Virus record (IMG/VR): IMGVR_UViG_3300044630_007810
DNA: 64,000 nucleotides
From: an uncultured virus (IMG/VR IMGVR_UViG_3300044630_007810)
Taxonomy: Duplodnaviria > Heunggongvirae > Uroviricota > Caudoviricetes
Direction: 5' to 3' (one strand)
Below the pieces are notes generated by a model. That model searched no databases and had not been told where the DNA came from. It saw only the letters and a program-made list of their open reading frames with translations. A program made the position numbers and the translations under genes. This document shows, piece by piece, positions 1-64,000 of this stretch (positions are counted from its first letter, which is position 1; each line of letters starts with the position of its first letter).

Positions 1-8
1 ATTCATAA

Positions 9-902
9 ATGAAAGAAATTTACAGCTTTAAGATAGAAAGAAAAGTAGAAAAAACAATACCATATATAAAAAAAACTAAAGATGGTAGCGTAGAATCAAC
101 AAAAAAAGTAATTGAGTGTACTCCAAATCGAGTTGTTTTCGTGAAACCTTCAATGGCAACAATAGAAGAGGCTGAGTTTTTTTATGGTCAAAAATTCAAT
201 GAATATATCAATTCTGGCTTTTTAACTAAAGCTATGTTAAATAAAAAAATGGGCGATATTGGAGGTTTTTCTTCAAAAATTTCAATAGAAAAATTACAAA
301 AATCCATTATTGATAATATGGAGGCTTCTAGAACAATTGAATTTTTTGGAGAATCAACGGATTTAACAGAAGAGCAAAAAGAAAAATTACAAGAAGCAAA
401 AGGAATTTTTGTTAGTACAAAAAATGATATTTTTGAACACGAACAATCAATGAGATCTCAGTTTTCACAAACAGCAGATGCGAAGGCAGAGCAAAAGCTT
501 ATTGAATGGCTCGTCTTTAATTTGTCTTATTACGAAGAAGAAGTTGATTCTAAAAAACAATTATTTCCAATTTTTCAAGGAGATAGTTTTGATCAAAAAA
601 GAAGATTTTATCTTGAGTTGTGTGAGTCTATAGAAGACATAGATGATCAATCTTTATTGAAAATAAAAAATATATTCGATCAATCATTTAATACTTTAGT
701 AAGAACGGCAAGTATATGGTACAATAAGATTGCAGAAAAACAAGAGGATATTGAAAAAGCGATAAATGAAATGTTTGGTGATTCTTCAGAAAATCTCATT
801 GAAGACAATGCAAAAATAGAAGCTGATTCCGAAATAAACAAACAAGATTCTGAAGAGCAAGTTGATGAAGTTATCGAAAAAGATAACTCAAATGAAAAAT
901 AA
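9..902 (+). CDS. Hypothetical protein, possible tail assembly chaperone
   Basis: 297 aa helical protein with an acidic tail, two genes upstream of the tape measure gene; function from position only. Confidence 0.4.
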   Translation: MKEIYSFKIERKVEKTIPYIKKTKDGSVESTKKVIECTPNRVVFVKPSMATIEEAEFFYGQKFNEYINSGFLTKAMLNKKMGDIGGFSSKISIEKLQKSIIDNMEASRTIEFFGESTDLTEEQKEKLQEAKGIFVSTKNDIFEHEQSMRSQFSQTADAKAEQKLIEWLVFNLSYYEEEVDSKKQLFPIFQGDSFDQKRRFYLELCESIEDIDDQSLLKIKNIFDQSFNTLVRTASIWYNKIAEKQEDIEKAINEMFGDSSENLIEDNAKIEADSEINKQDSEEQVDEVIEKDNSNEK

Positions 903-1773
903 AGATGAGTTAAATTCTAAAGCACACTCCGCTTTAATTGATATTGTTCGTGGTTTTAGTATAATACATACTGAAAACCACGAATTTTATTTTAAACATT
1001 TTGCCTTAAGTGAAATTCTATTAATAGAAGAAACTTATGACTTTTATTTAAGATCAGCAAAAAAAGCTGGCATTAAAACAGAAAAAGAAATTATTGATTC
1101 TGCGATCAAAAATGGTTATTGGACAATAGATAAAGAAGAAGAGATTAAATCGTTAAAATGGATGATGGCCAAGCTTGTTGAAGCCGAAAAAAAGATGAAT
1201 GATCCGATACAAAAGCTTTCTTTAAAACAAAATGTCGAAAGTAAATCTAAAGATTTAGAAAAATTAAAGAATGAAAAAGATCTTTTGGTAAAATTTAGTG
1301 CCGAAAATTTTGCTCAAAATAAAAAATTTAAAAATTTAATAGCAAATTGTTTTTTCAAAGATAAATCTTTTACAGAACCAGTTAGTGAAGAAGAATCAAT
1401 TATTTATCATTCTGAATTATTTAATAAAATGTCTGATTTAAATTCTAAAGAAATAATTGTTTATAGCGCCTATAATCCGTCCTTCTTTGAATTAATGAGT
1501 TTGCACTATAGGCAACCTCATGTTATATTTAATAAATCTGGTTTTGATTTAACAATTTATCAAAAAAATATATTAATTTACGCCAACTCTTTATTGAATA
1601 AATTTAAAAATTATTCAATCCCTGATTCAATATTAGAAGATCCAATAAAAATATTAGATTATGTGGAAAAAGAAGATGCAAAAAAATCTAATGTAAGTCA
1701 TGGTGTTGAGGATTTAAAAATTAAAAGCGCTGCTAGGGGAGGTTCTTTAAAGGCAGAAGACTTTTTGACTTGA
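892..1773 (+). CDS. Hypothetical protein, possible tail assembly chaperone
   Basis: ATG at 892 (MKNKDEL) overlaps the upstream stop; immediately precedes the tape measure gene. Confidence 0.4.
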   Translation: MKNKDELNSKAHSALIDIVRGFSIIHTENHEFYFKHFALSEILLIEETYDFYLRSAKKAGIKTEKEIIDSAIKNGYWTIDKEEEIKSLKWMMAKLVEAEKKMNDPIQKLSLKQNVESKSKDLEKLKNEKDLLVKFSAENFAQNKKFKNLIANCFFKDKSFTEPVSEEESIIYHSELFNKMSDLNSKEIIVYSAYNPSFFELMSLHYRQPHVIFNKSGFDLTIYQKNILIYANSLLNKFKNYSIPDSILEDPIKILDYVEKEDAKKSNVSHGVEDLKIKSAARGGSLKAEDFLT

Positions 1774-1776
1774 TGT

Positions 1777-1782
1777 GTGTAA
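1777..1782 (+). promoter_or_regulatory. GTGTAA motif (putative phage late promoter)
   Basis: 9 nt upstream of ATG 1792; same motif and spacing recur at 7 other gene starts. Confidence 0.65.
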
Positions 1783-1791
1783 TTAATAAAA

Positions 1792-4700
1792 ATGGCCAAC
1801 ACATCAGGTATTAATATTACAGGTAATTTAACCCTGAATCCCCAAAGCATTAATGCTGCGTCAAAACAGGTTCAACAAGCTTTAGGAAGGATTACGGGTC
1901 AAGCTTCAGAGTTTCAAAAATCACTTGACGCTTCAACTGCTCGTGTATTTGCTTTCGGAGCTACTACCTCTATATTAAATGGAGTTTCTCAAGCGTTCAA
2001 AGGGCTTATTGCTAATACGATAAATGTTGAAAAAAGATTAACGGAAATAAGTACAATAATTGGATCTACAGGTTCCCAGCTTAACGATTTTAGAAATACA
2101 ATTTTTGATGTTGCAAAAACTACTGGACAATCTTTTAATGTTGTTGCAGATGCCGCATCAGAATTAGCAAGACAGGGTTTAAATGCAGAGGAAACTGCAA
2201 AAAGACTTGAGTCTGCATTGGTTTTAACGAGAATTTCTGGTCTTGATTCAGTTAAATCAGTAAAAGCTCTTACCGCCGCAATTAATGGATTTAGTAGCGC
2301 TGGATTAACCGCAGAACAAATAACCAACAAACTTGTTGCTGTTGATACAGCGTTTGCTGTTTCAGCTCAAGATTTGGCTGAGGCATTTAGTAGAGCTGGT
2401 TCTACCGCAGAAGATGCTGGAGTTAGTTTCGATGAACTTTTAGGTATAGTTACTGCTGTTGAACAAACAACATCTCGTGGTGGAGCAGTTATTGGTAACG
2501 CATTAAAATCTATATTTACTAGATTAGGCAGAGGTTCTGTTGTAGAAGATTTGCGGGAACTTGGTGTCGAGATTAATTCTTCTCAAAGTGGCGTTCAAAA
2601 ACTTCAAGCATTATCTCAATCACTTGAAAATATAAGCGATCCAACTGTAGCTAATAAAATTAAAGAATTGGCTGGTGGCGTTTATCAAATAAACATTGTT
2701 AGTGCCGCACTCAAGGATTTGGGTTCGGATACATCTATTTTTTCTCAAGCGGCAAGCAAATCTGCATCAGCGATGGATGAAGCGTTTACAAAAAATGCCG
2801 CATTAAATGAAATGATCAGCTCTCAAATGAATGCGTTAGTTGTTGGTTTAACAAATTTATCAGAAAAAATTGGGACAATAACGTTCGGGCCAATTATAAA
2901 AAATCTTTTAAGCTTGGCTAATGAGTTTACATCCTTTTTAGAAACAGCATTTGATCCAGAAAAGGGTAATAAATTTATTCAAGGAATATTTGACGCTATT
3001 GGAAACTTTCTTTCTGGTCCAGGTTTGGTTCTTATAACAACAGGATTTTTAAAAATATTTTCTCTTGTTGCAAAATTTGCAAAAGAAGGTTTTAAAACTG
3101 TATTACAAATCGGTTCTGAATCAGAAAAAATTAAAAATATTGAAAGTGGAATTGTTGGTCTTTTGTCAAGAGATCAGCAATTAAGAGCAATTATAGCTAG
3201 TTCAACAGCAACGCAAGCGCAAAAAGAACAGGCTGTTATTAATGCAATTAAAGCAGAAAATGATTTATTAAGACAACAAGAACAGTTATTAAGAAGTATT
3301 GCTACGGCAGCAGCTCAAAGAGGTGTTGTTGGATACAGTCCAGATAAGGGCTTTACTGGCAAAGGCAAAAAAACTTTTGCTGCTGGATTTATGGTTGAGG
3401 AGGCTCAGGCGCGAATGTTAGGAGCAAGTCCGAATGTTAAGGCTAAAATGAGCAAAGGCAAAATTGGTGGACAAAAGTTCATCATGAATAATGAAGAAAT
3501 CGAAATACCAAAATTCGGAAAAAATGGAGATTCTGCTGTTATACCAATGTATAATAAAGGTTATATACCAAACTTTGCAAAATATATATATGATTCCGAT
3601 AGGATTGCTCCAGACAAAGGGGCTACCTTAAAAGCAGTTCTTGCTTCTCAAGTTAAAAAGAATCTTATTATTGGTCCAGCGGGATCGGGCAAATCGACAT
3701 TAGCTGGTAGAACAGGAAAATTTCTTTCTAATGCTGATGATGTGTCTAATGCCACCGAAATTGATATTCTTTCTGGAGCTGCTCGTGCAAAAGGAGGTGG
3801 TATATCTAAAAATTTAGAAGCTATAATTTCAGCAGTAAATGGTTCTGACGGTAAAGTGTCTTATCTTTATACAAAAAATCTTGATATCTTATCTAGAAGA
3901 GCTGGAAGAACGGTCGCAGAAGAAGGGGATTTAAGAAGTAAAAAACAATTAAAAGGAACAACTTATGCGCCATTAAATCAGTTTGATTTTATGGGTTATG
4001 TTAAATCAAAATCTCGTAATTTTAATTTAATTAATGCGGCCAAAGGCTTTATACCAAATTTTCAAAATCGTACACTTCCATTATTGCAAGATCAGGCAAT
4101 TTTAAGACAGTTAGCGGCAGATCCAAATAGTGGATTAGATCCAACTAAAACTCAATTAAGAACATCTCAAGTAATTACATATAATGGGCAACAATATGCA
4201 GTTCCAGCGTCTAAGCTTAAAAACGCTTTAGAAGTTGGTGACAAGCAAAAAAAAGTTATTGATGTAGCTTCTGTAATTGGAACTAAAATGCCAACCATGT
4301 TAACGCCTAATGATAATTCAAAAGACATTACTTATACACAAAACTTAAAAGATTCTGGCGTTAAATTAAAATATGTTTTCGACGCTTTTAAAGCAGGAGG
4401 TACAGATGAACTTAGGCAAAATTTTGAAAAAAACTTTGGAGAAACAGAAATAGAGGAACTAGCAAGAAAATTCATTTTAAATCAATCACAAGTATTAGCA
4501 AAAGCGTTAGATTTAAAACCAGCAGAACCAGATTCCGTTAAAGAAGTTATGGGTGGTGAAGGATTTAAAGGTGCTATTAGATCTGCTTCTGGATCTTTAT
4601 TTGAAGCTGCAATCAGCTCTACCTTGCAATACAAAGCATTAAATCCAGCTTCTGGCGGTAATTTTGATGTAAGAACCGCTGGAGCTACTGACAAACAAAT

Positions 4701-7023
4701 AAATTCTATTAAAAAACTATTTGGAGAAGATTCAATTGTATCTAGTGGATTAGCAGATTTCAAATATTCGGCAGAAACAAACAAAGAAAGCATGGCGGCT
4801 AAAGTTAAGAAAGAATATTCTGCAAAAATTAATGATGCAATTAGCAAATCAATTTCTAAAAAAAATAAAGCGACTGGATACATTCCTAATTTTGCAGATC
4901 CACTTAAAGAGGCTATTGGCCGCGAAATGTCTGCTGGCATTCCAGCTTCGCAAATTTATGTAGACCAAAATTCATCATTAAAGAACTCCATGAATCCAAT
5001 GGGATTAATGGTTGCTAATCGTCGTGATGAACCAGCTGGTGGTATTCAAGGAATTAGTCGCGCAAGAAAAGAAGGGGCTAATCCAAAATTATATGGAGCA
5101 GCTCGTGGTTTTATCCCTAATTATGCAGCTAAAGCACCTGACGACATAGATGGAAAAGTTAAATTTTCACTTGAAAAATTCAGTGGAGCCTCTATTGCGT
5201 TATCTATGGCTCTTTCCTCTGTTCCATCTTTAATCGGCCCAACAGAAGAATTAGACTCGGCTATGACTAGCACTGCTAAAACAATAACTTCTTCAGCCGC
5301 TCAATTTGCTTCAATTGGATCTGTTTTTGGTCCATATGGTGTAGCAGTAGGTGCTGCTGCTGGAGTGATAATGTCTGTAGTAGACGCTTATAAAGATGTA
5401 AAAAACAAACAAGAGGAGGGTGTTAAAATACAAGAAGAAGTTAATAAAAAACTTAAGGGATTAACCGCTGTAAGGAAGGGCCGACAAGAAGCATTTGGTT
5501 CTGAAACCAACAAAGACGCTGCATCCGCTCAACAAGATTTAATCAAAGCGTTAAAAGATAGAAGTATGTCTATAAAACCATTACAGGACGCAGAATCTAA
5601 TTTGAAAAAAATTTACGAAGAGCAAACTTCTACAGAAGAAGATAAAAACGAAGCATCTTTTAAATATATAGAGGCTATAAAAAGAGCGAAAAATAGTTTG
5701 GATCACATTAATTTTACAGAAGATTTTGCAAAAAAAATACAGGAGTCTGCAGCGAAGTTTTCTAAAACATTAGATCTTGTATCTACTAAATTAGAACAAC
5801 AATCATTTCTTGAGGGAATAGCGGGAGGATTTACAGCGAAAGAAGGATCTAAATATTCAGGTGCTGTAACATCAGCAACTGAAACGCAACAAAGCGTAAC
5901 TCAAAGCACTAAATCTGCTGTAGATTTTAGGGCAAATTTCGCTAGTTCTGATTTTGCTAGTATGATGAACCAGGTTAAACAATCGCAATTGTCAGGTAAA
6001 ACGGGTGCTGAAATTTCTGGTACAGTTTCTGCTGATGTATTTAAAGCCTATATGGAAAAAGGCTCTCAAGGAGTAACTCAAGAACTGTCAAAATATATTA
6101 ATCTTGAAGGCGAAGCTGCTCAAAAATTTAAAGATAATGTAATTTCATCTGCGCAAACATTTAGAAATAATGTTGCTGAGACAATGAAAGGAATGATTAA
6201 TCAAAGAACAGACTTAGAAAACAAATTAATCACCACTAATAAAGAAATACAATCAAAAATAACATCATCTATTTCTGGAATCACAGAAAAATTATCATCA
6301 ATAACACAAGGTCCAAAAATTGATCCTCTTGCAATTTCTAAAGCGTTTTCAGAAGCGGCAAAAATTTCAGCAACAAATCCAGAGGAGGCTGCTAAAATTA
6401 TAGATAGAGTTTCTGAGCAGTTTGTTAAATTTAGGGAAATTTTTGGCGAAGAGGCTGCTAGAAAATTAGCCGAATCTTCTGGGCTTGGTTTAAAGGAAAC
6501 TCAAAATTTAACCGCTGGTACTGCTGCATCACAAATAAATTATAAAGCAATTGAAGATGCGTTATTAAAATCATTAGGTTCAAATCAATTACCGTTAAAT
6601 ATACAAAAAGCTATACAAGCGGCAAAACTTGATGTTAAAAATGTTCCTGCATTACAAAAACTCATAGATGAAAAAATGCAAGGTTCAAGATTTGATCAGT
6701 CAAGAAAAACTATTCAAGCTGCTTTAACTGGTGTTGCTGCTGGCAAACCAGATGAAAATAAAGATGATGTTAAAAAATTGGAAGATGAAAGGAATAGGAC
6801 TTCCCTAGAATTAAAAAATCTTAACGAAAGGATTGCTAAGTTTTCACAAGATTTTGAACCAACTGGAATACCTAAAGCTATGGAAGCTTTATCAGAATCG
6901 ATATTCAATGCAAGTGATAACGTAAAGGGATTCCAAGAATTTACAAGCAATTTAAACAGATTATCAACTACGATTAATCAAAGACTTTTAGATATTGAAA
7001 GAAGATTAAGTCAAGTAAATTAA
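1792..7023 (+). CDS. Tail tape measure protein (TP901-like N-terminal core) with internal cassettes
   Basis: 1743 aa, Ala/Ser-rich; TP901-type core (ELARQG..., DLAEAFSRAGSTA..., GNALKSIFTRL); internal GPAGSGKST and four G[FY]IPN[FY] motifs; hydrophobic Gly/Ala segment after the fourth motif. Confidence 0.9.
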   Translation: MANTSGINITGNLTLNPQSINAASKQVQQALGRITGQASEFQKSLDASTARVFAFGATTSILNGVSQAFKGLIANTINVEKRLTEISTIIGSTGSQLNDFRNTIFDVAKTTGQSFNVVADAASELARQGLNAEETAKRLESALVLTRISGLDSVKSVKALTAAINGFSSAGLTAEQITNKLVAVDTAFAVSAQDLAEAFSRAGSTAEDAGVSFDELLGIVTAVEQTTSRGGAVIGNALKSIFTRLGRGSVVEDLRELGVEINSSQSGVQKLQALSQSLENISDPTVANKIKELAGGVYQINIVSAALKDLGSDTSIFSQAASKSASAMDEAFTKNAALNEMISSQMNALVVGLTNLSEKIGTITFGPIIKNLLSLANEFTSFLETAFDPEKGNKFIQGIFDAIGNFLSGPGLVLITTGFLKIFSLVAKFAKEGFKTVLQIGSESEKIKNIESGIVGLLSRDQQLRAIIASSTATQAQKEQAVINAIKAENDLLRQQEQLLRSIATAAAQRGVVGYSPDKGFTGKGKKTFAAGFMVEEAQARMLGASPNVKAKMSKGKIGGQKFIMNNEEIEIPKFGKNGDSAVIPMYNKGYIPNFAKYIYDSDRIAPDKGATLKAVLASQVKKNLIIGPAGSGKSTLAGRTGKFLSNADDVSNATEIDILSGAARAKGGGISKNLEAIISAVNGSDGKVSYLYTKNLDILSRRAGRTVAEEGDLRSKKQLKGTTYAPLNQFDFMGYVKSKSRNFNLINAAKGFIPNFQNRTLPLLQDQAILRQLAADPNSGLDPTKTQLRTSQVITYNGQQYAVPASKLKNALEVGDKQKKVIDVASVIGTKMPTMLTPNDNSKDITYTQNLKDSGVKLKYVFDAFKAGGTDELRQNFEKNFGETEIEELARKFILNQSQVLAKALDLKPAEPDSVKEVMGGEGFKGAIRSASGSLFEAAISSTLQYKALNPASGGNFDVRTAGATDKQINSIKKLFGEDSIVSSGLADFKYSAETNKESMAAKVKKEYSAKINDAISKSISKKNKATGYIPNFADPLKEAIGREMSAGIPASQIYVDQNSSLKNSMNPMGLMVANRRDEPAGGIQGISRARKEGANPKLYGAARGFIPNYAAKAPDDIDGKVKFSLEKFSGASIALSMALSSVPSLIGPTEELDSAMTSTAKTITSSAAQFASIGSVFGPYGVAVGAAAGVIMSVVDAYKDVKNKQEEGVKIQEEVNKKLKGLTAVRKGRQEAFGSETNKDAASAQQDLIKALKDRSMSIKPLQDAESNLKKIYEEQTSTEEDKNEASFKYIEAIKRAKNSLDHINFTEDFAKKIQESAAKFSKTLDLVSTKLEQQSFLEGIAGGFTAKEGSKYSGAVTSATETQQSVTQSTKSAVDFRANFASSDFASMMNQVKQSQLSGKTGAEISGTVSADVFKAYMEKGSQGVTQELSKYINLEGEAAQKFKDNVISSAQTFRNNVAETMKGMINQRTDLENKLITTNKEIQSKITSSISGITEKLSSITQGPKIDPLAISKAFSEAAKISATNPEEAAKIIDRVSEQFVKFREIFGEEAARKLAESSGLGLKETQNLTAGTAASQINYKAIEDALLKSLGSNQLPLNIQKAIQAAKLDVKNVPALQKLIDEKMQGSRFDQSRKTIQAALTGVAAGKPDENKDDVKKLEDERNRTSLELKNLNERIAKFSQDFEPTGIPKAMEALSESIFNASDNVKGFQEFTSNLNRLSTTINQRLLDIERRLSQVN

Positions 7024-7028
7024 GCATC

Positions 7029-8510
7029 ATGAGTTTACTAATAAATAAAGTTACAAATTCTTCAATTCAAATAAATTATAACTATTTTGATTCTGTTAAT
7101 TTATTTGGGTATGAAGTTTTAGCAAGTTATACGGTTGATATTTCTGACGTTGAATTTGAAGAAAATAATGTTTTACTTGTTGGGCAACAAGCTTTGAAGG
7201 CCGCATATGCTAGAAAAAATATTGTCGCTAGAATTGGAGGAGATGAATTTCTTAATGGAAGACTAACATCCTTGTCCTTCAAAGAAACATCTCTTGCTGG
7301 TTCAACAACTGCGACAATAGCAATACAAGAGTCTAAAAGATTAAATTCATATTCAAACAACAGTTTTGCTCAAAGTCTTGCAAGCCCACAATGGATAGAA
7401 TCTTTTCAAGAAAATTTAAATTCATCATATTCAGACGATAGTTATTCTTTTGATAGAAGTGTTTCTATAAAATATAAGCAAGATGCTGGAAGTCAGTTTT
7501 TAGATAATGCAAAAATATTTTTAAATAACTTTTATTTTAATAATAGACCGCAATATGGAAATGCCGATACAACAAGTTGGAAAACAAATAAAACGGAAAA
7601 CTTTAATCTTATAGATTTATCTGTTTCTTTTACAGAAAATTTTCAATCATCTACGAATATAGTGAATAATATTTCTTTCACTTCTTCTTTTACAACAAGT
7701 GTTGATGATAATGGTTTTAAAAACAAATCTTACGACATACAAATAAAAGCCTTGAAAGAGCCAATTGAGGAAAATGCTTTAAGTGCCGCAAAATTAAAAA
7801 TAGATGAAATAGTTTCAACAGAAAACTCAACATATGGTCGTCCAATATTGATAGAAAAAGGTATTAGTAAAGACAGTGGTGTTATTACATTAAAAATGTC
7901 ATTTACAAATAATCCAAATAAAAATCAAGAAAGTGTTATTTCATATGAAGTATCTAAACAAAAAAGCGGGGCGTATTATGAATATCAAATAAATATAAAT
8001 TACATTTCTGAAGGAAAAAATCTTGAAACTAGATTTCAAAATGTAAAAAATATTTATTCTTCAACTCAATCTACATATAGCAGCAAAATAAATTCTTTAT
8101 TTTCATCTGTTGGATCTATATATGAAAAATCAAGATCTACATCATTTATAAAGCATGAAGGTAAAATCAACGATAACGTTATTTTTTCTACAGATAATTC
8201 TTATAATACTAATAATGGCATTTTAAAATTCAAAACAACAAAATCAACAACTGATCCAACAGATGTATTTGAAAAAGTTATTGATCTTGCTGATTTAAAT
8301 CAAAAAATTGCTACATCTAATAACAAGGGCAATGGAAGAGGGAGTTTGTCAATGGTTGTGGTTCCTTTTAAATCTAAAGGGCTTAGATTTGGAGAAACAT
8401 ATTTATTAAATAATGCTCCAATTATAAATGGATATATTGAGTCCGATCAGATTTCAATAGATTCAGCAAATGGAACAACAACTCGCACAATTAATTATGT
8501 AACATCATGA
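7029..8510 (+). CDS. Putative tail/baseplate structural protein
   Basis: Ser/Thr/Asn-rich, beta-type composition; directly follows the tape measure gene. Confidence 0.55.
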   Translation: MSLLINKVTNSSIQINYNYFDSVNLFGYEVLASYTVDISDVEFEENNVLLVGQQALKAAYARKNIVARIGGDEFLNGRLTSLSFKETSLAGSTTATIAIQESKRLNSYSNNSFAQSLASPQWIESFQENLNSSYSDDSYSFDRSVSIKYKQDAGSQFLDNAKIFLNNFYFNNRPQYGNADTTSWKTNKTENFNLIDLSVSFTENFQSSTNIVNNISFTSSFTTSVDDNGFKNKSYDIQIKALKEPIEENALSAAKLKIDEIVSTENSTYGRPILIEKGISKDSGVITLKMSFTNNPNKNQESVISYEVSKQKSGAYYEYQININYISEGKNLETRFQNVKNIYSSTQSTYSSKINSLFSSVGSIYEKSRSTSFIKHEGKINDNVIFSTDNSYNTNNGILKFKTTKSTTDPTDVFEKVIDLADLNQKIATSNNKGNGRGSLSMVVVPFKSKGLRFGETYLLNNAPIINGYIESDQISIDSANGTTTRTINYVTS

Positions 8511-10066
8511 GCACAGTATCTTATGGATCTTATACATTACCAGAACCATCTCCATTTGTGGCGATAGATGATAGCCCTATTTATATGGAAGGTTCTTTGG
8601 ATCATCTTTCTAAAAAAATTACTTTAATCGGAAAAATAACTGGCGAAAATTTATTAAAAATTCATACAACAAAACAAAAATTAATTAGTGGGTTTTTATC
8701 TGAATATCAAAATTTAACAATTGATTCTGAAAGTTTTAATTTTGTAAAACCAGTCTCCATTTCTTTTCAAGAGTCAAATTTAAGTAGAATTTTACCTTAC
8801 TCAATTGAATTAGAGGCTTACGAATATACAAGCTTTTCTAATTATTATGGAATTAAAGACCCAGTAAATACTTGGTCATATTCTGAACAAGATGGTAGAA
8901 TTGTTAATGTAACAAACACTATTTCCGCCGTAGGATTAAAGGTGGATAGTACACCTGCAATAGAGCAAGCAATTAATTTTGTTTCTTCTTCTCTTGATTC
9001 TTTTAAAGATTATAGTTTTTTTCATTCTGGACAAAATGCTTTTTTAAGATCAGAAATAGAACAATATGATCGTTTTAGAGGATTTTATTCTTTAACGCGA
9101 AATTGGAAACTTGATGTAAGCAAAAATCCTATCTCTAATAACGCTATTATTAGCCCTAAAGTACAGATTTCATATTCTAAAGGTGATTCTGTTAAAATTT
9201 CTGTAAATGGAGATATTATTGGAAGTGTTAATGGAGAACAGGTTTCGGAAAATTTATTTGACTCAAACAAAGCTAAAGAATTCGCTTTAAACGCATTAAT
9301 TAAATCAAAATCAAATTTTGAAAATAATATTTACGATGCCATTTCAAGGGGTGCAAGTTCTTATAATTATACCCATAATCAAGCATCAAATACAATTTCT
9401 TTTTCATTTGAATTCACTAATGCGACTGACACAAGAAATGAAGATGTGCTAAACAATTATACCGTTTCAATTAGTGCGACCAAGGACTCTAATTTAATTA
9501 CTGTTTCCGTTAATGGAGAATTAAAATATAATGGCCCAAATGATATATATACTGGTGGAAGTTTAGAATCTAGCGCAAGATTTGCAAAATTACAACAAAG
9601 AATTTCCACTATTAATCCATATCAACTTGCATTAGAGCATTTTTCATCATTCATATCATTATCTAATAATCAATATGAATCGAGTAGTTATTTAAATAAT
9701 AAGGCTATCGCGGAAAATATTAATAAAAACCCATTTGAAACTAAAATTTCTTATTCGTATAGTTATAATAATAATATAGACCCATCAAACGGACAATTAA
9801 ATGATTGCGAAGTATCGATATCTGATACAAGACCAGTTGCAGTCACAATGTTTAAAAATGGAATGAATGGATTAGTAAATCAACTTGTAGCAAATAGAAT
9901 GCTTGGCGAATTAAGTGTAACTGCAACAGCAAATAATTTAGAAAGTTCTTTGCCTAATTTAAAAAATATAGCAAAAGAATATTTAAATAAAAATTGCAAA
10001 ATAATAAATGAAACATCAACCGTTGGACAAAGCGAAATATCTTACACAATAACATCAAATTACTAA
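8507..10066 (+). CDS. Putative tail/baseplate structural protein
   Basis: ATGA overlap with the previous gene; similar composition. Confidence 0.55.
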   Translation: MSTVSYGSYTLPEPSPFVAIDDSPIYMEGSLDHLSKKITLIGKITGENLLKIHTTKQKLISGFLSEYQNLTIDSESFNFVKPVSISFQESNLSRILPYSIELEAYEYTSFSNYYGIKDPVNTWSYSEQDGRIVNVTNTISAVGLKVDSTPAIEQAINFVSSSLDSFKDYSFFHSGQNAFLRSEIEQYDRFRGFYSLTRNWKLDVSKNPISNNAIISPKVQISYSKGDSVKISVNGDIIGSVNGEQVSENLFDSNKAKEFALNALIKSKSNFENNIYDAISRGASSYNYTHNQASNTISFSFEFTNATDTRNEDVLNNYTVSISATKDSNLITVSVNGELKYNGPNDIYTGGSLESSARFAKLQQRISTINPYQLALEHFSSFISLSNNQYESSSYLNNKAIAENINKNPFETKISYSYSYNNNIDPSNGQLNDCEVSISDTRPVAVTMFKNGMNGLVNQLVANRMLGELSVTATANNLESSLPNLKNIAKEYLNKNCKIINETSTVGQSEISYTITSNY

Positions 10067-11443
10067 ATGAGTAAACAAGCTTTATCATATATTTTAAATA
10101 CAAACATCTTATCTAATGAAAGATTAAAGATTTATTATGATTTTGATACAGGTTCTGTTTCAATATATCAAAGTGGCACTTATTATATTCCATATTTAAA
10201 AAATACATTTCCGTCATTTAATTCAAACAAAAATCACGCTGAAATTTACGGATTAAAAAATACTGGTATCAATACAATAAATTCTATTAACTATTATATA
10301 ACTGGTCAATCTGGATTTTTAAAAAATAATGGATCTGGAGATTTATCATCATTTCCATTAGTTATTTCTGGTCAACCAGATTTTAATCTTAATGATTGTT
10401 CTATGTTATTTAATTTTTCTAATAAATCTTACAAAGATTCTATATTATTTGGATCTTTAAGAGTTTTTGAGGATACGATAAATAATACAAAATATAGGTA
10501 TTCAAATGGCTTTAATTTTGGAATAAATTCAAGAGGTAAATTATTTTTCCAATCACTTGGTAAAGACGGTGATTATATTTTTGTGGCAAATTCAATTGAA
10601 TTAAGTAAAGAAAATATTGCTGGATTATCTATTTCTGAAAATGAAATTGAAATTTTTAGATTTGATTTACTAAACCAAGATATTCAATCTGAGAATTTTA
10701 TTGTTGATGCAAATTATATAAAAAATTCTGATTTATTATATCTGGGTACATCTCCAACTTATTATAATTTACAGTATCCTTTGCAACCAAAATTTGATGG
10801 ATATTTAGGCGAAATGTGCGTTTTTTCTGGAAGATTAGCTAAAGAATTTTTATATAATCTATCTTCTGGTTTTGTTTCAGATTATTATTATAGTAGTGGC
10901 ATTGTAACCGAGTCTAATACTATAACTGGATACAATACATCAATTATATATAAAACAGGAGTAACTGGATATTTAACTGGAATCATAGGATATCAACAAA
11001 TTCAAACAGGAACACCTTATATAACGGGCGCAACAACTCTTAGCGGAGTAAGATCTGTAGCTGAAGGTGGAAGATATTTTACTGGTTATTCTGCTCAAGG
11101 TTTACCATACAAAGAAGAAGTTGGTTATTTGCATCCACCAAATTTTGGCAAATATGATCCAACTGGAAACAATGCGTTTGATACATTAGGTCTTCAAGGA
11201 GGTATAATTCAAGTCGAAGTTTATACGCAGGTGACTGGAATGAAATTTGATAGCATTACAGTTCCAATTTATGGAACAACAGCATTAACTGGGAATACAA
11301 GTGAAATAAGTGGTTATGTACAAACACCATTAACTGGAAAGGTATTTGAGACTGGTGCAGCCTCATCTGGTATTCAATTAGATTCAAAGTCTATTGAATT
11401 TTTCAAGAAAGACTACATATACTTTTTGGAAAAAAGATTATGA
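10067..11443 (+). CDS. Putative virion protein with LamG/concanavalin-like domain and TG-rich C-terminus
   Basis: LKIYYDFD ... LYLG ... FDGYLGEMCVFS pattern typical of LamG-like domains; many TG/SG dipeptides. Confidence 0.55.
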   Translation: MSKQALSYILNTNILSNERLKIYYDFDTGSVSIYQSGTYYIPYLKNTFPSFNSNKNHAEIYGLKNTGINTINSINYYITGQSGFLKNNGSGDLSSFPLVISGQPDFNLNDCSMLFNFSNKSYKDSILFGSLRVFEDTINNTKYRYSNGFNFGINSRGKLFFQSLGKDGDYIFVANSIELSKENIAGLSISENEIEIFRFDLLNQDIQSENFIVDANYIKNSDLLYLGTSPTYYNLQYPLQPKFDGYLGEMCVFSGRLAKEFLYNLSSGFVSDYYYSSGIVTESNTITGYNTSIIYKTGVTGYLTGIIGYQQIQTGTPYITGATTLSGVRSVAEGGRYFTGYSAQGLPYKEEVGYLHPPNFGKYDPTGNNAFDTLGLQGGIIQVEVYTQVTGMKFDSITVPIYGTTALTGNTSEISGYVQTPLTGKVFETGAASSGIQLDSKSIEFFKKDYIYFLEKRL

Positions 11444-12210
11444 TTTATAATTATGAAATAACAACTGGAAGTGAATTGAGTTATGAATCAATTTCAATAA
11501 ATAGAGATAATAATCAACTTGCAGATTATTATTCAAATAACTTTAATATACCATTAGTAAATAGAACTGGTACGCATGATTTTATCGCTTCACTTAATTC
11601 TCAAACAGTTGTTGAAAGAACTCCAACTATTAATGAGACAATATTTGAAAAAATTTATAAAACAGATGGGGATTTTTATTTTAAAACAGGCGAATCAATT
11701 TCCACAATTTATTTTGATGATAATGGTTTTTTAAGTAATATTAATGAATTAAAATTAATATTTGATTTAAGACCAACTCAAGAAGCATGTGTTGGTACAG
11801 GCACTTCAAGTTCTGCGATTCAAAATTCTTTAATGAATGATTTAAGACAAAAAATGCCAACATTTACGGGTGATTTGAGTAAAATAAATTATTTTTTAAA
11901 TGGACAAAAGTTATATACTGGAACTAGTTCTTATTTAATAATAAATAATACTGGGTTTAGTTATTTAATGGCAATTACTGGAAAAATTTTTGGAATTCCA
12001 CAAAAACCAAAAACAACACAATTTGTTAAAAGTGAGCAAGATTTATATGGTGTGAGATTTATTGAAAATGAAACAAATTTGTATGTTAACGGTATGGAGC
12101 AAGAAAAAAATGTATGGATTGAGTTAAATACAGGTGTAATTCTTATAGTGACTGGATTGGAACCAAAAATATTTACAGAAATTTATTCTTTAGAGTCTAT
12201 ATTATTATGA
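11440..12210 (+). CDS. Putative virion protein
   Basis: Coupled within the tail operon; repeated YFLNGQ / LYVNGM motifs; TG-rich. Confidence 0.5.
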   Translation: MIYNYEITTGSELSYESISINRDNNQLADYYSNNFNIPLVNRTGTHDFIASLNSQTVVERTPTINETIFEKIYKTDGDFYFKTGESISTIYFDDNGFLSNINELKLIFDLRPTQEACVGTGTSSSAIQNSLMNDLRQKMPTFTGDLSKINYFLNGQKLYTGTSSYLIINNTGFSYLMAITGKIFGIPQKPKTTQFVKSEQDLYGVRFIENETNLYVNGMEQEKNVWIELNTGVILIVTGLEPKIFTEIYSLESILL

Positions 12211-14492
12211 GTGAAGTTATTACTAATGTTGAGGTGAATTTTTCTTCTAGTGGTGGATCTCATAGCGCCACAGTAACAACTTCAAACGCCTCCTCTACTT
12301 GTGGGTCTGCTTCGCTTGGTTCTGTAATTGGAAAAGTTGGAGAAAGGTCATCTTTTACAAAATCTGAGGTAGATAAATTATTAAAAGATTTTGTTTTAGA
12401 CGAAACAACTACTACAAAAGATTCTTTTGGAATTAAAAAAAGTTATAAATATATAGATTCACTTTCAAAATTTTTAGATTCTTGGGTTGTCTTATGTAGA
12501 GGTACTACTGCTCCAGTAGGAACAAGTGATTTATCTTATGATGGAGCAGTATATGCGCATTCAGAATTTCCAGGAGTTTATAAAATAAAACGAAAACAAC
12601 CAGCTGTTAATGTTACTGGAGTTGGAAATAAAGTTTTGTCATCTGATAGAATCATCATTCTTGGAAAAAGTTATTCTATATATAGCGTGATGGAAGAATC
12701 AAAGAAGATATATTTAGCTTATAATAAAAAAAGTATTGTTAGCGATCTTTCTTATGCTAATGCAGCTGTCAAAGTATCAGGCGAAGTATTAGATGCAAAT
12801 AAAGCATCACTTAAATATGGTTATTTAGTTTCAGATTTTTTTGCAGCCTTAAGATCTCTTGGATTAACTATAACTGGAGCGCCTAGTAGTAATTCAATAT
12901 TATTTGATACATCTGGGACAATAAGATCATGCTTATCATCTATCGCTTCATTTTTTGGATACTATTGGTATGTTGATAATAAATCAATAAAATTTATTTC
13001 TTCTGCTGAGGCTAATTCAATACAAATTTCTAATCCAACAACCGATACAAATCCAAAAATTTTATCAGCATCTTTTACAGAAGGAGGCAGAACCCCTAGA
13101 ATCGTTGCATCATTTAATGGCTCCACTTCTTCTACACCGTCTTCTTACTCTAATTCTACTACTATAAATTATACTAGTGGTGCGCAATTAATAAAAAAAC
13201 AACTAAATAGAGTAGATTTCGATAAACTTTTTTCAGGTTTACAATCAGACTTATCGTCAGCTCTTATTGAAAGTTTTTATTCATTTTTTTGCTCTCCACA
13301 TGCAAATTCTCCAGCAAGTTTTGATAAGTTAATTTATTGCTCTTCTTGTTTTTATGAAGCTTTTGATGGCGGCACTTATTATCCGCAAAAACCCAAAAAT
13401 AAAACATCAAAAAAAGTAAGCAATATTGTTGGAACAGATACCAATGCATATAAAACCTCTAAAACAAGAAGTTTATTGGGAGATAGCGCTTCTTTTTTTC
13501 CTTTATTAGATACGGATGATAAAGTTATGGCTAAAGCAAGCGAAACGCCACTTTATACCTTATTGAAAGGATATTATGACACTTTTGGAACTGTTTTTAT
13601 CTCTAGGGGTTATAGCGATAAATTTGCAAAAAATCAAACATTAATTTCTTCAGATGGTGTTACAGTTGATGGACCATATAAAGGTAATACAAAAATAAGT
13701 CAAATAGGTTTTTTTGCAGATATCGTTACTCTTTTACAAAGCAAGGGTTTTACTATTCCTACAGTAGCAACATTGGCTGGTTATGCTGGTATGAGGAAAG
13801 GAGCGAATTATTTTATAGCTATAGCAAAAAAACAATTAGTGCCAGAAGATTCTATCGATAATTTTGGTGATCTTTCACAAAAAGTTGATTATTTTACATA
13901 TAGTAATAATCCATTTATTGGTGTGCAAGACGAATCAGTAAAAACTGGTTTGACAAAAAATTTAAAGAGTTCAAAAAGATTATATTCAAAAGCATTAAAA
14001 AATTTAAAAAATCATATAACATTAGCAAAGATAGATATCTTGCCTCCAGGTGACGAAGAAGATGGTAGTGGTGATGACGAAGAAGAAGAAGAAGAAATAG
14101 ACTATCAACAAGTTTATTCTCAAATAAAATCTCAAAAACCAAATGACTTTAACAAAAGTGAATTAAAATCCTATAATGCATCTTACTCAGAATCAAAAAC
14201 TCTTGCAGCAAATTTTAAGAGTTTAAATGGAGCGAATCCTAGCGCTATAAAATCATCTTCTGTTACTTATTATGATTTTGAAATACCAAATAATATAACT
14301 ATTGACATTGATTCTGTTTCTTTAAGTGTATCTAGTGATGGTGTTAGCACAACAATAAGTAAAAGCAACAAAGCTTTCTTACCTCCAGATCAATCTAATT
14401 TCTTAACTAATTCAAATATTTCTATTACAAATACACAAGCTGTTAGTAAGATATTTAGCGCTGGAACTAAAAATTTCTTAAAAATTAATTAA
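12207..14492 (+). CDS. Putative tail tip/baseplate hub protein
   Basis: 761 aa, last gene of the tail operon; segment RSCLSSIASFFGYYWYVD resembles hub proteins; acidic tract. Confidence 0.45.
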   Translation: MSEVITNVEVNFSSSGGSHSATVTTSNASSTCGSASLGSVIGKVGERSSFTKSEVDKLLKDFVLDETTTTKDSFGIKKSYKYIDSLSKFLDSWVVLCRGTTAPVGTSDLSYDGAVYAHSEFPGVYKIKRKQPAVNVTGVGNKVLSSDRIIILGKSYSIYSVMEESKKIYLAYNKKSIVSDLSYANAAVKVSGEVLDANKASLKYGYLVSDFFAALRSLGLTITGAPSSNSILFDTSGTIRSCLSSIASFFGYYWYVDNKSIKFISSAEANSIQISNPTTDTNPKILSASFTEGGRTPRIVASFNGSTSSTPSSYSNSTTINYTSGAQLIKKQLNRVDFDKLFSGLQSDLSSALIESFYSFFCSPHANSPASFDKLIYCSSCFYEAFDGGTYYPQKPKNKTSKKVSNIVGTDTNAYKTSKTRSLLGDSASFFPLLDTDDKVMAKASETPLYTLLKGYYDTFGTVFISRGYSDKFAKNQTLISSDGVTVDGPYKGNTKISQIGFFADIVTLLQSKGFTIPTVATLAGYAGMRKGANYFIAIAKKQLVPEDSIDNFGDLSQKVDYFTYSNNPFIGVQDESVKTGLTKNLKSSKRLYSKALKNLKNHITLAKIDILPPGDEEDGSGDDEEEEEEIDYQQVYSQIKSQKPNDFNKSELKSYNASYSESKTLAANFKSLNGANPSAIKSSSVTYYDFEIPNNITIDIDSVSLSVSSDGVSTTISKSNKAFLPPDQSNFLTNSNISITNTQAVSKIFSAGTKNFLKIN

Positions 14493-15256
14493 TGCTTTTT
14501 TAACAAAACAATTAATTTTCTACATTCTTTCGCTGGGATGTCTTTATATTGAACCCAATTTTTTACATCTTCATTTCTATATAAATTAGATGTCCATTGA
14601 TCCCTAAGCCAAACAACAAAATCATCAAACGATTTCATGCCTTTTTCAGAAACAATTTTTTCTAAAAGACCACTTGGCTTTAGCACTGTAAGGTCATCTA
14701 CATTTTCTGGAGATTCCGATGAATATAAATTATTTTTAGAGCGATCAATTTCGTCTGCACCAACAATATGAATATTCAAAAAGTTACGCACACAACGGAC
14801 AAACGCTCTATTGCAAGCAATAGTTTCTAAAAATTTAATACAAAAATCATCCGTATTATTCGCTGTGGCATTAGCCACATCTTCAAAAAGAACAGATCTA
14901 TCATTTGTCTCATAGTTTCCAATCCACGTAATCTGACACTTAGCCACAACATAATCTTCTTTAATGTGGGAAACTTGATATGCCACATCAGTAAACCCGC
15001 GCAATTTAGCTAATTCCTTGATGCCACCCAACATAATAAGCAATTGTTTATCATTCAAGCCATCCATTGAATTTGGAACACTTTGATTTCTAATGTCAAA
15101 CCATCCCTTATTTGGATAAAGGAATTCTGGTTTAATCATTGCTCGCCAATCAATAGATCCATCTTCAGAATAAATATATTCTACGGATTTAATAAGTCCA
15201 TGCTCATTACGAACATATTTTTCGAATGGAGGAATTGAAGTTTCTTGTTTACTCAT
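14489..15256 (-). CDS. Putative Rad52/Sak-like single-strand annealing protein
   Basis: VVAKCQITW...FEDVANAT...ETIACNRAFVRCVRNFLNI resembles the annealase core; start MSKQ at 15256. Confidence 0.4.
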   Translation of the reverse strand: MSKQETSIPPFEKYVRNEHGLIKSVEYIYSEDGSIDWRAMIKPEFLYPNKGWFDIRNQSVPNSMDGLNDKQLLIMLGGIKELAKLRGFTDVAYQVSHIKEDYVVAKCQITWIGNYETNDRSVLFEDVANATANNTDDFCIKFLETIACNRAFVRCVRNFLNIHIVGADEIDRSKNNLYSSESPENVDDLTVLKPSGLLEKIVSEKGMKSFDDFVVWLRDQWTSNLYRNEDVKNWVQYKDIPAKECRKLIVLLKKH

Positions 15257-16382
15257 GTTGGTCATCATATAGATAATACCAATCTAAGTCAAGAAAAAAA
15301 TCATCTTCATTTTTGCGATCATTAAAATCATAGTAAGTGTCATATACTTTGTTGCCGCAAAGTATTTTTTTGTTTGATTTAATTTTTGTTTTTTGTAAAT
15401 CAAAGTTTGGCAATTTTTCTCTATTGATTTTAATCAATTCGCTTAATTCAAATAAATTAACCGTAAAATCAAATAACTTAAATCTTTGTTCAGAAAGTTT
15501 TTCTTTCGATGTGCAAAGCAATATATGATTAACTCCAGATTTTTTAATTCTTTTGACAAATTCCACATCGAACTCTTCTGCGACATAGTTTATATTTTTA
15601 ATTCTTTTTGACAATAATAGATCATCATGAATTGGTTTGCTTAAAGTGACTTCAGCATTATTTGTTTTAAGAATATTGAATAAATTTTCCTCATTATGAA
15701 AAAGATCCATTCTTACGTTAATAGAATCACATATTACTTCGCATTTTTGTGATGGAATAATTTCTAAACATTCATCTTTATATCTTGCTCCAATATTTAT
15801 TGTTTTATAATTGATTTTTTCATTTGGAATATTAAGTAGTTTTAATCCAGCACTTGCTATTTCTTCTGGTTTTATTCTATTAACTGTTTTTGGATTTTCA
15901 TTAAAAGAGAAAGAAGGTTTTTCTTTATCAGCTCTATGCGTTTCTATTAAAATCTGATCTCCTCTTTCTCCCCAATAAGGCTTAACACACTCCATAAAAG
16001 AATTAGAGTAAATTGAAACCATTTTTCTTTTGAAGAATCCTGCTAAATGAGCTGGGAATGAATCTACCCCAAGAAATAAATTACATTTTTTTACAATATA
16101 TGCCATTTGACGAATAGAGGTTTTACCTCTTAAATCTATGTCGCAATTTATTGTTGGATCTTTTTCAAGCCCAATTTGAATTGTTTTGTATCCATATTTA
16201 TTTAAAATAGGATCTAAAATAAATTTAACTTCATTCCAATAATCATAATCTCGTAAATTATCTTTTGCTGATGTATGAAAACATACAAATTTATCAGCAG
16301 AGATTGGAAAAAATTGTTCTGAAATTGATGGATTATTAATTTTTAATCCAGTTGATAATGAATATCTTTCTATTAAATGCAT
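15249..16382 (-). CDS. Glycosyltransferase, GT9 (heptosyltransferase-like)
   Basis: IDLRGKTSIRQMAYIVKKCNLFLGVDSFPAHLA is a GT9 C-terminal motif. Confidence 0.75.
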   Translation of the reverse strand: MHLIERYSLSTGLKINNPSISEQFFPISADKFVCFHTSAKDNLRDYDYWNEVKFILDPILNKYGYKTIQIGLEKDPTINCDIDLRGKTSIRQMAYIVKKCNLFLGVDSFPAHLAGFFKRKMVSIYSNSFMECVKPYWGERGDQILIETHRADKEKPSFSFNENPKTVNRIKPEEIASAGLKLLNIPNEKINYKTINIGARYKDECLEIIPSQKCEVICDSINVRMDLFHNEENLFNILKTNNAEVTLSKPIHDDLLLSKRIKNINYVAEEFDVEFVKRIKKSGVNHILLCTSKEKLSEQRFKLFDFTVNLFELSELIKINREKLPNFDLQKTKIKSNKKILCGNKVYDTYYDFNDRKNEDDFFLDLDWYYLYDDQHE

Positions 16383-16383
16383 C

Positions 16384-18117
16384 TTAGTATTTATTGTAAT
16401 TTTCTGAATGAATTTCAAACATAATTTTATCTTTATTTCCCTGATGCAGATAGTCTAATTGTCTTTGAGTACCAATATGTGGCAGAAAACATATTTGAAA
16501 ATATCCTTGATGATCAGATCTTCCTTCCATCATTACGAGATTTTCCATAAATGGATTGTATTCTATGATTTTGTATATAAATTCATTTAAATCTAAAATA
16601 GGGAAAAACTCTTTTTTAGTAGCAAAGTAAAGGTCTTTTTCTGGGTAAGCTTCTTTTATGGATGGCAACAATGAGGTTAACATGAATACATCTCCAGCAG
16701 ATTCTGGCATAACAATTAAAATTCTATCTTCTTGATTTTTATCTAAAAGACTTTCAAATGAAATTGTTTGTTGTTTTTGGACTTCTTCATTAACAATGAT
16801 TTCTTTGTTTTTATTTTTTAAATCAACAAAAATTTGCTTTAAATCATTTTTGATTTTTTGTACAGAAAATTTTTCATTAACTGTTTTTTTACCATTTTGA
16901 ATTAAAGATTGTTTTTCATCAAAACTCATTTTGAGTACTTTATCAAGTTTTTCGCAAATGTCTTGTGGACAGGTTGTTGCTTTAATAAATTGAGTATGGG
17001 GTTCTCTGTATTCATTCCACTTTAAGGGTAGTCCACCTTGATGAGGATAACAAGAATCTGTTCCGCACGAATACTCTGTAACCAATGTAATTAATCCAGC
17101 AGCTTTTGCTTCTTGAATTGGAAGCTCTTGACCACCACTTGTAAATGGATGACAATAAACGTCCATGCAAGAATATATTTGATTCAATTGATCTTCGGAA
17201 ACCCCAAGTCCACTGTTTTTTGTATGAACTCTTTCCTTAGCTCCACAAGAAGGGCAATCTTTCTTTTCTCCAATGTATTTGTGTAAAAAGAATTCTCCAC
17301 ATTGATGACATATGTAAGAAGCTAAAACATCATCTTCATTTATGTTTTTTTCTTTAATATATCTTGGAATATCCCATCCATGATTAACTTCAGACCAATC
17401 TGTATGAAGAAGTAATTTGGTTTTTAACTTTGGATTCTTTTCTTTAAATAGTCTAAATCCATCTAAAAGATTTGGAACAGATTTTCTTAATTGATTTTTA
17501 AAAACAAAGCCAATTACAAAATCTTCGTTTATATTGAACTTTGACCTAATTTGATCTCTTTCTGCAAGAGGTTTAAAATCTGAATAATCAATAGCTCCAT
17601 GAATAGTTTTGACATTTTGAAAACCATTTTTTTTCATTTCCTGTTCTGCAAAAGATGCCCATACAATAAATTCATCACATTTAGGCGCAATATGAAATGC
17701 GTCTGGTAAAATTGGAACACTATCAAGTGTAGTCCAAATTATTGTGCGCAAAGTATTCCACCATGGTTTTTTCTCAAAATCTTTGAATGCCCAAATATCT
17801 TCAATACCCAAATATATGTCTGGCTTACATTCTTCAATAATTTTATCAATACAATAATAACCATATGAAGCCATTCTTTGTTTCATTCCATCATTTCCTA
17901 TCTCATTCATTAAATTAGGATCAGAAGGAGCTGTTCCGTAGCACTTCCATGGAGTTTTAAGATCAGCTCCATATGGAACACCATTAGCAGCTTCAATAAC
18001 CTCTATATCTGGATCATTATGTAGTGCAAGTAATAGATTTCGCATATTTTTGCCAAATCCAGTTACCATTCTACTATAATTAGAATGAAAAAGAATTTTA
18101 ATTTTAGAATGGGGCAT
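16384..18117 (-). CDS. GT4 (GT-B) glycosyltransferase with zinc ribbon and C-terminal GT9-like N-domain
   Basis: TGFGK N-terminus; DVYCHPFTSGGQELPIQEAKAAG; CHQC...CPSC; C-terminal ESAGDVFMLTSLLPSIKEAYP. Confidence 0.8.
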   Translation of the reverse strand: MPHSKIKILFHSNYSRMVTGFGKNMRNLLLALHNDPDIEVIEAANGVPYGADLKTPWKCYGTAPSDPNLMNEIGNDGMKQRMASYGYYCIDKIIEECKPDIYLGIEDIWAFKDFEKKPWWNTLRTIIWTTLDSVPILPDAFHIAPKCDEFIVWASFAEQEMKKNGFQNVKTIHGAIDYSDFKPLAERDQIRSKFNINEDFVIGFVFKNQLRKSVPNLLDGFRLFKEKNPKLKTKLLLHTDWSEVNHGWDIPRYIKEKNINEDDVLASYICHQCGEFFLHKYIGEKKDCPSCGAKERVHTKNSGLGVSEDQLNQIYSCMDVYCHPFTSGGQELPIQEAKAAGLITLVTEYSCGTDSCYPHQGGLPLKWNEYREPHTQFIKATTCPQDICEKLDKVLKMSFDEKQSLIQNGKKTVNEKFSVQKIKNDLKQIFVDLKNKNKEIIVNEEVQKQQTISFESLLDKNQEDRILIVMPESAGDVFMLTSLLPSIKEAYPEKDLYFATKKEFFPILDLNEFIYKIIEYNPFMENLVMMEGRSDHQGYFQICFLPHIGTQRQLDYLHQGNKDKIMFEIHSENYNKY

Positions 18118-18688
18118 CGTCTTCTAATTCAACTTGTTCGGATTTTGGCTTTGATGGGTATTGTTTCTTTTGTTGATATGTGTTTTGATTATTATTTTCC
18201 TGCTTTCTTGAAAAGGTAAAAGATGTTTTGATGTATTCAATTAAAAGCTGCGCTAATACTTCAACCTCTCCAGCTTCAAGCGGAAGTTTAAAATTTTGAT
18301 TTGAATTTCTAGAAACAGAAAAACCAAATGCTGGCGAATTATAAGATTTTTCTCCATCCATTTCTTTGATTTTTCTAACTTTGTCCCATGGATTTAATTT
18401 AATTATTGTGCTATCCTCTTTTGTTTTATGAAAAGCCGTGTAAGGTATTCTGGTTTTAAAAGAAGAAAGAAATTCTCCAGCTTCTGTTACGGAAATTTTA
18501 ATTGAGGCTGATTTTTCTGGATTTTTAGAATTTTCTTTAAAAGATCCATTTTTTGTTACATCGTTCCAACTATGTTGTTGGATCATTGATACATAAAGTG
18601 CGGTCTCTCCATTCTTTGAAGTTCCAATCTCGAAACTAAAAGCTGAACCAGTATTTTTTGAATTAGGTTTATATAAAGTATATTTCAT
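18104..18688 (-). CDS. Putative ssDNA-binding protein (Whirly/PC4-like) with SSB-type acidic tail
   Basis: Ends EDDAPF; SIKISVTEAGEFL and LPLEAGEVEVL resemble the two Whirly repeats; start MKYTLY at 18688. Confidence 0.55.
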   Translation of the reverse strand: MKYTLYKPNSKNTGSAFSFEIGTSKNGETALYVSMIQQHSWNDVTKNGSFKENSKNPEKSASIKISVTEAGEFLSSFKTRIPYTAFHKTKEDSTIIKLNPWDKVRKIKEMDGEKSYNSPAFGFSVSRNSNQNFKLPLEAGEVEVLAQLLIEYIKTSFTFSRKQENNNQNTYQQKKQYPSKPKSEQVELEDDAPF

Positions 18689-18728
18689 TTGAAATGGTGT
18701 AATTTTTATTGATAACTTATAGTAAAGA

Positions 18729-20948
18729 ATGTACAACAAAATTCAACCAGAACAAATTGAAATTCATACTTTTTCAAGTCCTAGTGGAGATATTTTCTTC
18801 CAACAAGGTACAAATTATGTTCATGGAAACTTAAATAGGAGTTTAGCTGGAAATTTTAGTATTACTGGTGGTTTAACTTTAAATGGCTCTAAAGTTTATA
18901 CAACAGACTCCTCTAATATATTTGGAGATGTTAGAAATGTTATTTTGGGCGGTCAAAATAATAGAATCATTGGCACTGGCAATGCAATCATTAATTCTAT
19001 AAACTCTAACGTTTCTGGTTTTCAAAATTTAGATTTAAACTGTGATGGATCTATTTTTGAAAAAGGTTCTAGATTTTGTACAGTGTTAGCTGGTAAAAAC
19101 TCTATTATAAATGAAAATATAAGTGGCTCTGTAATAATTTCAGATATAACAAATGATACGATCATCGCGGACACTTCAAATAAATTGTATATAAATTTTG
19201 AAAATGGAATAGATATTGCAGGAAATGTTGTAGTAAACGATGATTTATTAATAAATGATAATGCGGGACTATATTTAGATCAAAATTCTTCTGGTATTTT
19301 TTCTGGCAACGTTGGTTTTTTTGGTGATTTAGACTTAAATTCAAGTTTAACAATAAAAAATGATAATAATTTATTTATACAGACAGGTGCTTCTGGCATT
19401 TTTTCTGGAAATTTAAATATGGCGGGAAATTTAGATTTAAATTCAAATTTAATAATTAAAAATGGAAGACAATTTTCTACGAATTCTAATTCTATCACTA
19501 ATTTCTCTGGCGTAGTTAATACACTGGGTAATCTTAATTCCGCTAGTCTTAATATTGGCAATAATCGTATTATTTTTGATAATCAAGGTATTAATATTAA
19601 TAGCGGACTTGCGTTAAATATGACTGGAGGAGCCTTGTCGATAAATGGAGGCTCTCTTTTTTTACAAGAAGATTCAGTTACAGATTTTTATGGGCCAGTT
19701 AATTTTTGGGGAGAAGTAGGCGGTCCTGGCGTTGTTGATTTTACAAATATAGTCACATTAACAGAAGATCAGATTATAAATGGACAAAAAAGTTTTGCAA
19801 ATCAAACTATTTTTTTAGATAAACTTTTTATTAAAAATGGAGACGCTATTAATGGAACGAATGATTCTCCAGTCAATAGCGAAGATGATGGCGAAAAAGG
19901 TCAAATTGAATTTTTAGATAATAATTTATTTTTATACAATAATGGCAGGTGGGTTAAATTTATTGGTAATAATGGTGCGTGGGATGGATTTAGTAATAGT
20001 AATATAGGGTCTTTGCAAAAAAGACAAATTGATCTTGGCGGTTCTGATAGCATTGATGATATAATTTCATGGGATAATGGCGTATTGAGTTCTACATTAG
20101 GCGGAGATAATCAAATTACAAGTTTCCCAGAATTTGGTGCAAATGGCAGTTTATCTGTACCAGATTCATTTGGTTATTCACAAGTAATTGAATGGCAAGA
20201 CGGTTTAATTACTACTGAAGGAAATTTTGAAGCAGCTTTAAGTGGAAATATAACTGGGTTTGGTAATGGTAAAAGCGGTTTGTTTAAATTAAATAATCAA
20301 TCAATAATTTCATGGAACAATGGTCTTGTGACAAATACTGGAACTTTCGAAAGAAGTTTAATAATTGGCGATGTAATTTATACTTCTGGAAGTCAAAATA
20401 TAAGTGGAAGTAAAACTTTTTTAAGTGGAGCTGTATTTCAAAGAACGCAAAATCAATTAACCTTTAGAACTGGTAATGCTGGGAGTTTGATTAATATTTC
20501 AGCTCCATCAATTATTGGAAGTAAAACTTACACGATTCCTGATGTTAATATTGACGCATCATTTGTAATGACTCAAGGAGGTCAGTCAATTAGTGGGATT
20601 AAGAATTTTTTAAGTCCAACTATATTTCAAGCAACAGGCGTATTTCAATCAACTACAAATCAATTATCTTTTAGAACAGGTCAATTTGGAAGCGCAATTA
20701 ATATTTCAGCACCATTAATTAGTGGTAGTAGAGTTTATACAATTCCTGATATTGGTGGCAATGCTAGTTTTGTAATGACAAGTGGCAATCAGACAATTAG
20801 CGGACAAAAGAATTTTGATAAAATTCCAACAGTAAATGTAAGTGGTCAATTTCTTATTGTTCCAACGGGGGTTTCTTATTCTGAACAATCATTTTCTTTT
20901 TATGATCAATCTGGAAACTTGCAGACAAAAGTATTTTTATGTAGATAA
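18729..20948 (+). CDS. Tail fibre-like virion protein with internal repeats
   Basis: Gly/Asn/Ser-rich; repeated Q-x-I-[SN]-G-x-K-x-F fibre motif; tandem ~60 aa duplication near the C-terminus. Confidence 0.65.
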   Translation: MYNKIQPEQIEIHTFSSPSGDIFFQQGTNYVHGNLNRSLAGNFSITGGLTLNGSKVYTTDSSNIFGDVRNVILGGQNNRIIGTGNAIINSINSNVSGFQNLDLNCDGSIFEKGSRFCTVLAGKNSIINENISGSVIISDITNDTIIADTSNKLYINFENGIDIAGNVVVNDDLLINDNAGLYLDQNSSGIFSGNVGFFGDLDLNSSLTIKNDNNLFIQTGASGIFSGNLNMAGNLDLNSNLIIKNGRQFSTNSNSITNFSGVVNTLGNLNSASLNIGNNRIIFDNQGININSGLALNMTGGALSINGGSLFLQEDSVTDFYGPVNFWGEVGGPGVVDFTNIVTLTEDQIINGQKSFANQTIFLDKLFIKNGDAINGTNDSPVNSEDDGEKGQIEFLDNNLFLYNNGRWVKFIGNNGAWDGFSNSNIGSLQKRQIDLGGSDSIDDIISWDNGVLSSTLGGDNQITSFPEFGANGSLSVPDSFGYSQVIEWQDGLITTEGNFEAALSGNITGFGNGKSGLFKLNNQSIISWNNGLVTNTGTFERSLIIGDVIYTSGSQNISGSKTFLSGAVFQRTQNQLTFRTGNAGSLINISAPSIIGSKTYTIPDVNIDASFVMTQGGQSISGIKNFLSPTIFQATGVFQSTTNQLSFRTGQFGSAINISAPLISGSRVYTIPDIGGNASFVMTSGNQTISGQKNFDKIPTVNVSGQFLIVPTGVSYSEQSFSFYDQSGNLQTKVFLCR

Positions 20949-20953
20949 TTTCT

Positions 20954-21494
20954 ATGCCAATAGATTCAGAAAGCAAACGGGGGGTATAATATATCAGATA
21001 ATAATATTTTTGATTGGGTTGATTATTATCCATATGAAATTAGCGGCAACAGATTTAAACTAGAAAGAAGGTATATTCCAAGTAAAATGGAGATTAATCA
21101 ACGTAATCTTAACATAAGGGACGGGATTTGTAGTCATTAATTCTAGTGTCGAACCAACTTCAAATTTTTCAGACTTGTCATTTATTTATCCGAATAATAA
21201 TCTTATTACAGATAATTTAGCATACGAACAACTTGACATTAAAAAAGAATATTTAGGCTTTTCAAATAAAAGCGAAATAAGTGACCTTCCATTAAAAATA
21301 GGAGTTCATTGGAATTCTGTGCATTTTTTTGGAGGATATGGTGTTCAATAGTATCCTTTTACCGAAAAGACCCAAGTGCGTTTAAAAATTTAAATCAATT
21401 TCTTCAATTTAGGGAAGGAAATTCACCAAGTTTTCCTAAGGGTTATTATAAGAAAACTCCACTTCCAGTTAATTATAAAGGTCCATACGTATAA
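20954..21494 (+). pseudogene. Fragmented gene downstream of the fibre gene
   Basis: ATG at 20954, then consecutive open stretches in different frames (NIFDWVDYYPYE; TGFVVINSS...HFFGGYG; YRKDPS...GPYV*). Confidence 0.45.
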
Positions 21495-21506
21495 ATAAAA
21501 TATGTA

Positions 21507-21887
21507 TCAAGGTAAATCTATTCGAAAATTATTATTTTCAATAATTTTTGGTTTATCTTGTACGTGTTTTACTTTATTTTTCTTTTTGTATTCATTGAAA
21601 AATTTTCTTTTTATCGGATCTTCTGTGCCACATTTTTCCTCTCTTTTATTTGACATTTCTGAAGAGTAGTCGATTAGATCTCCATATGTGCCTTTCATTT
21701 TACCAGTTTTTTCGACGAACTCTTTTGATGAAAATGGGTCCACATGAGAGTCAATTGAAGCCTGAGGTATAGTAAAGACTCTTTTCCATTCAACATCATC
21801 TTCGAAATAAACATGAGCTTCATTCATAGTCTGAACGATTTCTTTGTAAATTTCATCATTTGGATGTTTGTAAATATAAGTAGGCAT
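21507..21887 (-). CDS. FmdB-like small protein lacking the zinc cysteines
   Basis: MPTYIY...EIVQTMNE...WKRVFT N-terminus typical of FmdB-type proteins. Confidence 0.5.
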   Translation of the reverse strand: MPTYIYKHPNDEIYKEIVQTMNEAHVYFEDDVEWKRVFTIPQASIDSHVDPFSSKEFVEKTGKMKGTYGDLIDYSSEMSNKREEKCGTEDPIKRKFFNEYKKKNKVKHVQDKPKIIENNNFRIDLP

Positions 21888-22975
21888 TATTGTTTTATAG
21901 TTTCAAAAATTTTATCTATAGATTTTGAATAAGTAAATATATTTTTAAGTTTTTTTCCTTCTTCATTTACTGTTTTTGCAAGTTTTTCAGCTCTTTCAAA
22001 TCCATCGATAATTGATTCGTCTTTTATAAGATAATAATTACCTTGATTAAATGGCGCTCCTTGTCTAAAAAAGAAGTTATCATAACAAGGTTGTTTGTTA
22101 TTAGCTTCAATTAAAATAGAATTTTCTCTTGTAGCCCAATCTTTATGAGAAGAGCAATTTGAGACAACAGACCATTTGCCTAATGCTGTGGCGTTAAATG
22201 CTGGCAAGTTCCATCCTTCGCCATTGGATATACCAGATAAATCAATGTCTATAGCATTCATTAACTCATTAACTTCAGAATTTGTTTTAAGAAATGGAAG
22301 AAAATTAATATTTTTCCATTTTCTATTAGAAACGGTTTGATTTATAATTTGAGCAAAATCTTCTGGTTTAAAAAACGGATTATTGATTAAACATGTTAAT
22401 TGATATCTTGGATTATCTCCATACTTCTTTAACCAAAGTTGAATTATTCTTTGCGTATTCTTTCTGTGTTCAAGTTTTCCAATTAGTCCAAAATGAATCA
22501 CACCATTATCAAGATAGCTTTTATTTGTTTCAAAAAAATCTTCATCAAAACCAAGCGGTACATAAGATACGTTATTACATCCCTTAGATTTAAAAATATC
22601 GCAAGATTCTGATGATGAAAAAAATACGTGTTCTTGATTTGAAACTATATTAATCTCATCTTCTGTTGGAGAGTCTACTTCGTAAAATGTATACAAATAT
22701 TGTCTTTTAGAAAATCTTGATTCAGATCCATTTATATGCCAATTTTTCAAAACTGGAGTTTCATGATTAAAGGTTTTTAGCCTATTAAAAGAATTAAATT
22801 TAATCCATTCTAAAAAATCTTGATTAGCTCTATCAAAAGAATCAAAATTAGCCGAGTTGCCAACTGGAAAAATACTTGTTTTTACATTTCTTTTCCATAT
22901 TTCTTTTAGAAAATTATAAGATACATTACCAAGACTGAGTTGGTTAATTGGTCCGTCAAAAATTAAGTTGTTCAT
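21887..22975 (-). CDS. GT4 (GT-B) glycosyltransferase
   Basis: VPLGFD; GKLEHRKN; GEGWNLPAFNATALG. Confidence 0.8.
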   Translation of the reverse strand: MNNLIFDGPINQLSLGNVSYNFLKEIWKRNVKTSIFPVGNSANFDSFDRANQDFLEWIKFNSFNRLKTFNHETPVLKNWHINGSESRFSKRQYLYTFYEVDSPTEDEINIVSNQEHVFFSSSESCDIFKSKGCNNVSYVPLGFDEDFFETNKSYLDNGVIHFGLIGKLEHRKNTQRIIQLWLKKYGDNPRYQLTCLINNPFFKPEDFAQIINQTVSNRKWKNINFLPFLKTNSEVNELMNAIDIDLSGISNGEGWNLPAFNATALGKWSVVSNCSSHKDWATRENSILIEANNKQPCYDNFFFRQGAPFNQGNYYLIKDESIIDGFERAEKLAKTVNEEGKKLKNIFTYSKSIDKIFETIKQ

Positions 22976-23546
22976 TTGTTATTTTTTCTTGAAATTCTTT
23001 TATTGTTTTATTGTGTATGTTGATGCATCCTTGGATTGACAGTCCAACTTTTGACGCTATTTGCTTCCATGGTTTTAAAGATCCATTTATGTTTGAAAAA
23101 TATCTTTCTCTAAATATAATCTTTATTCTTTCATCGTAATGGTTATTTATTAAATTATAAATTTTTAAAAATGATTCATTTCTAGAAGATTCTTCACTTG
23201 GGTCGAAACCCTTGTATTCTTGAGTAAATTCAATTTCATCAAAATTAACAATATTAGAATTTTTCTTATTGTTTGTTTTATTTGTCAAGCAAAGATATTT
23301 AGTTTTTAGCGCCAGGTAGGTTGAAAACTTGCTCTTGCTTTCATCATATTCAAGCGCGGCTTTATAAATTTGATAGTTTTTATCTTCTACCATATCACTT
23401 ATTTGATTACTACTCAAAGATCTAGATCCAAATTTTTTAATCATATCAAGGTATATTCCAGAATGACGAGAAATAAGTTCTTTTAAAGCGCCCTCATCAT
23501 TGGACTCTTTTACTAAATTGGCTAATAATGGATCAGATGGTTGCAT
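22956..23546 (-). CDS. Phage RNA polymerase sigma factor (sigma70 family, regions 2 and 4)
   Basis: ALKELISRH; AALEYDESKSKFSTY (region 2); WKQIASKVGLSIQGCINIH (region 4 HTH). Confidence 0.8.
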   Translation of the reverse strand: MQPSDPLLANLVKESNDEGALKELISRHSGIYLDMIKKFGSRSLSSNQISDMVEDKNYQIYKAALEYDESKSKFSTYLALKTKYLCLTNKTNNKKNSNIVNFDEIEFTQEYKGFDPSEESSRNESFLKIYNLINNHYDERIKIIFRERYFSNINGSLKPWKQIASKVGLSIQGCINIHNKTIKEFQEKITNEQLNF

Positions 23547-24160
23547 TAGATAAGATATGATATATTTTTATAGTAAAAATCTTCACAAAAATTTCTAGCC
23601 ATTTCGTTTAACTCGATATCATTTTTAGCAGATGGCCAAATAATATTGAAATCAGAGTTTTTATTTAAAACTGGATCATTTCTTTTTTCATCTTCATTTG
23701 GCGGCAAAAGAAACTTTTTTTGTTTTTTTTGATTATCTATAACGCTATACCTTTTGATATGGATTAATTTACCGCCCATTTCATTTTTAAGCCAATGAAG
23801 CTCGTCAAAATCTTTATCAGCGTATCTCAAGTCTGAAATGATGCATAAATCATTGTTTTCTATACTAATCTTTTTTTGCAATGCTTCTATAAAATATCTA
23901 CCATTGCTAAGATTTCTTTTTGCTGAACCGTATGCAACTAAAAGTGGTCTTAAATTCTCTTTGTCTTGTCCTTCTAGGCTAAAAATGTCTTTATTAAATT
24001 TTTCGTAAATAAACGTAGACATCTCTTGCTTTAAAATTGAAGCGAAACTTTCTCTAGAAATTTTTAAGCCAGGGTTCATTTCAGAGATGACTTCTGAAAG
24101 TTTATCTGCAATTGTATCTTTGCCAGACCGAGCGATTCCTGATATAGCTATAACTTTCAT
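23546..24160 (-). CDS. Deoxynucleoside monophosphate kinase
   Basis: ISGIARSGKDT P-loop; SFA..LK; RPLLVAYG; IISDLRY. Confidence 0.8.
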   Translation of the reverse strand: MKVIAISGIARSGKDTIADKLSEVISEMNPGLKISRESFASILKQEMSTFIYEKFNKDIFSLEGQDKENLRPLLVAYGSAKRNLSNGRYFIEALQKKISIENNDLCIISDLRYADKDFDELHWLKNEMGGKLIHIKRYSVIDNQKKQKKFLLPPNEDEKRNDPVLNKNSDFNIIWPSAKNDIELNEMARNFCEDFYYKNISYLI

Positions 24161-24663
24161 ACGCCAGTGCTTCCAAAACCTAAAATATTTCTTTCAGTAT
24201 CATGGAATTCATTTACCTCTTTAAGAATAGGTATAATACTCTCACCAAAAACTAATTGCGCTATTTTATCTTTCATTTTGTAAATTTTGTTCTTATTTAT
24301 GTTAATGCATAACTTATTATTTTCGTAAATTTTATAATCAATTGGTTGAGCAATATATTTAAATCTAAGTTTAAGTGTCCCACGATAGCCGTTGTCTATT
24401 AAACCAATGGAATTGGCTAAAACAAGATTATATTTTGAAATCGAAGACCTTGGAAAGATATATGTATGATATCCCTCTTGAGGCTGAATAATTAAATTTG
24501 TTTCGTATTCAATAAAGTCAATCGAAAGATAATTTCCATCACCATCTAATTCAATTCCTTGAATTGAGGGTTCTGAACTCGCAATTATATCATAACCAGA
24601 ATCTCCTTTATTCTGAGGCGAGATTATAGAGTAAAAATTTGAAACATTCACAGTATCTAACAT
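24157..24663 (-). CDS. dut: dUTPase (trimeric)
   Basis: GDSGYD, PRSSIS, GLIDNGYRG, IAQLV, GFGSTG motifs. Confidence 0.92.
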   Translation of the reverse strand: MLDTVNVSNFYSIISPQNKGDSGYDIIASSEPSIQGIELDGDGNYLSIDFIEYETNLIIQPQEGYHTYIFPRSSISKYNLVLANSIGLIDNGYRGTLKLRFKYIAQPIDYKIYENNKLCININKNKIYKMKDKIAQLVFGESIIPILKEVNEFHDTERNILGFGSTGV

Positions 24664-24670
24664 ATCAACT

Positions 24671-24698
24671 AGTTTAACAAAAATATTTTTTTTGTCAA
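24671..24698 (-). promoter_or_regulatory. Sigma70-type promoter for the leftward block
   Basis: TTGACA-16 nt-TAAACT ending 7 nt before the dut ATG. Confidence 0.6.
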
Positions 24699-24712
24699 TA
24701 GTTTTTTTTATC

Positions 24713-24740
24713 TTGACAGATTTTTAAATAACCCTATAAT
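24713..24740 (+). promoter_or_regulatory. Consensus sigma70 promoter
   Basis: TTGACA-16 nt-TATAAT. Confidence 0.7.
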
Positions 24741-24769
24741 GTAAAGGGTTCGCTTTTTGAGGTTTCGTA

Positions 24770-24851
24770 AAAGAGTAAAGGTTAAGTAAAGAATAAAGAA
24801 TAAAGAGTAAAGGTTACGTAATATTATTACTCACTACGTTCGTAATAATAT
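24770..24851 (+). repeat. Direct repeats plus hairpin in the divergent intergenic region
   Basis: AAAGAGTAAAGGTTA at 24770 and 24802; TAAAG recurring at 7-nt spacing; ATATTATTAC (24821) / GTAATAATAT (24842) inverted repeat. Confidence 0.7.
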
Positions 24852-24909
24852 GGGAAAAAAATTATTTAAGAAAAATTTGCTTGCTAAAATATTCATGATC
24901 CCATAGACT

Positions 24910-24915
24910 GTGTAA
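24910..24915 (+). promoter_or_regulatory. GTGTAA motif
   Basis: 8 nt upstream of the nrdB ATG. Confidence 0.55.
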
Positions 24916-24923
24916 AATTAACT

Positions 24924-25895
24924 ATGATATTCGAAGAGCAAATTTCTCGCAAACCAAACAAATATCCTTGGACAGAACAATTTATCGAGGCTATGCATAA
25001 TGGTTTTTGGACAGATAAAGAGTTTTCATTTAAGGCTGACATGCAACAGTTTAAAACAGAACTAACAGATCAAGAAAGAGAAACAATTATTCGTACTTTA
25101 TCGGCAATTGGTCAAATTGAAGTAGCGGTAAAAACATTTTGGGCTAAGCTTGGCGAAAATCTGCCACACCCATCTCTTCAAGATCTTGGTTATGTAATGG
25201 CTAATATCGAAGTTATTCATAATAACGCATACGAAAGACTTATTAGCATCCTTGATTTAGAAGACGTTTTTGATGAAAACCTTAAACTTGAATGGATTCA
25301 AGGAAGAGTAAAATACCTAAAAAAGTATACCCATAAATTTTATAAAGACTCTAAGAAACAATATCTTTATGCTTTGATTCTATTTACGTTATTTGTTGAA
25401 AATGTTTCTTTGTTTTCACAGTTCTACGTTATTAACTGGTTTGCGAGATTTAAAAATGTTCTGAAGGACACAGATCAACAGGTAAAATATACTCGCAACG
25501 AAGAGAATATTCATGCTTTAGTTGGTATTAAAATTATTAATACTATCCGTGACGAACATCCAGAGCTTTTTGATGAAGAACTCCAGGAAAGGATTCTACA
25601 CGAAGCTGAAGAAGCTTTTAAATCAGAATCAAAAATTGTTGATTGGATGATTAACGAAATTAATCAAGACGGATTATCCGCAGATATCTTAAAAGAATTT
25701 ATTAAAAATAGAATTAATGAATCTTTATCTCAAATTAATTTTCCAAAAGTATTTAAAATTGATCAAAATCTTATATCATCTACAACATGGTTTGATGAAG
25801 AACTTTTAGGCAACAACATGACTGATTTCTTTCACTCAAGACCAGTGGAATACAGCAAGAAGAATCAATCATTCAGTGAAGACGATTTGTTTTAA
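24924..25895 (+). CDS. nrdB: Ribonucleotide reductase class I, beta subunit
   Basis: FWTDKEF, EVIHNNAY, ENVSLFSQF, RNEENIH, TDFF...VEYSK. Confidence 0.95.
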   Translation: MIFEEQISRKPNKYPWTEQFIEAMHNGFWTDKEFSFKADMQQFKTELTDQERETIIRTLSAIGQIEVAVKTFWAKLGENLPHPSLQDLGYVMANIEVIHNNAYERLISILDLEDVFDENLKLEWIQGRVKYLKKYTHKFYKDSKKQYLYALILFTLFVENVSLFSQFYVINWFARFKNVLKDTDQQVKYTRNEENIHALVGIKIINTIRDEHPELFDEELQERILHEAEEAFKSESKIVDWMINEINQDGLSADILKEFIKNRINESLSQINFPKVFKIDQNLISSTTWFDEELLGNNMTDFFHSRPVEYSKKNQSFSEDDLF

Positions 25896-25898
25896 TTT

Positions 25899-27563
25899 AT
25901 GAAGAGCGAAATATATTGGTTAAATAAAGATTCAAGAAAGTTTCTTGAAAGAGGTTATCTACTTGAAGGTGAAACCCCAGAGCAGAGAATTAAAGATGTA
26001 GCTGATAAAGCACAATATTTATTGGGTGACATGCATGGATTTTCAGATAAGTTCTATGATTATATGGCCAAAGGTTTTTACTCTTTATCAAGTCCAATCT
26101 GGAGTAACTTTGGCCGTGAAAGAGGTTTGCCAATTTCTTGTTTTGGCAGTTTTATCGCTGATGAAATGTCTTCTATTCTTGAAAAGATAGCGGAAGTGGG
26201 TCAAATGACTAAATGCGGAGGTGGAACAAGTGCATATTTTGGAGCATTACGTGGCAGAGGCGCAGAGATTTCATCTGGTGGCAAGTCTACTGGTTCAGTT
26301 CACTTCATGGAGCTTTATGATAAGTTAATGAATGTTGTTTCTCAAGGAAATGTTCGTAGAGGTTCTTTTGCCGCATATCTTCCAATTGATCATCCAGATA
26401 TTGAAGAGTTTCTTAAAATTCGTGGTGAAGGTCATGAAATTCAAGAGATGTCAATCGGGGTTTGTGTTTCTGATGAATGGATGAATAAAATGATCAATGG
26501 AGATAAAGAGGCTCGTAAAATATGGGGTCTTGTTATTAAAAAGCGTTTTGAGTCTGGATATCCTTATATCTTTTTCTCTGATAACGCTAACAACCAAGCT
26601 CCACAAATGTATAAAGATCAAGGATTAAAAATTAATAATTCAAATCTTTGCAATGAAATTATGCTTTCCAATTCAGAAGATGAATCATTTGTTTGTAATC
26701 TTTCATCACTTAATCTTGAAAAATGGGATGAGATTGCTGAAACAGATGCGGTCGAAACTCTTGTTTACTTCCTTGATGCAGTAATGTCTGAATTTATTCT
26801 TAAAACTGGATCTGGATTAAATACAGATAAATTTATGCGAGCGCCTCGTAAATTTGCTATTAATCAACGCGCTCTTGGCGTTGGTGTTCTTGGGTGGCAT
26901 TCACTACTTCAATCAAAATTGATTTCATTTGAATCAATTGATGCTAAATTACTTAATAGTCAAATTTGGAAAACTATTAGAGAAAGATCTGATAAAGCTA
27001 CATCTGAACTTGCAGATATCTTTGGAGAGCCATTTATGTTAAAGGGATATAGTCGTCGTAATTCAACCACTCTTGCAGTAGCACCTACTACCAGCAGTTC
27101 ATTTATTCTTGGTCAAGTATCACCATCTATTGAACCACTAAATAGTAATTACTTTGTTAAAGATCTTGCTAAAGGTAAGTTTACATATCGTAATCCATAT
27201 CTTGAGAAGCTTCTTAAAGAAAAGGGTAAAAATGATCAAGATACATGGAAAGATATTCTTACCCATGGTGGATCTGTTCAACATTTAGATTTTCTTACTA
27301 CAGAAGAAAAAAATATTTTTAAAACTTTTGGAGAAATCTCACAAAAAGAAATTGTAATACAGGCCGCACAAAGACAAAAGTATATTGATCAAGGACAATC
27401 TCTTAATTTAATGATTCCGCCAAACACAAAACCTAAAGAGGTTAATGAATTAATGATCTTTGCTTGGGAGCAAGGAATTAAAGGATTATATTATCAACGC
27501 TCAAGCAATCCAGCTCAAGAGCTTAGTAGATCAATCTTATCATGTTCAACATGTGAATCTTAA
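25899..27563 (+). CDS. nrdA: Ribonucleotide reductase class I, alpha subunit (short, no ATP cone)
   Basis: PISCF, SNLCNE, VCNLSS, APTTSSS, YYQR, C-terminal CSTCES. Confidence 0.95.
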   Translation: MKSEIYWLNKDSRKFLERGYLLEGETPEQRIKDVADKAQYLLGDMHGFSDKFYDYMAKGFYSLSSPIWSNFGRERGLPISCFGSFIADEMSSILEKIAEVGQMTKCGGGTSAYFGALRGRGAEISSGGKSTGSVHFMELYDKLMNVVSQGNVRRGSFAAYLPIDHPDIEEFLKIRGEGHEIQEMSIGVCVSDEWMNKMINGDKEARKIWGLVIKKRFESGYPYIFFSDNANNQAPQMYKDQGLKINNSNLCNEIMLSNSEDESFVCNLSSLNLEKWDEIAETDAVETLVYFLDAVMSEFILKTGSGLNTDKFMRAPRKFAINQRALGVGVLGWHSLLQSKLISFESIDAKLLNSQIWKTIRERSDKATSELADIFGEPFMLKGYSRRNSTTLAVAPTTSSSFILGQVSPSIEPLNSNYFVKDLAKGKFTYRNPYLEKLLKEKGKNDQDTWKDILTHGGSVQHLDFLTTEEKNIFKTFGEISQKEIVIQAAQRQKYIDQGQSLNLMIPPNTKPKEVNELMIFAWEQGIKGLYYQRSSNPAQELSRSILSCSTCES

Positions 27564-27601
27564 TTTCCCAAAATTAATTTTTGCTTGTATATACATAAGC
27601 A

Positions 27602-27760
27602 ATGATTTTTCTACCTACAGACTCTGAAGTAAAAGAATCTAATGTTTTTTTTGACGAAAACCAAGGAGAAAAAATAGAAGATGAAACTTTGAATTTTATA
27701 ATTGGTAGAATTAAAAAAGAATTCTTTGATCAAGAAACTGAAAAAGAACTCTTTTTATAA
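27602..27760 (+). CDS. Small acidic hypothetical protein (52 aa)
   Basis: Open frame MIFLPTDSEV...KELFL* filling the nrdA-hsp20 gap; not in the supplied track. Confidence 0.45.
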   Translation: MIFLPTDSEVKESNVFFDENQGEKIEDETLNFIIGRIKKEFFDQETEKELFL

Positions 27761-27820
27761 AAAATTTTTACTGCATACCTAAATGGGTGCATTAAAAAAA
27801 CAAACTAACTAAAAAGTAGT

Positions 27821-28252
27821 ATGACTATGACATTAAAATACAATAACCTATCGTCCCCCTTTATTTTTGAAGGGGATATTTTCAAGAAAATGTTTAATTA
27901 TCTTGAAACAAATCATGAAAATGATATTTGGACCTCTGATCCTTATGATATCTATAAGGATAAAGATGGAAATATTATTCTTGAATTCGCCCTAGTTGGG
28001 CTAGAACAAGAAGATATCAAAGTATTTGTTTCTGGACAAACATTAAAAGTTGAAGCATTAGCAAAAGAAAAAACCAACAAGGGTGAGGTTTATCATCAAA
28101 AAATATCTCGCCGTAGCATTAAAAAGCAATTTACTTTGCATGATAATGTTGATAAAGATGCAATTGACGCATCATATAAAAATGGTTTACTTTCTATTAA
28201 AATACCTCTTGAAAAAGAACAAAAAAGAGATATAACTATAAAAGTTAAGTAG
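27821..28252 (+). CDS. Small heat shock protein (Hsp20/alpha-crystallin)
   Basis: PYDIY...LEFALVG...DIKV...DASYKNGLLSIKIP. Confidence 0.9.
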   Translation: MTMTLKYNNLSSPFIFEGDIFKKMFNYLETNHENDIWTSDPYDIYKDKDGNIILEFALVGLEQEDIKVFVSGQTLKVEALAKEKTNKGEVYHQKISRRSIKKQFTLHDNVDKDAIDASYKNGLLSIKIPLEKEQKRDITIKVK

Positions 28253-28271
28253 TCCTTATTCAATAAATTTG

Positions 28272-28303
28272 AATCTCTAGGCTTCTAACTTAGAGATTTT
28301 TTT
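28272..28303 (+). terminator. Intrinsic terminator after hsp20
   Basis: AATCTCTAGG-7 nt-CTTAGAGATT followed by a T run. Confidence 0.6.
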
Positions 28304-28879
28304 ATGAATATATTACAAATAGGATGCCATCACGGAAACGACGAAGTTTTTAAATTTATTGAAAACAATAAAAATTTAATTAAAAAAATTATTTTGATTG
28401 ATGCCAATCAAAAAAGTTTAGAATTAGCACGAAGTACATATAAAAATATTGAAAACGTAGAATTTTTTAATTATGCGGTTTTGCCAATTGACATTGGAAA
28501 AACAAAAATAAATCTTTATCTTCCAGCAGAAGATGAAACTTCCGCTTGGACATGTATAAATTCGGAATTTGTTTCCGCACACGCGCATCATAATAATTTA
28601 GTTTCCATAGAATCACCGACAATAAGCTTATCGAAATTACTTATCAATCATTCAGATACAACTAATCTTTTTATAGATACAGAGGGCTTAGATGTTTTAA
28701 ATTTATTTAGCGTTAATTTCGATCAATTCCCCTCTCTTAAAGAAGTTACATTTGAATTCATCCATTCTGATGGAATTGTAAGATCAGGGAACAGATTGAA
28801 TGCATTATTGATGTATTTAGCTAGATTTGGGTTTTCCTTCTCTGAGGAGGGATACAATATAATTGCTATTAGATCATAA
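28304..28879 (+). CDS. FkbM-family methyltransferase
   Basis: LQIGCHHG; IDAN; LFIDTEGLD; FEFIH. Confidence 0.75.
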   Translation: MNILQIGCHHGNDEVFKFIENNKNLIKKIILIDANQKSLELARSTYKNIENVEFFNYAVLPIDIGKTKINLYLPAEDETSAWTCINSEFVSAHAHHNNLVSIESPTISLSKLLINHSDTTNLFIDTEGLDVLNLFSVNFDQFPSLKEVTFEFIHSDGIVRSGNRLNALLMYLARFGFSFSEEGYNIIAIRS

Positions 28880-28882
28880 TTT

Positions 28883-29650
28883 ATGATAGAGTATTTAATA
28901 TTAGACTATGAAAGAGAAGAAGAATCTACTCTTCTTTTAAATAGCATAAAACAATATAGCAATTTTCCACATTGTGTAACTTTTCTTTCAAATGGTGGTC
29001 GTCATGATTACGCAATTAAATTAAAAGAACAAGGGCTAATTAATAAGTTAATTTTAAATGATGTAAATGTTGGATGTGGAGCAGGAACAATTCAATTATT
29101 TGCTCAATGTCAAAGTAAATATGCTTTTTATATTCAGTCAGATCATATTTTAGCCGCAGAACTAAATAATGAACATATTGAAATTTTTATTGATTTAATA
29201 GAAGAGAAAGGATTTTCTTATGTTGATTTAGCGGGAGATCAATGTCATGGTAAATATTCTGAAAGAGCGCAATTTATTTCTGTTGAATTTTATAATTCAA
29301 TACCAAAATCAATTGGAGGTCCAGGGCCATGGCATAAAATTAAATGGACCGAAGAATGTATACAAAATTATATCATTGAAAATAAATTAACTTACCAAAG
29401 TGTTTATTTTAATTCTACAATACCAATATTTTTAAATAACGGGAAATGGAGTCATAGGAGCAATCCTGATGGAAGTATGTGGAAACACAGAACAGATACA
29501 AAAGAGTTGTGGATGATAAAAAAACCAACTGAAAAATTTGATTTTCCATATTTTAATGATGAAGAATGGGAGCTTGTACTAAATAATGGTTGGATTGATG
29601 GAGAAATACCAGAAAAAGAAAAAAAACATAGCTTTACTTATTGGCAATAA
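28883..29650 (+). CDS. GT2-like glycosyltransferase
   Basis: LLLNSIK...FLSNGG...NVGCGAG...FYIQSDH, GT-A pattern. Confidence 0.65.
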   Translation: MIEYLILDYEREEESTLLLNSIKQYSNFPHCVTFLSNGGRHDYAIKLKEQGLINKLILNDVNVGCGAGTIQLFAQCQSKYAFYIQSDHILAAELNNEHIEIFIDLIEEKGFSYVDLAGDQCHGKYSERAQFISVEFYNSIPKSIGGPGPWHKIKWTEECIQNYIIENKLTYQSVYFNSTIPIFLNNGKWSHRSNPDGSMWKHRTDTKELWMIKKPTEKFDFPYFNDEEWELVLNNGWIDGEIPEKEKKHSFTYWQ

Positions 29651-29704
29651 AATTTTTTAAATAAAAAATAGAAAACATTTATTTTATTTAATAAAATAGT
29701 CCAA

Positions 29705-29763
29705 ATGCAAAACAAACTATGGCTTACTGGATTAACATCTAGTGGAAATTTAGAAAATTTAAA
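29705..29763 (+). pseudogene. Remnant 5' end of the GT-like gene (duplicate of 30453-30502)
   Basis: MQNKLWLTGLTSSGN vs KEKLWLTGLTSEGN; 41/50 nt identical. Confidence 0.7.
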
Positions 29764-29816
29764 TTTTGAATTATTTAGAACTTCAGCGTGGGGCGTTTTT
29801 ATAAAAAGATTAAAAG

Positions 29817-31280
29817 ATGAAAAAAATATTTATAGACTGTGGCGCTCATTGTGGCGAATCAATTTTAAGAGCAAAAAAACAATTTGGAGAAGATATCGAA
29901 GTAATATCTTTTGAACCAATTCCATATTTTGCAAAAGAAATAACGAAAATACATGAAAATGATAATACGGTAAGTATTCATAATTGTGCTGTATGGATAG
30001 AAAATGGAGAAAAAACATTTAATTTATCACCAGATACAACAGATGGATCTTCATTATTAGAATATCATGATCAAAAAAAATCTATTAAAGTTAAAACAAT
30101 AGATCTTTCTTCTTGGATTAAATCAAATTTTAATCCTTCTGATTATATAATTTTAAAATTAGATATCGAGGGAGCAGAATATGCAATATTAAATAAATTA
30201 ATAGAAGATGATGTCGTATCAATGATTAATGAATTCTGGGGAGAATGGCATGAGAATCGAATACTAGATCAGGAAACTAAAAACTTCAGTTTAAATGTTT
30301 ACGAATATTTTGAAAAAAATAATATTATATTTAATAATTGGGATGAACATATACTGAACTATGGAAAAGCTGATGAAAAAACTGCATATAGACCATTTAG
30401 CTTAGAAGATGTTATAAATAAAGACAACTCTTTAATAGAATTAAAAAAAGAAAAACTTTGGCTAACTGGATTAACATCTGAAGGAAATTCAGATCAATTA
30501 AAAGAATTAATTGACCCAATTAAAAATGATTTTGATGGATTAATTTGGACGTTTCATTACCCCAAAGATGAAGGTTCTGAATATCTAGAATCAGTAAAGG
30601 GAGATGGAGAAATAATATATACAAAATGGTGCAATAGATTACATTTTAGCAGGAATCATTGTTTATTTCAAGGTCCAATGAGAGTAGGAGATTGGTTTGT
30701 TGTTATAGATACTCTAGAAAAATTATCTTCAGAATTTACATCTTCATTAAGAAACCTAACTAAAATATTAAATAATAATCATATTGATGGAGTTTATTTA
30801 TGGGGCAAAAGATTTATGTTTAGGCTTAATGAACATAGTGAATTTGTTGGAAATCCACATGAAGGAATTAAAGGTTCTCAAAAACCTATTGAATTAACTC
30901 AAACAGAATTTTGGAAAGATTCATATTTTGAAAATTTACGTCCTAAATTAAGAGAATCTCTACATTGGGTTAATGCATTTATGAAATATTATTTGTTTCC
31001 ACAAAGCAATCATTTAGTTTTGCATTTTGAACATGATGCTGATTTTATAAATCAAAGATATGAAATTAGATATAAATTTTTTAATGAAATTCATTCTTTA
31101 GGATATGATCCACTTAATATTAAATCAGTAATAAAATGCATTAATGAAATAGGATTAACAAATACATTAAAAGAATGTATTAATAGCGAAAAAATACTCA
31201 ACGACTGGTATAGATATGAATTTCTTGGCGCAAGAGATCAAATAGACAAACATGACTTTTCTTTAATTATAAAAATATGA
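29817..31280 (+). CDS. FkbM methyltransferase fused to a GT-A-like domain
   Basis: FIDCGAHCG, FEP, LKLDIEGAE; C-terminal half SRNHCL...WFVVIDTLE...PHEG. Confidence 0.75.
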   Translation: MKKIFIDCGAHCGESILRAKKQFGEDIEVISFEPIPYFAKEITKIHENDNTVSIHNCAVWIENGEKTFNLSPDTTDGSSLLEYHDQKKSIKVKTIDLSSWIKSNFNPSDYIILKLDIEGAEYAILNKLIEDDVVSMINEFWGEWHENRILDQETKNFSLNVYEYFEKNNIIFNNWDEHILNYGKADEKTAYRPFSLEDVINKDNSLIELKKEKLWLTGLTSEGNSDQLKELIDPIKNDFDGLIWTFHYPKDEGSEYLESVKGDGEIIYTKWCNRLHFSRNHCLFQGPMRVGDWFVVIDTLEKLSSEFTSSLRNLTKILNNNHIDGVYLWGKRFMFRLNEHSEFVGNPHEGIKGSQKPIELTQTEFWKDSYFENLRPKLRESLHWVNAFMKYYLFPQSNHLVLHFEHDADFINQRYEIRYKFFNEIHSLGYDPLNIKSVIKCINEIGLTNTLKECINSEKILNDWYRYEFLGARDQIDKHDFSLIIKI

Positions 31281-32077
31281 AAATTAGCGTATATTCAACA
31301 GCATTCAACATTATTGGCAAAGGATTTAATTTTGAAGATGCATTAGATAATTGGTTTTACTATGCAGATGAAGTTTCGATTTCTGTAAATAAGAGTAATG
31401 ATGAAACATTTTTAAAAATCAAAAATTACGCCGAATCAAAACAATATAATCTTTTAATTGAAGAAACAAACTTCGATTATTCAGACCCATTTTTTTATGG
31501 AAAATTAGAAAATTCAGCATTGCAAAGATGCACTGGAGATATTCTTTTTCAACAAAATTTAGATGAAAGAATTGGAGGCAATATAGATATACTAAAACAA
31601 TTATGTGCAAACTTGTTAAATCAAAATGATTATTTTTCATTTTTTGTTCCTGTAATTAATCTCCATACTGATTACTATAATTATATTGATATTGGTCAAA
31701 AATGGTATATTCATAAGAGAGGAGCTAATAGAGGTCCAGTAAATTTTGGACTAAAAGAAAACGGCTTGCCTGATTACAATAAAACAAGTACCGATGAATT
31801 GATAGATAAAGATGGAAATCTTTTGCCGACTTTTCCACTTAATAAAATTAAAGATAATTTAGATGGATTAAATTACTTTAAAAGTGGTTTACCATTTACA
31901 TATCATTTAGGATATGTGGATCTTAATGAAAGAGTTAAGAGGAATGAATTTTGGAAAAACTTTTGGGAAAAGGCAACAGGAGGAGACTCAAATACTCATT
32001 CTTTGAATATACAAGATTATACATCAAAGTCTGTATCTCCACATAATCTTCAACTTTGGAATAAAATATGCAAATAA
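31277..32077 (+). CDS. GT2-like glycosyltransferase
   Basis: KISVYS...ADEV...SNDET...ALQRCTGD...LDE...YHLGY. Confidence 0.7.
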   Translation: MKISVYSTAFNIIGKGFNFEDALDNWFYYADEVSISVNKSNDETFLKIKNYAESKQYNLLIEETNFDYSDPFFYGKLENSALQRCTGDILFQQNLDERIGGNIDILKQLCANLLNQNDYFSFFVPVINLHTDYYNYIDIGQKWYIHKRGANRGPVNFGLKENGLPDYNKTSTDELIDKDGNLLPTFPLNKIKDNLDGLNYFKSGLPFTYHLGYVDLNERVKRNEFWKNFWEKATGGDSNTHSLNIQDYTSKSVSPHNLQLWNKICK

Positions 32078-32724
32078 ATATAATAAATAAAATTAAAGTT
32101 GCAATACACGATGCAGATAACAATGTCTCTCAACTACCTATAGAAATTTTTAAGAAAGAAGGCGCTTCTGGGTCAAAAGGTAGATGCTTGCATCATAATT
32201 TATCAAAAATTTTTAATGAAGACCTTTCTTATTTAGAAATTGGAACTCAAAGAGGTCTTTCTTTTTGTAATGCTTTATATGGAATAAATTACAAATATGC
32301 GTGTGTTATAGATAACTGGATAGAAGGAGACTTTAGAAAAGATTTTAATATAAATATATCAAATTTTTTAAATAATAAAAAATTTGATTTATACGATCAA
32401 GATTGTTGGTCTATAGATTTAAAAAATCAAATTAAACAAAAAATAAATTTTTATTTTTATGATGGTGATCATTCTTATGAATCTCATGAAAGAGCTTATA
32501 CTTATTACAATGATATATTTGCAGATGAATTTTTAACAATAATTGATGATTGGAATTGCCCAAATATTAGAGAGGCAACGCAAAACGCTTTTAAAAAATT
32601 AAATTATAAAATTCTTTTTGAAAAAAATTTATTTACAGAAAATTTAAATAATGTTCGTGGTTGGGGATCAGGAAATCCTGATACTTGGTGGAATGGATTA
32701 TATGTAGCTTATATTAAAAAATGA
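32068..32724 (+). CDS. Class I SAM methyltransferase (Methyltransf_24-like)
   Basis: YLEIGTQRG; YDGDHSYE; IIDDW. Confidence 0.8.
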   Translation: MQINIINKIKVAIHDADNNVSQLPIEIFKKEGASGSKGRCLHHNLSKIFNEDLSYLEIGTQRGLSFCNALYGINYKYACVIDNWIEGDFRKDFNINISNFLNNKKFDLYDQDCWSIDLKNQIKQKINFYFYDGDHSYESHERAYTYYNDIFADEFLTIIDDWNCPNIREATQNAFKKLNYKILFEKNLFTENLNNVRGWGSGNPDTWWNGLYVAYIKK

Positions 32725-33439
32725 AAATAGGTCTTCTTTGCAACTTCTATGGTTTCCCACAATATACTGATAAAGTATTATCTGCTTGGAAAAATATTAA
32801 AGAAATTTCATGTACAGCAGTATCAAGTTATAAATATCAAGATTATGCTGAATGTGGTTGGGATGTTGATGACACAGAAACTCCAATACAATTATTGACA
32901 GAGCATAGAGATTTTATTGATTATATTTGTTTGGGAAAACAATCTAATGATTCATTTTCAAGAAATTCTCCTTTAAATCATTTATTAACTCATGACATAG
33001 AATTAATAATGTAATTGAGTTTATTAAAAATAATCAAAATTACTGCACATATAAAATAAATTTTAAAAATTTTGTTTTTTCAGAAAAAACATATATAGAA
33101 GGATTCAATCCTCCTAGAATATTTGCTGTTAATGCTAATGGTAAAAAAACAATAAGCCATTTTTATTATGAAAATGATATAGCATATAATATTAATAATC
33201 AATTAATAGACTATAAACAACTTCCAATTTTAGAAATACCAAAAGAAATATGTAATCCAATACATTATTCTTGGTGTGGAGATTCAGAATTTCTTAAAGC
33301 AAAAGTTAACTATCAACTTAAAAGATATAATGGCATTTGTTCTTACAAATGGAATGAAAAAGAAAATCAACTTGAATTTAATCAAGAATTCTATAAAATG
33401 ACATGCACGGAAATTCCAAAAATTCATGATATTCTTTGA
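32721..33439 (+). pseudogene. Frameshifted GT2-like glycosyltransferase
   Basis: 97 aa N-part stops at 33014; a second frame is open from ~33002 to TGA 33439 (INNVIEFIK...NPPRIF...HYSW...KIHDIL*) with no ATG near its start. Confidence 0.7.
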
Positions 33440-34187
33440 TTCAAGAGAACCAAATAAATATAATTTTTTAAAAAAAATAATATATCCATATCTAAGTGAT
33501 TTTACTAAAAAAAGATACGGTGGATCAAAAGATGGAAGTTATGTTTTTTTACAAGAATTATTTGATAAGTCAAATATAGTTTATTCGTATGGTATTGGAT
33601 CTGATCCACAAGGATTGCGTTTTGATTTAGATTGCGCTGATCAAAATAAAAATGTTTATATGTATGATGGATCAATAAATAATCCACCAGTAAATCATCC
33701 AAATTTTATTTTTAAGTCAGAATTTTTATTTAAAAGTTTAATCAAAAATCACATCAAAGAAAATAATCATGAAAATGAAAAAAACATGATTTTAAAAATG
33801 GATATTGAAGGTTATGAATATGAAGTCATTAATAATGATATTGATTTTATAAGCAAGCACTTTGATCAAATTTCAATTGAAATTCATGGACTTATTGAAG
33901 AGATTCCTGAAAAATGGACCATAGAAGAACCAATTTCATCCATAAAAAAAGATAAACATATAAAACAAGAATTCTTTAAAAATATTTGCCAATATTATAA
34001 TATTATTCATATTCATGCAAATAATCATTCTCCGAGATATGTAGATTTTCCAGATTCTTTAGAGATCACTTTTTTAAGAAAAGATTACACCTTAACTAAT
34101 TTAGATAAAAATCAATATCCAATTGAAAAATTAGATTTTCCAAACTATGAAGGAAGAGAAGACTATGTTTTAAACTGGTGGATTTAA
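33426..34187 (+). CDS. FkbM/Methyltransf_22-like methyltransferase
   Basis: RYGGSKDGSY; YSYGIG; LKMDIEGYE; QISIEIH; HIHANN. Confidence 0.75.
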   Translation: MIFFDSREPNKYNFLKKIIYPYLSDFTKKRYGGSKDGSYVFLQELFDKSNIVYSYGIGSDPQGLRFDLDCADQNKNVYMYDGSINNPPVNHPNFIFKSEFLFKSLIKNHIKENNHENEKNMILKMDIEGYEYEVINNDIDFISKHFDQISIEIHGLIEEIPEKWTIEEPISSIKKDKHIKQEFFKNICQYYNIIHIHANNHSPRYVDFPDSLEITFLRKDYTLTNLDKNQYPIEKLDFPNYEGREDYVLNWWI

Positions 34188-34198
34188 TAAAAATAATT

Positions 34199-34963
34199 AT
34201 GAAAAAAATTGCTTTTTGCATATCTGGTCACTTAAGAAAATTTGATGAAATTCATGAAAATTTTTTAGAATTTAAAAAACATTTAGAAAAAATTGGTAAT
34301 GTAGATATATTTATCTCTACATGGGATGAAATTGATAATTATAAATATTGCTGTTCTGCTCATTCTAGATCAGAAATAAAAAATAAAAAAATTAATTTAG
34401 ATTTAATAAAGAATACTTATAATCCACTAGCCTTAAGTATTTTTTCTTATAATCAAATTGAAAATTATTTAATAAATAATCCATTTAAAGCTGATGCGAA
34501 TTATGATTTTTTTGGAGATAAATATTCTCATAAGAATATACCTCACAATATGAGAGCTTTATTTTTATTAAATGAATGTTGCAATCTTAAAAAAAATACT
34601 GAAATTGCTAATAATTTTACATATGATATAGTATTTAGAATTAGACCAGATTTTCTTTTTGATAAAAATGAATATTCAAAATTTAATTACGAAAATATAG
34701 AAGATTATTTTTATGCAGCGGGACAAGATGATTGTGATATAAGTGACATATTTGGATTTTCAAATTCACATATATATGATAAATACTGCAAAACATTTTT
34801 TAATTTAAAAAATATAAGTGAAACATTTCAAAGTTTTAATGAGCAAACAGCTTGGGGGTCTATTTTAGTTCATCCAGAAATAATAATTCATAGAAATAGC
34901 ATATTAGAAAAATTTGAATTTCAATTAATCAATTATTTTGGTTCATTATCAAGAGACGTTTAA
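34199..34963 (+). CDS. Putative glycan-modifying (GT-like) protein
   Basis: KIAFCISGHLR...DIFISTW...YDIVFRIRPD...D.FGFS, a pattern common in polysaccharide clusters. Confidence 0.55.
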   Translation: MKKIAFCISGHLRKFDEIHENFLEFKKHLEKIGNVDIFISTWDEIDNYKYCCSAHSRSEIKNKKINLDLIKNTYNPLALSIFSYNQIENYLINNPFKADANYDFFGDKYSHKNIPHNMRALFLLNECCNLKKNTEIANNFTYDIVFRIRPDFLFDKNEYSKFNYENIEDYFYAAGQDDCDISDIFGFSNSHIYDKYCKTFFNLKNISETFQSFNEQTAWGSILVHPEIIIHRNSILEKFEFQLINYFGSLSRDV

Positions 34964-34980
34964 ATTTATTATAAAATAAA

Positions 34981-36342
34981 ATGAAAAAATTAATTTTATT
35001 TGACCTTGACGGAGTATTAGTTGATGCAAAAAAAATACATTTTGAATCTTTAAACAAAGCTCTTTTAAAAATTGGAGAGAAATATGTGATTTCAGAATCG
35101 GAACATCTATCTATTTTTGATGGATTAAAGACTTATGAAAAGCTACAAATTCTGACAAACATAAAAAATTTGGATAAAAAACATTACGAATCAATATGGA
35201 ACGATAAACAAAATTTTACTTTGAATGAAATATATAAACTAAAATTAGATCAAAATTTAATTAATTTATTTAAATTTTTAAAAAATAACAATTATAAAGT
35301 TGGTTGTTGTTCAAATTCAATTAAAAAATCTGTAGTTTCTATGTTATCTAAAATAGGCATAATTAATTATATGGATTTAATACTATCAAATGAAGATGTT
35401 AAAAATCCAAAACCACATCCTGAGATATATTGGAAGGCAATGTCTGAATTTGGTTTATGTCCAGAAGATACTTTAATTGTTGAGGATTCTCCATATGGTT
35501 TATTAGCCGCCCAGAGATCTGGAGCTTCAGCCATGAGAGTAAAAAACCCTAAAGATTTAACGCTTGAAAAAATTCAAAACTTCCTATATAATAACCCAAA
35601 TAAAATGAATACTACGTGGCAAGATAAAAATTTAAATGTATTAATACCAATGGCTGGTGCTGGTAGTCGTTTCGAAAAAGCTGGATACACGTTTCCGAAA
35701 CCTCTTATTGATATTAATGGGTCTCCAATGATTCAGGTTGTGGTTAATAATTTAAATTTTGATGCAAATCATATTTTTATTGCCCGACATGAGCATCGTG
35801 AAAAATATAATTTGAAATCACTTCTTTCACTAGTATCTAAAAACTGCCACATTGTTGATGTTGATGCTTTGACAGAGGGAGCGTGTTGCACAACCCTTTT
35901 GGCAAAAGATTTAATTAATAATGACAATCCACTGATTATAGCCAATTCTGATCAATATGTAGAATGGAATACTAGTGAATTCATGTATAAAATGCAAGAG
36001 CAAGATGTTGATGCTGGAATGGTAACTTTTAAATCAACACATCCCAAATGGTCTTTTGCAAAAATTAATGATGATGGCTATGTTACAGAAGTAGCAGAAA
36101 AAAATCCAATTAGCGATATTGCCACAGCTGGTATTTATTATTGGAAGCGAGGTCGTGATTACGTCAAGTATGCAGAACAAATGATTTCTAAAAATATTAG
36201 ATTTAATAATGAGTTTTATGTATGTCCAGTATTTAATGAAGCAATTTGCGATGGCAAAAAAATTAAAACATACGACATTGAGGGAATGTGGGGAATTGGA
36301 ACTCCAGAAGATTTAAATTATTTTTTAAAAAATAAATTATGA
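34981..36342 (+). CDS. HAD phosphatase fused to a sugar-phosphate nucleotidyltransferase-like domain
   Basis: FDLDGVL, KPHPEIY, VEDS; then IPMAGAGSRF...PKPLI...EK...GIGTPEDL. Confidence 0.85.
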   Translation: MKKLILFDLDGVLVDAKKIHFESLNKALLKIGEKYVISESEHLSIFDGLKTYEKLQILTNIKNLDKKHYESIWNDKQNFTLNEIYKLKLDQNLINLFKFLKNNNYKVGCCSNSIKKSVVSMLSKIGIINYMDLILSNEDVKNPKPHPEIYWKAMSEFGLCPEDTLIVEDSPYGLLAAQRSGASAMRVKNPKDLTLEKIQNFLYNNPNKMNTTWQDKNLNVLIPMAGAGSRFEKAGYTFPKPLIDINGSPMIQVVVNNLNFDANHIFIARHEHREKYNLKSLLSLVSKNCHIVDVDALTEGACCTTLLAKDLINNDNPLIIANSDQYVEWNTSEFMYKMQEQDVDAGMVTFKSTHPKWSFAKINDDGYVTEVAEKNPISDIATAGIYYWKRGRDYVKYAEQMISKNIRFNNEFYVCPVFNEAICDGKKIKTYDIEGMWGIGTPEDLNYFLKNKL

Positions 36343-36405
36343 AAAAAAATAATAATCACTGGTGTAACAGGTCAAGATGGTAGCTTTATGATTAATTTTT
36401 ATTAA
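36339..36405 (+). pseudogene. Remnant 5' end of gmd
   Basis: ATG, A8 run (one extra A), then IIITGVTGQDGSFMINFY*; canonical Gmd N-terminus. Confidence 0.75.
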
Positions 36406-36442
36406 AAACATATAAAAAATTTTATTAAACAACATGATCTAT

Positions 36443-36448
36443 GTGTAA
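36443..36448 (+). promoter_or_regulatory. GTGTAA motif
   Basis: 9 nt upstream of the HNH ATG. Confidence 0.6.
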
Positions 36449-36457
36449 TTAAATAGA

Positions 36458-37006
36458 ATGAGCAAAACAATAGAATTAAATGTTGATAAAGTTTTCGGTG
36501 GCTTGAAATTACTATGCAGATCGGAGAGAAAAGAAAAAAGAATTTTTGCTAAATGTGAATGCATTCATTGTGGCAGCACTACTCATGTGGAATTATGGAA
36601 TTTAATTGGCGAGCATTATAAAAGCTGTGGATGCCTGAAACATGCTTTTAATACAAAAAGTCCTAGATGGAAGGGGTTCGGAGAAATTAGTCAAACTCAT
36701 TTCAATAGAATAAAACTTGGAGCTAAAAAAAGAAACTTAGATTTTAACTTAAATATTGAAGACATTTGGAATTTATTTTTAAAGCAAAATAGAAAATGCG
36801 CTATTTCTGGGCTTGATCTCAGATTTCCAAATAGCCGTATAGATTACAAATCAACTGCATCTTTAGATAGAATCAATCCTAAAAAATCTTATACTATTGA
36901 TAATGTTCAATGGCTGCATGTTGATGTCAATTACGCAAAACAGTCAATGGACAATATCGAATTTTTAAACTTAATTAAACAAATATACAATTTTCAATAT
37001 GAATAA
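36458..37006 (+). mobile_element. Free-standing HNH-type homing endonuclease
   Basis: CECIHCG...KSCGC N-domain; KCAISG...ASLDRINPKKSYTIDNVQWLHVDVNYAK nuclease motif. Confidence 0.8.
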
Positions 37007-38075
37007 AACAGCAATAGTCACAGGCGTTACGGGACAAATGGGTTCTTTTTTTGCGGAATTCCTTTTGTCGCAAGGAATTACCGTTATAGGTGTTACTAGG
37101 AGACTCAGCGTTCCTAATGAAGAAAACATCAAAAAGATCAAAGATAATAAAAAAATTATCTTCGAACTAATGGATCTCGGAGACAGTCACTCCATAAATA
37201 ATATTGTAGAAAAATATAAACCAGATTACTTTATTAATTGCGCTGCTAATAGTTTCGTGGGAACAAGTTGGGATTGTCCAGAGCAACATTTTGAGTATAA
37301 TTGCTTGGGTGTTTTGAGACAGCTGGAAGCCATACGCAAACATTCTCCATCTACTCGTTATGTTAATTTTGGGTCTTCCGAAGAGTTCGGAGATGTTGTG
37401 ACTATACCGCAAAATGAAGAGCATCCCGCTCGCGCACGAAGTCCATACGGAGCATCTAAGATTGCTGCAAGACAAATTATCAAAGTTTATAGAGAAAGCT
37501 ACAATCTTTTTGCTCTTCAGTGTTGGTGTTTTAATTATGAATCAGAACGAAGAGGCGAAGAGTTTGTAACTCGTAAAATTACAAAAGGCGTTGCTAGAAT
37601 CAAAAAAGCAATTGAAAATAAAACTTCATTTGATCCAATTTGCTTGGGTAATATTAATTCCGCTAGAGACTGGAGTTACTGTCCTGATTTCGTAGAGGGT
37701 GTATGGTTAATGTTAAATCAAGACGAACCTAAAGAATATGTGCTATCCTCTAATGAAACTCACACAATAAAAGAATTTGTGGAGTTAGCTTTTAAGGCTG
37801 CTGGCATTGATGGTATTTGGGTTGGCGAAAACTTAGATACTTTATATTTACTGCCAAATTACTTAAATGATTTTGCAGGTGTTCCAGAATTAAAATTAGT
37901 TCAAATTGATCAAAAATTTTATCGCCCCGCAGAAGTTGATTTGCTTTTAGGGGATTCCACGAAAGCTCGGAAAGAATTAAAATGGATGCCCAAAACGTCT
38001 TTTGATAAATTGGTTAGAAAAATGGTTGACAATGACATTAATCTCTATTATAAAGAGTTTAATGGCGCAAAGTAA
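36999..38075 (+). CDS. gmd: GDP-mannose 4,6-dehydratase
   Basis: TGVTGQxGS; SPYGASK; FNYESERRGEEFVTRKIT; RDW; FYRPAEVDLLLGD. Confidence 0.92.
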   Translation: MNKTAIVTGVTGQMGSFFAEFLLSQGITVIGVTRRLSVPNEENIKKIKDNKKIIFELMDLGDSHSINNIVEKYKPDYFINCAANSFVGTSWDCPEQHFEYNCLGVLRQLEAIRKHSPSTRYVNFGSSEEFGDVVTIPQNEEHPARARSPYGASKIAARQIIKVYRESYNLFALQCWCFNYESERRGEEFVTRKITKGVARIKKAIENKTSFDPICLGNINSARDWSYCPDFVEGVWLMLNQDEPKEYVLSSNETHTIKEFVELAFKAAGIDGIWVGENLDTLYLLPNYLNDFAGVPELKLVQIDQKFYRPAEVDLLLGDSTKARKELKWMPKTSFDKLVRKMVDNDINLYYKEFNGAK

Positions 38076-38442
38076 AAAAACAGCTAAGCCCAAAAAAGCT
38101 CCTAAACCCTTTTTTAAGGAGAGAAAGGAATTTGTTAAAAGATTGCTGGATAATAAAAAATCCAGCAATATTGCTTTAGATATGAAAATTGCCACTCAAA
38201 TCTTTGAAAGATTTGACAATGATGTTGATTTCCTTTCAAAGGTTAAACCATTATTTAAAATGGAGGCAAGTATAAAATGGTTTCTTACTAAAGATGGCGT
38301 TAAATTTCTTGATTTAAAATATAAGGAATTTAAATATAAGCCTAAAAAAATTGAAAGTGCAATAGACTTGGGTGAGAAAGTTGGAGATGATGTTATACAA
38401 AATAAAAAAAGAACAATAAGACAATTTTTAGATAATGAGTAA
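38062..38442 (+). CDS. Hypothetical basic protein
   Basis: ATG at 38062 (MAQSKK); overlaps both neighbours. Confidence 0.55.
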   Translation: MAQSKKTAKPKKAPKPFFKERKEFVKRLLDNKKSSNIALDMKIATQIFERFDNDVDFLSKVKPLFKMEASIKWFLTKDGVKFLDLKYKEFKYKPKKIESAIDLGEKVGDDVIQNKKRTIRQFLDNE

Positions 38443-39547
38443 AATAAACACAATAGACTACACGAAAGAATTCCTTAAAAGCAACAAGGAATTTCATTAT
38501 AATTTAGAAAATACCGCAGAAGACTATTTAGTCTCAAGTGGTAGTATGATTTTAGACTCTTATCTTGGAGGGGGGTTTGGAAGTGGAATGCATAGATTTA
38601 TTGGAGCAAACGAAGGCGGCAAAACAAATGAAGCTCTTCATGTCATGCTTAATATGTTAAAAAGTGTTGGTGATTCAAAAGGTCTTTACATTAAAGCAGA
38701 AGGCAGACTTTCAAAAGATGTCCGTGAAAGATCTGGTCTTAATTTTGTTTTTAATGCTGAAGAATGGGTTATCGGCACATGTTTGGTGTTTGAGTGCAAT
38801 GTGTACGATACTGTTTTTGATTTTTTAAGAGGTTTGCTTAGGAATAATCCAGATAAAGAAAAGTTTTGTATTGTTGTAGATAGCATGGATGGCTTACTTC
38901 CAAAAGCGGAATTAGAAAAATCCACAAGTGAAGCCGCAAAGGTTGCCGCTGGCGCATTAATGAGTTCAGATTTTCTTAAAAGAGTTAGTCTTGGAATGTC
39001 AAAATTTGGGCATATGTGTATCATGATCTCTCAAGTTAGAGCAAAGGTTGACATTAATCCTTATGCTAAAGGAGATCCAAATAACCAAACAAACTCAAGT
39101 GGTGGGAATGCATTATTGCATTATCCAGATTGGATTCTTGAATTTCAAAAACAAAACAAATCAGACAAAATTCTTGAAAAACCAAATCAACAAATTGGAG
39201 TCGATAATAAAATTTTTGGCCATATGGCGAAAATTCTTATCTGCAAATCGACAAATGAATCAACTGGTCAGGTGGTAAAATACCCCATTAAACATGGTCG
39301 CTCAAATGGTAAGTCTATTTGGGTTGAGAGAGAGGTTGTCGAAATGATGACAATGTGGGGGTTAGTAGAAAAATCTGGATCTTGGTTTGCTATTGACCCC
39401 GAAGTTAAAACTTATTTGGAATCACAAAATTTATCAATTAAAGATAAATTTCAAGGAATGCAATCTATTTACGATTTTCTTGAAGAAAATGAAGAAGTAA
39501 CAATTGCATTGGCAAAGTTTGTTAAAGATAATTTTCTATCAAAATGA
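38435..39547 (+). CDS. RecA/UvsX-like recombinase
   Basis: SSGSMILDSYLGGG; GANEGGKT; IVVDS; ISQVR; SSGGNALLHY; KSGSWF. Confidence 0.85.
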   Translation: MSKINTIDYTKEFLKSNKEFHYNLENTAEDYLVSSGSMILDSYLGGGFGSGMHRFIGANEGGKTNEALHVMLNMLKSVGDSKGLYIKAEGRLSKDVRERSGLNFVFNAEEWVIGTCLVFECNVYDTVFDFLRGLLRNNPDKEKFCIVVDSMDGLLPKAELEKSTSEAAKVAAGALMSSDFLKRVSLGMSKFGHMCIMISQVRAKVDINPYAKGDPNNQTNSSGGNALLHYPDWILEFQKQNKSDKILEKPNQQIGVDNKIFGHMAKILICKSTNESTGQVVKYPIKHGRSNGKSIWVEREVVEMMTMWGLVEKSGSWFAIDPEVKTYLESQNLSIKDKFQGMQSIYDFLEENEEVTIALAKFVKDNFLSK

Positions 39548-39951
39548 TATTTTTATCGACATCAGGTAAATCAGTAAAATTAAAAAACTCAACTCGTTAT
39601 TTAATAAAGTGGAATAGTACATGTAAAAGTAAAATTCAAAAAAGAGTTAAAGATTTATTAAAAAAATACTGGATTGCAGATATTGTTTTTGAAGAAATGC
39701 CAGTTATTAGCACAAGATTAACAATTGATTTTTATAATGCAAATAAAAAAATTGCTATTGAAGTAGACGGAAATCAACATTATAAATTTAATAAATTTTT
39801 TCACTCAAATTCAAGACAAAATTTTTTAGCCCAATTACAAAGAGATGAAAAAAAGGAACTTTTTTGCGATGTCAACAATATTAAGCTTGTAAGAATATTG
39901 GAATCGGATAAACTAGACGAGGAACTCTTAAAGAATTTAGAAATCTTATGA
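39544..39951 (+). CDS. PD-(D/E)xK endonuclease (DUF559/Vsr-like)
   Basis: IDFY...IAIEVDGNQH...RDEKK...LVRI. Confidence 0.75.
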   Translation: MIFLSTSGKSVKLKNSTRYLIKWNSTCKSKIQKRVKDLLKKYWIADIVFEEMPVISTRLTIDFYNANKKIAIEVDGNQHYKFNKFFHSNSRQNFLAQLQRDEKKELFCDVNNIKLVRILESDKLDEELLKNLEIL

Positions 39952-40172
39952 AGGAAAATGAACCATTTACATTACCAGAATCAATAGTCCATAAACTTTA
40001 TGATCTTACAGGTACATCATCATCTGGAACAAAAGGCTTTATTCTTGCTTATGTTAATTCAGATGGCATTCCATCTATTTTAAATAAATTTGATAACATG
40101 TGTGTAAACATGGCTCTTAAGAAAACAATTGAACTTTTTATTGAAGACAACGAAGATAATATATCACTATGA
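39948..40172 (+). CDS. Hypothetical protein
   Basis: 74 aa, coupled between the nuclease and helicase genes. Confidence 0.55.
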   Translation: MKENEPFTLPESIVHKLYDLTGTSSSGTKGFILAYVNSDGIPSILNKFDNMCVNMALKKTIELFIEDNEDNISL

Positions 40173-41710
40173 TTTTTTCATACGAATTAGAAAAAAAAGT
40201 ATTAAGCGGAATTATTCAACATCCTAAAAAATGGGCTGAAGTATCATCATTTTTAAAGGACAATGATTTTTATACCGAAAGCTCTAAGGTAAATATATCC
40301 ATATTTAAGTTGCTTAAAAACGCATTGGACAATGCAGAACTGATTGATGAAACCATTCTCATTCAAAGAATAAATCAACTAAAGGTTAGTTTTCCAGATA
40401 GTATAGATGTTTCGGAATACATTTATTCTCTTGCCTTTTTTAAAATTAGCGAAGACGTTTTTGAATCATCAGTTCGTGAATTAAAGAAATTTACAGCCAG
40501 AAGAGAAATTTATGCAACATGCAAAGATGTGGCATCTTTTGTCAAGAATATAGATCCAAGTTTAAAATATAGCGAAATTGTAGAAAAGGCAGACCAAATC
40601 TACAATAAGAGTATAAAAGATTTTGAAATAAATGAATCTGGCCCAATTAATCTTTTCGAGATTATGGAAGAGGTTGTCGAAGAACGTGGTAACAATCCAG
40701 TTGATACATTTGGACTTATGGGTCCACACGATAAAATTAACGATATGTATGGATCTTTATTATTGCCTGGAAACATAACTGTTATTGTCGCTCGATCTGG
40801 AGTTGGTAAGACGCAATTTTGTATGGATTACACAACAAAGGTATCTGCAATGCATGATGTTCCAGTTCTTCATTTTGACAATGGAGAAATGAGTGAAGAA
40901 GAATTGATCTTTCGTCAATGTTCGGCAATGACTGGAATACCAGTCTGGCTTTTGCAAACAGGTAAATGGAGAACATCTTCTTATAAAGGAATGACTCCTG
41001 AACAGGTTGTGGCGAAAGTGAGGTCTACTTTTAAAACAATTAAGAATATGGAATTTTATTACGAGAATGTTGCTGGTATGAGTCCAGATGAAATGGCATC
41101 TCTTTTGAAAAGATTCTATTATTCTAAGATAGGTAGAGGTAATCCATTGATTTTTAGTTTTGATTATATCAAAAGTGATTTCGGATCTATTGGTAAAGTC
41201 GATGGATGGCAACAAGTTTCTTATATGGTTCATAAGTTTAAACAAACTATTCATAGGGATCTTTGTTTTGATGGCAAACCATGCGTTTCAATGATAACAT
41301 CTGTTCAATCAAATAGACTTGGAATCACAAACAACAGAAGTGCTGATTCAATTGTCGATGACGAAAGCGTTGTTTCTCTCTCTGATGGAATTACTCAATT
41401 TTGCTCTCATCTTTTCTTATTGCGTAAAAAGATTGCTGAAGAAATTCATTCTGAGGGAAATAGATTTGGCTCTCACAAATTAGTCAATCTTAAAGCAAGG
41501 CATCTTGGCAAAGATCCATTAAGAGCAATCAATCCAGTTGAAATGCCAGATGGAAGTAAAAAATCTAATTTCATTAATCTTGAATTTGAAAACTTCTGCA
41601 TCACAGAAAAAGGCGACTTGAATGACATTGTTCGTTCTATGAATAATGAAGACGTTCATCTTGAAGAAGATGACGAAGATAACTCCATTCCAATGATTTT
41701 TTCACAATGA
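40169..41710 (+). CDS. Replicative DnaB-like helicase
   Basis: ARSGVGKT; GEMS; FDYIK; QSNR; KARH. Confidence 0.85.
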   Translation: MIFSYELEKKVLSGIIQHPKKWAEVSSFLKDNDFYTESSKVNISIFKLLKNALDNAELIDETILIQRINQLKVSFPDSIDVSEYIYSLAFFKISEDVFESSVRELKKFTARREIYATCKDVASFVKNIDPSLKYSEIVEKADQIYNKSIKDFEINESGPINLFEIMEEVVEERGNNPVDTFGLMGPHDKINDMYGSLLLPGNITVIVARSGVGKTQFCMDYTTKVSAMHDVPVLHFDNGEMSEEELIFRQCSAMTGIPVWLLQTGKWRTSSYKGMTPEQVVAKVRSTFKTIKNMEFYYENVAGMSPDEMASLLKRFYYSKIGRGNPLIFSFDYIKSDFGSIGKVDGWQQVSYMVHKFKQTIHRDLCFDGKPCVSMITSVQSNRLGITNNRSADSIVDDESVVSLSDGITQFCSHLFLLRKKIAEEIHSEGNRFGSHKLVNLKARHLGKDPLRAINPVEMPDGSKKSNFINLEFENFCITEKGDLNDIVRSMNNEDVHLEEDDEDNSIPMIFSQ

Positions 41711-42753
41711 GTAAGTATAGAGAAATTTTAGAAAGCCTAGGATATAATCTAAAAGACCATGGTCAATATTGGAGGACAAATGCTGTATATAGATCTGGAG
41801 ATAACACTACGGCACTTCAAATTTACAAGGACACTGGAGTATGGAAAGACTATGTAGAGGACAGTACTTTTATGCCATTTGAGGCGTTGTTGTCTCGTAC
41901 ATTAAATACAAATGATAATAATATAATTAAGAGTTATTTGAAAGACATACAAAAGGGTGTAAATGTAATTAAAGAAAAAAAGTTATTGAAAGAGGAAAAA
42001 ACATATCCAACAGCATCTCTACAAAGACTTTTGCCGCATTATGATTTTTATCTAGAGAAGAACATCTCAATTGAAACTCTTAAAAAATATCAATGTGGTT
42101 TTTCTACATCTGGTAAAATGTATCAAAGAACGATATTCCCAATTTTTAATAAGGATAAAAGGATACATGGTTTTTCTGGCAGAAGAATTGATCTAGATGA
42201 AAACAAACCTAAATGGCTTCATATTGGAAGAGTCGCTGACTGGTTTTATCCATTTTATTCAGTTGATGAATGTGAAACCTCAATCTTTGGTTCCGAGAAA
42301 GTTTTTATTGTAGAATCAATTGGTGATTCTTTGTCGCTTTTTGACAAAGGTGTCAAAAATAATTTAGTTAGTTTCGGCCTAAACATTTCATCCAAATTCA
42401 TATCTAAACTTAGCTTAATGCCAGTTAAAAAAATTATTGTTTGTTTTAACAATGATTATCTTTCTGATAGGAATCGTGGTTTTGAAGGTGCAATTAAGTC
42501 TGTATTTAAACTTATTGACACAATAGACTTTAAACATGTTTATTTTATACCACCCGATTTAAATGATTTTGGGCAAATGTCAAAAGATGATTTAGAGATT
42601 TATCTTAAAAAAGTCGATGATATGAGCCATAAAGAATCTATTGAAATGGTTGTTTCAATAGCGGAAAAAATGGAGTCTACATTAAAAACAAATAAATCTT
42701 TTTCTGATTCTCTTAAAAAACTTAAAAAACTTTATAAATTTAACTATGAGTGA
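41707..42753 (+). CDS. DNA primase (DnaG-like TOPRIM)
   Basis: IFPI...GFSGR...PKW; VESIGD; NND; DFG. Confidence 0.8.
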   Translation: MSKYREILESLGYNLKDHGQYWRTNAVYRSGDNTTALQIYKDTGVWKDYVEDSTFMPFEALLSRTLNTNDNNIIKSYLKDIQKGVNVIKEKKLLKEEKTYPTASLQRLLPHYDFYLEKNISIETLKKYQCGFSTSGKMYQRTIFPIFNKDKRIHGFSGRRIDLDENKPKWLHIGRVADWFYPFYSVDECETSIFGSEKVFIVESIGDSLSLFDKGVKNNLVSFGLNISSKFISKLSLMPVKKIIVCFNNDYLSDRNRGFEGAIKSVFKLIDTIDFKHVYFIPPDLNDFGQMSKDDLEIYLKKVDDMSHKESIEMVVSIAEKMESTLKTNKSFSDSLKKLKKLYKFNYE

Positions 42754-43792
42754 ATTAGCAAATAAACCTCTTTCAGCATCAAGAATTAAAACCTTGCAAA
42801 CATGTTCTTGGCAGTATTGGTGCAAATATCATTTAAAACTTCCAGACACAACAAACGAAGGAAGTTTGAGGGGCAGCATCTGTCACGCCGTTTTTGAGGT
42901 TCTTGGTGATCCAAGACACAAGCATCATTATGATGCCTTGGTTAAGAGCCAAGATATAACATCATCCAAACCAATTAATCGTATGGTTAAGTCTTTTGCA
43001 AAAAAGAATAAAATTGATGATTTTGATAATCTTGAATTAATCAATCAAATGATTATGGAAGGTCTTAATTATGATTTTTTTGGTAATAAATACGGCAAAC
43101 CAGCCGAGTCTATCAGTGAAAAAGATTTTGACATAGAAGTAAAGGACAATCAAAAGAATTATAGAATTCTTGGTTTTATAGATAAGTTGTTTCTATTCAA
43201 GAAAAAGAGAACAGCTTTAATAAGAGATTTTAAAACATCTAAACAAATTTTTAGCGGACAAGAAGTGGAAGATAATATGCAAAATTTAATGTATTGTCTT
43301 GCGGTTAAATATCTATATCCAGATTATCTAAAAAGAGATATGGAGTTTTTGTTTTTAAAATTTGACTGCAAAAACGAAGGTCTTCTAGAAATGAGTGAAG
43401 TATCAGAAGATGAACTAGAAGGCTTTGAATATTTTTTGACGCAAATTCAATCAATAATTAATAATTTTAATGAAAAATCTGCAATTGATGGTCTTGCATA
43501 TAACAAAGGATTTCCTTCTAAAGAAGAAGGTTTTAGTGGAAGAATTGTATGTGGAAGAGCTGAACATAAGGGTCAATTAAAAAAAGATGGAACTTTGATG
43601 TGGCATTGCCCATTTAAATTTCCATTTGATTATTTTGTATTATTGGATGAAGATAAAAATATTATTTCTTCTTCTTACGATAAACAAGAACTAGATAAAA
43701 AAAGAAAAAATGGAGTTGGTTTTTTTATAGAAAAAAGAAAATATTCTGGATGTCCAGCTTTTAGATTTGACAATATTAATGAATTGTTATAA
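42746..43792 (+). CDS. PD-(D/E)xK exonuclease (RecB/AddB/Cas4-like)
   Basis: LSASRI...C; GSICH; GFIDKL; IRDFKTSK; QNLMY; C-terminal cysteines. Confidence 0.8.
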   Translation: MSELANKPLSASRIKTLQTCSWQYWCKYHLKLPDTTNEGSLRGSICHAVFEVLGDPRHKHHYDALVKSQDITSSKPINRMVKSFAKKNKIDDFDNLELINQMIMEGLNYDFFGNKYGKPAESISEKDFDIEVKDNQKNYRILGFIDKLFLFKKKRTALIRDFKTSKQIFSGQEVEDNMQNLMYCLAVKYLYPDYLKRDMEFLFLKFDCKNEGLLEMSEVSEDELEGFEYFLTQIQSIINNFNEKSAIDGLAYNKGFPSKEEGFSGRIVCGRAEHKGQLKKDGTLMWHCPFKFPFDYFVLLDEDKNIISSSYDKQELDKKRKNGVGFFIEKRKYSGCPAFRFDNINELL

Positions 43793-43795
43793 ACT
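43767..43795 (+). promoter_or_regulatory. Sigma70-type promoter
   Basis: TTGACA-17 nt-TAAACT, 6 nt before the GTG start. Confidence 0.55.
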
Positions 43796-43801
43796 TCTTT
43801 A

Positions 43802-44521
43802 GTGACGATACCTCTTTTCAAAACCCACTTTAGTATTGGAAAATCCATATTACGGCCAAAAGATATATTCGATATTCAATTAGAATACAATCTTAAAGAA
43901 ATTGTTGTTGTTGAAGACTCCTTCTATGGATTTAGAGGTCTTAATAATCTCGCCCAACAGCTCGATATTAAACTAATCTTTGGCATAAGATTATCAGTTG
44001 TTCAAAATTCACTTTCCGAACTTCCTAGTAAATTAATATTTTTTGCAAAAAATAATAATGGCATAAACAATATAAAAGCTCTTTATTCAAAAACCTTTGA
44101 AAACAAAGAAATCGTCTTGAACTTATCTGAAGTGGAAGATTCATTTTTTAATGATATTAAAATCGCTGTCCCATTTTACGATTCTTATATTTATAATAAT
44201 TTATTTTATTTTGGATTATCTCATTTAGAACTATCAAGGTTTGATCATTTTTATCTTGTTGAAGATAATCATCACCCATTTGACTTTTTTATAAAAAATC
44301 AAGTTAATAAAATTACACTGGATGGATCTAATCAACTAGTACAATCTGCAAAATCAATATATTATAAAAACAGAGATGACTTCGATGCCTTTCAAATGTA
44401 CAAGGCAATTTGCAATCGTTCAAATGGAAAAAATCCATGTCATTCAAATCCAAATTTAAATCATTTTTGTTCAAATGAATTTTGTTGGCAATCATATATA
44501 GAAAATCATGCTTCCATATAA
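43802..44521 (+). CDS. Stand-alone PHP domain of DNA polymerase III alpha
   Basis: KTHFSIGKSIL...IKLIFGI...FAKNNNGINNI resembles the DnaE N-terminus; metal-binding His residues largely absent. Confidence 0.7.
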   Translation: MTIPLFKTHFSIGKSILRPKDIFDIQLEYNLKEIVVVEDSFYGFRGLNNLAQQLDIKLIFGIRLSVVQNSLSELPSKLIFFAKNNNGINNIKALYSKTFENKEIVLNLSEVEDSFFNDIKIAVPFYDSYIYNNLFYFGLSHLELSRFDHFYLVEDNHHPFDFFIKNQVNKITLDGSNQLVQSAKSIYYKNRDDFDAFQMYKAICNRSNGKNPCHSNPNLNHFCSNEFCWQSYIENHASI

Positions 44522-45122
44522 TCAGAAATACATTGTATTTGATACAGAAACCGAAGGGTTAAATTTGTTTTCATCAAGACCTTGGCAACTAGCTTGGATT
44601 GTTTGTCAAGGTAATCGCGTTATTGAGAAACATGATGAATATATTTCATATCCAGATTTAAAGCTTAATGATACAGTAATTAAATTAACTGGTTTTAATT
44701 TCGACTATTACAATAAGAAAAAGAAAAACCCAAAAGAAGTATGGGAAAAATTTAAGAGTTATTTATATAACGATGATTATATAATTGTGGGACAAAATAT
44801 TCTTGGCTTTGATGTTTATATGATAGCAATCCTACAAAGATTGCTTGGTGAAAAACCAGACTATTCTTATTTGAATAGGATTTATGACACAAGGTGCTTA
44901 GGAAAAGCTTTTAGAGAAAAGCTAGATAAGCCTAAATGCGATTTTTTGTCATGGCAATATAAAATAATGCATGACAGATCATTAAAATCAAAAGTGTCCC
45001 AAATACAGCAGTTGAAATTTTTTGGAATTGAATTTGATGAAAATAAATTACATGAAGCGGTTTATGATTGTGAAATGTGCTTCAAGGTATTTTTAGAAAT
45101 TAAAAAAAATATGGAACTATGA
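44508..45122 (+). CDS. DEDDh 3'-5' exonuclease (DnaQ-like)
   Basis: FDTETEG; GQNILGFD; YDT; LHEAVYD. Confidence 0.85.
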   Translation: MLPYNQKYIVFDTETEGLNLFSSRPWQLAWIVCQGNRVIEKHDEYISYPDLKLNDTVIKLTGFNFDYYNKKKKNPKEVWEKFKSYLYNDDYIIVGQNILGFDVYMIAILQRLLGEKPDYSYLNRIYDTRCLGKAFREKLDKPKCDFLSWQYKIMHDRSLKSKVSQIQQLKFFGIEFDENKLHEAVYDCEMCFKVFLEIKKNMEL

Positions 45123-47686
45123 TTTTTAAAGACTTTTATAATTACGATAATTGTGAACCAGTAGGTGTAGATTTGCCGAAAATCTCTGTTGAAGAATCAA
45201 TCTTAAAAAAGATTGATTCTTCACTTAATAATGAAAGCTCTAGCTTTGATCTACTTAAATCTCTCGTTAGAAATGCGCTAAGAGAAAAGGGTATAACTAA
45301 AAAAATAAATAAGCAAAAATATTACGATAGAGCAAAACAAGAGTTGGATACATTTGACGAACTCGGTTTTACTGATTATATTTTATTAAATTGGGATATT
45401 TTAAATTTTTGCCATACTAATAGCATACCAACTGGAGCTGGTAGAGGATCTGCCGCTGGCAGTCTTGTTTTATATTTGCTTGGCGTAACTAATATTGATC
45501 CAATACCCCATGATCTTTTCTTTGAAAGATTTGTTTCCAAATCTCGCGCACAAAAAGTTTATGATAAATCAGGTAAGGAGTATTTGGTTGGGAGTCTACT
45601 TCCAGACGTAGATTCGGACATCTCTTATGACCAAAGACAAAAAGTTATAGATTATATTGAAAAAAAACATTTTGGCAGAACAGCAAAAATTCTAACGTTT
45701 AACACCTTTAGCTCAAAGCTTTGCATTAGAGAAGCCACAAAATATTTTGATGAAGCAAAAGAGGAAGAGGCTAATGAGATTAGCGATATGATTCCCAAAG
45801 TACATGGTAAAGTTTTTAGTTTAACTAATGCTAAATCTGAAAATGAAAAATTTGATCAATGGATCAAAAAGCACAAAAAAACATTTGAGAACGCTCTTAA
45901 AATAGAGAATTTAAACAAAAATACTGGAGTGCATCCATCAGGAATTGCAATCTGTTCTCAAAAAATTAGTGACGTAGTACCTCTTCAAAAAACAAAAGAT
46001 GGAGACATCGTAACTGGTTACGATATGAATGATGTGAGTGACCTTATGGTTAAGTTTGATATTCTGGGTCTTAGAACATTGACTATTGCTCATAAAACTT
46101 GCTCAAAAGTTGATATTGATATTAATGAAATTGACCCAAATGATGAATTTATTTATGAAGTTCTTCAAAATTTTAACTACCCAATGGGGTTATTCCAAAT
46201 TTCCGCAGATACAAACTTTAAAGTATGTCAAGAGGTTAAGCCTGATAATTTAAATGAACTATCAGATGTAATTGCTTTAGCTAGACCTGGAGCATTACAA
46301 TTTGTTTCAATTTATAAAGATCAAAAACAAAACCCAAGTCAATTAAATTTACATGATGATTTAGATAAAATTCTTTCTTGGTCAAAGAACGTTATTCTTT
46401 ATCAAGAACAACTTATGCAAATTGCTAATAAAGTATTTGGATTGACTCTTGAAGAAGCTGAAGTTCTAAGAAGAATTGTTGGTAAGAAAAAAGTTGATGA
46501 TATGCCAGCATGGAAAGAAAAAATTTATAAAGCTGGTGAAAAGCAAAATTTAGACGAAAAAATAAGTGACTTCTATTGGAATGCTCTTCAAGCATCTGCC
46601 GATTACTCATTCAACAAGTCTCATAGTTTTGCTTACGCAACGTTGGCGGCTAAAACTGTTTTCCTTAAACATAAATACCCCAAGGAATTTTTCGTTTCTA
46701 TTCTTGAATGCGCAGAATTTGAACCAGATCCATTGGAAAACATTTCGGCCATTAGTAAGGAGTTAGTTAATTTTGGAATAAAATTATTGCCGCCATCTTT
46801 AGAACACTCTAAGATGAATTTCTCCATTGAGGGAGATAATATCCGTTATGGTTTAAATAGCATTAAAGGTGTTTCGGTAAAAGCTCTAGAAGCTTTAGTA
46901 GATTTTAGAGGATTATCGTTCAACAATAAATATGAAGTGTTTACTGCGGCAAAAAATGCTGGTATAAATATTTCAGTACTATCTGCACTCATTCAGGCTG
47001 GTACGATGTCTGACTCCTCTCCAGATAGAAGTAGACTTGTTCTTGAAGCTCAGGCATTTAATCTTTTGACAGAGCGTGAAAAACGTAACTTTGTAAAAAT
47101 AGGCGATAGGTTTGGTTTCGATATTTTAACTTCTATCGCAGAAGTTGTAGAGAAAAAAATTATTGGAGATGACAACAAACTCGTAATTTCTGAAAAAAGA
47201 TTCATTACTTTTAAAAATAATTTTTCAAAATATAAAGAAATTTATTCTCATAACAAAAAGCATGATAAATTTTCTAAATGGTGGTATGAAAACTATTTGC
47301 TTGGCTATAGTTATTCTCATGAATTAAAAGAATGTTTTGAAGATGAATTTGGAACTCTTGATGATATTAAAAGCATTAATGATTTTATAGATAGGAGTGA
47401 ATTCAAAGTTGTTGGTCAAGTTAAGGATTCATTTACTAGAATTAGCTCAAATGGCAATAAATATATGATGATTATGTTATCGGATAACAAGGCAGATCAA
47501 AAATTCTTATTTATGGACAACAGAAGAGAAGCAAAGTTGACAAATTTTACAGAAAACAATAAAATACAAAAAGGAGATATTTTAATATTGTCTGGTACTA
47601 AAAGTTCTGATACACTATTTGTAGATAATGTTAAAATTATTGATAGTAAAATTTATATGAAATTAAGAGATGCAAAAAATGATTAA
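45119..47686 (+). CDS. dnaE: DNA polymerase III alpha catalytic subunit (lacking PHP)
   Basis: GAGRGSAAGSLV; FERF; PDVDSD; HPSG; KFDILGL; YQEQLM; FNKSH; C-terminal OB fold. Confidence 0.92.
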   Translation: MIFKDFYNYDNCEPVGVDLPKISVEESILKKIDSSLNNESSSFDLLKSLVRNALREKGITKKINKQKYYDRAKQELDTFDELGFTDYILLNWDILNFCHTNSIPTGAGRGSAAGSLVLYLLGVTNIDPIPHDLFFERFVSKSRAQKVYDKSGKEYLVGSLLPDVDSDISYDQRQKVIDYIEKKHFGRTAKILTFNTFSSKLCIREATKYFDEAKEEEANEISDMIPKVHGKVFSLTNAKSENEKFDQWIKKHKKTFENALKIENLNKNTGVHPSGIAICSQKISDVVPLQKTKDGDIVTGYDMNDVSDLMVKFDILGLRTLTIAHKTCSKVDIDINEIDPNDEFIYEVLQNFNYPMGLFQISADTNFKVCQEVKPDNLNELSDVIALARPGALQFVSIYKDQKQNPSQLNLHDDLDKILSWSKNVILYQEQLMQIANKVFGLTLEEAEVLRRIVGKKKVDDMPAWKEKIYKAGEKQNLDEKISDFYWNALQASADYSFNKSHSFAYATLAAKTVFLKHKYPKEFFVSILECAEFEPDPLENISAISKELVNFGIKLLPPSLEHSKMNFSIEGDNIRYGLNSIKGVSVKALEALVDFRGLSFNNKYEVFTAAKNAGINISVLSALIQAGTMSDSSPDRSRLVLEAQAFNLLTEREKRNFVKIGDRFGFDILTSIAEVVEKKIIGDDNKLVISEKRFITFKNNFSKYKEIYSHNKKHDKFSKWWYENYLLGYSYSHELKECFEDEFGTLDDIKSINDFIDRSEFKVVGQVKDSFTRISSNGNKYMMIMLSDNKADQKFLFMDNRREAKLTNFTENNKIQKGDILILSGTKSSDTLFVDNVKIIDSKIYMKLRDAKND

Positions 47687-50009
47687 ACTTCCCTTTACAC
47701 CACATCTACAAGGAATAATAGAAGACTGTAAGTTATTGTCAGTTCGCTTGAATAAAAGTGGAATTGACTTAGATTTGTTTTTTTATTGTTTTATGAACAA
47801 AATGAATTTATCTTCGTTTAACATTTTTTCAAAATGTGAGATAAACACCGCTGAACTTACATCGACAGCATTATCTTTTGTTAAAAAGGGTAAAAGCAAA
47901 GTGCCATCAGACCACTTCCTTCCAGATCTAAAAAGATTTTTTATTCTAGCTGAGAACATTTGTGAAGAGCAATTAGATATTGATTACATATCTCCAGAGT
48001 CATTAATTATTTGCTTCCTTTCAGAAGAGTTTGCTCCAAAAGCAATATATAAATTTTTTGATATTAAAAGGGGTGAAGAAATATTAAACAATGAAATAAT
48101 AAATGATTTATTATCAGAAACTTTAATTTTCTGCAAAGATTTTTTTATTCTTTCTAATTTTTTAGAAAACAAAGAAAATGATAAAAATGCAAATGATAAA
48201 GTGGACGATTGGATCGATATGTTTGTTGAAAACCCAATTCTTTCAAAATTTGCAGAAAATCTTAATATAAAAGCTGCAGAAGGAAAATTTGATAAAATTA
48301 TTGATTTTGATAATAAGATAGATGAACTTGCTACAATTTTATGTAGAAAGAAAAAACCAAATGCTATTTTGGTTGGTCCAGCTGGAACTGGAAAAACATC
48401 CCTAGTAGAGGGTCTTGCATTAAAAATTATTAAAGGAGAAGCGCCAGAATTGCTTTCAAATAAAGTTATTTACTCAATTAACTTAGGAGCTATGGTTGCT
48501 GGAACAGAATATCGTGGTCAATTTGAAAAAAGACTTCAAGATTTTGTTGAGGAGGCAAAAAAATATAGTAATTTAATTTTATTTATTGATGAAATTCATA
48601 CTTTAGTTGGCGCTGGTGGAGGCCAAAACCACTCTCTTGAAGCATCAAACATTTTAAAACCAGAACTTGCGCGTGGCACAATTAGCTGTATAGGCGCTAC
48701 AACTATTATTGAATATACAAATACAATTAAAAAAGATTCTGCGCTTGACAGAAGGTTCGAAAGAGTTATTGTCAAAGAACCTTCTAAATTTCAAATGAAA
48801 GAAATCTTGCCACAAATAATTGATTATTACGCAGATTTTCATAATGTAAAATATTCAGAAGAATTTGTTGAAAATGTTATTAATTTTTGTGAAAGATTTA
48901 CTCCAAATAAATTTTATCCAGACAAAGCAATTGATGTTATTGATCATTGTGGCGCTCAAGCGAAAGTGAATTTCTGGGAAGTAGACGAATCAATTAAAAG
49001 CAAACAAAGAGAAATTATTGAATATGTAGAAAAAAATGGTCATTTCAAAAAAGAAATGATAGAGGAAATGAATGAAAAAATGGAGTCTTGGGAGAAGAAG
49101 TTGGTAAAAACAGAAGCCCATGTTAAATTAGATCATCTTAAAACATTTTTTGATAAAAAAACAAATCCAATGAATCGAACTGAAAATAATAAAATTATTT
49201 TTAGTAATATCAAAAAAGATATAGCTGGGCAAAACGCCGCACTTAAAAACATGTTTAACATGTTAAGTGTTTTAAATCTTAGTTTGAGCGCTAAATCAAG
49301 TTTTAATAAACCTGATTGTTTGTTAATTTATGGACCTAAATTAGTTGGTAAAACTCTTTTTTGTCAGTTAATTAAAGATGAACTTCAAAAAATAGGAACA
49401 AATGTTATAAGTTATAATGGCATAGAATTTTCCGATTCTTTTGCGCCTTATAAAATTATTTCTGATTTAAATAATAATACATCGTTAGCTGAAAAAATCT
49501 GCATACATCCTAACAGCGTAATTATTATTGATGACTTCGATAAGGTCAATCCATCTTCTTTTGGTTTGTTTTGTCAAATATTAAAAGAGGGGCGATTGCA
49601 AATGAATAATGGAGATATCGCAGATTTTTCAAATTGCAAAATCTTCTTAACATGTGGTGGCAAAGCTAATGTAAAAACTATGGGATTCAATATTGATAAA
49701 AATCAATTTAATGAACCAACAATTGAAAAAGAAATTTTAGATTTAATAACAGAAAAAGTTCAATTTTCTTCATTAAAGAAAAAAGATCTAAGAAGAATAT
49801 TGTTTAATAGATTGAAAAAAATTCAGAGCAACTTAACCATAAAAGACATAAAGTTAAATTTTAATTTTAAATTTATTAAAGAATTCATTGATAAAAATTA
49901 CTCTGAAGATAACTGTATAGAAAAATTAAATTCAGCAATAGAGTCGAAATTAATTCCAGACATCTCTAGCAAAATTATCAATGGAAATACTATCTTAATT
50001 TTAAATTAA
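47670..50009 (+). CDS. ClpA/ClpC-like AAA+ ATPase
   Basis: GPAGTGKT; AGTEYRGQFE; FIDEIHTLVGAG; DSALDRRF; PDKAID; second module GPKLVGKT, IDDFDK, GRL...DFSN; MGF loop. Confidence 0.9.
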   Translation: MQKMIKLPFTPHLQGIIEDCKLLSVRLNKSGIDLDLFFYCFMNKMNLSSFNIFSKCEINTAELTSTALSFVKKGKSKVPSDHFLPDLKRFFILAENICEEQLDIDYISPESLIICFLSEEFAPKAIYKFFDIKRGEEILNNEIINDLLSETLIFCKDFFILSNFLENKENDKNANDKVDDWIDMFVENPILSKFAENLNIKAAEGKFDKIIDFDNKIDELATILCRKKKPNAILVGPAGTGKTSLVEGLALKIIKGEAPELLSNKVIYSINLGAMVAGTEYRGQFEKRLQDFVEEAKKYSNLILFIDEIHTLVGAGGGQNHSLEASNILKPELARGTISCIGATTIIEYTNTIKKDSALDRRFERVIVKEPSKFQMKEILPQIIDYYADFHNVKYSEEFVENVINFCERFTPNKFYPDKAIDVIDHCGAQAKVNFWEVDESIKSKQREIIEYVEKNGHFKKEMIEEMNEKMESWEKKLVKTEAHVKLDHLKTFFDKKTNPMNRTENNKIIFSNIKKDIAGQNAALKNMFNMLSVLNLSLSAKSSFNKPDCLLIYGPKLVGKTLFCQLIKDELQKIGTNVISYNGIEFSDSFAPYKIISDLNNNTSLAEKICIHPNSVIIIDDFDKVNPSSFGLFCQILKEGRLQMNNGDIADFSNCKIFLTCGGKANVKTMGFNIDKNQFNEPTIEKEILDLITEKVQFSSLKKKDLRRILFNRLKKIQSNLTIKDIKLNFNFKFIKEFIDKNYSEDNCIEKLNSAIESKLIPDISSKIINGNTILILN

Positions 50010-50023
50010 GGTAGAATTTAAAC

Positions 50024-50057
50024 AAAAAAAAGGCTAGTCCATTGGACTAGCCTTTTT
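50024..50057. terminator. Bidirectional intrinsic terminator
   Basis: A8-GGCTAGTCC-ATT-GGACTAGCC-T5 between convergent genes. Confidence 0.85.
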
Positions 50058-50076
50058 CTTTATTGCTAACCTATAA

Positions 50077-50286
50077 TTAGCGAAGCGTAACTCGATCAAC
50101 ACTAGACTTTGCTACAGTTCTATCAACACGCTCATTGCGATCATAAACACGAATGTAACTATCTGTCTCCCCAATAAATTGAGCATTAATTACTCGGCCT
50201 TGGGTTGTGTAAAGACCGAAAAAACGGCCCTTTGAGTTACGAATCGCATTAAGTGCGCTAATTTGGTTCTTATTTAGTGTCTTCAT
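50077..50286 (-). CDS. Small hypothetical (probable early) protein
   Basis: 69 aa; has its own promoter and terminator. Confidence 0.65.
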   Translation of the reverse strand: MKTLNKNQISALNAIRNSKGRFFGLYTTQGRVINAQFIGETDSYIRVYDRNERVDRTVAKSSVDRVTLR

Positions 50287-50293
50287 GAATTGA

Positions 50294-50321
50294 ATATTAC
50301 CATAAATATCGTTGAAGTCAA
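50294..50321 (-). promoter_or_regulatory. Sigma70-type promoter
   Basis: TTGACT-16 nt-(TGG)TAATAT, 7 nt before the ATG. Confidence 0.65.
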
Positions 50322-50374
50322 CCTTTTTGTAAAATTTTTATTGAATTTATTGAATTTAAATTCATCATATTTTA

Positions 50375-50548
50375 ATGAGAGCTACTAAAGCAAAGGAACT
50401 TAGAAAATTAATTAATTTAGATTTAAAAAATCCAAATTTAATTCAGAAAAGACTTTACAGAAGACTAAAGAAGGCTTATAGTAAATTAAGTCGCATGGAC
50501 AAACAATCATTCATGCACAATTTAAAACTACAATTAAATGAACAATAA
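50375..50548 (+). CDS. Small basic hypothetical protein (57 aa)
   Basis: MRATKAKELRK...LNEQ*; overlaps the next gene; not in the supplied track. Confidence 0.5.
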   Translation: MRATKAKELRKLINLDLKNPNLIQKRLYRRLKKAYSKLSRMDKQSFMHNLKLQLNEQ

Positions 50549-50735
50549 CGACTGGAAAGAAAGAGAACTAGGCGCACTTTGGCGCGTAAATGGAGGCAAA
50601 CAATCGTTTTACAGCGGCGAGATCCTAGATAAGGAATCTGGCAAGAAAAGAAAAATTGTTGTCTTCCTTAATGATAAAAAGGACAAATCGTCCAATCAAC
50701 CTGATTTGAGAATTTACGAAAGCAAGGAACAATGA
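50538..50735 (+). CDS. DUF736-like small protein
   Basis: LGALW...FYSG...IVVFLN...NQPDLRIY. Confidence 0.55.
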   Translation: MNNNDWKERELGALWRVNGGKQSFYSGEILDKESGKKRKIVVFLNDKKDKSSNQPDLRIYESKEQ

Positions 50736-50914
50736 CAGAAGAACAGGAATTAAAAATCAAATCCGCAATAACGGAAAAATTATTTTCATCAATCACTTTC
50801 GCTGAAACAATTAATATTATTTCTAAAATTGCAGAAAACGAAGCTGAAAAAATTCTTTCAGAGATGAAAGAAGAAGAAAAACACAAAGTTTATAAAGATT
50901 TATTTGAATCTTAA
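50732..50914 (+). CDS. Hypothetical protein
   Basis: 60 aa, ATGA-coupled. Confidence 0.55.
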   Translation: MTEEQELKIKSAITEKLFSSITFAETINIISKIAENEAEKILSEMKEEEKHKVYKDLFES

Positions 50915-50963
50915 CTTTTTTTGTAAAAAAGTGTAGATATTTTATATTAATAAATATTCAATC

Positions 50964-52160
50964 ATGTTAATTTTTCTCAGTCAAAAGAAATACGAAAGCA
51001 TCGTCTCTAATGCAAATTTTCTTTTTGGAGAAGAAGATTCTTACGAAAAAAGAATTTGGATTATTAAAGAATATAAGCAGAGAAATGGTGAAATTACCTT
51101 GATCAAAGATGAAAATAAAATTTCTTCTTTTGCGCAAAAATCCCATGATTATACCTTTAATAATGCCAATCTTGATGAAAATACGGTTGCATTTAATGAT
51201 GAGATCATAGAATCATTAAAAAATAAGGTCAAGCAACATAACGTTAAATCAAATAATAAAATAACGTTGACTCAATTAAAAAAAGTCTATAGGAGAGGTA
51301 TGGGAGCTTTTTCAAATTCTAATCGCTTAAATGCAAGCAATCAACAATTAGCAATGGCCAGAGTTAACATGTTCCTTAAAATGGCTAAGGGAGAAGAGGT
51401 CAAAGACTCTTATAGAAAAGCTGATGAAGACATAATAGATCAATCTGTTTTTTCTTATGAAATTAAAGATAACGAATTTATTCTTTCCCTTCAATCTAAA
51501 CAAGTTGATGAGTTTATAGACGACATTGATGATGAATTCTTTGAAGAAGAAGTTTTTGAAAGAAATAGAGTGTCGTACTCTATCAATAAAAAAATTATTA
51601 ATGGAGAGTACATTATTGATTTAATTGAAAATATTGAATATAAAGATAACTTTAATTATTTTTCTAAATCGCATATCGATTCAGACACTGGAGATCAAGA
51701 TTTAGATATAATTTTAGCAGCAATTTATGATTCAGAATTTAACGAAGATGTTATTTTAGATTTTTTGAACGATGACATTGATAATAATAATCTTGTAGAA
51801 GAGCATATTGGATCAATGGTGATTCAAGCTAAAAAAACAACACAAGATAAAATAGACGAGGTTTATAAAAAATATCACGACACAGTAAATATGAGTTACT
51901 CTTCTTTAAAGAAGTGGAGTGAGAATGCTTGTAGTCGCGCAGCTTCATTGTCACGCGCACCGATAAATCGTAATTTAAATCTTCTTTCCAAAAAGAAAGA
52001 AGATTGGACAATGGCAGATGTTCGTTCTGCTAATAGAACGATTTCATTTGTATCCAGAATGCGTGGCGCTGAACAAGGCGAGCCAGTAAATGGCCCAGAT
52101 GATCAAAAATGTCCATCGAAAAGAGATATTTCTCTTAAGAATTGGGCTTATAGTCCTTGA
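50964..52160 (+). CDS. Multidomain hypothetical protein with DUF3140-like C-terminus
   Basis: LKKVYRRGMGAF...AMARVNMFL domain; VNMSYSSLKKW...KKKEDWT...SLKNWAYSP. Confidence 0.5.
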   Translation: MLIFLSQKKYESIVSNANFLFGEEDSYEKRIWIIKEYKQRNGEITLIKDENKISSFAQKSHDYTFNNANLDENTVAFNDEIIESLKNKVKQHNVKSNNKITLTQLKKVYRRGMGAFSNSNRLNASNQQLAMARVNMFLKMAKGEEVKDSYRKADEDIIDQSVFSYEIKDNEFILSLQSKQVDEFIDDIDDEFFEEEVFERNRVSYSINKKIINGEYIIDLIENIEYKDNFNYFSKSHIDSDTGDQDLDIILAAIYDSEFNEDVILDFLNDDIDNNNLVEEHIGSMVIQAKKTTQDKIDEVYKKYHDTVNMSYSSLKKWSENACSRAASLSRAPINRNLNLLSKKKEDWTMADVRSANRTISFVSRMRGAEQGEPVNGPDDQKCPSKRDISLKNWAYSP

Positions 52161-52184
52161 CTTTATTGTTCTTGCGTCTATAAT
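52157..52184 (+). promoter_or_regulatory. Sigma70-type promoter
   Basis: TTGACT-16 nt-TATAAT, 5 nt before ATG 52190. Confidence 0.65.
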
Positions 52185-52189
52185 TTGGC

Positions 52190-53011
52190 ATGAGAATTTT
52201 ACTTACTGGTCATCTTGGTTTTATTGGCCAAAATTTAATGCCATTTTTAATTAAAAATGGATACCATGTAGATGGATTTGATTTAATTGAATCTAATAAA
52301 GAACTTCCTGATATAAAGAATTATGATTGGGTTATTCATCTTGGGGCAAATTCAAGCACAACGGAAAAAGATTTAAATAAAATTTTAATACAAAATTTTG
52401 ATTTTTCTTACAAGCTATACAACCAGTGCATATTACATAATGTAAAATTTCAATATGCAAGTAGCGCGTCTGTTTATGGCCTTGAAAGCAATTTTTGCGA
52501 AAATGAATTTTGCAAACCACTAAGTCCATATGCATATAGTAAATATATGTTTGACAATTTTTTATCTTTATATGGAGTTGGTTATCAAGGATTTAGATAC
52601 TTTAATGTTTATGGAAAAAACGAGGAAAAGAAGGGTGATCAAGCTAGTCCAATAAGTAAATTCTATAAACAAGCAAAAGATACAAGTGAAATTAAAATTT
52701 TTAAAAACAGCAACCTCTATTTAAGAGATTTTGTTTCAGTCGATGATATTTGCGAAATGCATCTCAAATTTCTTAAAAGTCCACATTTAAATGGAATTTG
52801 GAATTTAGGAACTGGAAAACCAATATCTTTTTTAGATGTTGCTAAAATTATCCAAAATAAAATTAATTGCAAAATTACCGAAATACCTTTTCCCGAAGAT
52901 TTAAAAAAACAGTATCAAACATTTACTTGTTCTAATTCTAATAAATTAATTAAAGATATTGGAGATTTTAAATGGAAAAGCGTTGAGGAATGGGTTAAAA
53001 TTAATTTATGA
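52190..53011 (+). CDS. hldD: ADP-L-glycero-D-manno-heptose 6-epimerase-like SDR
   Basis: TGHLGFIG; HLGANSSTTE; YASSASVYG; YAYSK; FRYFNVYG; RDFV; YQTFT. Confidence 0.8.
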   Translation: MRILLTGHLGFIGQNLMPFLIKNGYHVDGFDLIESNKELPDIKNYDWVIHLGANSSTTEKDLNKILIQNFDFSYKLYNQCILHNVKFQYASSASVYGLESNFCENEFCKPLSPYAYSKYMFDNFLSLYGVGYQGFRYFNVYGKNEEKKGDQASPISKFYKQAKDTSEIKIFKNSNLYLRDFVSVDDICEMHLKFLKSPHLNGIWNLGTGKPISFLDVAKIIQNKINCKITEIPFPEDLKKQYQTFTCSNSNKLIKDIGDFKWKSVEEWVKINL

Positions 53012-53187
53012 AAAATAAATTTAACAGTCAATATTACATTGAATATCGTTTCGAAAAAAATGGACCATTATTTTTTATAAAAAATAATTTAAATAATTTA
53101 GATCAAGCAATGGCCGAAAGAGAAAGAATTATTAGAACTGGGGCATATGAAGCGTTAATCAAAAAAAATGAATTTTTGAAAAAATAA
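53008..53187 (+). CDS. Small hypothetical protein (59 aa)
   Basis: ATGA-coupled; MKNKFNSQYY...FLKK*. Confidence 0.45.
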   Translation: MKNKFNSQYYIEYRFEKNGPLFFIKNNLNNLDQAMAERERIIRTGAYEALIKKNEFLKK

Positions 53188-53201
53188 GTGTATCATTAGG
53201 T

Positions 53202-53408
53202 ATGAACACTTCACTCATAATTCAAACAGCATTAGAAATAATGAAACAATATCCTTGGTTTGGTGTTATTTCATCAGTTATTGCCACAGCTTCAGCAATT
53301 TCTGCAATAACTCCAACGCCTAAAAAAGGTACATTTTTGTCTAAAGCTTATAAGGTAATAGATATTCTTGCCATTAATGTTGGCAAAGCAAAACAAGCTG
53401 GAGAATAA
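53202..53408 (+). CDS. Small membrane protein (holin-like)
   Basis: Hydrophobic segment, ASAISAITPTP, KVIDILAINVGKAK; GTGTAT 8 nt upstream. Confidence 0.55.
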   Translation: MNTSLIIQTALEIMKQYPWFGVISSVIATASAISAITPTPKKGTFLSKAYKVIDILAINVGKAKQAGE

Positions 53409-53427
53409 TAAAATTTAAATATCAACT

Positions 53428-53457
53428 AAACCTCCTTGGAAACAAGGGGGTTTTTTT
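53428..53457 (+). terminator. Intrinsic terminator
   Basis: AAACCTCCTTG-GAAA-CAAGGGGGTTT followed by further Ts. Confidence 0.8.
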
Positions 53458-53471
53458 GTGTAAATTTTATT

Positions 53472-54113
53472 ATGCATGAGGTAAGCACTCCACCTATAAA
53501 AGTTTGGGTTAAAAAAGAGTTTCAATATGATTTAGAAAAAGGGTTTGGTGAATTTGATAGAGGTATAATTGTTAGCGCAAGATCTGTTTGTGGTTCAGGA
53601 ATGCTATTTCAAGTTTTAATGGAAAATGGTGTTTTACGTGATAAACTTCCAATTCATGCATTCGTAACAGATAAAAATGCACCAGAAATACCATTTCATC
53701 ATTTACAGCTTTGGAATTGTTTTTCTGCCAATTTTTCAATAATTTCAATTAATTATTTGTCTGGTTTAAAAGTAGACGTAAAATTAAAAAATGGAAACTG
53801 GGAAAGTGGCACTTATTTATGGACGTTCCAATGGGGTCCAGATTACTCTCATGGAATAGATTTAACTTTAGCTGCTGATCCATTTGAGCATAAATCTTCT
53901 CATTTTATTGAATTAGATAATGGGTGTTTTGTTTTACAACCTAATAACCGTTTAAAATGGAGAGATCCAAGTTTTATAACAAAACCGTTCCCAGAAAAAC
54001 CAGATTACAAAGGAAATTCTAAAATTTGGAATTGTGAGAGTTACGATAAATGGACAACCGAAGATAGTAATGCATGGTTTTATTCAATAAGTCAAAATGA
54101 GTGTAAAGTTTAA
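53472..54113 (+). CDS. Hypothetical phage protein
   Basis: ATG at 53472, 8 nt after GTGTAA; the upstream in-frame start lies inside the terminator. Confidence 0.6.
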   Translation: MHEVSTPPIKVWVKKEFQYDLEKGFGEFDRGIIVSARSVCGSGMLFQVLMENGVLRDKLPIHAFVTDKNAPEIPFHHLQLWNCFSANFSIISINYLSGLKVDVKLKNGNWESGTYLWTFQWGPDYSHGIDLTLAADPFEHKSSHFIELDNGCFVLQPNNRLKWRDPSFITKPFPEKPDYKGNSKIWNCESYDKWTTEDSNAWFYSISQNECKV

Positions 54114-54115
54114 AA

Positions 54116-54463
54116 ATGGCAGCAGCAATCTATAACCTCACAATAGAAAAGGGTGTTGATTTTTCAATTTCTTTAGTTTTGCAAAAAACAGATGGCACTT
54201 TCGTTGATTTAACAAACTCAAATGTTTGTGTAAAATCTGAAATTGTTGAATTTTATGGTCTTTCTCCAATTACTGGATTTAGTGTTTCCGAAGTTTTACC
54301 AAGTGGTGTTGTACTTAGTTTAAATGAAGAGGGTACAAAAAAATTACCATTTGGAGAATGTTATTATGATGTTATATTAAATACCAATGGAGTTACAGAA
54401 AGATTAATGCAAGGCACAATAACAACATCTGAATCTAGCACGGAAAATATTTCATGTCAATAA
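54116..54463 (+). CDS. Virion structural protein (fibre adaptor/Ig-like)
   Basis: YNLTIEKGVDF...VDLT...YYDV...RLMQG pattern; GTGTAA 9 nt upstream. Confidence 0.55.
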   Translation: MAAAIYNLTIEKGVDFSISLVLQKTDGTFVDLTNSNVCVKSEIVEFYGLSPITGFSVSEVLPSGVVLSLNEEGTKKLPFGECYYDVILNTNGVTERLMQGTITTSESSTENISCQ

Positions 54464-55449
54464 TTGTAAATTCAAATACTGGTAGAAATATAATTACTGT
54501 TTCAACAAACGCAGTAAATTCAATTTCGCTTTTATCTCAACGATTAACGATTGTTGATCATAATAATCTATCAAATTTGCAAGGAGGTGTAAATAATCAA
54601 TTTTATCACCTTAACTCTGGACAATATTTTAATTTAACTACTGGTGATGTAGTTCGCCCAAGTGAAACTGGACAGTTTTATTCATCTAGTAATCCAAGTG
54701 GTTATACTGTAACTGGTTATGTAACTGGGGTTAGCGGTAATCTTCAAACTCAAATCACTAGTCTTAATAATCAAACAGGTTCTTTTTATCCAAGAGCTAA
54801 TCCTTCAGGTTATATTACTGGAGTCGATCTATCATTTTCTGGGAACTATTATACAAAAAATGAATCTGAGTCTAGATATGTAAATACAACAGGTACGGAA
54901 GCAATCCTTGGAGATAAAACTTTCCACGATAAAGTATATATTAATAATTTATACGTTACAGGTCTTGAAACAATAATAAATACAACTAATACAAATGTAG
55001 CAAGTAATTATTTACTACTTAACTTAACTGGTGGGGCAGTTGATGGTGGTATTTTCTTCATTACTGGATCTGGGTTTACTGGAATTAATGATTCTGGCGC
55101 AATTATTGGTTTTGATCATTCTGACAAATTTAAATTTGGCATTGCAACTAGAGCAAGTGATTTAAGCACCTTGGATACTATTGCTTCTTATGAAGAAGTA
55201 ACTGGAATAAGTGGAGTTTTACAAACACAAATTTCTACACTAAACAGTGCGACAGGATCTTATGTACTAAATAGCCAAACTGGACAATTTTACGCAAATT
55301 CTAATCCTAGTGGGTTTATTACTGGAGTCGATTTATCCTCTTATGCTACTCAAACTTATGTAACTGGAATAAGTGGTGAATTACAAACTCAAATAAACTC
55401 TTTAGTAGAAAACTCAAACACAATCATAGGTCTTTCAATCTTTTTATAA
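54454..55449 (+). CDS. Tail fibre-like virion protein, [S/T]G-rich with internal repeats
   Basis: Repeated NPSG[YF]ITG and VTG[IV]SGxLQTQI; HNNLSNLQGG. Confidence 0.6.
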   Translation: MSIIVNSNTGRNIITVSTNAVNSISLLSQRLTIVDHNNLSNLQGGVNNQFYHLNSGQYFNLTTGDVVRPSETGQFYSSSNPSGYTVTGYVTGVSGNLQTQITSLNNQTGSFYPRANPSGYITGVDLSFSGNYYTKNESESRYVNTTGTEAILGDKTFHDKVYINNLYVTGLETIINTTNTNVASNYLLLNLTGGAVDGGIFFITGSGFTGINDSGAIIGFDHSDKFKFGIATRASDLSTLDTIASYEEVTGISGVLQTQISTLNSATGSYVLNSQTGQFYANSNPSGFITGVDLSSYATQTYVTGISGELQTQINSLVENSNTIIGLSIFL

Positions 55450-55464
55450 AAAATAAATAAAATC

Positions 55465-55830
55465 ATGGCAACATATACAAAGCAATTATTATCACAAAGC
55501 ACAAATGGTAAGTCTATTGTTATAGCTGCCAGTGGTGCTAACACTACAACAATACACACAACACAAGCATCATCAGGCATAATGGATGAAGTGTGGTTGT
55601 ATGCTACAAACTCTACAACATCAGATATAATGTTTAATTTATTATATGGAGGTACAGATTTTTCAACTGATATTTTATTTGAAGGTGTTATTGAGGCTTA
55701 TGCTGGAAATACATTAATCTGCCCTGGTTTAATTTTACAAGGAGATGGAACTACGGGATCTTCTATATATGGAAATGCTAGTGTATTGAGTGGCATTAAT
55801 GTTTTTGGCTATGTAAATAGGATAAGTTAA
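55465..55830 (+). CDS. Putative virion/fibre-associated protein
   Basis: 121 aa beta-type protein in the fibre operon (DEVWLYA...FGYVNRI). Confidence 0.5.
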   Translation: MATYTKQLLSQSTNGKSIVIAASGANTTTIHTTQASSGIMDEVWLYATNSTTSDIMFNLLYGGTDFSTDILFEGVIEAYAGNTLICPGLILQGDGTTGSSIYGNASVLSGINVFGYVNRIS

Positions 55831-55831
55831 T

Positions 55832-58138
55832 ATGAGTATTCGTTACGGAAATAAAGTTGGACCGTTAGTCTCACGTAAGTCTTCTTTTTTTAAAAAGGAT
55901 AGATTTGATCGACTGCGTATTAAACAACCATCACCTACTAGCTCAACATCAAGCACTTGGACACGTCCAGCTGATTGGCTAACAATGCCGACTATAATAT
56001 CTTCAGAGCAAAAAATAGCTTTGTTGATGCCAGTGTTTCCGCAACAATCTAACTTTCTCGCTTTTACAATATCTGGAGCATATACAGTTGATTGGGGTGA
56101 TGGTGTAACAGAAAATATTGCATCTGGTGTTAAAGCTCAACATGAATACTCTTATACCGACCCAGATTTAAATACCACCGTTACAAGTGATGGTTATAAA
56201 ATGGCAGTTGTAGTCATTACTCCTCAAGCTGGTCAAAATATAACAAGTGTAGACTTTAACCAAAAGTATGCATTAACGGGATCTACATTTCCCGATTCTT
56301 CTCCTATATTAGAAATAGTTTTATCTTGCCCAAGTTTAACAGGTTTAACTCTTGGTAATGCAACCGCTTCTTTGGCTTTTTGTAAAAATTTAGTTAGTTT
56401 CACTGGAGTCAATATGGGATTATTAACTAACTTATCTAATTCATTTGCCAATTTAACTTCATTAAAAAATGTATCCCTCAGCGGTACTACTAACGTTACT
56501 AATACGAGTAGTATGTTTAGTAATTGCTCTTCTCTTACAACTGTACCACTGTTTAATACAGGGGCTGTTATTAATATGAGTAATATGTTTAATAGTTGCA
56601 GGTCTATTACAAGCGTACCGCTTTTTAATACAGCAGCTGTTACTAATATGAGTAGTATGTTTGCTAGTTGCTCTTCTCTTACAAGTGTTCCACTATTCAA
56701 TACAGCAGCTGTTACTAATATGAATAATATGTTTGCTAGTTGCTATTCTCTTACAAGTGTACCTCTGTTTAATACAGGGCTTGTTACTACTATGAGTGGT
56801 ATGTTTTCCTCTTGTTACCGTCTTCAGACTGTACCATTATTTAACACACAAAATGTTACTACTATGGGAAGTAGTTTTCCACCAGAGGGAATGTTTTTTA
56901 GCTGTAGATCACTTACAACTGTACCACTATTCAATACAGCAGCTGTTACTAATATGACTAATATGTTTTATAATTGCACTGCTCTTACAAGTGTACCTCT
57001 GTTTAATACAGGGCTTGTTACTACTATGAGTGGTATGTTTAGTGGTTGCTCTTCTCTTACAAGTGTACCTCTGTTTAATACAGGGGCTGTTACTACTATG
57101 AGTGGTATGTTTAGTAGTTGCTCTTTTCTTACAAGTGTACCACTATTCAATACAGGGGCTGTGCAATTCATGAGTTCTATGTTTAGTAGTTGTACTTCTC
57201 TTACAAGCGTACCGCTTTTTAATACAGCAGCTGTTACTGATATGAGTAGTATGTTTAGTAGTTGCCCTTCTCTTACAAGTATACCGTTATTCAATACAGG
57301 GCTTGTTACTACTATGAATAGTATGTTTAATGGTTGCTCTTCTCTTACAACTGTACCTCTGTTTAATACAGGGGCTGTTACTAATATGGTTAGTATGTTT
57401 AGTAGTTGTACTTCTCTTACAACAGTACCGTTATTAATTTCAGGCGCTGGAACAATTACAGGAAAGTTTAGTGGTATTTTTGCAAATTGTATATCACTTA
57501 CAAGAGCAGCATTGAATGGTTCTGAATATTTAATAAGTTATAGTGGTTGTAAATTATCAAAAGAAGAATTAGAATCTATATTCAATTATCTAGATACAAT
57601 AGGTGCTGCTTCTCAAACAATAACAGTAACAAACAATTGGGGAGCGCCGACACCTGTAACTCTTACAGGAACTACAACTGTTGGTAGCACAACAATAAGC
57701 ATGGCAAACACCACTGGTATTGCTGTAGGTATGCAAATTACTGGTACTGGTTCCCCTCTTACATCAACAAGAGCAGTAACATTCACAGACGCTAGTGATT
57801 TAGTCAACCTTGCAAGTCATGGATTAAGTAATGGGGATGAAGTTTCTTTTGCAACTATAGTAACAACGTCTGGTATTGTTACTAATAGAATTTATTATGT
57901 AGTCAATGCTACAGCTGGAACATTTCAAGTAGCGGCAACTCTAGGTGGTCCTGCATTACCAATAACTACGACTGGTACGCCGTCAGGTACTTTACGCTAT
58001 AGAACGCAGGTTGTATCAATTAACCCCAACGTAAGCATCACAGTATCACGACAAATGACTGCGGGGGGTGCAAATAGTTTAATATTTAGACAATTAAGAA
58101 CTGGAACAGCCCTATTAAAAGGCTGGGCAGTAATTTAA
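55832..58138 (+). CDS. DUF285/BspA-type leucine-rich-repeat surface (receptor-binding) protein
   Basis: VDWGDG domain; about 13 copies of VPLFNTxxVTxMxxMFxxCxSLTS. Confidence 0.8.
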   Translation: MSIRYGNKVGPLVSRKSSFFKKDRFDRLRIKQPSPTSSTSSTWTRPADWLTMPTIISSEQKIALLMPVFPQQSNFLAFTISGAYTVDWGDGVTENIASGVKAQHEYSYTDPDLNTTVTSDGYKMAVVVITPQAGQNITSVDFNQKYALTGSTFPDSSPILEIVLSCPSLTGLTLGNATASLAFCKNLVSFTGVNMGLLTNLSNSFANLTSLKNVSLSGTTNVTNTSSMFSNCSSLTTVPLFNTGAVINMSNMFNSCRSITSVPLFNTAAVTNMSSMFASCSSLTSVPLFNTAAVTNMNNMFASCYSLTSVPLFNTGLVTTMSGMFSSCYRLQTVPLFNTQNVTTMGSSFPPEGMFFSCRSLTTVPLFNTAAVTNMTNMFYNCTALTSVPLFNTGLVTTMSGMFSGCSSLTSVPLFNTGAVTTMSGMFSSCSFLTSVPLFNTGAVQFMSSMFSSCTSLTSVPLFNTAAVTDMSSMFSSCPSLTSIPLFNTGLVTTMNSMFNGCSSLTTVPLFNTGAVTNMVSMFSSCTSLTTVPLLISGAGTITGKFSGIFANCISLTRAALNGSEYLISYSGCKLSKEELESIFNYLDTIGAASQTITVTNNWGAPTPVTLTGTTTVGSTTISMANTTGIAVGMQITGTGSPLTSTRAVTFTDASDLVNLASHGLSNGDEVSFATIVTTSGIVTNRIYYVVNATAGTFQVAATLGGPALPITTTGTPSGTLRYRTQVVSINPNVSITVSRQMTAGGANSLIFRQLRTGTALLKGWAVI
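56495..57430 (+). repeat. 72-nt coding tandem repeat (24 aa), about 13 units
   Basis: Period visible directly, e.g. GTACC at 56543 and 56615; one unit has a 6-codon insertion. Confidence 0.9.
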
Positions 58139-58150
58139 CAGCATAATTTT

Positions 58151-58327
58151 ATGACATCAGGATTTTACAAAAAAGATAATGAGGAACTTTTATATGCTCC
58201 AAACATAGTAGAAGGAAATGGGTTCGTGTTAGTAGCTCAAGACAAAGATCAATATGACTATCCAGTAGATGGATGGTATTGGTTTGAAAGTGAAGAGGAA
58301 GCTATGGAAGTCTTGAATAAAAATTAA
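58151..58327 (+). CDS. Small protein (58 aa), possible fibre chaperone
   Basis: MTSGFYKKD...YPVDGWYWFESEEEA; not in the supplied track. Confidence 0.6.
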   Translation: MTSGFYKKDNEELLYAPNIVEGNGFVLVAQDKDQYDYPVDGWYWFESEEEAMEVLNKN

Positions 58328-58359
58328 AATATCTTATAATAGAAGTGTAATAGAAATAA

Positions 58360-59802
58360 ATGCCAAACTATATTTTAAGCAATACTGCGTCCCAAATCAA
58401 TACTGTGCTTTCACAAGCAAACACAAATATAAATAGAAATTTATTTGATTTTGGGGCATTTTCTTCTATTGCTGGTGGCGATGCAAATCAAATCGGAGGA
58501 TCTTATTCATTTATAGCTGGTGGTTCAGGAAATTATTCAAATGGCGCATTTTCAAATATATTTGGTGGATTATCAAATCAAGCGTTAGCTCCATTTTCAA
58601 ACATAATTGGAAGAAGATCAATTGTTTCTGCAACTCATTCAGGAGCAATGGTTCTTTCTGATGGTCAAAATAGAGATCACGCATCAAAAGGCCAACATAC
58701 ATTACATTTAGATTTTGCTAGTGGAGTTTATATTAATAATGTAAAAATTGAACAATTTTTAACAAGTAAAACTCTTTATGTTGACCCAAGCGTGGGTACA
58801 GATACTAGAACCTCACTTAGTCGGTATGATATGTCAAAACCATTTACAACTATTTCTGGCGCAGCTGCTGCCTCAGCGACTGGTGATTTAATTTATGTTC
58901 GCGCAGGAACATATGCAATTAATTCTCAGATCAATCTTAACAATGAAGGAAGCCTATATTTTGAACCTGGAGCAACCGTTAATATAAGAAATAATGTTAC
59001 GGGATTTTCTTTTAATCAAGCCACAAATGCCTTTCCAACAGGTAATTCGATTCGTATTCAAGGACATGCTGATTTTGTATTAACTGGTTCAGCAGGAATA
59101 CTAACAATGCCCACTTCAAATAATGCTTCTTCACCACCTATTGTTGCATTTGAATGTAATAGTATTACTGGTCCAAATGCCGCTAATGGTACGCTTTTTA
59201 ATACTGTGAACGGAGTATTGTCTGTTGATGCTAAAACTATAGCAATGACAACTACATTTACTGCTTCAAATGCTACTGTATTTAATATTACTGGCACTGC
59301 AGATGTCACAGCAAGAATTCCATTTGTATATTGTGGAAGATTTGTTAATGGTGCTGGCGCAGCTAATGCTGGTAGCGATGCTGTTGCTCGAATCAATGCT
59401 GATATTTGGACTTTGGCAACATACAACGCAACTGCTGGCATGAGTCTAAGGTTAATTACTACTAACTTTAGAATAGTTAATTATAATCATGTTGGTGTAG
59501 GTGCTGCATTAAGTTGGACAGAAAATACCACATTAGAATCTCATGGTTTCAAAGGCATTACTTGGAATAGTTTGGCTGGTCAACCGAATATAACATTTGC
59601 TTCTACAGTTCTTTCAACAAGTAACAAAATTATCAGATTAGACCAAACAAATATAATGCGATACGCAACGACAAACAGTTTAAGCTCTAATATACCTATA
59701 AATGTAGGAACATATGGTACATTTGCATCAGTGCCAGCAACTTCAAACGTTACATTTAAGATTGGTTCATTCACAGTAGATGCAGACGTAAACACTTATT
59801 AA
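58360..59802 (+). CDS. Tail fibre/spike with YadA-like repeats and a beta-helix-like domain
   Basis: SxIAGG repeats; TLYVDPSVGTD...PFTTI...GDLIYVRAGTY is a typical beta-helix start; GTGTAA 9 nt upstream. Confidence 0.65.
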   Translation: MPNYILSNTASQINTVLSQANTNINRNLFDFGAFSSIAGGDANQIGGSYSFIAGGSGNYSNGAFSNIFGGLSNQALAPFSNIIGRRSIVSATHSGAMVLSDGQNRDHASKGQHTLHLDFASGVYINNVKIEQFLTSKTLYVDPSVGTDTRTSLSRYDMSKPFTTISGAAAASATGDLIYVRAGTYAINSQINLNNEGSLYFEPGATVNIRNNVTGFSFNQATNAFPTGNSIRIQGHADFVLTGSAGILTMPTSNNASSPPIVAFECNSITGPNAANGTLFNTVNGVLSVDAKTIAMTTTFTASNATVFNITGTADVTARIPFVYCGRFVNGAGAANAGSDAVARINADIWTLATYNATAGMSLRLITTNFRIVNYNHVGVGAALSWTENTTLESHGFKGITWNSLAGQPNITFASTVLSTSNKIIRLDQTNIMRYATTNSLSSNIPINVGTYGTFASVPATSNVTFKIGSFTVDADVNTY

Positions 59803-59812
59803 TTTTAAAAAT

Positions 59813-60748
59813 ATGAGTCAACAAACACTATATAACGACTTAGTAGTCAACGGTACTTTAACAGCGGGACAAAACTCAAAAGCTTCAGGTATTGCTTCGA
59901 TAGCTTTGGGCCGATTAAATACAGCGACTGGAGATTATTCAAATGTAGCTGGTGGCAGTAATAATACAGTGAATGGAACTGCTTCAAATGTAGCTGGTGG
60001 ATATTTAAATACAGTGAATGGAGATTATTCAAATGTAGCTGGTGGATATTTAAATACAGCGGGTGGAGCTGGTTCAAATGTAGCTGGTGGAGATTCTAAT
60101 ATGGCGAATGGAGATTCTTCAAATGTAGCTGGTGGATATTTAAATACAGTGAATGGAGATTATTCAAATGTAGCTGGTGGATATTTAAATACAGTGAATG
60201 GAGATTATTCAAATGTAGCTGGTGGATATTTAAATACAGCGGGTGGAGCTGGTTCAAATGTAGCTGGTGGAGATTCTAATATGGCGAATGGAGATTCTTC
60301 AAATGTAGCTGGTGGCAGTAATAATACAGTGAATGGAACTGCTTCAAATGTAGCTGGTGGATATTTAAATACAGCGGGTGGAGCTGCTTCAAATGTAGCT
60401 GGTGGCAGTAATAATACAGCGAATGGAATTACTTCAAATGTAGCTGGTGGATTTTTTAATGCAGCGAGTGGAGATTATTCAAGTATTGCGGGAGGAAGAA
60501 GAGCTAAAATACTCCAAGCTCATTCTGGAGCGGGTGTTTGGGCAGATGGACAGGATAGGGATCATACCTCAAAAGGTGAACATTCTTGTTTTCTGGACTT
60601 TGCTAGTGGGGTATATTTAAGACTTCCTCGATTCAATGGAGCTTCTTCTCAAGCAGGAAATATTGGAGAATTAAAAATAAGCGGATCTAATCTTTATGTA
60701 TGCACAGGAACAAATCTTTGGGGAAGAGTTGCTGTAACTAATTTTTAA
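59813..60748 (+). CDS. Trimeric adhesin/fibre with YadA-head-like repeats
   Basis: 12 x SNVAGG-x9; C-terminal GELKISGSNLYVCTGTNLWGRV. Confidence 0.7.
   Translation: MSQQTLYNDLVVNGTLTAGQNSKASGIASIALGRLNTATGDYSNVAGGSNNTVNGTASNVAGGYLNTVNGDYSNVAGGYLNTAGGAGSNVAGGDSNMANGDSSNVAGGYLNTVNGDYSNVAGGYLNTVNGDYSNVAGGYLNTAGGAGSNVAGGDSNMANGDSSNVAGGSNNTVNGTASNVAGGYLNTAGGAASNVAGGSNNTANGITSNVAGGFFNAASGDYSSIAGGRRAKILQAHSGAGVWADGQDRDHTSKGEHSCFLDFASGVYLRLPRFNGASSQAGNIGELKISGSNLYVCTGTNLWGRVAVTNF
59939..60478 (+). repeat. 45-nt coding tandem repeat, 12 units
   Basis: Invariant TCAAATGTAGCTGGTGG every 45 nt. Confidence 0.92.
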
Positions 60749-60766
60749 TTTTTTTAAATAAAATAT

Positions 60767-61267
60767 ATGGCTAATATCGGAGCTTTTCATTTCCCACTCA
60801 ATAATTTAAGTGTCCCAAATGGGATTCCATTTTTTCCAACCATAACTCAAGTTGGTGAAACATATAATATTTCATTTAATAAAGGTTATGTAATTGATTT
60901 AGCGCCAAAAATTCCAAGTATAGTTGAAGTAGAAAAATGTGAAGAGCCAGAGTATGCAAATCAACCAAATAGCAAATGGTATGTTAAAGTTGTAATGCGT
61001 ACAGATTTTAGCGATAAAGAAGATAAAAGAGTTATAAAAAGCGCTGAAATTGCTAGAATTCCAGATGGAGAAGGTGAAAAATTACCAGATACTGATAAAA
61101 TATATCTTGTTTGCGAAGTATCAGATAATATTGTTCAAAAATATGTTTTACGTGAAAATATAATTTGGGGTGGTGGAAATAAGAAATTTTGGGTTTTAGA
61201 TGATGCTGGTACTAGTGCTCAATATACTTTCTTAGCTTCAAGAGTACAAGAAAACACTAGTAAATAA
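60767..61267 (+). CDS. Hypothetical protein (virion-associated?)
   Basis: 166 aa in the fibre operon. Confidence 0.5.
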   Translation: MANIGAFHFPLNNLSVPNGIPFFPTITQVGETYNISFNKGYVIDLAPKIPSIVEVEKCEEPEYANQPNSKWYVKVVMRTDFSDKEDKRVIKSAEIARIPDGEGEKLPDTDKIYLVCEVSDNIVQKYVLRENIIWGGGNKKFWVLDDAGTSAQYTFLASRVQENTSK

Positions 61268-62281
61268 ATGGCTGAAAAATTTACGACATTTCCAGATATT
61301 CCAATTAATATTGAACGAGTAACACAAGAAACTTACGATTCATTTGTAAATAGAGAAAGACCTGGCATAGCAGCTTTAGTTGTCCCAGGACCAATAACCA
61401 GAAAACAATTATTCGATATATATTGGACAAAAGAATATTCATACACCTTCTCTTTAACAAGCAAATATGGCGGAGTAAATGAAGGTGGAACTAAGAATTC
61501 ATATACATCAGTTCAAAGAAAAGGTCAGACACGAGCATATTTGACTCCAACAACAATGGAACAGGGTATTGGTTTTGGAGACAACCTTTTCTTAAATAAA
61601 GAGGATAGAGAATCTCTTGGAGAATTAAATGATTCTGATCCAAGAAAAGCTTTAATTAGTTATGTAACTGCTACTTATCAAGTTGCTACAGGAGATAATT
61701 TTTTAGCTAAAGGTTTATGTACCAATCCTATTGCAATAGAAAAAAAAGCAAGTCAAGAAGAAATGCAAGGCGCACAACCAGTAACTACATATAATGTAGA
61801 TTTTGAATTTGGTACAACCACTGGTTTTTTTGCTTGGGAAAAAAGAATAGCGCCTGTTGGGACACCCTTTGCTGCATGGAACATTGTCGAAATAAACCCT
61901 GAAACCGACGAAATTAAACAAACAGACAAATATTATTTTTCTCCTGTCGGCTTCGGAGGAGTCTTTTCTTATCAAGAAGGTCAAGAGTCAGAAGAGAGTG
62001 AAAGAATTATTAGATATTTCGCTTCATTTTACGCTTATGGAAAACCCCCAGTCTTTGATCCCTCAAATACTAATTTTAAAAAAATTGGTAATCTTAAATT
62101 TCATGACGCGAAACCACTAGAAATATGGGGAGATCAGCGTGTTACTGTACTCGAAAGAGTTTCTGCTGAAGATATCTTTGGAAATACTATTTACACATAT
62201 GAAACTAAAGAAGAGTCCGTTGGTGCTTTTAGTGTAGATTTTACTGTAGCAAGCTCAAGTAAATTTAATTTTGAAATTTAA
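61268..62281 (+). CDS. Hypothetical protein (virion-associated?)
   Basis: 337 aa, abuts the previous gene. Confidence 0.5.
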   Translation: MAEKFTTFPDIPINIERVTQETYDSFVNRERPGIAALVVPGPITRKQLFDIYWTKEYSYTFSLTSKYGGVNEGGTKNSYTSVQRKGQTRAYLTPTTMEQGIGFGDNLFLNKEDRESLGELNDSDPRKALISYVTATYQVATGDNFLAKGLCTNPIAIEKKASQEEMQGAQPVTTYNVDFEFGTTTGFFAWEKRIAPVGTPFAAWNIVEINPETDEIKQTDKYYFSPVGFGGVFSYQEGQESEESERIIRYFASFYAYGKPPVFDPSNTNFKKIGNLKFHDAKPLEIWGDQRVTVLERVSAEDIFGNTIYTYETKEESVGAFSVDFTVASSSKFNFEI

Positions 62282-62282
62282 A

Positions 62283-62528
62283 TCAAATTTTTCTTAAACG
62301 CACTTGAACAAAATATTTTCCATTACTTTTAAAGTAATTGATTGATTCAATTACATAATTATTTGGCTTAGTTTTAGAAAATTTATTCATAGCGTCTTCA
62401 TAAGAATAAATACTAGATGACGAAAGAGATAATGCATTGCATGTAGTTGGAAAAACATGCCTACCGTCTTTTGCCAAGATCTTCAAAGACATCAAAAAAA
62501 CAAATGCAATAACTAATATTTTTTTCAT
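62283..62528 (-). CDS. Small exported protein
   Basis: Signal peptide MKKILVIAFVFLMSLKILA; own TTGACA-17-TAATAT promoter at 62563-62535. Confidence 0.6.
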   Translation of the reverse strand: MKKILVIAFVFLMSLKILAKDGRHVFPTTCNALSLSSSSIYSYEDAMNKFSKTKPNNYVIESINYFKSNGKYFVQVRLRKI

Positions 62529-62559
62529 GAAAAAATATTATCAATAATAAAGTCAATTG

Positions 62560-62844
62560 TCAAATACTTTTTTCTTCAATAATTGCGCGAGATTTAATTT
62601 TTTTTATTCTCGAAATATCATTCATTTTTTCTTTTTGAATATTCTTCTTGGCGAACAAAGATGTAAAAAAAACTAATGTTAGAGAGCCAATTATATACAA
62701 AAAATTATTAAACTGATCAAGTTTAACTGCAAGATTGTTGTTGTATTCAACAATTTCTTTTAAATCGTTTATTAAATAAACTCCATTTAATATAAACAAA
62801 CTAGTTATGCAACATATTAATAATATTAATAGTTTGTTATTCAT
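62560..62844 (-). CDS. Membrane protein with two TM segments in the lysis cassette
   Basis: Two hydrophobic segments and a basic tail. Confidence 0.55.
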   Translation of the reverse strand: MNNKLLILLICCITSLFILNGVYLINDLKEIVEYNNNLAVKLDQFNNFLYIIGSLTLVFFTSLFAKKNIQKEKMNDISRIKKIKSRAIIEEKSI

Positions 62845-63158
62845 TTTTTGAAAAATTTTTCTGGTTTTTCTGAAAACTTTTTCGCTAATTTTATTATTCC
62901 ATCAATTACTTCTGGAGATATCACACCTATAATACCGTAAGTAACTGCTTTATACAAAGAAGATATATCTGTTTGCTCTAAAACAAACCAAGAGATTCCA
63001 GCGGCAATAGCTGCTGTAAGAATTTTTTTAAACTGATCAATTAAACTTAATTTTGAATCAGTGCTTAATAATCTAGCTATCATAGCGCCAGCACCAATCA
63101 TAGGAATCATCCAGCCCCCATCTAAAAATTCTTTTAAGAGAGATCTCTCTGTATCCAT
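62841..63158 (-). CDS. Putative holin
   Basis: Three hydrophobic segments, basic C-terminus, adjacent to the endolysin; GTGTAA 8 nt upstream. Confidence 0.6.
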   Translation of the reverse strand: MDTERSLLKEFLDGGWMIPMIGAGAMIARLLSTDSKLSLIDQFKKILTAAIAAGISWFVLEQTDISSLYKAVTYGIIGVISPEVIDGIIKLAKKFSEKPEKFFKK

Positions 63159-63171
63159 GATTTTGATTACA

Positions 63172-63801
63172 CTAAATCATGATTCTTATCCTACTTCTAA
63201 TAGAAGAAAGTTTACGTTTTTTAATCAATACTGCGCCACCTTCTCTTGATCCATGACCATCTGTATTTCCTTCAATAGTTGTTACATAACCAGATTCATC
63301 TGGTTCACTAATTGCCAAACCAATATGAGAAAAATTAAAGATAACTACATCCCCCGCTTTAATGTCTCCACCATGAGGTTTCTTTAAAAGAACATGTGTA
63401 TCTTGCTCTCTGCACCAGTTTTCAAAATCATATGCACCTGCTGTTTGGGGTCTTTTGAAACTATATTTGCCATCTTTCATAGCTTCTCTAAATAACCAAC
63501 AAATAAAAGCCGCGCACCATGGCCACGACTTTGTTGAATCTAACCAAGTAGCAGATTTGTATTCATTAACTCTAGGACCACAATTAGTTCCATTGATTTC
63601 TTCAACGCCAACTTCTTTTCTTGCTAAAGCAACAAGTTTTTCGGCAAGAGTTCCTTTTTTTGTTTCGGTTTCACTTGGTGAAACAACACCTAATTTATTT
63701 AATATTGCATTCCATGTCATTGGTCCATCTTCTCCATCTACTTTTAAACCTAAAGATTTTTGGACTTTTTTTACTAGATCTGATTTACCTTTGAATTCCA
63801 T
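63172..63801 (-). CDS. Endolysin: peptidoglycan-binding domain plus CHAP amidase
   Basis: VQKSLGLKVDGEDGPMTW; PWCAAF; SHIGL; TIEGNT. Confidence 0.85.
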   Translation of the reverse strand: MEFKGKSDLVKKVQKSLGLKVDGEDGPMTWNAILNKLGVVSPSETETKKGTLAEKLVALARKEVGVEEINGTNCGPRVNEYKSATWLDSTKSWPWCAAFICWLFREAMKDGKYSFKRPQTAGAYDFENWCREQDTHVLLKKPHGGDIKAGDVVIFNFSHIGLAISEPDESGYVTTIEGNTDGHGSREGGAVLIKKRKLSSIRSRIRIMI

Positions 63802-63866
63802 ATTATATTATAAATTTTTTTTTAAAAATACTATTTTAAAAATCTTCATAGGTAATTCCATCACTA

Positions 63867-64000
63867 TTATAGATCATAGATTACAGTTCTTCCACCAAAT
63901 GTTGCACCATAACCAGTGGCTCCAACTGGAACATGAATCGGAGCTGATCCTGTACTTGAAAAGACACCACTTCCAAGTGTCGGAGCAGTAAGCGCTAAAA
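63867..64000 (-). CDS. C-terminus of a BspA/LRR_5-type protein (partial)
   Basis: LALTAPTLGSGVF...IHVPVGATGYGATFGGRTVIYDL*, a typical LRR_5 cap. Confidence 0.55.
   Translation of the reverse strand, partial: LALTAPTLGSGVFSSTGSAPIHVPVGATGYGATFGGRTVIYDL

What the first reader, a model, noticed from the sequence alone, without database searches (positions are those of the whole stretch)
3559..5127. Tape measure protein carrying cargo cassettes delimited by a repeated G[FY]IPN[FY] motif
Seen: GYIPNFA (3559), GFIPNFQ (4045), GYIPNFA (4876) and GFIPNYA (5107), three of them preceded by A-x. The codons differ between copies, so conservation is at the protein level. The motifs split the middle of the protein into three unrelated globular-looking segments (~155, ~270 and ~70 aa) between the helical TP901 core and the hydrophobic C-terminal part. 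Known: tape measure proteins are often proteolytically processed and are ejected at infection. Inference: the motif is a cleavage or linker signal (or a cassette-exchange junction), making this a polyprotein that delivers swappable effectors into the host. Best candidate for an undescribed system in this window.
Basis: partly seen in the sequence, partly recalled or inferred. Interest (0 to 1): 0.85.

Follow-up and report, generated by a model that had tools for sequence, protein, structure and literature searches.

The report
Tape measure protein with motif-fenced modules
The tail "ruler" protein of this uncultured large water phage carries a row of separate protein modules, each ending in the same short peptide; related phages swap modules exactly at that peptide, which resembles the only mapped cutting site of a phage ruler protein, but neither cutting nor delivery has been shown.

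Summary
The four G[FY]IPN[FY] copies lie at nt 3559, 4045, 4876 and 5107 of a 1,743-aa TP901-family tape measure gene (1792-7023); 0.01 are expected by chance.

In 121 homologues the joint A-A-x-G-[FY]-[IV]-P-N-[FY]-A occurs 493 times, 3-11 per protein. Module number, order and identity vary (A-B, B-A-C, B-C, A-C and others).

Codons vary freely: 117 distinct 18-mers in 216 unique copies. Conservation is therefore at protein level.

DNA homology between related genes starts or stops within 4 nt of a motif edge in 11 of 25 collapsed events. Module A has moved motif-to-motif between tape measure genes that are otherwise about 39% identical.

Both AlphaFold models put all four motifs in stretches with pLDDT below 50. 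Module A has a P-loop kinase fold and also exists as free 147-195-aa proteins without the motif. Modules B and C are core parts of the family, and B's fold is unassigned.

T5 pb2 has one match to [FY][IV]P[NKR], and it ends at its mapped cut (FVPR|A). Cleavage, the protease and delivery remain untested.

This scan noted the same system earlier on other DNA. I found no paper describing it.

The parts
1792..7023 (+). Tape measure protein gene (1,743 aa)
   Evidence: ORF, translation. Pfam PF10145 at 88.7 bits. PHROG tape measure families, best phrog_4211 at 5.5e-41.
2101..2676 (+). TP901-type core (PF10145), aa 104-295
   Evidence: This is the only part that matches cultured phages, at 23-28% identity and within aa 9-497 in the 40 listed rows of 255 matching records.
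2995..3084 (+). First hydrophobic stretch, aa 402-431
   Evidence: Kyte-Doolittle 19-aa windows at or above 1.4.
3559..3576 (+). Joint motif 1 (GYIPNF, aa 590-595)
   Evidence: pLDDT is below 50 (model residues 1-78). It is the 5' edge of the transferred module-A cassette.
3577..4044 (+). Module A: accessory P-loop kinase-like module (aa 596-751; folded core aa 596-749)
   Evidence: Walker A GPAGSGKS and invariant G114, G116, K117, T119 of alignment A3. AF2 core pLDDT 75-92. VIA best hits are P-loop kinases: 4gp6 Z 7.2, 7owe Z 7.1, 6epg Z 6.8. Free-standing homologues of 147-195 aa exist. The DNA is 92-94% identical to L002-L004.
4045..4062 (+). Joint motif 2 (GFIPNF, aa 752-757)
   Evidence: pLDDT is below 50 in both models. 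The 99.5%-identical stretch shared with L001 ends on its last base.
4063..4260 (+). Replaced sub-segment at the start of B (aa 758-823)
   Evidence: Unalignable with L001, although the flanks are 99.5% and 98.6% identical. It largely coincides with low-pLDDT model residues 39-72.
4261..4875 (+). Module B core (aa 824-1028), a family-wide module of unassigned fold
   Evidence: Alignment A2 has nearly invariant F192, D214 and K246 in row-1 numbering. Present in 44 of 179 inter-motif segments of the unbiased set. No Pfam, PDB-sequence, fold or Atlas match.
4876..4893 (+). Joint motif 3 (GYIPNF, aa 1029-1034)
   Evidence: pLDDT is below 50 (model residues 279-289).
4894..5106 (+). Module C (aa 1035-1105), a small conserved terminal module
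   Evidence: Family 2 (78 members, median 77 aa). It is the last inter-motif segment in most architectures. pLDDT 72-83.
5107..5124 (+). Joint motif 4 (GFIPNY, aa 1106-1111)
   Evidence: pLDDT is below 50 (model residues 358-372).
5179..5394 (+). Second and third hydrophobic stretches (aa 1130-1149, 1175-1201)
5395..7020 (+). C-terminal part (aa 1202-1743), without motifs
   Evidence: No motif lies there. In longer relatives this part holds lysozyme, SLT or VanY domains or a chitinase domain (precomputed Pfam column); the window's protein has none.

Best explanation
The gene encodes the tape measure protein of an uncultured large tailed phage.

Its middle (aa ~520-1112) lies between two hydrophobic regions. 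It is a string of autonomous modules, each closed by the ten-residue joint A-A-x-G-[FY]-[IV]-P-N-[FY]-A.

Shown: the joint is conserved as protein, not as DNA. It lies in stretches that the models leave unstructured, between folded modules. Homology between related genes begins and ends at it, so whole modules are added, dropped, reordered and moved between distant tape measure genes motif-to-motif.

Inferred: the joint is a signal read by a common partner, most likely a protease. Cutting at or next to the P-N position, as T5 cuts pb2 after F-V-P-R, would release modules close in extent to the free-standing versions.

Inferred: because tape measure proteins leave the tail first at infection, the modules reach the host envelope or cytoplasm ahead of the DNA. 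Here these are a P-loop kinase-like module A plus the family's core modules B and C.

My odds: modular array with exchange at the joint, about 0.9; the joint is a cleavage site, about 0.45; modules act in the host, about 0.5.
For: - Chance: 4 copies against 0.01 expected.
- Joint frequency: 493 instances in 121 proteins, with G 99%, P 100%, N 100% and A at -2 in 75%.
- Module diversity: 372 inter-motif segments fall into 32 families and 39 distinct architectures, including A-B (42), B-A-C (14), B-C (10), A-B-C (6) and A-C (1).
- Unbiased set: among 80 loci ascertained on the N-terminal core, 53 have at least 2 motifs, with 179 segments, 43 families and 17 architectures.
- Codons: 216 unique copies give 117 distinct 18-mers, and all synonymous codons are used.
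- Window versus L001: 99.5% identity up to the last base of motif 2, then 198 nt unalignable, then 98.6%.
- Module A cassette: 508 nt running from 4 nt before motif 1 to the last base of motif 2 are 92-94% identical to L002-L004. There the module sits in B-A-C order, in genes otherwise 37-39% identical at protein level.
- Homology ends: 24 of 40 internal ends in motif-bearing genes lie within 4 nt of a motif edge. Collapsing near-identical partners by hand gives 11 of 25. My own arithmetic puts about 1% of a gene in such windows.
- Models: all four motifs have pLDDT below 50, while module A's core reaches 75-92.
- Free-standing homologues: seven clusters of 147-195 aa start with M and carry no motif. 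They begin (M-R-Y-V-F-D-S-D) where module A begins (A-K-Y-I-Y-D-S-D).
- T5: pb2 is cut after R1127 (PMC10038345, passages). Residues 1120-1135 read NANSFVPR|AEGGMMYP. This is the only match to [FY][IV]P[NKR] in 1,219 aa, against 0.016 expected per shuffle.
- Sister lineages carry K or R in place of N: GHIPKFA, GNIPRFA, GYMPKFA.
Against: - No protease was found. PHROGs recognise none among 18 upstream ORFs of the near-identical record G001. The window's 'ATP-dependent protease' PHROG hit is a ClpA/B-like double AAA+ ATPase by Pfam.
- No proteomic or other experimental datum exists for any member, and no cultured phage carries the module zone.
- The T5 likeness rests on four residues. The pattern was widened to K/R after seeing sister lineages, so it is post hoc.
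- T5's site lies after its hydrophobic stretch and occurs once; here the joints lie before the second hydrophobic region and occur four times.
- Low pLDDT shows no more than a lack of predicted structure.
- Homology ends are drawn to the motif partly because the motif itself aligns everywhere, so the resolution is about 20 nt.
- 16 of 40 internal homology ends are not at motifs: 3 lie in the module zone and 13 lie more than 800 nt downstream.
- 25 of 80 related TMPs have no strict motif.
- B and C are near-constant, so most of this particular protein is not swappable cargo.
Confidence: 0.5

Rival explanations
1. The joint is a docking or packing peptide, not a cut site. It would bind a common partner such as the tail assembly chaperone, the inner wall of the tail tube, or a neighbouring chain. 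That would hold bulky modules in an extended or ordered state inside the narrow tube. The modules stay tethered to the tape measure protein and, after ejection, work as a chain anchored in the membrane by the flanking hydrophobic stretches.
For: The joint is a short aromatic/proline peptide in unstructured linkers, which is typical of docking peptides (general knowledge). The module zone lies between hydrophobic stretches at aa 402-431 and 1130-1201, which fits a tethered loop. IPNF-like strings recur at short spacing just before the first joint in most relatives (consensus; sequences). No protease was found.
Against: No partner was identified. The match to the T5 cut site and the agreement in extent between module A and its free-standing relatives are more naturally read as processing. 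The two readings do not exclude each other.
Confidence: 0.3
2. The joint has no role in the protein. It persists only as a stretch of DNA homology at which recombination shuffles cassettes.
For: Homology ends sit on the motif.
Against: 216 unique copies use 117 different 18-mers, and every synonymous codon is used roughly as in the rest of the genes. Meanwhile G, P and N are 99-100% invariant as residues. The window's own copies share only 13-15 of 18 bases. Selection for DNA homology would keep bases, not residues.
Confidence: 0.05
3. The joint cuts itself. The invariant Asn would cyclise and break the N-[FY] bond once the tail is assembled, as in the Asn-dependent maturation cleavage of some animal-virus capsids and in inteins. 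This comparison is recalled, not tested.
For: Asn is 100% invariant in 493 copies and is followed by an aromatic residue.
Against: Sister lineages have K or R at that place (GHIPKFA, GNIPRFA, GYMPKFA) and T5 has R; these cannot cyclise. No conserved acidic helper residue was identified.
Confidence: 0.05

Closest known systems
Phage T5 tape measure protein pb2 and its maturation to pb2* + pb2C (Linares et al. 2023, PMC10038345; passages read)
   Same: It is a tape measure protein cut during tail morphogenesis at a site that separates an enzymatic part from the rest. The cut follows F-V-P-R (SFVPR|AEGG), the only [FY][IV]P[NKR] string in pb2. That string resembles G-[FY]-[IV]-P-N-[FY]-A and the K/R variants of sister lineages.
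   Different: T5 has one site, after its hydrophobic stretch and before a muralytic motif. Here there are four sites (up to 11 in relatives), before the second hydrophobic region and fencing non-muralytic modules. No sequence homology to pb2 was tested beyond the motif. The cleavage-mapping figure and table of that paper (fig. S5G, table S3) were not seen.
Polyvalent proteins of phages and conjugative elements (Iyer et al. 2017, PMC5512222; passages read)
   Same: These are large mosaic proteins that string together kinase, GNAT, nuclease, peptidase and other domains. They are thought to enter the host with the DNA and to be processed into parts.
   Different: Those proteins are described as head-packaged or T4SS-borne, with processing proposed by built-in zincin-like metallopeptidases. 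The text holds 0 occurrences of 'tape measure'. Here the carrier is the tape measure protein, no peptidase domain is found in the window's protein, and a fixed joint peptide fences every module.
Thermus phage P23-45 gp96, a 5,002-aa tape measure protein with a fused virion RNA polymerase (Chaban et al. 2024, PMC10770324; abstract and passages read)
   Same: It shows by experiment that a tape measure protein can carry an enzyme that acts in the host right after ejection.
   Different: It has one N-terminal enzyme, and in what I read there is no repeated joint motif and no cassette exchange. A search of the main text gave 0 occurrences of 'proteoly' and one of 'cleav', which concerns removal of an expression tag.
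TP901-family tape measure proteins with muralytic inserts (for example SPbeta YomI, annotated as transglycosylase)
   Same: They share the N-terminal core family (PF10145; 23-25% identity over aa 10-420) and carry extra enzymatic domains.
   Different: No cultured relative matches the module zone. The muralytic domains of the window's relatives lie outside the motif zone.
Lambda gpH, cut to gpH* + gpHC (PMC12617516; passages read)
   Same: It is the other tape measure protein known to be cut. Both the cut site and the catalyst are still unknown.
   Different: gpH has no [FYWMLIV][IVLMT]P[NKRS] string. Its Gly-rich C-terminal region has F-A-T-G-G and Y-A-T-G-G strings instead.

Membership tests
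TP901-family phage tail tape measure protein (Pfam PF10145 PhageMin_Tail) | Match to PF10145 above the gathering score | tested here: met
   88.7 bits against a cut-off of 33.2, aa 104-295. 12 PHROG families match at E<=0.01; 11 of them are annotated as tape measure.
TP901-family phage tail tape measure protein (Pfam PF10145 PhageMin_Tail) | Longest gene of a tail module, after chaperone-like genes and before tip genes | tested here: inconclusive
   Two overlapping ORFs (9-902, 862-1773) precede it and five large ORFs follow, but none has a family match. In G001, TerL lies about 12.7-14.6 kb upstream on the same strand.
TP901-family phage tail tape measure protein (Pfam PF10145 PhageMin_Tail) | Sets tail length and sits in the tube lumen | not testable with these tools
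   No virion or cultured member is available.
Proteolytically processed tape measure protein of the T5 pb2 kind | Cut-site peptide F-V-P-R|A or a close likeness | tested here: met
   The four joints read G-[FY]-I-P-N-[FY]. T5's only [FY][IV]P[NKR] string ends at the mapped R1127. This is a likeness of 3-4 residues, with N here in place of R.
Proteolytically processed tape measure protein of the T5 pb2 kind | The protein is actually cut there during tail assembly | not testable with these tools
   This needs virion mass spectrometry.
Proteolytically processed tape measure protein of the T5 pb2 kind | The site lies between the hydrophobic stretch and a muralytic domain | tested here: not met
   The joints lie at aa 590-1111, before the hydrophobic stretches at aa 1130-1201. 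The window's protein has no muralytic domain.
Polyvalent proteins (Iyer et al. 2017) | Several unrelated effector-type domains in one mosaic polypeptide of a phage | tested here: inconclusive
   In the window only module A has an assigned fold, P-loop kinase at Z about 7. Relatives add GNAT and PcfJ-like modules. Most of the 43 segment families have no Pfam match.
Polyvalent proteins (Iyer et al. 2017) | Built-in processing peptidase (zincin-like MPTase or other) | tested here: inconclusive
   No peptidase family matches in the window's protein. An H-E-x-x-H string in one module of P0117 was seen by eye only and was not tested.
P-loop kinases (module A) | Walker A motif and kinase-type P-loop fold | tested here: met
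   GPAGSGKS, with invariant G, G, K and T in 11 sequences. All of the top VIA rows I read are P-loop proteins, mostly kinases, at Z 5.2-7.2. Foldseek's best hit is an adenylate kinase at E 3e-3. Z below 8 is middling, and the substrate class is open.
PD-(D/E)xK nucleases (module B) | Restriction-endonuclease-like fold with E...D...(D/E)xK | tested here: inconclusive
   A conserved F-E, D and [DE]-x-K pattern is visible in A2. There is no Pfam match, no PDB sequence match, no Foldseek hit at E<=1e-3, a best VIA Z of 4.3 on a helix, and an Atlas score below 0.9. The model is only moderate, with mean pLDDT 62.

The most novel reading that the evidence does not exclude
The joint is a true processing signal, and T5's FVPR|A site is the solitary relative of it. 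A widespread clade of aquatic phages, probably of Flavobacteriia and other Gram-negative bacteria, would then use the tape measure protein as a plug-and-play polyprotein. Any module placed between two joints is loaded into the tail, cut free, and delivered into the cell ahead of the genome. The conserved joint would also supply the homology that lets phages trade these modules.
Probability: 0.35. Interest if true: 0.85.

Novelty: new variant of a known kind. Interest (0 to 1): 0.72.

Why it matters
Tape measure proteins are the first thing a long-tailed phage sends into a cell. How they are cut is unknown even for lambda and T5.

A conserved joint repeated hundreds of times, next to modules that also exist as free proteins, gives a defined peptide to test for processing. 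It also suggests what the unknown protease recognises.

If the modules are released in the host, this is a large and mostly unannotated pool of early-acting phage proteins: 43 segment families in 53 proteins, nearly all without a Pfam family. It would also be a natural scaffold for carrying chosen proteins in a phage tail.

Three literature searches found no description: the motif strings, 'tape measure protein' with 'polyvalent protein', and 'tape measure protein' with 'polyprotein'. This scan, however, has already reported the same system on other genomes, so this window adds a further case and new tests, not a first sighting.

Tried and rejected
- Trimer test. Complex prediction with three copies of module C plus its two joints (aa 1017-1117) gave 'no answer', score 0.00. 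It counts neither for nor against anything.
- Module B as a PD-(D/E)xK nuclease. This was my reading of alignment A2. It found no support from Pfam on 33 members, PDB sequences, Foldseek, VIA wide (best Z 4.3) or the ESM Atlas (best 0.82). It stays open.
- The ~75 aa before the first joint as a relative of module C. hhalign aligned only the 10 motif columns. Rejected.
- The window's PHROG 'ATP-dependent protease' (47670-50009) as the processing enzyme. Pfam shows a ClpA/B-like double AAA+ ATPase with no peptidase domain.
- Search for a protease upstream. 18 ORFs of G001 gave TerL, PhoH, an ERCC4-type nuclease and one tail protein, and no peptidase. These genes are too divergent for this to count as absence.
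- Context of the free-standing module A gene P0124. The viral-contig scan found no relative.
- Cultured relatives. Megablast of 20 kb gave no match. tblastn with P0001 and P0037 matched only the N-terminal core.
- Other module identities. A protein-kinase-like DLHGGN...IDLD string, an HAD-like DWDGT string, an HExxH string and further E...D...ExK strings in the segments printed were read by eye only; Pfam did not confirm them.
- Self-cleavage at Asn. Disfavoured by the K/R variants.
- Lambda gpH. It has no IPNF-like string.
Full report
THE OBSERVATION

The window's longest ORF, 1792-7023 (+), encodes 1,743 aa. It is a TP901-family tape measure protein (TMP). Pfam PF10145 matches at 88.7 bits against a cut-off of 33.2, over aa 104-295. 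Twelve PHROG families match, eleven of them annotated as tape measure.

A degenerate DNA pattern for G[FY]IPN[FY] hits four times, at 3559, 4045, 4876 and 5107. Shuffles give 0.01 expected. A relaxed six-frame scan adds only two unrelated strings elsewhere in the window. The near-identical 85-kb viral record G001 holds only the same four copies.

The copies share 13-15 of 18 bases. Hydrophobic stretches lie at aa 402-431, 1130-1149 and 1175-1201, so the motif zone (aa 590-1111) sits between them.

THE JOINT IN RELATIVES

A search with aa 560-1140 found 474 proteins, of which 120 were listed.

- In these plus the query, the motif occurs 493 times, 3 to 11 per protein.
- The consensus is A-A-x-G-[FY]-[IV]-P-N-[FY]-A, with G 99%, P 100% and N 100%.
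- Cutting at the motif gives 372 internal segments in 32 families and 39 distinct architectures. These include A-B (42), B-A-C (14), B-C (10), A-B-C (6, the query's) and A-C (1).
- P0009 lacks B and P0006 lacks A. In each case the remaining parts are joined at a motif.

That set was picked by likeness to the query's own modules, so I drew a second set on the N-terminal core only. It has 563 relatives in viral contigs, of which 80 were kept.

- 53 of the 80 have at least two strict motifs, 25 have none, and 10 have five or more.
- The 53 give 179 segments, 43 families and 17 architectures.
- 37 of the 53 are (82-aa unit)-B-C or B-C.
- Module A occurs in only 4 of all 84 loci.
- TMPs without the strict motif carry variants such as GHIPKFA, GNIPRFA, GYMPKFA and GTIPNFA around a B-like module.

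So B and C are core parts of the family. A and the many rare modules are accessory.

PROTEIN-LEVEL OR DNA-LEVEL CONSERVATION

Among 216 unique motif copies there are 117 distinct 18-mers. Every synonymous codon of G, F/Y, I/V, P and N is used, roughly as in the rest of these genes. The conserved thing is the peptide.

EXCHANGE AT THE JOINT

- The window's gene and L001 are 99.5% identical up to window nt 4062, the last base of motif 2. They are then unalignable for 198 nt, and then 98.6% identical.
- Module A's DNA is 92-94% identical to L002-L004 over 508 nt, from 4 nt before motif 1 to the last base of motif 2. There the module stands in B-A-C order, in genes otherwise 37-39% identical at protein level.
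- One search lists 47 internal homology ends at 90% identity or more. Seven are in genes without strict motifs. Of the other 40, 24 lie within 4 nt of a motif edge and 16 do not.
- Of those 16, three lie in the module zone (+157/+199, and +52 twice) and 13 lie more than 800 nt downstream of the last motif.
- Collapsing near-identical partners by hand gives 11 of 25 events at a motif edge. By my arithmetic about 1% of a gene lies in such windows.

One caveat applies. The motif aligns everywhere, so alignments tend to run up to it. The true crossover could lie anywhere within about 20 nt.

STRUCTURE

AlphaFold2 on aa 746-1117 (33-row alignment A2) gave a mean pLDDT of 62. Motifs 2, 3 and 4 lie inside stretches below 50, at model residues 1-23, 279-289 and 358-372.

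On aa 518-763 (11 rows, A3) the folded core is model residues 79-232, at pLDDT 75-92. It starts at the residue after motif 1 and stops just before motif 2, and both motifs are below 50.

Module A's model matches P-loop kinases:

- VIA wide gives 4gp6 polynucleotide kinase (Z 7.2, rmsd 3.8, 117 aligned), 7owe adenylate kinase (Z 7.1) and 6epg zeta toxin (Z 6.8). These rows are tied.
- Foldseek's best hit is an adenylate kinase at E 3e-3.

Walker A and a set of Arg residues are invariant.

Module B plus C found nothing. Foldseek gave 0 hits at E<=1e-3, VIA's best Z was 4.3, and Pfam, PDB sequences and the Atlas were empty.

MODULE A ALSO LIVES ALONE

A phmmer search of 1.84 billion representatives with the 153-aa protein P0124 gave 50 hits.

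- Seven clusters of 147-195 aa start with Met and carry no motif (P0124, P0125, P0128, P0131-P0134).
- The long hits from this TMP family carry the module between motifs.
- P0124 begins M-R-Y-V-F-D-S-D where module A begins A-K-Y-I-Y-D-S-D, directly after the joint. It ends before the linker that leads into the next joint.

The joint is thus not part of the module.

LIKENESS TO A KNOWN CUT SITE

The paper's text says pb2 is cut after R1127 (PMC10038345, passages; its fig. S5G and table S3 were not seen).

The T5 record gives NANSFVPR|AEGGMMYP at residues 1120-1135. This is the only match to [FY][IV]P[NKR] in 1,219 aa, against 0.016 expected per shuffle. The pattern was framed after seeing the K/R variants, so the coincidence is suggestive and not proof.

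According to PMC12617516 (passages), only T5 and lambda TMPs are known to be cut, lambda's site is unmapped, and the catalyst is unknown. Lambda gpH has no IPNF-like string.

WHAT IT MOST LIKELY IS

It is a tape measure protein whose middle is an array of autonomous modules fenced by a peptide signal. The array, the protein-level conservation and the exchange at the joint are shown.

That the joint is a cut site is inferred from its place in linkers, the extent of the free module and the T5 likeness. I put this at about 0.45.

A docking or packing role without cutting is the main rival, at about 0.3, and could co-exist with cutting. A DNA-only role is disfavoured by codon use. Self-cleavage at Asn is disfavoured by the K/R variants.

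Delivery into the host is inferred from what TMPs do in T5, lambda and P23-45.

CONTEXT

The window is from a large phage. It carries ribonucleotide reductase, DNA polymerase, primase/helicase, many glycosyl- and methyltransferases, an Hsp20 and a ClpA/B-like ATPase.

No cultured relative exists. In the genome collection all 23 related loci are MAG contigs, and 9 of them are titled Flavobacteri*. This is weak evidence for the host.

KNOWN OR NEW

Polyvalent proteins (PMC5512222) and TMP-fused enzymes (PMC10770324) are the nearest concepts. Neither describes a repeated joint or cassette exchange in a TMP, and the polyvalent-protein paper never mentions tape measure proteins. No paper holds the motif strings, and two further searches found no description.

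This scan itself reported the same joint in TMPs of other genomes (e1-5785040, e1-5975538, e1-5997810, e1-5831186), and related [FYM]-A-x-G-G joints in others.

- motif-to-motif transfer of one cassette between distant TMP genes;
- the breakpoint tally;
- the codon test;
- the family of free-standing module A proteins;
- the count that makes the T5 match unique within pb2.

Noticed in passing
window 9-902 and 862-1773 (+): Two ORFs of 297 and 303 aa overlap by 41 nt just upstream of the tape measure gene, where tail assembly chaperones with a programmed frameshift usually lie. The second is in the +1 frame relative to the first, and neither has any family match.
   Followed up: no
window 47670-50009 (+) and 27821-28252 (+): The phage encodes a ClpA/B-like double AAA+ ATPase (PHROGs calls it 'ATP-dependent protease') and an Hsp20. 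An unfoldase and a holdase could bear on loading or refolding bulky tape measure modules, but this is only a thought.
   Followed up: partly
window 43802-47686 (+): DNA polymerase appears to be split over three adjacent ORFs: a 239-aa ORF and an 855-aa ORF both matching phrog_405, with a 204-aa exonuclease-subunit ORF between them.
   Followed up: no
window 36458-37006 and 39544-39951 (+): Two HNH/homing-endonuclease-like ORFs lie on either side of a gene block that ends with a UvsX-like recombinase gene (38435-39547).
   Followed up: no
window 14489-18117 (-), 21887-22975 (-), 29817-34963 (+): There is a dense set of glycosyltransferase and FkbM-type methyltransferase genes, plus two nucleotide-sugar epimerases (36999-38075, 52190-53011). 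This suggests sugar modification of the virion, the DNA or the host surface.
   Followed up: no
P0136 (223 aa) and P0127, P0137, P0139, P0143, P0144: Module A-like domains also occur in giant proteins without any IPNF joint. In the fragment P0136 the module follows a ...PGEFV...GFANGG string, like the Gly-rich C-terminal unit of lambda-type tape measure proteins. P0127 (7,671 aa) matched in 13 stretches.
   Followed up: partly
window 4063-4260; L001 gene nt 2281-2436: A 66-aa stretch directly after motif 2 is replaced by unrelated sequence in a relative that is 99% identical on both sides. This suggests a small hypervariable piece at the head of module B.
   Followed up: partly
L054 aa 1925-2028; L060 aa 1216-1270; L078 aa 1559-1615; P0117 aa 1359-1414: Among long relatives, the Pfam families recognised apart from PF10145 are GNAT acetyltransferase (three proteins) and PcfJ-like (one). 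I did not check their positions against the motifs. P0117 also shows an H-E-x-x-H string by eye.
   Followed up: partly
window 55832-58138 (+): A 768-aa protein has five DUF285 repeats (197 bits), a repeat family named after Mycoplasma surface proteins.
   Followed up: no
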